DNA from: Thecamonas trahens ATCC 50062
Lineage: Eukaryota; Protista; Apusomonadida
DNA length: 18,133 nucleotides
Direction of reading: 5' to 3'
Assembly (NCBI RefSeq): GCF_000142905.1
Contig: NW_013657625.1
Coordinates: forward strand, 1 to 18,133
Shown: in pieces, positions 1 through 18,133 of the stretch
Numbering within the stretch: the first letter of the stretch is position 1
How the letters are laid out: each line of letters begins with the position of its first letter
The notes under the pieces: generated by a model
Databases searched by the model: none
Seen by the model: the letters and a program-made list of their open reading frames with translations, nothing else
What the model was told of the DNA's origin: nothing
Program-made: the position numbers and the translations under genes

Positions 1-1
1 C

Positions 2-1162
2 CAGGAGACGTTCATTCCGGCGCTCCTCGGCTCACAAAGCGATGCGCTCCTCGCGGCGCCTCCCGGCGAGGGCAAGACCCTCTCGTTCCTCCTCCCGGTC
101 CTGGCCGGGATCGACAACCGCGCGCCCGGCGTACAGGCGCTGGTCGTTGCGCCGCACGCTGAGGCTGCGCTGCAGACGCTCACTGCGGCGCGGACGCTCA
201 CCCGCGGCGGCTCCAAGCGGCGGCGTGCTGCGCCAGTCACCACCGCCGCCCTCGTCCGCCCGCTGCACAAAGCGGCGCCGCTGCCGGACGCCCACCTTGT
301 TGTGGCCACCCCGTCGGTGCTTGCCAGCGCGCTTGCGGACTCGCCGGCTTTCCGCGATGTTGTCCTCCCGCGGCTGAACACGCTGGTCCTTGACGAGTTC
401 GACTACCTGGCGGCTTTTGAGCGGCGGGCGCTGGAGGGCATCCTAACCCACGCCACCATCAAGGCCTCGCACGTGACGCGGGCCCGCAGTGCGCGGATCC
501 GCAAGGCTGCTGCGCCGCGGGTCATCGGCGTCTCGGCCACGATGGCCACCCCCAGCGTCCGCGAAGTAGTCGCCGACCACTTTGCCGCCCCGCACCTCGA
601 GCTGGACGTGGCCGAGCGGCGCGCTGATGCGCCGGCGGTCGAGCATCTGGCGCTCCTGCTCAACGACTATGCGTCGCACGACGGGCGTGCTCGCGGTTCG
701 GGCGTCTCCCTCGGCGTCACCGCCGCTGCCCTCGCCCACACCGCCTCGCGGCTCAAGGTCAAGCGGAGCCTGGTCTTTACCCATGACGCTGCCGACGGCC
801 GCGCGCTCGCTGACGAGCTCAAAGCCCGTGGATTCAAGGCCGGATGGCTGCCGCCGGGCGCCTCGCGCGCCGCCGCCGCTGAGCGCAAGCGCATGCTCGC
901 CGCGCTCGCCGCCGGCCGTCTCCAGCTCGCGCTCCTGCCCGATGTCGTCGCCCGTGGCCTCGACCTCCCGACGCTCACCCACGTGTTCTCAGTCGGCCTT
1001 CCCGCCAACGTCGACCAGTACGTTCACCGCGCTGGTCGCGTCGGCCGCCCGTCGCAGGCTGCCGCCGCGCCGACCGTCGTCTCACTTGTCCGCTCCGCCC
1101 GCGACTTTAAGGCCCTCGACCACATCGCAGAGAGCCTCGGCATCACGCCGAGCCTCTTGTAG
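2..1162 (+). CDS. DEAD-box (SF2) RNA helicase, divergent; 5' end lies upstream of the window
   Basis: Frame 2 is open from base 2 (QETFIPALLG...), well upstream of the ORF-track start at 302. Motifs in order: Q-motif remnant (QETFIP), motif I AAPPGEGKT, Ia APHAEAALQ, Ib VATP, II DEFD, III SAT, IV LVF, V DVVARGLD, VI YVHRAGRVGR. Stop TAG at 1160-1162. Confidence 0.9.
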   Translation, partial: QETFIPALLGSQSDALLAAPPGEGKTLSFLLPVLAGIDNRAPGVQALVVAPHAEAALQTLTAARTLTRGGSKRRRAAPVTTAALVRPLHKAAPLPDAHLVVATPSVLASALADSPAFRDVVLPRLNTLVLDEFDYLAAFERRALEGILTHATIKASHVTRARSARIRKAAAPRVIGVSATMATPSVREVVADHFAAPHLELDVAERRADAPAVEHLALLLNDYASHDGRARGSGVSLGVTAAALAHTASRLKVKRSLVFTHDAADGRALADELKARGFKAGWLPPGASRAAAAERKRMLAALAAGRLQLALLPDVVARGLDLPTLTHVFSVGLPANVDQYVHRAGRVGRPSQAAAAPTVVSLVRSARDFKALDHIAESLGITPSLL

Positions 1163-1167
1163 GCGAA

Positions 1168-2082
1168 CTACGCCGTCGCAGGGAAGCCGGCGTAGACCAT
1201 CGACTCGATGCCGGCGCAGTCGACGCCGGCCTTGATCCAAAAGTGGCCCGCAGGCACTCCCATCGGCGTCGTCGCCGGCCACGCCTCGCCCCACGAGTTC
1301 TGCACAAGCCACGCTGGGCCGTGACCCATCATGTCGTCGTCCCATCCCACAATCATCACCGAGTGCATGCCCGTGAACCGTCCGCCGTCCGAGAGGTGGC
1401 AGCCGTCGAACACCACCCCGCCCGCAGGGTACTCCTGAAACTTGGCAAAGACATTGAACGTCACATCAACCGGCCCACCCATGATCGCTCTCTTGATAGC
1501 GGCAATGTGCGATGCTGGATCAATGAACGAGCCCACGTGCGTGTAGTTGGCCGCCGCGTACGTCTTCCACGCCACGCCAGGCGCGCTGCACTGGGTCGGG
1601 CACGCTGGCACCTTGCCGTCGCCCGACACATACGGCACACACTCGAGAGTGGGAATGCCGTGCTTGGTCAGATCGTGCCACGCGCGCCCACCGAGCACGC
1701 CCATCTCGCACTTGAGCACATCGTCGCACGAGACCAGCGCCTGTGGCGAGAGTACTACCTTCTCGCCGGCGTAGATGCACGTCCGCGCCGAGAGAACTTC
1801 AGAGGCCGCAAAGGCCCAGCACGATCCGCATCCGCCCTGGTTGAGCACCGGTGGGAGGCAGTCCGGGAACGTCTCGTTGACCATAAACCGCTTCGGCAGC
1901 CCCGCAGCCCGTCCGCTCGCCGCCACCGCCACCTCGTACTGCGCCTGCGGCAGCGGCGCACCTGTTGGCGTCCGCGCCACACCCATGCCACCTGTTGCCG
2001 CCGCGTGCCGCACCACCGCCGCCAACACCACCATCGCCACACTCACCACCACCACCACCAACCTTGCTCTTGCTCCTGCCAT
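1168..2082 (-). CDS. Papain-family (C1A) cathepsin B-like cysteine protease with signal peptide
   Basis: Catalytic Cys motif QGGCGSCWAF, LSPQALVSCD, GPVDVTFNVF, catalytic His in HSVMIVGW and Asn in QNSWG. Hydrophobic N-terminus. The ATG has a gccATGG context. Confidence 0.93.
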   Translation of the reverse strand: MAGARARLVVVVVSVAMVVLAAVVRHAAATGGMGVARTPTGAPLPQAQYEVAVAASGRAAGLPKRFMVNETFPDCLPPVLNQGGCGSCWAFAASEVLSARTCIYAGEKVVLSPQALVSCDDVLKCEMGVLGGRAWHDLTKHGIPTLECVPYVSGDGKVPACPTQCSAPGVAWKTYAAANYTHVGSFIDPASHIAAIKRAIMGGPVDVTFNVFAKFQEYPAGGVVFDGCHLSDGGRFTGMHSVMIVGWDDDMMGHGPAWLVQNSWGEAWPATTPMGVPAGHFWIKAGVDCAGIESMVYAGFPATA

Positions 2083-2214
2083 GGCGAGAGTGAGTGGAGT
2101 GGGCTACAATGCCGTTGCTGTTGCCCTCGCTCCCGCTCTGTCCCCCCCCCTCCCCCCTCCCATGTGACTTTGTCAAAGTAATGCGTATGATCGTCATTGC
2201 CGGCTGCCAAGGCC

Positions 2215-2274
2215 ATCGTGATCATGATCGCGATCACGATCACGACGACCACTGCTACGATCATGACCATGATC
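2215..2274. repeat. Degenerate GATCAY/GATCGC hexamer repeat in the cathepsin-SGTA divergent spacer
   Basis: atcgtgatcatgatcgcgatcacgatcacgac...gatcatgaccatgatc; perfect 9-bp inverted arms at 2215-2223 and 2232-2240. Confidence 0.7.
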
Positions 2275-2348
2275 CCCCAACACCTCCCCCACCTTGTCCT
2301 CTCCCCCCCCCCACCTCACCCTCCACCACCCACCCACACGCATACACC

Positions 2349-3401
2349 ATGTCGGACCACGCCATTGCTCAGGCCATTGTCGGGTTCCTCAACTCGGTTG
2401 TCGCCGCGCCGCCTGCTGGTGTTGACGGCGACTCGCTCTCGGTCGCCGCCGAGTGCATCGCCGACGCCTTTGGCCTCGCACCCGAGACGAGCAACACCAC
2501 GCTGCGCGACATGTTTGCGGCTTCGGCGTCTACTTCTGCACCGGCGGCCGCGCCAGAGGCAAGCCCGCAACACTCTGAGCGCCTGCAGGCATTCCTGGAC
2601 AACGTCGCCGCCCAGGGCTACTTTGCCGGGGTTGAAAAGGGCACGCCCGAGTACGCTCAGCGCGAGGCGGCGGCCATCGCCAAGTTCGAGGCCCGCCTGG
2701 CCGCCGCTGCCAACAAGGCCCCGGCATCCGAGGCTGACAAGGCCAAGGCCGCCGCGCTCAAGGCGGAGGGCAACGCTGCGCTCAAGGACGGCCGCTTCGA
2801 CGACGCCATCGCAAAGTACACGGCCGCCATCGCCGCCGACGACTCCAATGCTGTGTACTTTGCCAACCGCGCCGCCGCCCACGCCATGAAGAGGGACCAT
2901 GACGCGGTCATCGAAGACTGCGAGCGTGCCGTCGCTGTCGACCCGACGTACACCAAGGCCTACCGTCGCATGGGCGCAGCCTACATGGCCAAGGGCAACC
3001 CGCGCGCTGCCATCGACAACGCCTACAACCCGGCGCTCGCCGTCGAGCCCGACTCGGAGCTTACTCTTACCGAGCTTGCCAAGGCCCAGGCCGCCCTCTC
3101 GGCCGCAGATGCCGCCTCGCCGGCCGCTTCCGTCACTTCGGCGGAGCCCGCCGACGCTGCCGCGCCCGGAGCCACGCCCGCCGGCATGCCTGCAGGCATG
3201 CCGGCAGGCATGCCCGATCTCTCCAACCTCGCGTCCATGTTTGGCGGCGCTGGTGGCGCCGGCGGCGCGCCCGACCTCTCCTCGCTCATGGGCAACCCTA
3301 TGATCCAGCAGATGGCCTCGCAGATGGCGTCCAACCCCGAGATGCTGCAGAACCTCATGGGCATGATGGGCGGTATGGGCGGCATGGGCGGCCAGCAGTA
3401 G
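2349..3401 (+). CDS. SGTA: Small glutamine-rich TPR co-chaperone SGTA/Sgt2 (GET pathway), about 350 aa
   Basis: True start is taken as accATG at 2349 (MSDHAIAQAIVGFL). N-terminal dimerisation motif DSLSVAAECIADAFGL, three TPRs (LKAEGN...YFANRAAA...YTKAYRRMG) and an STI1-like M/Q-rich tail (LMGNPMIQQMASQMASNPEML). Confidence 0.9.
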   Translation: MSDHAIAQAIVGFLNSVVAAPPAGVDGDSLSVAAECIADAFGLAPETSNTTLRDMFAASASTSAPAAAPEASPQHSERLQAFLDNVAAQGYFAGVEKGTPEYAQREAAAIAKFEARLAAAANKAPASEADKAKAAALKAEGNAALKDGRFDDAIAKYTAAIAADDSNAVYFANRAAAHAMKRDHDAVIEDCERAVAVDPTYTKAYRRMGAAYMAKGNPRAAIDNAYNPALAVEPDSELTLTELAKAQAALSAADAASPAASVTSAEPADAAAPGATPAGMPAGMPAGMPDLSNLASMFGGAGGAGGAPDLSSLMGNPMIQQMASQMASNPEMLQNLMGMMGGMGGMGGQQ

Positions 3402-3410
3402 TCACCGCGA

Positions 3411-4646
3411 TCATCTCTTGCCCAGCCCTGCCGCAAGTTTGCGGAGCGCAGCCTTGCGGATAAAGGTCTTGTGTACCTCGAGCGCGGGCCGGACTACCGC
3501 GTCTAGCACCTGCAGTACCTCGTCGTCGCCCATCCTGAGTGCCGCCTTGACGTAGCTAAACAGGAGCGCTCCGTACTTGCCGTCGCTCGCCGAGGCTTCG
3601 GCGAGCGCCGCTATCGCAACCAGCACGGCTTTTGCTGGCCCAGGTCGCGCGAGGTCGGCCACCGCATGGCTCGATGCCTTGCCATCGACAACATGCTTGA
3701 GCAGCGCGAGGCTGCCGGAGCTGCCCAGCACCTCGGCGCTCGCACTCGCCACGCTGGCAAGCACAGGATCAAGCACTGCCGGCCAGCCCAAGCACTCCGC
3801 CGCGTCGGCGAGCAGTGCCTTCATCGCCTCGACCGCGCCCACAGCGCCTGCAGCTGCCAACGGCGCGACCAGCGATCTGACGCTAACTTCAGGAAACATG
3901 GCCACGCAGCCGCGCGCCGCGTCCAGTACCCGCCGCGAGACCGAGGCCTCCGCGGCTGCCATCAGCGGCAGCAGCACGTGTCCGAGGCATGCCGCCGCGT
4001 TTGCCCGCAGCGTCTCGCCATCCGCAAGCAAGCTCACCAGTTCCAAAACCGCATCCTCGCCCGCTCCTTCGCTCCACCCGTTGGCAAGTGCGCCTTTCAG
4101 CGCAGGGTCTGTCCGCAGCACCGCGAGCTCGTCCGCACTCAGCGCACACCGCCCGATCTTGGCAAGAGCTGCTTCCACTGCCGCCAAGTTTCCCAGCGTG
4201 TTGTCTGACTGGCGCACACAGCCCGCATGGGTCTGTGAGGCCTCCTTCTGCCGCTTCGGAGGCCGATGCCCGAGCTCGCCGCCCGCCGCCGTGACTGACG
4301 GCGGCGGCTCGCGAGCCGGCGGAAGGCGCCGTAACGCGGCCAGAGCTGCCTGCACCGGCGCCTGAGCAGGACTGAGTGCGGGCTCGGCGTAATGCGCGAT
4401 GCACGAGCCGCGCCAGGCTGCAGCAGCAGCCGTGTCTGAGCGCAGGACTCTCCGCGAGACGGTGACGGCGGCGTGAGCCATGGCCGCAGAAAGGTCGTGG
4501 TTTGAGGCGGCGAGGGCGGCCCGCGGCCACGAGACCAAGCTGGGGGAGGCGTAGGCGTACTGCTCTGCGGCCCAGACGACGTCTGCCGGGCGTCTGCCCG
4601 AGTGGATGCCCATAAGCAACGCAGCGATGGCGTGCCATGGCTCCAT
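3411..4646 (-). CDS. FANCE: Fanconi anemia group E (FANCE)-like protein
   Basis: The helical C-terminus KYGALLFSYVK...ALEVHKTFIRKAALRKL resembles, from memory, the FANCE C-terminal signature (human AYAKLMLTVMTK...ALEPNTTFLRKSLKAAL). VLLPLMAAAEASVSRRVLDAA...FP...LVAPL resembles [21 protein letters not shown]...LLDPVL. Central basic NLS-like RPPKRQK. gccATGG start. Confidence 0.65.
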   Translation of the reverse strand: MEPWHAIAALLMGIHSGRRPADVVWAAEQYAYASPSLVSWPRAALAASNHDLSAAMAHAAVTVSRRVLRSDTAAAAAWRGSCIAHYAEPALSPAQAPVQAALAALRRLPPAREPPPSVTAAGGELGHRPPKRQKEASQTHAGCVRQSDNTLGNLAAVEAALAKIGRCALSADELAVLRTDPALKGALANGWSEGAGEDAVLELVSLLADGETLRANAAACLGHVLLPLMAAAEASVSRRVLDAARGCVAMFPEVSVRSLVAPLAAAGAVGAVEAMKALLADAAECLGWPAVLDPVLASVASASAEVLGSSGSLALLKHVVDGKASSHAVADLARPGPAKAVLVAIAALAEASASDGKYGALLFSYVKAALRMGDDEVLQVLDAVVRPALEVHKTFIRKAALRKLAAGLGKR

Positions 4647-4721
4647 GGCGTGGCACCTTGGTCGACGAGTGTTTACACGGGAGCGCGACGCCGGCCGGTC
4701 GGCCGGCGCGGGAGAGGCTTG

Positions 4722-6015
4722 CTACTCGGCCGGCGGCTCAAAGGGCATGATGGAGCCAAAGGTAAAGTGCTGGATGACCGGAAACTTGGAGAGCACCTCG
4801 CCCTTGTACATCTTGATCATGCCGCCGTTGATCTTGGTCCAGTGGATGACCGAGGTGATCGAGTAGAGGCACGACGAGTGCTCCTCAAAGGTGCCCGACT
4901 TGAGCGAGCACACAAACTTGATGGCGGCCAGGTACATGTAGTCCTGGGCGTACATATCAACAATGTCGGCCTGGAGGACAGACTTTGGCTTGATAAACGC
5001 GTGCTCGCGGAGCTGCGCCGAGCCCCAGAGGAACGGCATGAACTGGTAGTCGTCGAGCCCAAAGGCGCCGCGCGAGCCGGCCGGCTCCAGCGAGTACTTG
5101 GTCTGAAGCTTGCGGGCAAGCGAGAGGTAGCTGTCGGCAAAGACCCGGAACGCCAACGCCGCATACTCGTCGGGCTTGACGTACCCGATCATGGCCAGCG
5201 CCGCCATGAACGCCACAAAGTACATCTCGTGCCCGGTCCCGTAGTCGCGACGCAGCCGGTTGCCAAAAGACTCGGAGAGATATGCCACAAGCTCGATGGC
5301 CGGTGATGGCGACTCGGTCGGCTCGGTGGCGCCGACAGCTTCGGCAGCCCCGCCTCGCGCCTCGGCGTGCTCCGCCGCCCAGCCGGACGCCTCGAGCGCA
5401 TCGTCGATGAGACCGGGCATGGCCGCCACAGCCTTGTCCAGCCACGTCACAAACGCCTTGTTGCCGAATCGCATCGGCTGATCCACCGGCTCGATCTCGT
5501 CGACCATGGCGTCAAGCTTGGCCAGCATCTCCACCAGCGCCTGCACCGCCGGTGAGAGCGGCAGCGCCCCCTCGGCCGACTCGGCGTACTCGCGCATCGA
5601 TCGGCCCTTCACCGCACTGTTCACCGCCTGAATGAAACCCATCAAGTTGCCGTATGCCTCTGACTGCAGCCACCCACCCATGTCCATCGGCGACAGCACC
5701 CGTCGGACCTGTTCTCCAACCCGCCAGCCGTCACCACCCCACATCCCGTCCCGTCCCGTCCGCCACCACCACGCCGTGCAGCGCCCACACCAGCCCATAC
5801 CCCCACCCCCCCCACCAGCAACCAAACAGCGACCATTGTGAGTGTGTCCCGTATACCACTCTCGGCCCCATCACCCATTCCGCCCCCCTCGCCTCCCCCC
5901 CCCCCCCCCCTTGCCGTCCTCCCGCTCACCGCGACCCACACCCACCTACCGGGGTCCGGAACGGGCCAGTCTTGTACGGCAGCTCAGGAGCTGCAAGCGC
6001 ATCGGAGTCAGCCAT
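4722..6015 (-). CDS. PTPA: Phosphotyrosyl phosphatase activator PTPA/Rrd (PP2A activator); 2 exons, 6015-5950 and 5708-4722, about 350 aa
   Basis: Family motifs RFGNKAF, SFGN..R.DYGTGHE, LEPAGS.G..GLDDYQF and KMYKGEVLSKFPVIQH. Splicing a phase-0 GT-AG intron gives MADSDALAAPELPYKTGPFRTP|VRRVLSPMDMGGW, which restores the conserved F..P.+.I....DM..W N-terminal motif. Confidence 0.93.
5709..5949 (-). other. Spliceosomal intron of PTPA (241 bp, phase 0)
   Basis: Donor ccg|GTAGGT at 5949, acceptor GAACAG|gtc at 5709, putative branch site GGTGAC at 5735-5730. Low-complexity G-rich content. Removal keeps the frame and restores homology. Confidence 0.85.
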
Positions 6016-6133
6016 TTTCTGTTCTGTGTCTATCTACGTATGGCTTGTCCTCGTGCTTGTGCTTGTGCTCGTGGTCTTGGTCTTGGTCGTCTCCTCACCT
6101 CGGTCTCCGAGTTGAGTGTCGAGCCACGGCTTC

Positions 6134-8502
6134 CTACGCTCCGCCGGCGAGGGCTGCCTCGGCGGCGCGGACCTCGTCGGGATCGGCATCGACGCGGGCG
6201 GCGGCAGCAAGGAAGGCTTCGTCGGTCTCTGCCCGGTCAAAGTCGGCCAGGTACTCGGATCGATGGAGGCAGACAATGGCCTCGAGGCTCGGGTCGTGCT
6301 TCTGCGCGATCTCGAGAGCGCGCGGCCAGTTGAAGAGACGCATGTTGAGCTCGACGGCCCAATAGAAGAGGCGGGCCTGGAGGAGGCCAGCCTCGGCCTC
6401 GTCGGGCTTGCCGCAGAAAAGAGCTAGCTCGGCGTGACGGCGCTCGGTGGCATCGATGGCGGCGATACGGGCAATGTGCTCGAGCTTGTCGACCTGGTTG
6501 ACCTGCGCAAAGGCAATCTCAGCCGGGCCCAGCTCCTTGTGGGCGACGGCGAGCGCGGCGAGGATGGCCCACTCCAGCGGCTGGTTGACGAACCGGCAGA
6601 GGTTGACGGCGTCCTTCATGACCGCGCTGCGGCGTACTGGGCAAGCAACTGCGGGTAGGGCGAGACCATGCTTGCGGCCAGCGCGCCGTCTTGGGTCCGA
6701 ATCGAGACGTGGGTGTCGACAAACGAGAGCAGCGTCGGTGAGCGACCGAGCGAGGTGCCGACCGAGCTGTCAACGGTCTTGGTGGCGTCAGTGAGCGAGG
6801 AGGCAACAAAGACGACGCCCGGGTAGTACCAGGTAACGAGCGACGAGTCGCAGTACGCCACCAGCATGTCGGCGCACTCGTTCCACACCACCGACGAGGC
6901 CATGGCGGCGAGCCGCACCGGTGCCGGCCGGACCACCGACGTCATGAACAGCTCGCCAGCCGAGTCGATGTAGACGAGCTTGCGATCGGCCGGCGAGCCG
7001 ACCTGCGAGAGGGCAATGTGGACGACGTCGCGCGAGGCGCCGACGACGTCGTCGAGCACACGCCCAGACCCGGCGTCAAAGAGAAGGATCCGCGACCGTG
7101 CACTTGGATCAATGAGTGCCACCGTGTCCGGTGAGAGTGCCACAGACGACTGGGTGAGCACGTCGCCGGCCGCCAGCCGGATCTTGGGGGACATCACCGG
7201 GCGCCCGTCGTAGCTGTGGATGGCAAGACCGGTCGACGAGTCGAGGAGCGCAAAGTACTTGGCGCACTGCAGAATGGCGTCGATGCGGACGTGGGCCTCG
7301 ATGATGACCGGCGTCGACCAGGCCGACGTCGAGTAGATGTACACCTGATGGGTCGTTGCCGCCACCAGATGGTCCGCTGCCAGCGAGAGCTTGATGACTC
7401 GGTCGCGGAAGACGAGCTCCTCCTCAAACTCGTTGGCAACGTCGAGGACTCGGACCTTGGTTGGCTCAATGAGGGTCACGTCGTAGTTCCGCCACTCGAC
7501 GTGCCGCCCGGTCACGTAGCCGAGGACAAGCTCAGCGCCGGCGCCGGCGCCGACGACATGCGACGAGTCTGGCGACCACGCCAGCGCCTGCAGCGAGCCT
7601 GCGTGCTGCGCCTCGGCGCGCGCGTGGATCCATCCGGCCGCGTCGCAGAGCGCAAGCAGCTCAAAGGCGCCGACGGCAAAGACCGTGCCGTCGGGCGCCC
7701 AGCGGGCGGAAGTGACGACGTGGTCAAACGGCGACGACGCGTACAGCGGGCGGCCAAAGGCGTCCCACACCTTGTACCGCGCATCCTCGCCGCCACTCAC
7801 AATCAGGTCCGAGACCGGCGACCAATCGAGGGCGAGGACAAGGCCGTCGTGCGCCTTCCACGACTCAACCTTGCCTGCCGGGTCGAGCGGCTTGACCACG
7901 ACCGAGGCGCCCGAGGTGAGCGCGAGCGCCGACGCACCGCGGCTCGCTCCCGCCTTGCTCTTGCCCTTGGCACTGGATCCGTTCGAGCCGGGCGCCGAGC
8001 CCCAGGCCAGCGCGTACACCGGGCGCGGCTGAGTGTAGAGGACCGAGCGGAGGACGCCAGCGCGGGACCAGACCTTGAGCGCGCCGTCCTCGCCGCAGGT
8101 GGCCAGAGTGGCGCCATCGCGTGTATACGCCGCGTCAAGCACGGCACCTTCGTGTGCGCCTTCGACCGCGCTCTCCCACTTGGGCTGCGTCGAGAACAGC
8201 CGCAGGGCACCGTCCGACGTGCCGACAACGCCTGCCCGCGGCGGGCCGGCAGCCTTGCCCGCGCCTGCGCTTCCGCTTCCGCCAGCGGAAGCGCCGCCGA
8301 CTGCCGGCGGTGCCAAGGCCATGCACGTGGCGTAAAAGCCGTCCAGCTCCAGCACAGCCTCCAGCGGCTCGCCCTCTGCGTTCCACTCACGCAGCGCGCC
8401 ATCGTCAGCCACAGACACCACGGTGGTGTCCGAGGCCCAGCCAACGCCTGTGATACCAGCCGTGTGGCTCCCGCTCCGGCCCATGTACGTCACCAGCTTC
8501 AT
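6134..8502 (-). CDS. IFT80: Intraflagellar transport protein 80 (WD40 propellers plus helical C-terminus), about 789 aa; 1-nt frameshift at about 6617
   Basis: Start accATG at 8502 (MKLVTY...HTAGITGVGW). Motifs WKAHDGLVLALDWSPVSDLIVSGGEDARYKVWDAFGR, FRDRVIKLSL and STSAWSTP. The second ORF (6134-6619) continues the homology: KDAVNLCRFV...WAILAALA...LFNWPRALEIA. The two parts are out of frame by one base. Confidence 0.92.
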
Positions 8503-8976
8503 GGTGGTGGTAGGTTTGGAAGTGGGGTAGGTAGGTAGGGGGTAGGGTTGGGGGAGTTGAGGGGGGTGGGGGATTGGTTTGTTTGTGTGGTGGGTGTGGT
8601 GGGTGTGGGTGTGGGTGTGGGGTGGAGGCAGCTGGTGGCTTGGTGGTGGTCCTCGTTCCCTGCGGTTGGCGCCAACTGGTGCCCCCCCCCCCACACCCTG
8701 ACACCATTGGTCGGTCCGCAGTCGCAGCGCACACTGATGCAGCACTCGCAGACAACACAAAATCGTCCCCCCTCCCCCTACACACACACAATACCGCCCC
8801 CAGCCCAATCCAACTCCCCCCCCCCCTCGTCATCCTCCCACACTTCATCGCCAGTCACCTCGATCAATGGCACCCCCCCAACCTCCCCATCACACCACAT
8901 TGACGCGCAGTGCGACTAACCGCACCCACAGCCAGACTCAGCAAAGCACACCCCTCGTCTGCGCATCAACATCACC
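8503..8976. promoter_or_regulatory. Probable bidirectional promoter between IFT80 and Qri7
   Basis: 474-bp head-to-head spacer, G/T-rich on the left and C/A-rich on the right. Palindrome GTTGGCGCCAAC at 8665-8676. CCAAT pentamers at 8573-8577(-), 8706-8710(-) and 8805-8809(+). Confidence 0.6.
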
Positions 8977-10191
8977 ATGTTGTGGGCAAGGCTACAAGCA
9001 GGACATGCTATACGCCCAAGTCGCTCCGCATGGGTACGGGCTGCATCGGCTGCGGCCTCGCTCTCGTCGGCCCGTCCTACGGCAGAGACGGTCATGCTCG
9101 GCATCGAGACGACCTTTGATGACACAGGCATCGCCCTTGTCCGTGGCGATGGCACCGTCCTTGGCGAGGCCGTCTCGTCGCAGCGGCGGCTCAACTCGCA
9201 GTTTGGTGGAACGGTGCCGTCGCTGGCGGCCGAGGCGCACAGGGCCCGGTTCCGCGGCGTTCTTGCCGATGCGCTCGCCGATGCGGGCGCTACGCTCGCA
9301 GACGTCGATGCTGTGGCGGTTGCGGTCGGTCCAGGACTCTCGGCTTGTCTGCGTGTCGGTGGCGATCTCGCCAACGGGCTAGCCGCAGCAGCAGGGCTTC
9401 CGCTGTATGCGGTGAACCACCTTGAGGCGCACCTGCTCACCGCCCGGTTGACCGAGCAGCCGCCACCGACCTTTCCGTTTGTCTCACTCCTGGTGACCGG
9501 CGGCAACACGCAGGTCATCCTCGCCGAGGCCTTTGGTCGCTACACTCTGCTCGGCCAGACCCTTGATGATGCCATCGGCGAGGCCTTTGACAAGACCGCG
9601 CGTACGCTCGGCGTCGATCTTGCAGCGGGCTCGGGCGGGGCGGGGGTCGAGACCCTGGCAGCGGCCGCTACCGCGCCGGCCACCTCGGCCATCCGCTTCT
9701 CTATCCCCATGAAGAGCCACGACTCGATGGACTTTTCATTCTCGGGCCTTAAGACCGCGCTCGCCACCCGCGCCGCCACCGAGGCCGCCGCCGCCGGCGT
9801 CGATGCGCCGGCCGCCCTGCCACTCGCCACCCGCGCCGGCCTCGCCGCCGCCTTCCAGGACGCGGCCTTTGGCCACGTGCTCGACAAGACAAAGCGGGCG
9901 CTGGCACACGCACGGGCACAGTTGGCGCTTCCAGATGACGCGCCGCCGCTCCCGCTTGTTCTCTGTGGCGGGGTGTCGGCCAACGCCGCGCTGCGGGTCG
10001 AACTGGAGGCCGCCACCGCCGACGCCGGCGCCACTCTGGTCACCACGCCGCTGAGGCTGTGCACCGACAACGGCGTCATGATCGCGTGGGCTGGCCTCGA
10101 GCACATGGCCGCAGGCACAGAGCCCGTCGACCACGTCGTCACCGACCCGCGGCTCGTCCTCACCCACGCCTCGTTCTCCACCAAGCCATGA
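8977..10191 (+). CDS. OSGEPL1: Mitochondrial tRNA N6-threonylcarbamoyltransferase Qri7/OSGEPL1 (TsaD/Kae1 family)
   Basis: LGIET..DDT, GPGL, metal-binding HLEAH, TGGNT, GQTLDDAIGEAFDK, DFSFSGLKT, GGVSAN and CTDNGVMIAWAG. The R/A/S-rich, acid-free N-terminal extension is consistent with a mitochondrial presequence. Confidence 0.92.
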   Translation: MLWARLQAGHAIRPSRSAWVRAASAAASLSSARPTAETVMLGIETTFDDTGIALVRGDGTVLGEAVSSQRRLNSQFGGTVPSLAAEAHRARFRGVLADALADAGATLADVDAVAVAVGPGLSACLRVGGDLANGLAAAAGLPLYAVNHLEAHLLTARLTEQPPPTFPFVSLLVTGGNTQVILAEAFGRYTLLGQTLDDAIGEAFDKTARTLGVDLAAGSGGAGVETLAAAATAPATSAIRFSIPMKSHDSMDFSFSGLKTALATRAATEAAAAGVDAPAALPLATRAGLAAAFQDAAFGHVLDKTKRALAHARAQLALPDDAPPLPLVLCGGVSANAALRVELEAATADAGATLVTTPLRLCTDNGVMIAWAGLEHMAAGTEPVDHVVTDPRLVLTHASFSTKP

Positions 10192-10199
10192 TAGCGTCG

Positions 10200-11183
10200 T
10201 CACACGTCGGTGATGATCGGCGGCAGCGGCGCCTCAACGTAGCCCACCGCAAACGGCAGCTTGGTTACCAGTGGCGTTACCGCGGTCTCGCCCCACTGTT
10301 CGTGGAATGTCGGCTCGCGCGCAAGCGCGTCGACCACACGCATCGACTCAGCGTCTGCCACCCGGCCAAACACAGTGTGTCCGGCGCCCCACTCGGGGTG
10401 CGGCGCGAGCGCAATGAAAAAGTGCGGGCCAGATCCGATGAGACACACATCGCCACGCACCACAAGCGGCGCATCCTCCCGCGGCAGTTCCCAGTCACCC
10501 GGCGCCGCGTCGGTCGCAAACCGGCCTTGCAGCAGCGCGTACGGTGGGCCGTAGAAGCCATCCGGATCAAACGCCTCGCCCATGCTCCAGTTGCCCGGCA
10601 CAGCCTCGGCCCGATAAAAGTTGCACCCAGCATCGGCCGTTGCCTGTGGGGCGTCTTCCGCAGGCAGCGCCGCGCACGGCGGCATCGTCCCCGCCTCGGC
10701 CTCGGGCGATCCGATGGTAAAGGCCACAATCTTGGCCACCGTCTTGGGCGCCGCCCGCTTACGCAGCGAGATCACCACCATGCCCTTGCGCGTGATGAGC
10801 GAGAGCGACGGCGGCGGTGGCGGCGGAGCCACTGCAGCTTCGACTGCCGCAGCCACCGCTGCACCACCGGCGCCCGTGGCGTCCGTGCCCACGCCCGCGC
10901 CTGGCTCTCCCACCGCCAACACCGCAGCTGCGGCTGCAGCCTCTCCAGCCAGTGCCTGCGACACCGCCCACCACCACCACCCACCGTACGCTGCCAGTGC
11001 ACCGACCAACAGCAGTGCCGCCATCAAGCACATGGGCGTACTCGCTTTCCCGCCGCCGCCCTCGCCGCCACCTCCGCTCCGCCCGCCGCCTCCACTCCGC
11101 CTACCGTCCGCGGCGCCACCCACTGCGCCCACCACACCTACTGCACCTGCCCCGCCGTCCCCGCCTGGTCCCCGTCGCAACAT
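10200..11183 (-). CDS. Membrane-anchored cyclophilin-like (PPIase-fold) protein
   Basis: Cyclophilin-fold elements ITRKGMVVISL..AAPKTV, FYRAE, ALLQG, GSGPHFFIAL and HTVFGRV, after a TM helix (CLMAALLLVGALAAYGGWWWW) and an Ala/Pro linker. Start is probably atcATG at 11183; 11033 is an alternative. Confidence 0.75.
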   Translation of the reverse strand: MLRRGPGGDGGAGAVGVVGAVGGAADGRRSGGGGRSGGGGEGGGGKASTPMCLMAALLLVGALAAYGGWWWWAVSQALAGEAAAAAAVLAVGEPGAGVGTDATGAGGAAVAAAVEAAVAPPPPPPSLSLITRKGMVVISLRKRAAPKTVAKIVAFTIGSPEAEAGTMPPCAALPAEDAPQATADAGCNFYRAEAVPGNWSMGEAFDPDGFYGPPYALLQGRFATDAAPGDWELPREDAPLVVRGDVCLIGSGPHFFIALAPHPEWGAGHTVFGRVADAESMRVVDALAREPTFHEQWGETAVTPLVTKLPFAVGYVEAPLPPIITDV

Positions 11184-11388
11184 GATCCGCCCCCTTTGCC
11201 TGTGTCTGTGGGTTGAGTGTGGCGGTAACACTGTGCGCTGCTCACTCCCATCGCCACAACACAGCTTGGAGTTGCGCAGGTACCCATGCGCCATCACAGC
11301 TGCAAACACAGGGCAGCGTCAACGCTGATAGTGGCCGAGCGGTACCGACTGTTGGTGGTACTGGTCAGCATGTGTATTGGCCATGTGT

Positions 11389-11477
11389 GATGGCCATGTG
11401 CGGCGGCATCACAGCAAGTGCGATGGCCATGGGTGGTGGCATCACAGCAAGTGCGATGGCCATGGGTGATGGCATCA
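11389..11477 (+). repeat. 33-bp tandem repeat, about 2.7 copies
   Basis: Units gatggccatgtgcggcggcatcacagcaagtgc (11389-11421), gatggccatgggtggtggcatcacagcaagtgc (11422-11454) and partial gatggccatgggtgatggcatca (11455-11477). Confidence 0.9.
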
Positions 11478-11758
11478 TGTCTGTGCCTGCTTCCCCGCAA
11501 CGCACCAATCAATATTCCATCGCCTCCATGGCGACCATCGCCACCATCCCCGCCACCATCCCCGTCAATACCACCGCCCTCACCACCCTCGCCATCCGCG
11601 ACCATCCCCGCCAACAGGTGATCAAAAAGGTTGTGCTTCGACAGAGTGCTTCGACCGAGTGCTTCGAAGGAGACCGCCGACCTGACCTACCATGACTACC
11701 ACACGCCACACTCATTTGCCCATGGCCAGAATCGGGGCCACACACCTGACGCTCGACT

Positions 11759-14700
11759 ATGTCCACATCGCCGCTGTTGCCGCTGCTTCGCGAGCTGGTC
11801 TCCCGCCTTGCCGCGGCCTGCCCGCAGTCGTCGGCCACTACCGATGCGGTTGTTGACATGCTCTCGGGACACCCGCTGTTTGATTTGTCGCGGAAGGACG
11901 TGGCCAAGTTGCGCAAGGCAGCGGGCGATGCCGCTCTTCGCGGCCGGGCTCCTGAGCTATCGCACAACACTGCGCTCGTCATCCTCCCACCTGTCGAGCT
12001 GTGGGAGCCCATCAACGCCATCCGCGCTGAGCTCGAGCCGCATCATCTGACCATCTGGCCGCCGCACATCACCCTCGCCTACCCCTTCCTCCCAGTCCAT
12101 GCATGGCCCGACAACCTCGCCCCGCTTGCCGCCGCAACTGCCTCCATTGACCCGTTCGATGTCACTTTACTCACCTTTGGCACATTTAGTCGCGGCAAGA
12201 ATGGTATGCTCACCTACCTCGAGCCCGACCCAGAGTCGGCCTCCGGCATCACCGCCGTCCGTGCTGCGCTTTGTGATCAGCTCTTCCCGTACCTCCCGGC
12301 AACGTTTACACCACACCTCACTGTCGGCCGAGGCCAGTCCGATCCTCAGGCTCCGCGCCTTGCTGCTCACTGGACGCCGATCACCTTTCCGGTTAGCCAT
12401 CTTGCGCTCCTTGCCCGCCCGCACCGCGACGCGCCGCTTGAGATCATTGCCGAGATTCCACTCCGTGGACAGGGCGAGCTCTTGGCCACGGATATTGCTA
12501 CCATGGTCGCGTCGCTTGCTGCGCCACACACACCGCCTGCGCCTCGCAAGCTATCTCATCACGTGCCGGATGCCGTCGCTACCGCCAACGCCAAGCTCGT
12601 CGCCGCCGCTGCTTCCAATCCTGAGCTCGCTCCCGAGGCTGTCGAGCTGGCAACCGACGAGCTCGAAGCCCTCAACGCCATTTATGCCGACGACTCTGAA
12701 GTCGAACTGACGACCGACGCCACCTCCGTCTCGCTCACCCATCGCTCTGCCGGCGTTCGCCTGATCATCAACAAGGACGCCCTCTATCCGTTTACCGTTC
12801 CCACCATCTCGGTCGAGACCCGCTCGACCGAGACTGCGCCCTGGCATGCGGCTCCTGGGCTGAGCAAGCAGCTGTACGTGACTGCACTCGAGGCTGCCGG
12901 CTCGCCACTCTGCTACGAGTTGTTTCTTGCGGCGCTCGAGTGTGTGGCAGAGCAGCCGACAGCGGCACCTGCGCAAACCGGGACAACCCTCCCTCTCGCC
13001 CAGAATGCCGGAGACAGCGCGGGCACTGACAGCAGCGTCAGTAGCGCTGTAGCCTACATCCGCGGCCTCGTGCCCGCCGCACTCTCGGTCGCCCAGGCCA
13101 ACGCCCTCATCGCGCGCATCGATCCGAGTGCCGAGCTGGAGGACATGCCTATTACCCTTCCGGACACATTGTCCGAGCCTATCACCGCCGCGCCGGTGTG
13201 GATCTCTGCCGAAAAGGCGGCGTTGACTGCCGCCTTTGGCGTCAATGTCACCGTCGAGCCATGCGAGTTCACCGATGCTGTCCGCGGCTTTGACACCGTC
13301 ATCGCCATCCATATTCGAGCTCGCCATCCGGCCCAGCTCGGAAACTTTGTCCCACGCTCGCTCCGTGACACGCTCTCCACCATCCGCCATCCACCGGACC
13401 ATGTTTTTGCTGACGTCCGCATCCTCGCATCTGCCGTTGCCGTTGGCCACTTTGAGGTTGACGTTGTCAACAGCCTCGGCCTCACCGCCGGCGACATTCT
13501 TGCGCTCGACGGCGCTCTCTCGCTCGCTGCTGCTCGTCCGTCAGACTCCTTGCCGGCGATTGTGGCTGTTGCTGCTGGCGATCCGCACCTTTGCTATGCG
13601 CCGCTAGGCTGCCTGCCGATCGCGACGGCTTCCTGCATTGCCCAACAGTACGTGGCTGACGTTGCAACTGCTACAACCGCAGACAGCGGCGACGTCCCAA
13701 TGGTTCCGGCTGACCTCAAGCTTGTCGGCCTCCGCCCGGCCACAACTTCGATGACCTATGCTGCGCTCTCGATTGCGGCCGCTGAGGACGCTGCCCTTGG
13801 TGCCGCCCGCACCGCCGCCGCCGCCGACGGCTACCAAATCACCCATGCCGACCGAATCACCTCGCCTGCGCTTGTTGCGCGCTTCGCCGCCGCCGTGTCA
13901 TCCATGCCCACATCCGGCAAGTCGGTCCTTGCCCCGTTTGTTGGCTTCCACGGGACGTGGTCTGCTGACGCCGCCACCTCTATTGTCGAGTCGGGCATCC
14001 TTGCTCCGCTTGAAGTGACCGAGCGCGGCGAGCTCCTGCACATGGCGACAGGGGCAATCTATGGCAACGGCGTCTATGTTGCGCCTGGTCTGAGCAAGGC
14101 CGCTATGTACACCCGCGCCGACGCCGACGGTGCCTTCTCGGTCTTTGCCGCCCTTGTTGTCCCCGGCGTTGCACGGCGCGTTGTTTTCGACAGGCAGGCC
14201 GGATCGCGCACGCATGCCTCACGCGAGTTTGTCGCCGGCTTTTTCGACTACTTTACCTTTGACCCGAACTTTCACTCCAACGTGGCGCCGTCAGGAGAAG
14301 AGGTTGTCATCTTTGACTCTGCTCGGGTCCTGCCGCTCCTCCAGATCACCCTGGTTCCGGCGACTGTGGGTAGTGCCACTGCGCTTGCCGCCGATCCGTA
14401 CGCGCACCGTCAGCTCGCCCCGGCATCGTCTATTCTTCCGGGCTCACAATGGGCGCCGTTCACTGCTCGTTCACGCAAGTCGCGGCGCGCACTGGCAGCT
14501 GGTGCCGGAAAGGACCGCCGCAGAGCGTTCGTCCCGCAGAACGCTGTGCCTGATGCTGCTCCGCCGCTCCTCGCCTTCCACCGCGTCCCAGGCACCGCTG
14601 ACAAGTGGCTTCTCGACGTCTCGCCGCGGCTTCCGCTGCAATGGGGCCTGCCGGTGACCAAGGTGCATATGGTCTTTATCATCGAGGCCTCGGCGCGACT

Positions 14701-17700
14701 TGATGAAGCCTACACCAAGTTTGTGCTTCCAACGGCCTGTGAGCTTGTCCGCCGCGTCTCACCCGACGCCGCGTCTGCGGTAATCTTCGGCCGCGATGCG
14801 ACCGTCTACACCCCGGCCGCCGTCACTTCACACGCGTTCTTTGACACGCCTCGCATCCGCAACCGCACCCTTGACGAGAATGTCAGCTTTGGGGCAGGGT
14901 ATGAGGCTGCCATCACCCACGCACTCGACGCCGACGAGCGCCATCGGGACCAGATCCGCGCGGTTGCCCATGCCCGCGCGCTGGCCACACTGCGCCGGTT
15001 CGGCAAGCCAACCACCGATGCTGCGATCCGACGCCAAATCAAGTCCGAACTACATGCGCCAGATCTTGCTGCAACGGTCCACTACATGCTTGTCTCACTC
15101 TCGCGCGGTGTGGACTCGATCAGAACGCCGAGTGAGCTTGCAGCGCTCTGGAAGCGCTCGGCCAGGTATGTTTCCGGCGCCGGGCTTATGGCCTCGCTTA
15201 CGCCCATCAATCTCGGCAAGACTAGCAGCGTGGACCATGTTCTTGCCGCCAGAGCTGCAACGGCAGCGTCGTCGACTACGTACGTTTCGTATGACACTGC
15301 ACCGGTCTTTTACGCCCATCGCCTCCGCGCGCTTCCTGAAGTTGCCAAGCGCGTCGCTATCAAGCTCAAGGCTGCCGTCCGCAAGGTCTCGGTCCGGCTG
15401 AGCCTGCCAACGGAGGCCAGTTCGATTGCTCAGGGCTTTGTCACCTCGTTCACGTCGCGAGTGAGCCACGCAGTGTCGCTGGCGATCGCTCCCGGCAGCG
15501 GGACGAACGGAGTGCTCTACCACGGTGCGACACCGCCTCGGACAATCAGCATCGGCGAGTTTGAGCATCCGATTCCGGTCGTAGCCCATGTGCCACGGCC
15601 GATGGAGAACGACTCGACGCCGGGCTCGCTGCTGGTTGCCGAGTCGACTGCCGGATCACTCGAGGCGCTGCGGGCTCAGGGCACGCTCCTCGCTGTACTC
15701 CGCGGACTCATCGATGACATCAAGGTTGCGGCGGTGACCGGCAAGGATGTGCGGCTGGCGTTTGAGACGCTCAGCACCCTGATCGACGGCGTGAAGACAG
15801 CGGGTCCGAGTCACGGCGCTCTCGCTGCCATGTCAGCATGCGAACGGATGGAGACCGTTCGCGCCAAGGCCCGCCTCGTCAACGAGCTCGAGGCCATGTG
15901 CAACGGCGTTCGCGATGCCCTGGTGGTGGCTGCCGAAGCCAAGATGAGCCCGGTCGCCCAGTCCAAGTGGCTGGCTCAGTCGGAGAACCTCAAGTACGGC
16001 GCTGCCGCTGGGAGGCGATCGGTAGCAGTGGTCGACGCTTCCGATGTCGGCCGCGACCTCGTTCGCCGCCTGGACGCGGCACTAGATGATGTTGACCTCT
16101 CGCCACCGGCGCACCGAGAGATCGAGCTCGCCCAAGCTGCAGTCGACGCTATCGGCGACTCTCCCGAGACTGCGCTTGCCGGCTTTGTTCTCCCGGACCT
16201 GCTGTATGGCTTTGGTAGTCTCGGCCTGGGCATTGTGGTGCGGCGGAGCAACGCTAGCGTCGCCGATCCGTGGCAGATTCATGTCGAGACGGTGACGAGC
16301 GCGTGGGTCGAGACCAGCCGAGTCATGTGCGGCCTTCGCACAGGTTCGCCGCTGTGTATCGATTGGTACCCGGGTGGCGCAGAAGGGCGTCGCAACTCAC
16401 TGAGCTCGTCTGATGACGACAGCGACGTCGACGATGCTGGAGAGAGCCGCAGCAAGACCAGCCGGCCGGTGGTTCGAGTCAGGCCGGTGGCGGCTGTCGA
16501 GGACGTGCTGGTGGTGATGCGGCCGGGCCATGCCGCGGCACCGGTGCTGGAAGCATACGCCAAGTCTGCGCTCCACACTGCGTACCTCGGCGTGGTCTTT
16601 TGCCGCAATCCGGTGCTGGCGCTGCCGGCGCAGCGGACGGCGCTACTGACGGTGGCACTCGTCCAGGCCGTCAACCAGCTGCTTGATCCGGCGTGCTGCG
16701 AGCCTGGCTTTGTGGCTGTGGTGTGGACGCTGCTGACCTCGTTGCGGGCGCGGATGGGGATTAACGGCGCATCGCCCGAGCAGTTCTGGAACGGAGTGAT
16801 CTACAAGCTCATGGAGCCACATCCGGAGCGGCGACTGACCGAGGCTCCCGAGGACGATGTGTCATCGGTGGCCAAGGTGCTAGGCCCGCTGATGGTGTGC
16901 CACGAGGCTGTGGATGAGGTTGGTCTCTTTGAACTCGCTGCAGCGCCGCAGCTGTCTGCTGTGGCGCTGGCCCTGCTGGCTGAGTCGATCTCGCGGTCGT
17001 CGCGCGTCTACCTCAAGTGCCGTCTTGCAAGACGCGGCGTGGCCAACCACGCGGCTGCAATGCGCGACGAGGCCCAAGCGGTCCTGGCCCGGGCGCTCGG
17101 CATTAGCCCTGAGTCAGTGCCGGCGATCTCGCCGAGCGATGAGGTCATCGACCCGCCGGCGTCGGCCTTGACCTTTGGCAGCGAAGCCGACATCGACCGC
17201 GCGCTGCGGGCGTCGAGCAAGCTCTTCCGCAAGCCGGGGTGGACCAATGTACCGCCGACGGCCGTGCTGGCCTGCCTGCAGATGGCACGGGTCGTCCAGG
17301 GCTTTGGCCGCGAGCTTGCGCAGCCGACCGCTGACCCGCCACCGGCCTTTGTGACAGCCGTATGCAGCACGTTTCGTGGGCTTTCGATGGGCGCGTTCCT
17401 CACCCAATTTGTGGAGCCCGGTGCTGGGCGCGAGCTCGACCGGCGGGCGCTGCAGGCTGCGCTCTATGTCCAGGGCATCGAGTTCCACTCATCCAAGCTC
17501 CGCCGCGGTGGCGAGATTGGCGAGCTGCTTGAACCGCATGCATTGGTGGCCAGCGCGGCGGCGCGGGCGCGCAAGACCATGTATGCTGCGGCGCGGAGTG
17601 TCAAGCTTGCCCGACTGGCCCGAACCCGCAAGCTCAACGCGCGCGAGCTCCGGAGGCAGGAGAAGCTCGCTGCGCTCGCTGAGTTTTACACAGCCCATGC

Positions 17701-18124
17701 CGGTGTACCGAAGCTCTTCAGCGAGGCCGAGGTGGCCGCCATGAACCGTGCAGCACCCAGTGCCGTTGATGCCGTCGTCCGCGAGCCATCGGGCCTTCTC
17801 CGCCACCGATGCTGCTTCGAGGCCTGCCCACGCTTTTTAGAGTACCTGGGAACCCAGGCAGATCGGCTGCACGGCACCCGCAAGGGCCTCTTCACCCATC
17901 TTGCCCCGATCACCCAGCGTTCTTGCAAGGTTCCGTACTTCCCAGGCTGGCATTTGATGGCCATCATGCTCTGGCGCAAGACCCGATCGGCCCACAATGG
18001 CCGCCAGACCTTTATCACCCGTCTTGTCAACCACTACCGCGACCGCACAAGCTCGTCAGCTGTCGTCGCCTCGCTTGCGGAAGCAACCTGGCTCTCGATC
18101 GAGGCCATGGTCGCCGCTGATTGA
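11759..18124 (+). CDS. 2121-aa multidomain protein: 2H phosphoesterase - RWD - (RWD-like) - PARP-like ART - vWA-like - uncharacterised helical region - Cys/His cluster
   Basis: Single 6.4-kb open frame with an in-frame TGA 12 nt upstream of actATG and a stop TGA at 18122-18124. Domain motifs are given in the sub-features. Confidence 0.9.
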   Translation: MSTSPLLPLLRELVSRLAAACPQSSATTDAVVDMLSGHPLFDLSRKDVAKLRKAAGDAALRGRAPELSHNTALVILPPVELWEPINAIRAELEPHHLTIWPPHITLAYPFLPVHAWPDNLAPLAAATASIDPFDVTLLTFGTFSRGKNGMLTYLEPDPESASGITAVRAALCDQLFPYLPATFTPHLTVGRGQSDPQAPRLAAHWTPITFPVSHLALLARPHRDAPLEIIAEIPLRGQGELLATDIATMVASLAAPHTPPAPRKLSHHVPDAVATANAKLVAAAASNPELAPEAVELATDELEALNAIYADDSEVELTTDATSVSLTHRSAGVRLIINKDALYPFTVPTISVETRSTETAPWHAAPGLSKQLYVTALEAAGSPLCYELFLAALECVAEQPTAAPAQTGTTLPLAQNAGDSAGTDSSVSSAVAYIRGLVPAALSVAQANALIARIDPSAELEDMPITLPDTLSEPITAAPVWISAEKAALTAAFGVNVTVEPCEFTDAVRGFDTVIAIHIRARHPAQLGNFVPRSLRDTLSTIRHPPDHVFADVRILASAVAVGHFEVDVVNSLGLTAGDILALDGALSLAAARPSDSLPAIVAVAAGDPHLCYAPLGCLPIATASCIAQQYVADVATATTADSGDVPMVPADLKLVGLRPATTSMTYAALSIAAAEDAALGAARTAAAADGYQITHADRITSPALVARFAAAVSSMPTSGKSVLAPFVGFHGTWSADAATSIVESGILAPLEVTERGELLHMATGAIYGNGVYVAPGLSKAAMYTRADADGAFSVFAALVVPGVARRVVFDRQAGSRTHASREFVAGFFDYFTFDPNFHSNVAPSGEEVVIFDSARVLPLLQITLVPATVGSATALAADPYAHRQLAPASSILPGSQWAPFTARSRKSRRALAAGAGKDRRRAFVPQNAVPDAAPPLLAFHRVPGTADKWLLDVSPRLPLQWGLPVTKVHMVFIIEASARLDEAYTKFVLPTACELVRRVSPDAASAVIFGRDATVYTPAAVTSHAFFDTPRIRNRTLDENVSFGAGYEAAITHALDADERHRDQIRAVAHARALATLRRFGKPTTDAAIRRQIKSELHAPDLAATVHYMLVSLSRGVDSIRTPSELAALWKRSARYVSGAGLMASLTPINLGKTSSVDHVLAARAATAASSTTYVSYDTAPVFYAHRLRALPEVAKRVAIKLKAAVRKVSVRLSLPTEASSIAQGFVTSFTSRVSHAVSLAIAPGSGTNGVLYHGATPPRTISIGEFEHPIPVVAHVPRPMENDSTPGSLLVAESTAGSLEALRAQGTLLAVLRGLIDDIKVAAVTGKDVRLAFETLSTLIDGVKTAGPSHGALAAMSACERMETVRAKARLVNELEAMCNGVRDALVVAAEAKMSPVAQSKWLAQSENLKYGAAAGRRSVAVVDASDVGRDLVRRLDAALDDVDLSPPAHREIELAQAAVDAIGDSPETALAGFVLPDLLYGFGSLGLGIVVRRSNASVADPWQIHVETVTSAWVETSRVMCGLRTGSPLCIDWYPGGAEGRRNSLSSSDDDSDVDDAGESRSKTSRPVVRVRPVAAVEDVLVVMRPGHAAAPVLEAYAKSALHTAYLGVVFCRNPVLALPAQRTALLTVALVQAVNQLLDPACCEPGFVAVVWTLLTSLRARMGINGASPEQFWNGVIYKLMEPHPERRLTEAPEDDVSSVAKVLGPLMVCHEAVDEVGLFELAAAPQLSAVALALLAESISRSSRVYLKCRLARRGVANHAAAMRDEAQAVLARALGISPESVPAISPSDEVIDPPASALTFGSEADIDRALRASSKLFRKPGWTNVPPTAVLACLQMARVVQGFGRELAQPTADPPPAFVTAVCSTFRGLSMGAFLTQFVEPGAGRELDRRALQAALYVQGIEFHSSKLRRGGEIGELLEPHALVASAAARARKTMYAAARSVKLARLARTRKLNARELRRQEKLAALAEFYTAHAGVPKLFSEAEVAAMNRAAPSAVDAVVREPSGLLRHRCCFEACPRFLEYLGTQADRLHGTRKGLFTHLAPITQRSCKVPYFPGWHLMAIMLWRKTRSAHNGRQTFITRLVNHYRDRTSSSAVVASLAEATWLSIEAMVAAD
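11969..12463 (+). other. 2H phosphoesterase (LigT/2'-5' RNA ligase-like, LENG9-type) domain, aa ~71-235
   Basis: TALVILPP..LW..I..IR, WPPHITLAYPF (H103) and FTPHLTVG (H186): two HxT motifs about 80 aa apart. Confidence 0.88.
12656..12946 (+). other. RWD domain, aa ~300-396
   Basis: DELEALNAIY helix, YPxxxP motif (YPFTVP, Y343) and terminal GSPLCYELF. Confidence 0.8.
13832..14353 (+). other. PARP-like (diphtheria-toxin fold) ADP-ribosyltransferase domain, aa ~692-865
   Basis: FHGT (H731), SIVESG, GAIYGNGVY (Y773), SKAAMY and EEVVIFDSARVLP (E848, aligning to PARP1 EYIVYD). Confidence 0.85.
14666..15367 (+). other. Degenerate vWA-like domain, aa ~970-1203
   Basis: Strand/helix order HMVFIIEAS - SAVIFG - VSFGAGYEAA - YMLVSLSRG - LTPINLG matches the vWA pattern hhhhDxSxS - hh.F - T.h..Ah - hhhTDG - h.hGhG, with the MIDAS residues substituted. 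Confidence 0.5.
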
Positions 18125-18133
18125 TCGGCAAAT

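Follow-up and report, generated by a model that had tools for sequence, protein, structure and literature searches.

The locus examined here, in the flagellate Thecamonas trahens, raises the question of whether an open reading frame of 2121 codons represents a single genuine gene and, if so, what kind of protein it specifies and what that protein may do. Translation of the window (the whole stretch of 18,133 nucleotides that was analysed) gives one uninterrupted frame, in keeping with the first-pass annotation, which had called it intronless. The frame equals the deposited gene model, and its translation is identical to the deposited protein in NCBI, UniRef and EukProt (P0151); upstream of the ATG, the open frame extends just 3 codons further (2124 aa). 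The features are listed below.

11759..18124, + strand: open reading frame, 2121 aa, ATG start, interval including the stop; equal to the deposited T. trahens gene model
11987..12421, + strand: 2H phosphoesterase domain (aa 77-221), from Pfam PF13563, HxT motifs and YjcG alignment
12647..12925, + strand: RWD domain (aa 297-389), from Pfam PF05773 above cut-off
12926..13825, + strand: region between RWD and ART (aa 390-689), no Pfam match
13826..14356, + strand: PARP-type ADP-ribosyltransferase (ART) domain (aa 690-866; H731, Y773, Y784, E848), from the family profile against PDB
14654..15385, + strand: vWA domain (aa 966-1209) with Rossmann-like vWA fold, long helical insertion and degenerate MIDAS
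15386..15640, + strand: beta-sandwich (aa 1210-1294) packed on the vWA, as in ArnB, the Sec23/24 trunk and ITIH1
15659..16345, + strand: helical domain and small alpha/beta unit (aa 1301-1529)
16376..16480, + strand: disordered Ser/Asp-rich linker (aa 1540-1574), from pLDDT below 50 and sequence
16502..18121, + strand: all-alpha C-terminal domain (aa 1582-2121), from model and conservation
17696..17953, + strand: conserved His/Cys cluster, putative zinc site (H1980, H2016, C2018, C2023, H2047, H2065)

It might be argued that so long a frame is an artefact, arising where neighbouring genes were joined, through misassembly or by chance in GC-rich DNA. The local assembly is imperfect, because the final 2,044 bp of the window have a second copy at 100% identity beyond a gap on another scaffold, and a search of public runs found no RNA run for T. 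trahens. Against this, a contig built from reads runs through 16090, the duplication boundary, without any difference, and contigs from four small public runs (kind unspecified) match 12359-14898 and 15637-17826 with 0 differences and 0 joints. In addition, the 2H domain, the RWD domain and aa 422-2100 are all homologous to other proteins in one frame, and the transcriptomes of Salpingoeca infusionum, Hartaetosiga, Clastostelium and Mastigella contain single ORFs with the identical domain order. The artefact reading, with a negligible share of the probability, is already close to refuted; this is a single genuine gene, and a member of an ancient uncharacterised family.

Domain assignments along the protein

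The 2H assignment, originally made from catalytic HxT motifs at H103 and H186, is confirmed by PF13563, which matches at E 1.3e-25 (90.7 bits, cut-off 27) over profile positions 1-149 of 152. Both motifs, H103-I-T (H103 at 12065-12067) and H186-L-T (H186 at 12314-12316), line up with the corresponding pair in B. subtilis YjcG (PDB 2d4g), giving the arrangement of the 2H superfamily (LigT/YjcG-like), two H-x-T/S motifs with one per half of the duplicated fold. The RWD domain was also correctly recognised: PF05773 exceeds its curated cut-off (E 1.4e-5, 25.7 bits, cut-off 22.8; 32.2 bits in a genome scan), the RWD domains of orthologues reach E 7.6e-14 and 52 bits, and YPFTVP at aa 343-348 is an instance of the YPxxxP motif typical of RWD domains. 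Beyond it, aa 422-690 are common only to the T. trahens protein and its closest relative, and conservation across the whole family starts near aa 640.

For the ART domain, the T. trahens sequence alone scores 18.9-22.2 bits, under the Pfam PF00644 cut-off of 26.7, which is passed by only P0003, P0006 and P0029 among the 23 relatives scanned; no Pfam match besides PARP was found in this region. A family profile built from 22 members and searched against PDB sequences upholds the proposed ART with H731, Y773 and E848. It matches 80 sequences, the best 60 of the 80 all being PARP-family catalytic domains, and PARP4 (E 2.9e-6) is ahead of tankyrase-1 (E 2.4e-5) by only ~3 bits. H731, Y773, Y784 and E848, which cover the triad and the nicotinamide pocket, occupy columns aligned with PARP4 and tankyrase, and the E848 column aligns with the Glu of the tankyrase AEYVIY motif, which we take for the catalytic residue. 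Across the family H731 and Y773 hardly vary; the third triad position is variable (Q, E, I, V), with H-Y-Q in 16, H-Y-E in 11 and H-Y-I in 10 of 57 sequences, so that many members may have altered or lost catalysis. By these columns the family ART has an intact NAD+ pocket, and the T. trahens domain, since H-Y-E is retained, is probably catalytically competent.

The remainder was modelled with AlphaFold2 (aa 930-2121, pLDDT 88). The vWA-like domain anticipated from the sequence is borne out by its fold, followed in the model by the beta-sandwich, the helical domain and a 540-residue all-alpha C-terminus. Its MIDAS is degenerate: DxSxS, kept in 12 of 29 relatives, reads E976-A-S-A-R980 in T. 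trahens, so that metal-dependent ligand binding by this vWA is unlikely. The helical domain carries a conserved motif (G1486, G1489, R1496, P1504, W1505; 16214-16273). The C-terminus of about 900 aa that had been left unassigned does exist as a conserved, folded region (pLDDT mostly above 90), and about 800 residues make up confidently folded, conserved, unnamed domains. The all-alpha domain, which has no Pfam match and no PDB sequence match, is conserved more widely in the family than any other part, with many (~25) near-invariant polar residues. The residues of its His/Cys cluster are 82-100% conserved over 61-70 sequences, and the H/C/C/H/H set 97-100%; the site matches no known E3 or Zn-finger model in a profile search and probably binds zinc.

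Relatives in eukaryotes and giant viruses

Searched against representative proteins, aa 930-2121 gave 253 matches at E<=1e-3, 46 of these at E<=1e-30, and relatives occur in Amoebozoa, choanoflagellates, chytrids, Rhizaria and dinoflagellates. The conserved core comprises the ART, vWA, beta-sandwich, helical domain and large all-alpha domain with the His/Cys site, and an N-terminal RWD is common. Four of the 22 full-length members carry the 2H, namely T. trahens, two choanoflagellates and one amoebozoan, and the closest relative (43% identity) has neither 2H nor RWD; the 2H is thus not central to family function. Clades in the tree follow taxonomy, which suggests that descent was mainly vertical. 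Every named relative is annotated 'hypothetical', and the literature searched yielded neither a description of the architecture nor a functional study of any member, in agreement with the earlier statement that no characterised protein shares it. Published censuses of the PARP family lean largely on the Pfam PARP signature, and as most members fall under that threshold, these censuses seem to have missed the clade.

In Foldseek searches the aa 930-2121 model has near full-length matches in proteins of giant viruses, namely Pandoravirus, Edafosvirus, Terrestrivirus and Marseillevirus LCMAC202, with Klosneuvirus-type viruses included (E 4e-33 to 3e-15, 1180-1342 aligned columns, 11-20% identity). 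The Pandoravirus match is at E 4e-33, and that of an Edafosvirus 'PARP catalytic domain' protein at E 6.5e-26. These proteins, named 'vWA domain-containing' or 'PARP catalytic domain-containing', are uncharacterised too, and the comparison with the T. trahens protein is one of structure over the vWA-to-C-terminus part (aa 930-2121); two also carry a PARP domain, judged by protein name. The TM-scores are low (0.25-0.38), which is consistent with different domain packing. The giant-virus connection suggested in the first-pass annotation is therefore real in that structural homologues of the vWA-to-C-terminus module exist, some with PARP; as modelled, they show gene sharing with viruses, from which the suggested role in defence does not follow.

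The clade spans Amorphea, Rhizaria, dinoflagellates and giant viruses, and provides a concrete case of PARP-vWA genes common to protists and giant viruses. Its combination of ADP-ribosylation with an RWD (E2-like) domain is new, as is the further addition of a 2H cyclic phosphodiesterase in some lineages, and it offers the field about 800 residues of unnamed conserved domains that include a near-invariant His/Cys site. Chytrids and choanoflagellates are among the lineages with members, and function could be tested there if genetically workable species carry one.

Proposed activity and competing readings

The best explanation as a whole, to which we assign about as much belief as doubt, is a docked, NAD+-dependent and mainly mono-ADP-ribosyltransferase, with the 2H serving the same pathway where present. 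The vWA-to-C-terminus platform and the RWD would be protein-docking modules that hold the protein on a partner assembly, and the 2H, in members bearing it, would hydrolyse a cyclic phosphodiester arising in that pathway. The presence of 2H and ART on one chain would parallel the 2H enzymes that are paired with the ART enzyme KptA/Tpt1 in RNA-end processing. In tRNA splicing and RNA repair, KptA/Tpt1 and the 2H cyclic phosphodiesterase are separate proteins, whereas T. trahens has both folds on one chain; its ART is PARP-type, not KptA-type, and the likeness lies in the pairing of folds.

One unlikely alternative ties a protein mono-ART to the ubiquitin system. The RWD, a non-catalytic E2 relative, would recruit an E2 or UBL enzyme, the vWA and Zn-helical platform would bind the substrate complex, analogous to PARP6/8, and the 2H would be a lineage-specific add-on with a separate role. 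An RWD N-terminal to the ART is also found in PARP6/PARP8 (clade 6), human PARP6/8 (PMC10450202) and a Reticulomyxa PARP6/8-like protein (PMC4245714) both pairing the two domains, and the third triad residue varies across the T. trahens family as in mono-ART PARPs. E2-annotated giant-virus proteins are among the BFVD matches of the model (ranks 29, 43 and 46), most likely arising through its vWA part. In PARP6/8, however, the split RWD comes after a C4 zinc finger, the ART stands at the C-terminus, and vWA and 2H are both lacking (PMC10450202), whereas the T. trahens RWD is contiguous and its ART is not C-terminal. No specific sequence affinity to PARP6/8/16 was found, PARP16 being absent from the best 60 of 80 PDB matches, and the failure of the His/Cys cluster to fit an E3 or Zn-finger model likewise counts against a ubiquitin link. 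The first-pass annotation had instead proposed an RNA-damage or quality-control effector, in which the RWD would attach to GCN1 on stalled or collided ribosomes, the 2H would open the 2',3'-cyclic phosphate of a cleaved RNA, and the ART would then ADP-ribosylate the phosphate end or a nearby protein. GCN1 is indeed bound by the RWD proteins GCN2, IMPACT and RNF14, and phosphorylated RNA ends can be ADP-ribosylated by some PARPs in vitro. This model gains from an intact 2H, an RWD and an H-Y-E ART on one chain, and from the connection of 2H with ART in the chemistry of RNA ends and Appr>p, established for KptA (PMC9503650). Yet no ribosome- or RNA-binding domain was detected in the T. trahens protein, the closest relative does without the 2H and RWD and the 2H is accessory in the family, the varying third triad residue weakens the model as a family-wide mechanism, and an RWD alone is no pointer to GCN1 because RWD domains serve also in E2 binding and kinetochore assembly (PMC10450202). 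The combined stalled-ribosome and RNA-end mechanism is speculation, and improbable.

It is very improbable that the ART is mainly a non-catalytic NAD+/ADP-ribose-binding or structural module within a scaffold that relies on the C-terminal His/Cys helical domain for its conserved enzymatic or recognition activity. The lack of conservation at the catalytic Glu position would fit such a scaffold, as would the C-terminal domain, the best conserved of all, with its near-invariant polar residues and H/C/C/H/H set, but H731 and Y773 are near-invariant, E848 is retained in T. trahens, and PARPs without the Glu remain active mono-ARTs. A bolder extension, distinctly unlikely when taken whole, would make the family an unrecognised PARP clade common to eukaryotes and giant viruses and apparently old in eukaryotes, with the His/Cys helical domain as a new catalytic or recognition module, and, in members bearing the 2H, with 2H and ART united in one NAD+-dependent chain that acts on cyclic-phosphate or phosphate RNA ends, or on ADP-ribose cyclic phosphate, for RNA surveillance or host-virus conflict.

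Vault PARP4 and other vWA proteins

ArnB, the Sec23/24 trunk and ITIH1 share the vWA and beta-sandwich with the T. trahens protein at ~10% identity and are without ART, RWD, 2H and the helical His/Cys C-terminus. The likeness to PARP4 (vault PARP, clade 5) is broader, with an ART mid-protein, then a vWA, then a long extension to the C-terminus; among solved structures, PARP4 gives the family ART profile its best sequence match, and the best Foldseek PDB match of the vWA and sandwich part is ITIH1, a VIT-vWA relative of the VIT-vWA half of PARP4. Unlike PARP4, the T. trahens protein has no BRCT, PARP_reg or VIT domain in the Pfam search, and the PARP_reg-PARP-VIT-vWA protein that T. trahens does encode, 2,080 aa long, comes from a different gene on another scaffold and shows no significant pairwise similarity to the 2121-aa protein. 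The latter is distinct from vault PARP4, as had been argued from the BRCT and VIT domains. The T. trahens genome also contains four MVP loci.

The gene and its place in the assembly

The giant protein does not stand alone but is the T. trahens representative of a broad, uncharacterised PARP-vWA family found in eukaryotes and giant viruses. The gene is a single ORF of 2,121 codons (window 11759-18124, + strand), and its open frame reaches 3 codons 5' of the ATG and no further (2,124 aa). The translation is identical to a protein deposited in NCBI, UniRef and EukProt (P0151), so that the uninterrupted frame claimed in the first-pass annotation is borne out and the ORF is an existing, unnamed gene model. 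Scaffold C55 begins with the window (18,133 bp); the genome has 28.7 Mb in 131 scaffolds, at 63-72% GC. The neighbours are ordinary eukaryotic housekeeping genes with alternating strands, and the GC content of the giant-protein gene matches theirs. Because of this match and the existence of cellular orthologues, the gene is read as a host gene and not a viral insertion.

Neighbouring genes, window 1168-11309
Minus strand: papain-like protease
+ strand: SGTA
Minus strand: 411-aa ORF without assignment
Minus strand: PTPA
Minus strand: IFT80 (the ORF as listed, 6616-8808, has beta-propellers only)
+ strand: TsaD/Qri7
Minus strand: cyclophilin-like protein

The final 2,044 bp (window 16090-18133) have a 100% identical second copy on scaffold C28 (403267-405310). 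This copy begins where a 14,153-N gap ends and is annotated as a separate 675-aa protein, AMSG_06439. On C55 a 14,746-N gap directly follows the window. Assembly redundancy is the simplest reading of the duplicated tail. The C28 gap is the probable place of the 18-kb window contig, whose unique part of 16,089 bp agrees well with the gap estimate of 14,153; AMSG_06439 would in that case be a duplicate of the tail of the giant-protein gene. Contigs from four small public runs of unrecorded library type match 12359-14898 and 15637-17826 and show neither differences nor joints. One of them spans 15637-16384 with zero differences, and the sequence is therefore continuous over the duplication boundary; the misassembly that the first-pass annotation had named as a risk is not seen in these read-derived contigs.

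Catalytic and accessory domains

The 2H domain with H103 and H186 and the RWD domain, both proposed from the sequence, hold up in Pfam. The 2H family PF13563 matches aa 77-221 far over its cut-off (E 1.3e-25, 90.7 bits against 27), and the two HxT motifs, H103-I-T and H186-L-T, line up with those of B. subtilis YjcG (PDB 2d4g). The RWD domain, at aa 297-389, is also over its cut-off (E 1.4e-5, 25.7 bits against 22.8) and contains YPFTVP at aa 343-348; its segment gave no significant phmmer match in PDB. A candidate second, degenerate RWD at aa 485-606 had no Pfam match, and aa 422-570 are common only to the giant protein and its closest relative. The 2H domains of other 2H-bearing members are 28-39% identical to that of T. 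trahens. The genome also encodes a stand-alone 330-aa 2H protein (scaffold C6, ~261900-262890; L002:1381-2373), which shares 48.5% identity with aa 11-241 of the giant protein. Its deposited name, 'polynucleotide adenyltransferase', is unsupported by its Pfam content (2H only), and phmmer found no significant match for this protein in PDB.

The ART assignment is supported by the family profile, although the single sequence misses the Pfam cut-off (18.9-22.2 bits against 26.7 for PF00644) and the ART segment alone had no significant phmmer match in PDB. The profile of 22 full-length family members matches 80 PDB sequences at E<=1, and all 60 of those listed are PARP-family catalytic domains, the best being PARP4 (E 2.9e-6) and tankyrase-1 (2.4e-5), followed by PARP12 and PARP10. 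In these PDB alignments H731 (HGT), the GxGxY773 motif and Y784 line up with the His and Tyr residues of the NAD+ pocket, and E848 with the catalytic Glu of tankyrase; for T. trahens the proposed H731-Y773-E848 triad is correct. Among the 57 relatives with an ART, H and Y hardly vary and the third position is Q in 16, E in 11-12, I in 10, V in 5, L in 3 and other residues in the rest. Such a variable third position is typical of mono-ART PARPs. The Glu is found in each of the four members with 2H, but a link between 2H and the catalytic Glu was dropped, as the 2H-less P0002, P0013 and P0023 also have it and the members are not independent of one another. A single-sequence AlphaFold2 model of aa 651-1314 was not usable (pLDDT 33).

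The C-terminal platform and the family that carries it

The large unassigned C-terminus noticed at first reading is present, conserved and confidently modelled, and has no name. Among the 22 full-length members no Pfam model matches anything C-terminal of the ART, and the family profile had no PDB sequence match in that part among the best 60 of 80. When aa 930-2121 were searched exhaustively with HMMER, 253 representative proteins matched at E<=1e-3, 46 of them at E<=1e-30. A word-indexed protein search, with the full protein or the 22-member alignment, found no relatives; this is uninformative given the 253, the search being weak for a query with 17% Ala and for an alignment whose words came only from the poorly conserved first 500 residues. 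The AlphaFold2 model of aa 930-2121 from an 85-sequence alignment has a mean pLDDT of 88.3 and a pTM of 0.77.

Parts of the C-terminal model beyond the vWA domain and beta-sandwich
aa 1301-1529: helical domain and small alpha/beta unit; conserved G1486, G1489, R1496, P1504 and W1505
aa 1540-1574: disordered Ser/Asp linker, pLDDT <50
aa 1582-2121: all-alpha domain with conserved polar residues and a His/Cys cluster

Near-invariant polar residues of the all-alpha domain include E1742, R1746, R1749, R1915 and R1938. The His/Cys cluster (H1980 100% conserved, C2018 and C2023 99%, H2047 98%, H2065 97%) is a probable zinc site. At the MIDAS of the vWA domain T. trahens has E976-A-S-A-R980, and DxSxS is kept in 12 of 29 relatives; the T. 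trahens vWA domain lacks the metal site. Structural matches were filled by the vWA domain, and VIA-align of the whole model gave the vWA region only. A PEX8 TPR-like family from an Atlas feature search (0.90) was taken only as 'helical repeat-like', because that family is not in the Pfam set used and a second Atlas query was empty.

Foldseek of the same model against BFVD gave nearly full-length matches to proteins of giant viruses.

Viral matches of the aa 930-2121 model in BFVD
Pandoravirus macleodensis 'vWA domain containing protein': E 4.4e-33, 1,342 columns, 19% identity
Viral protein without name: E 3.4e-29
Edafosvirus 'PARP catalytic domain-containing protein': E 6.5e-26
Further matches: Pandoravirus inopinatum; Terrestrivirus proteins, one also a PARP-domain protein; Marseillevirus LCMAC202, Hyperionvirus, Yasminevirus and Klosneuvirus

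On the basis of these matches between predicted structures, the vWA-to-C-terminus platform, sometimes with a PARP domain, is shared with giant viruses. Several of the matched proteins are annotated as E2 enzymes, and probably match through a vWA domain. A C-terminal motif scan of IMG/VR viral contigs matched 30 stretches, none confirmed as a relative, and PADLOC gave no match.

Named cellular members occur in Amoebozoa (Mastigella, Clastostelium), choanoflagellates (Salpingoeca infusionum, Hartaetosiga balthica), chytrid fungi (Chytriomyces, Siphonaria, Physocladia, Zopfochytrium), Rhizaria (Paulinella, Papus) and a dinoflagellate (Cladocopium), together with many metagenomic contigs; all named members are annotated as hypothetical or merely 'PARP catalytic domain-containing'. 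Pairwise HMMER alignments place ~aa 640-2100 in the whole family. Among the 22 full-length members Pfam finds PARP in 12, RWD in 6 and 2H in 4, namely T. trahens, both choanoflagellates and Clastostelium. In a FastTree phylogeny of aa 690-2100 chytrids and choanoflagellates each group by taxon, and the 2H carriers are spread over three separate clades. The closest relative (1,746 aa, 43% identity; TARA Oceans scaffold, L016:2725-7965) starts at a position equivalent to aa 422, a divergent gene lying 82 bp upstream, and therefore is without 2H and RWD; its source is probably an uncultured marine relative of apusomonads. This relative and the Pfam census together define a family core of ART, vWA, sandwich, helical and Zn parts, to which RWD is a frequent and 2H an accessory addition. 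For several orthologues, transcriptome assemblies contain complete ORFs with identical domain order, the best available support for expression of the fusion as a single chain in other lineages; a search for RNA runs of T. trahens itself gave none.

Some deposited models add other domains before the PARP-vWA core: a protein kinase in Cladocopium goreaui (P0183/P0184) and an aspartic protease in Chytriomyces hyalinus (P0171), the latter looking like a merged gene call, since other Chytriomyces assemblies have the protease as a neighbouring gene of its own. A 1,392-aa member (L018, gene 10001-14179) lies on a 175-kb metagenomic ENA contig whose genes are mostly unannotated and intron-free-looking.

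Proposed role and relation to known PARPs

With both 2H motifs and a PARP-type NAD+ pocket with Glu intact and an RWD present in T. trahens, the giant protein may be a mono-ADP-ribosyltransferase, short-chain at most, positioned by the RWD and the vWA-to-C-terminus platform. In members that have it, the 2H domain would by analogy handle a cyclic phosphodiester of that same pathway; a precedent is the established KptA/Tpt1-2H pairing, with its RNA-end and Appr>p chemistry (PMC9503650). The first-pass annotation had suggested a candidate RNA-damage effector that may be recruited to stalled ribosomes or damaged RNA, possibly through GCN1. This more specific mechanism is speculative: it draws on the RWD domain, but RWD domains also have non-ribosomal roles (PMC10450202), and a closest relative with neither RWD nor 2H weakens it further.

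The 2H-RWD-ART-vWA architecture itself is confirmed and apparently undescribed. The PARP censuses (PMC2964712, PMC4245714) do not describe it, nor does the full-text literature searched for this combination of domains; within that literature the claim that no characterised protein has it stands, and the relatives all carry hypothetical or PARP-domain names. RWD and ART are known together in human PARP6/8 (PMC10450202) and a Reticulomyxa PARP6/8-like protein (PMC4245714), but these have no vWA and no 2H. PARP4 shares the ART-then-vWA order. A vault-PARP-like protein (PARP_reg-PARP-VIT-vWA, 2,080 aa) is encoded separately in T. trahens (scaffold C63:132672-138914; L013:3173-9415) and has no significant similarity to the giant protein; the present family is therefore not orthologous to PARP4, a reading rejected here in agreement with the separation from vault PARP4 first proposed. 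The genome has four MVP loci (scaffolds C52, C46, C40 and C9) and in total ~18 PARP-domain loci and 10 RWD loci.
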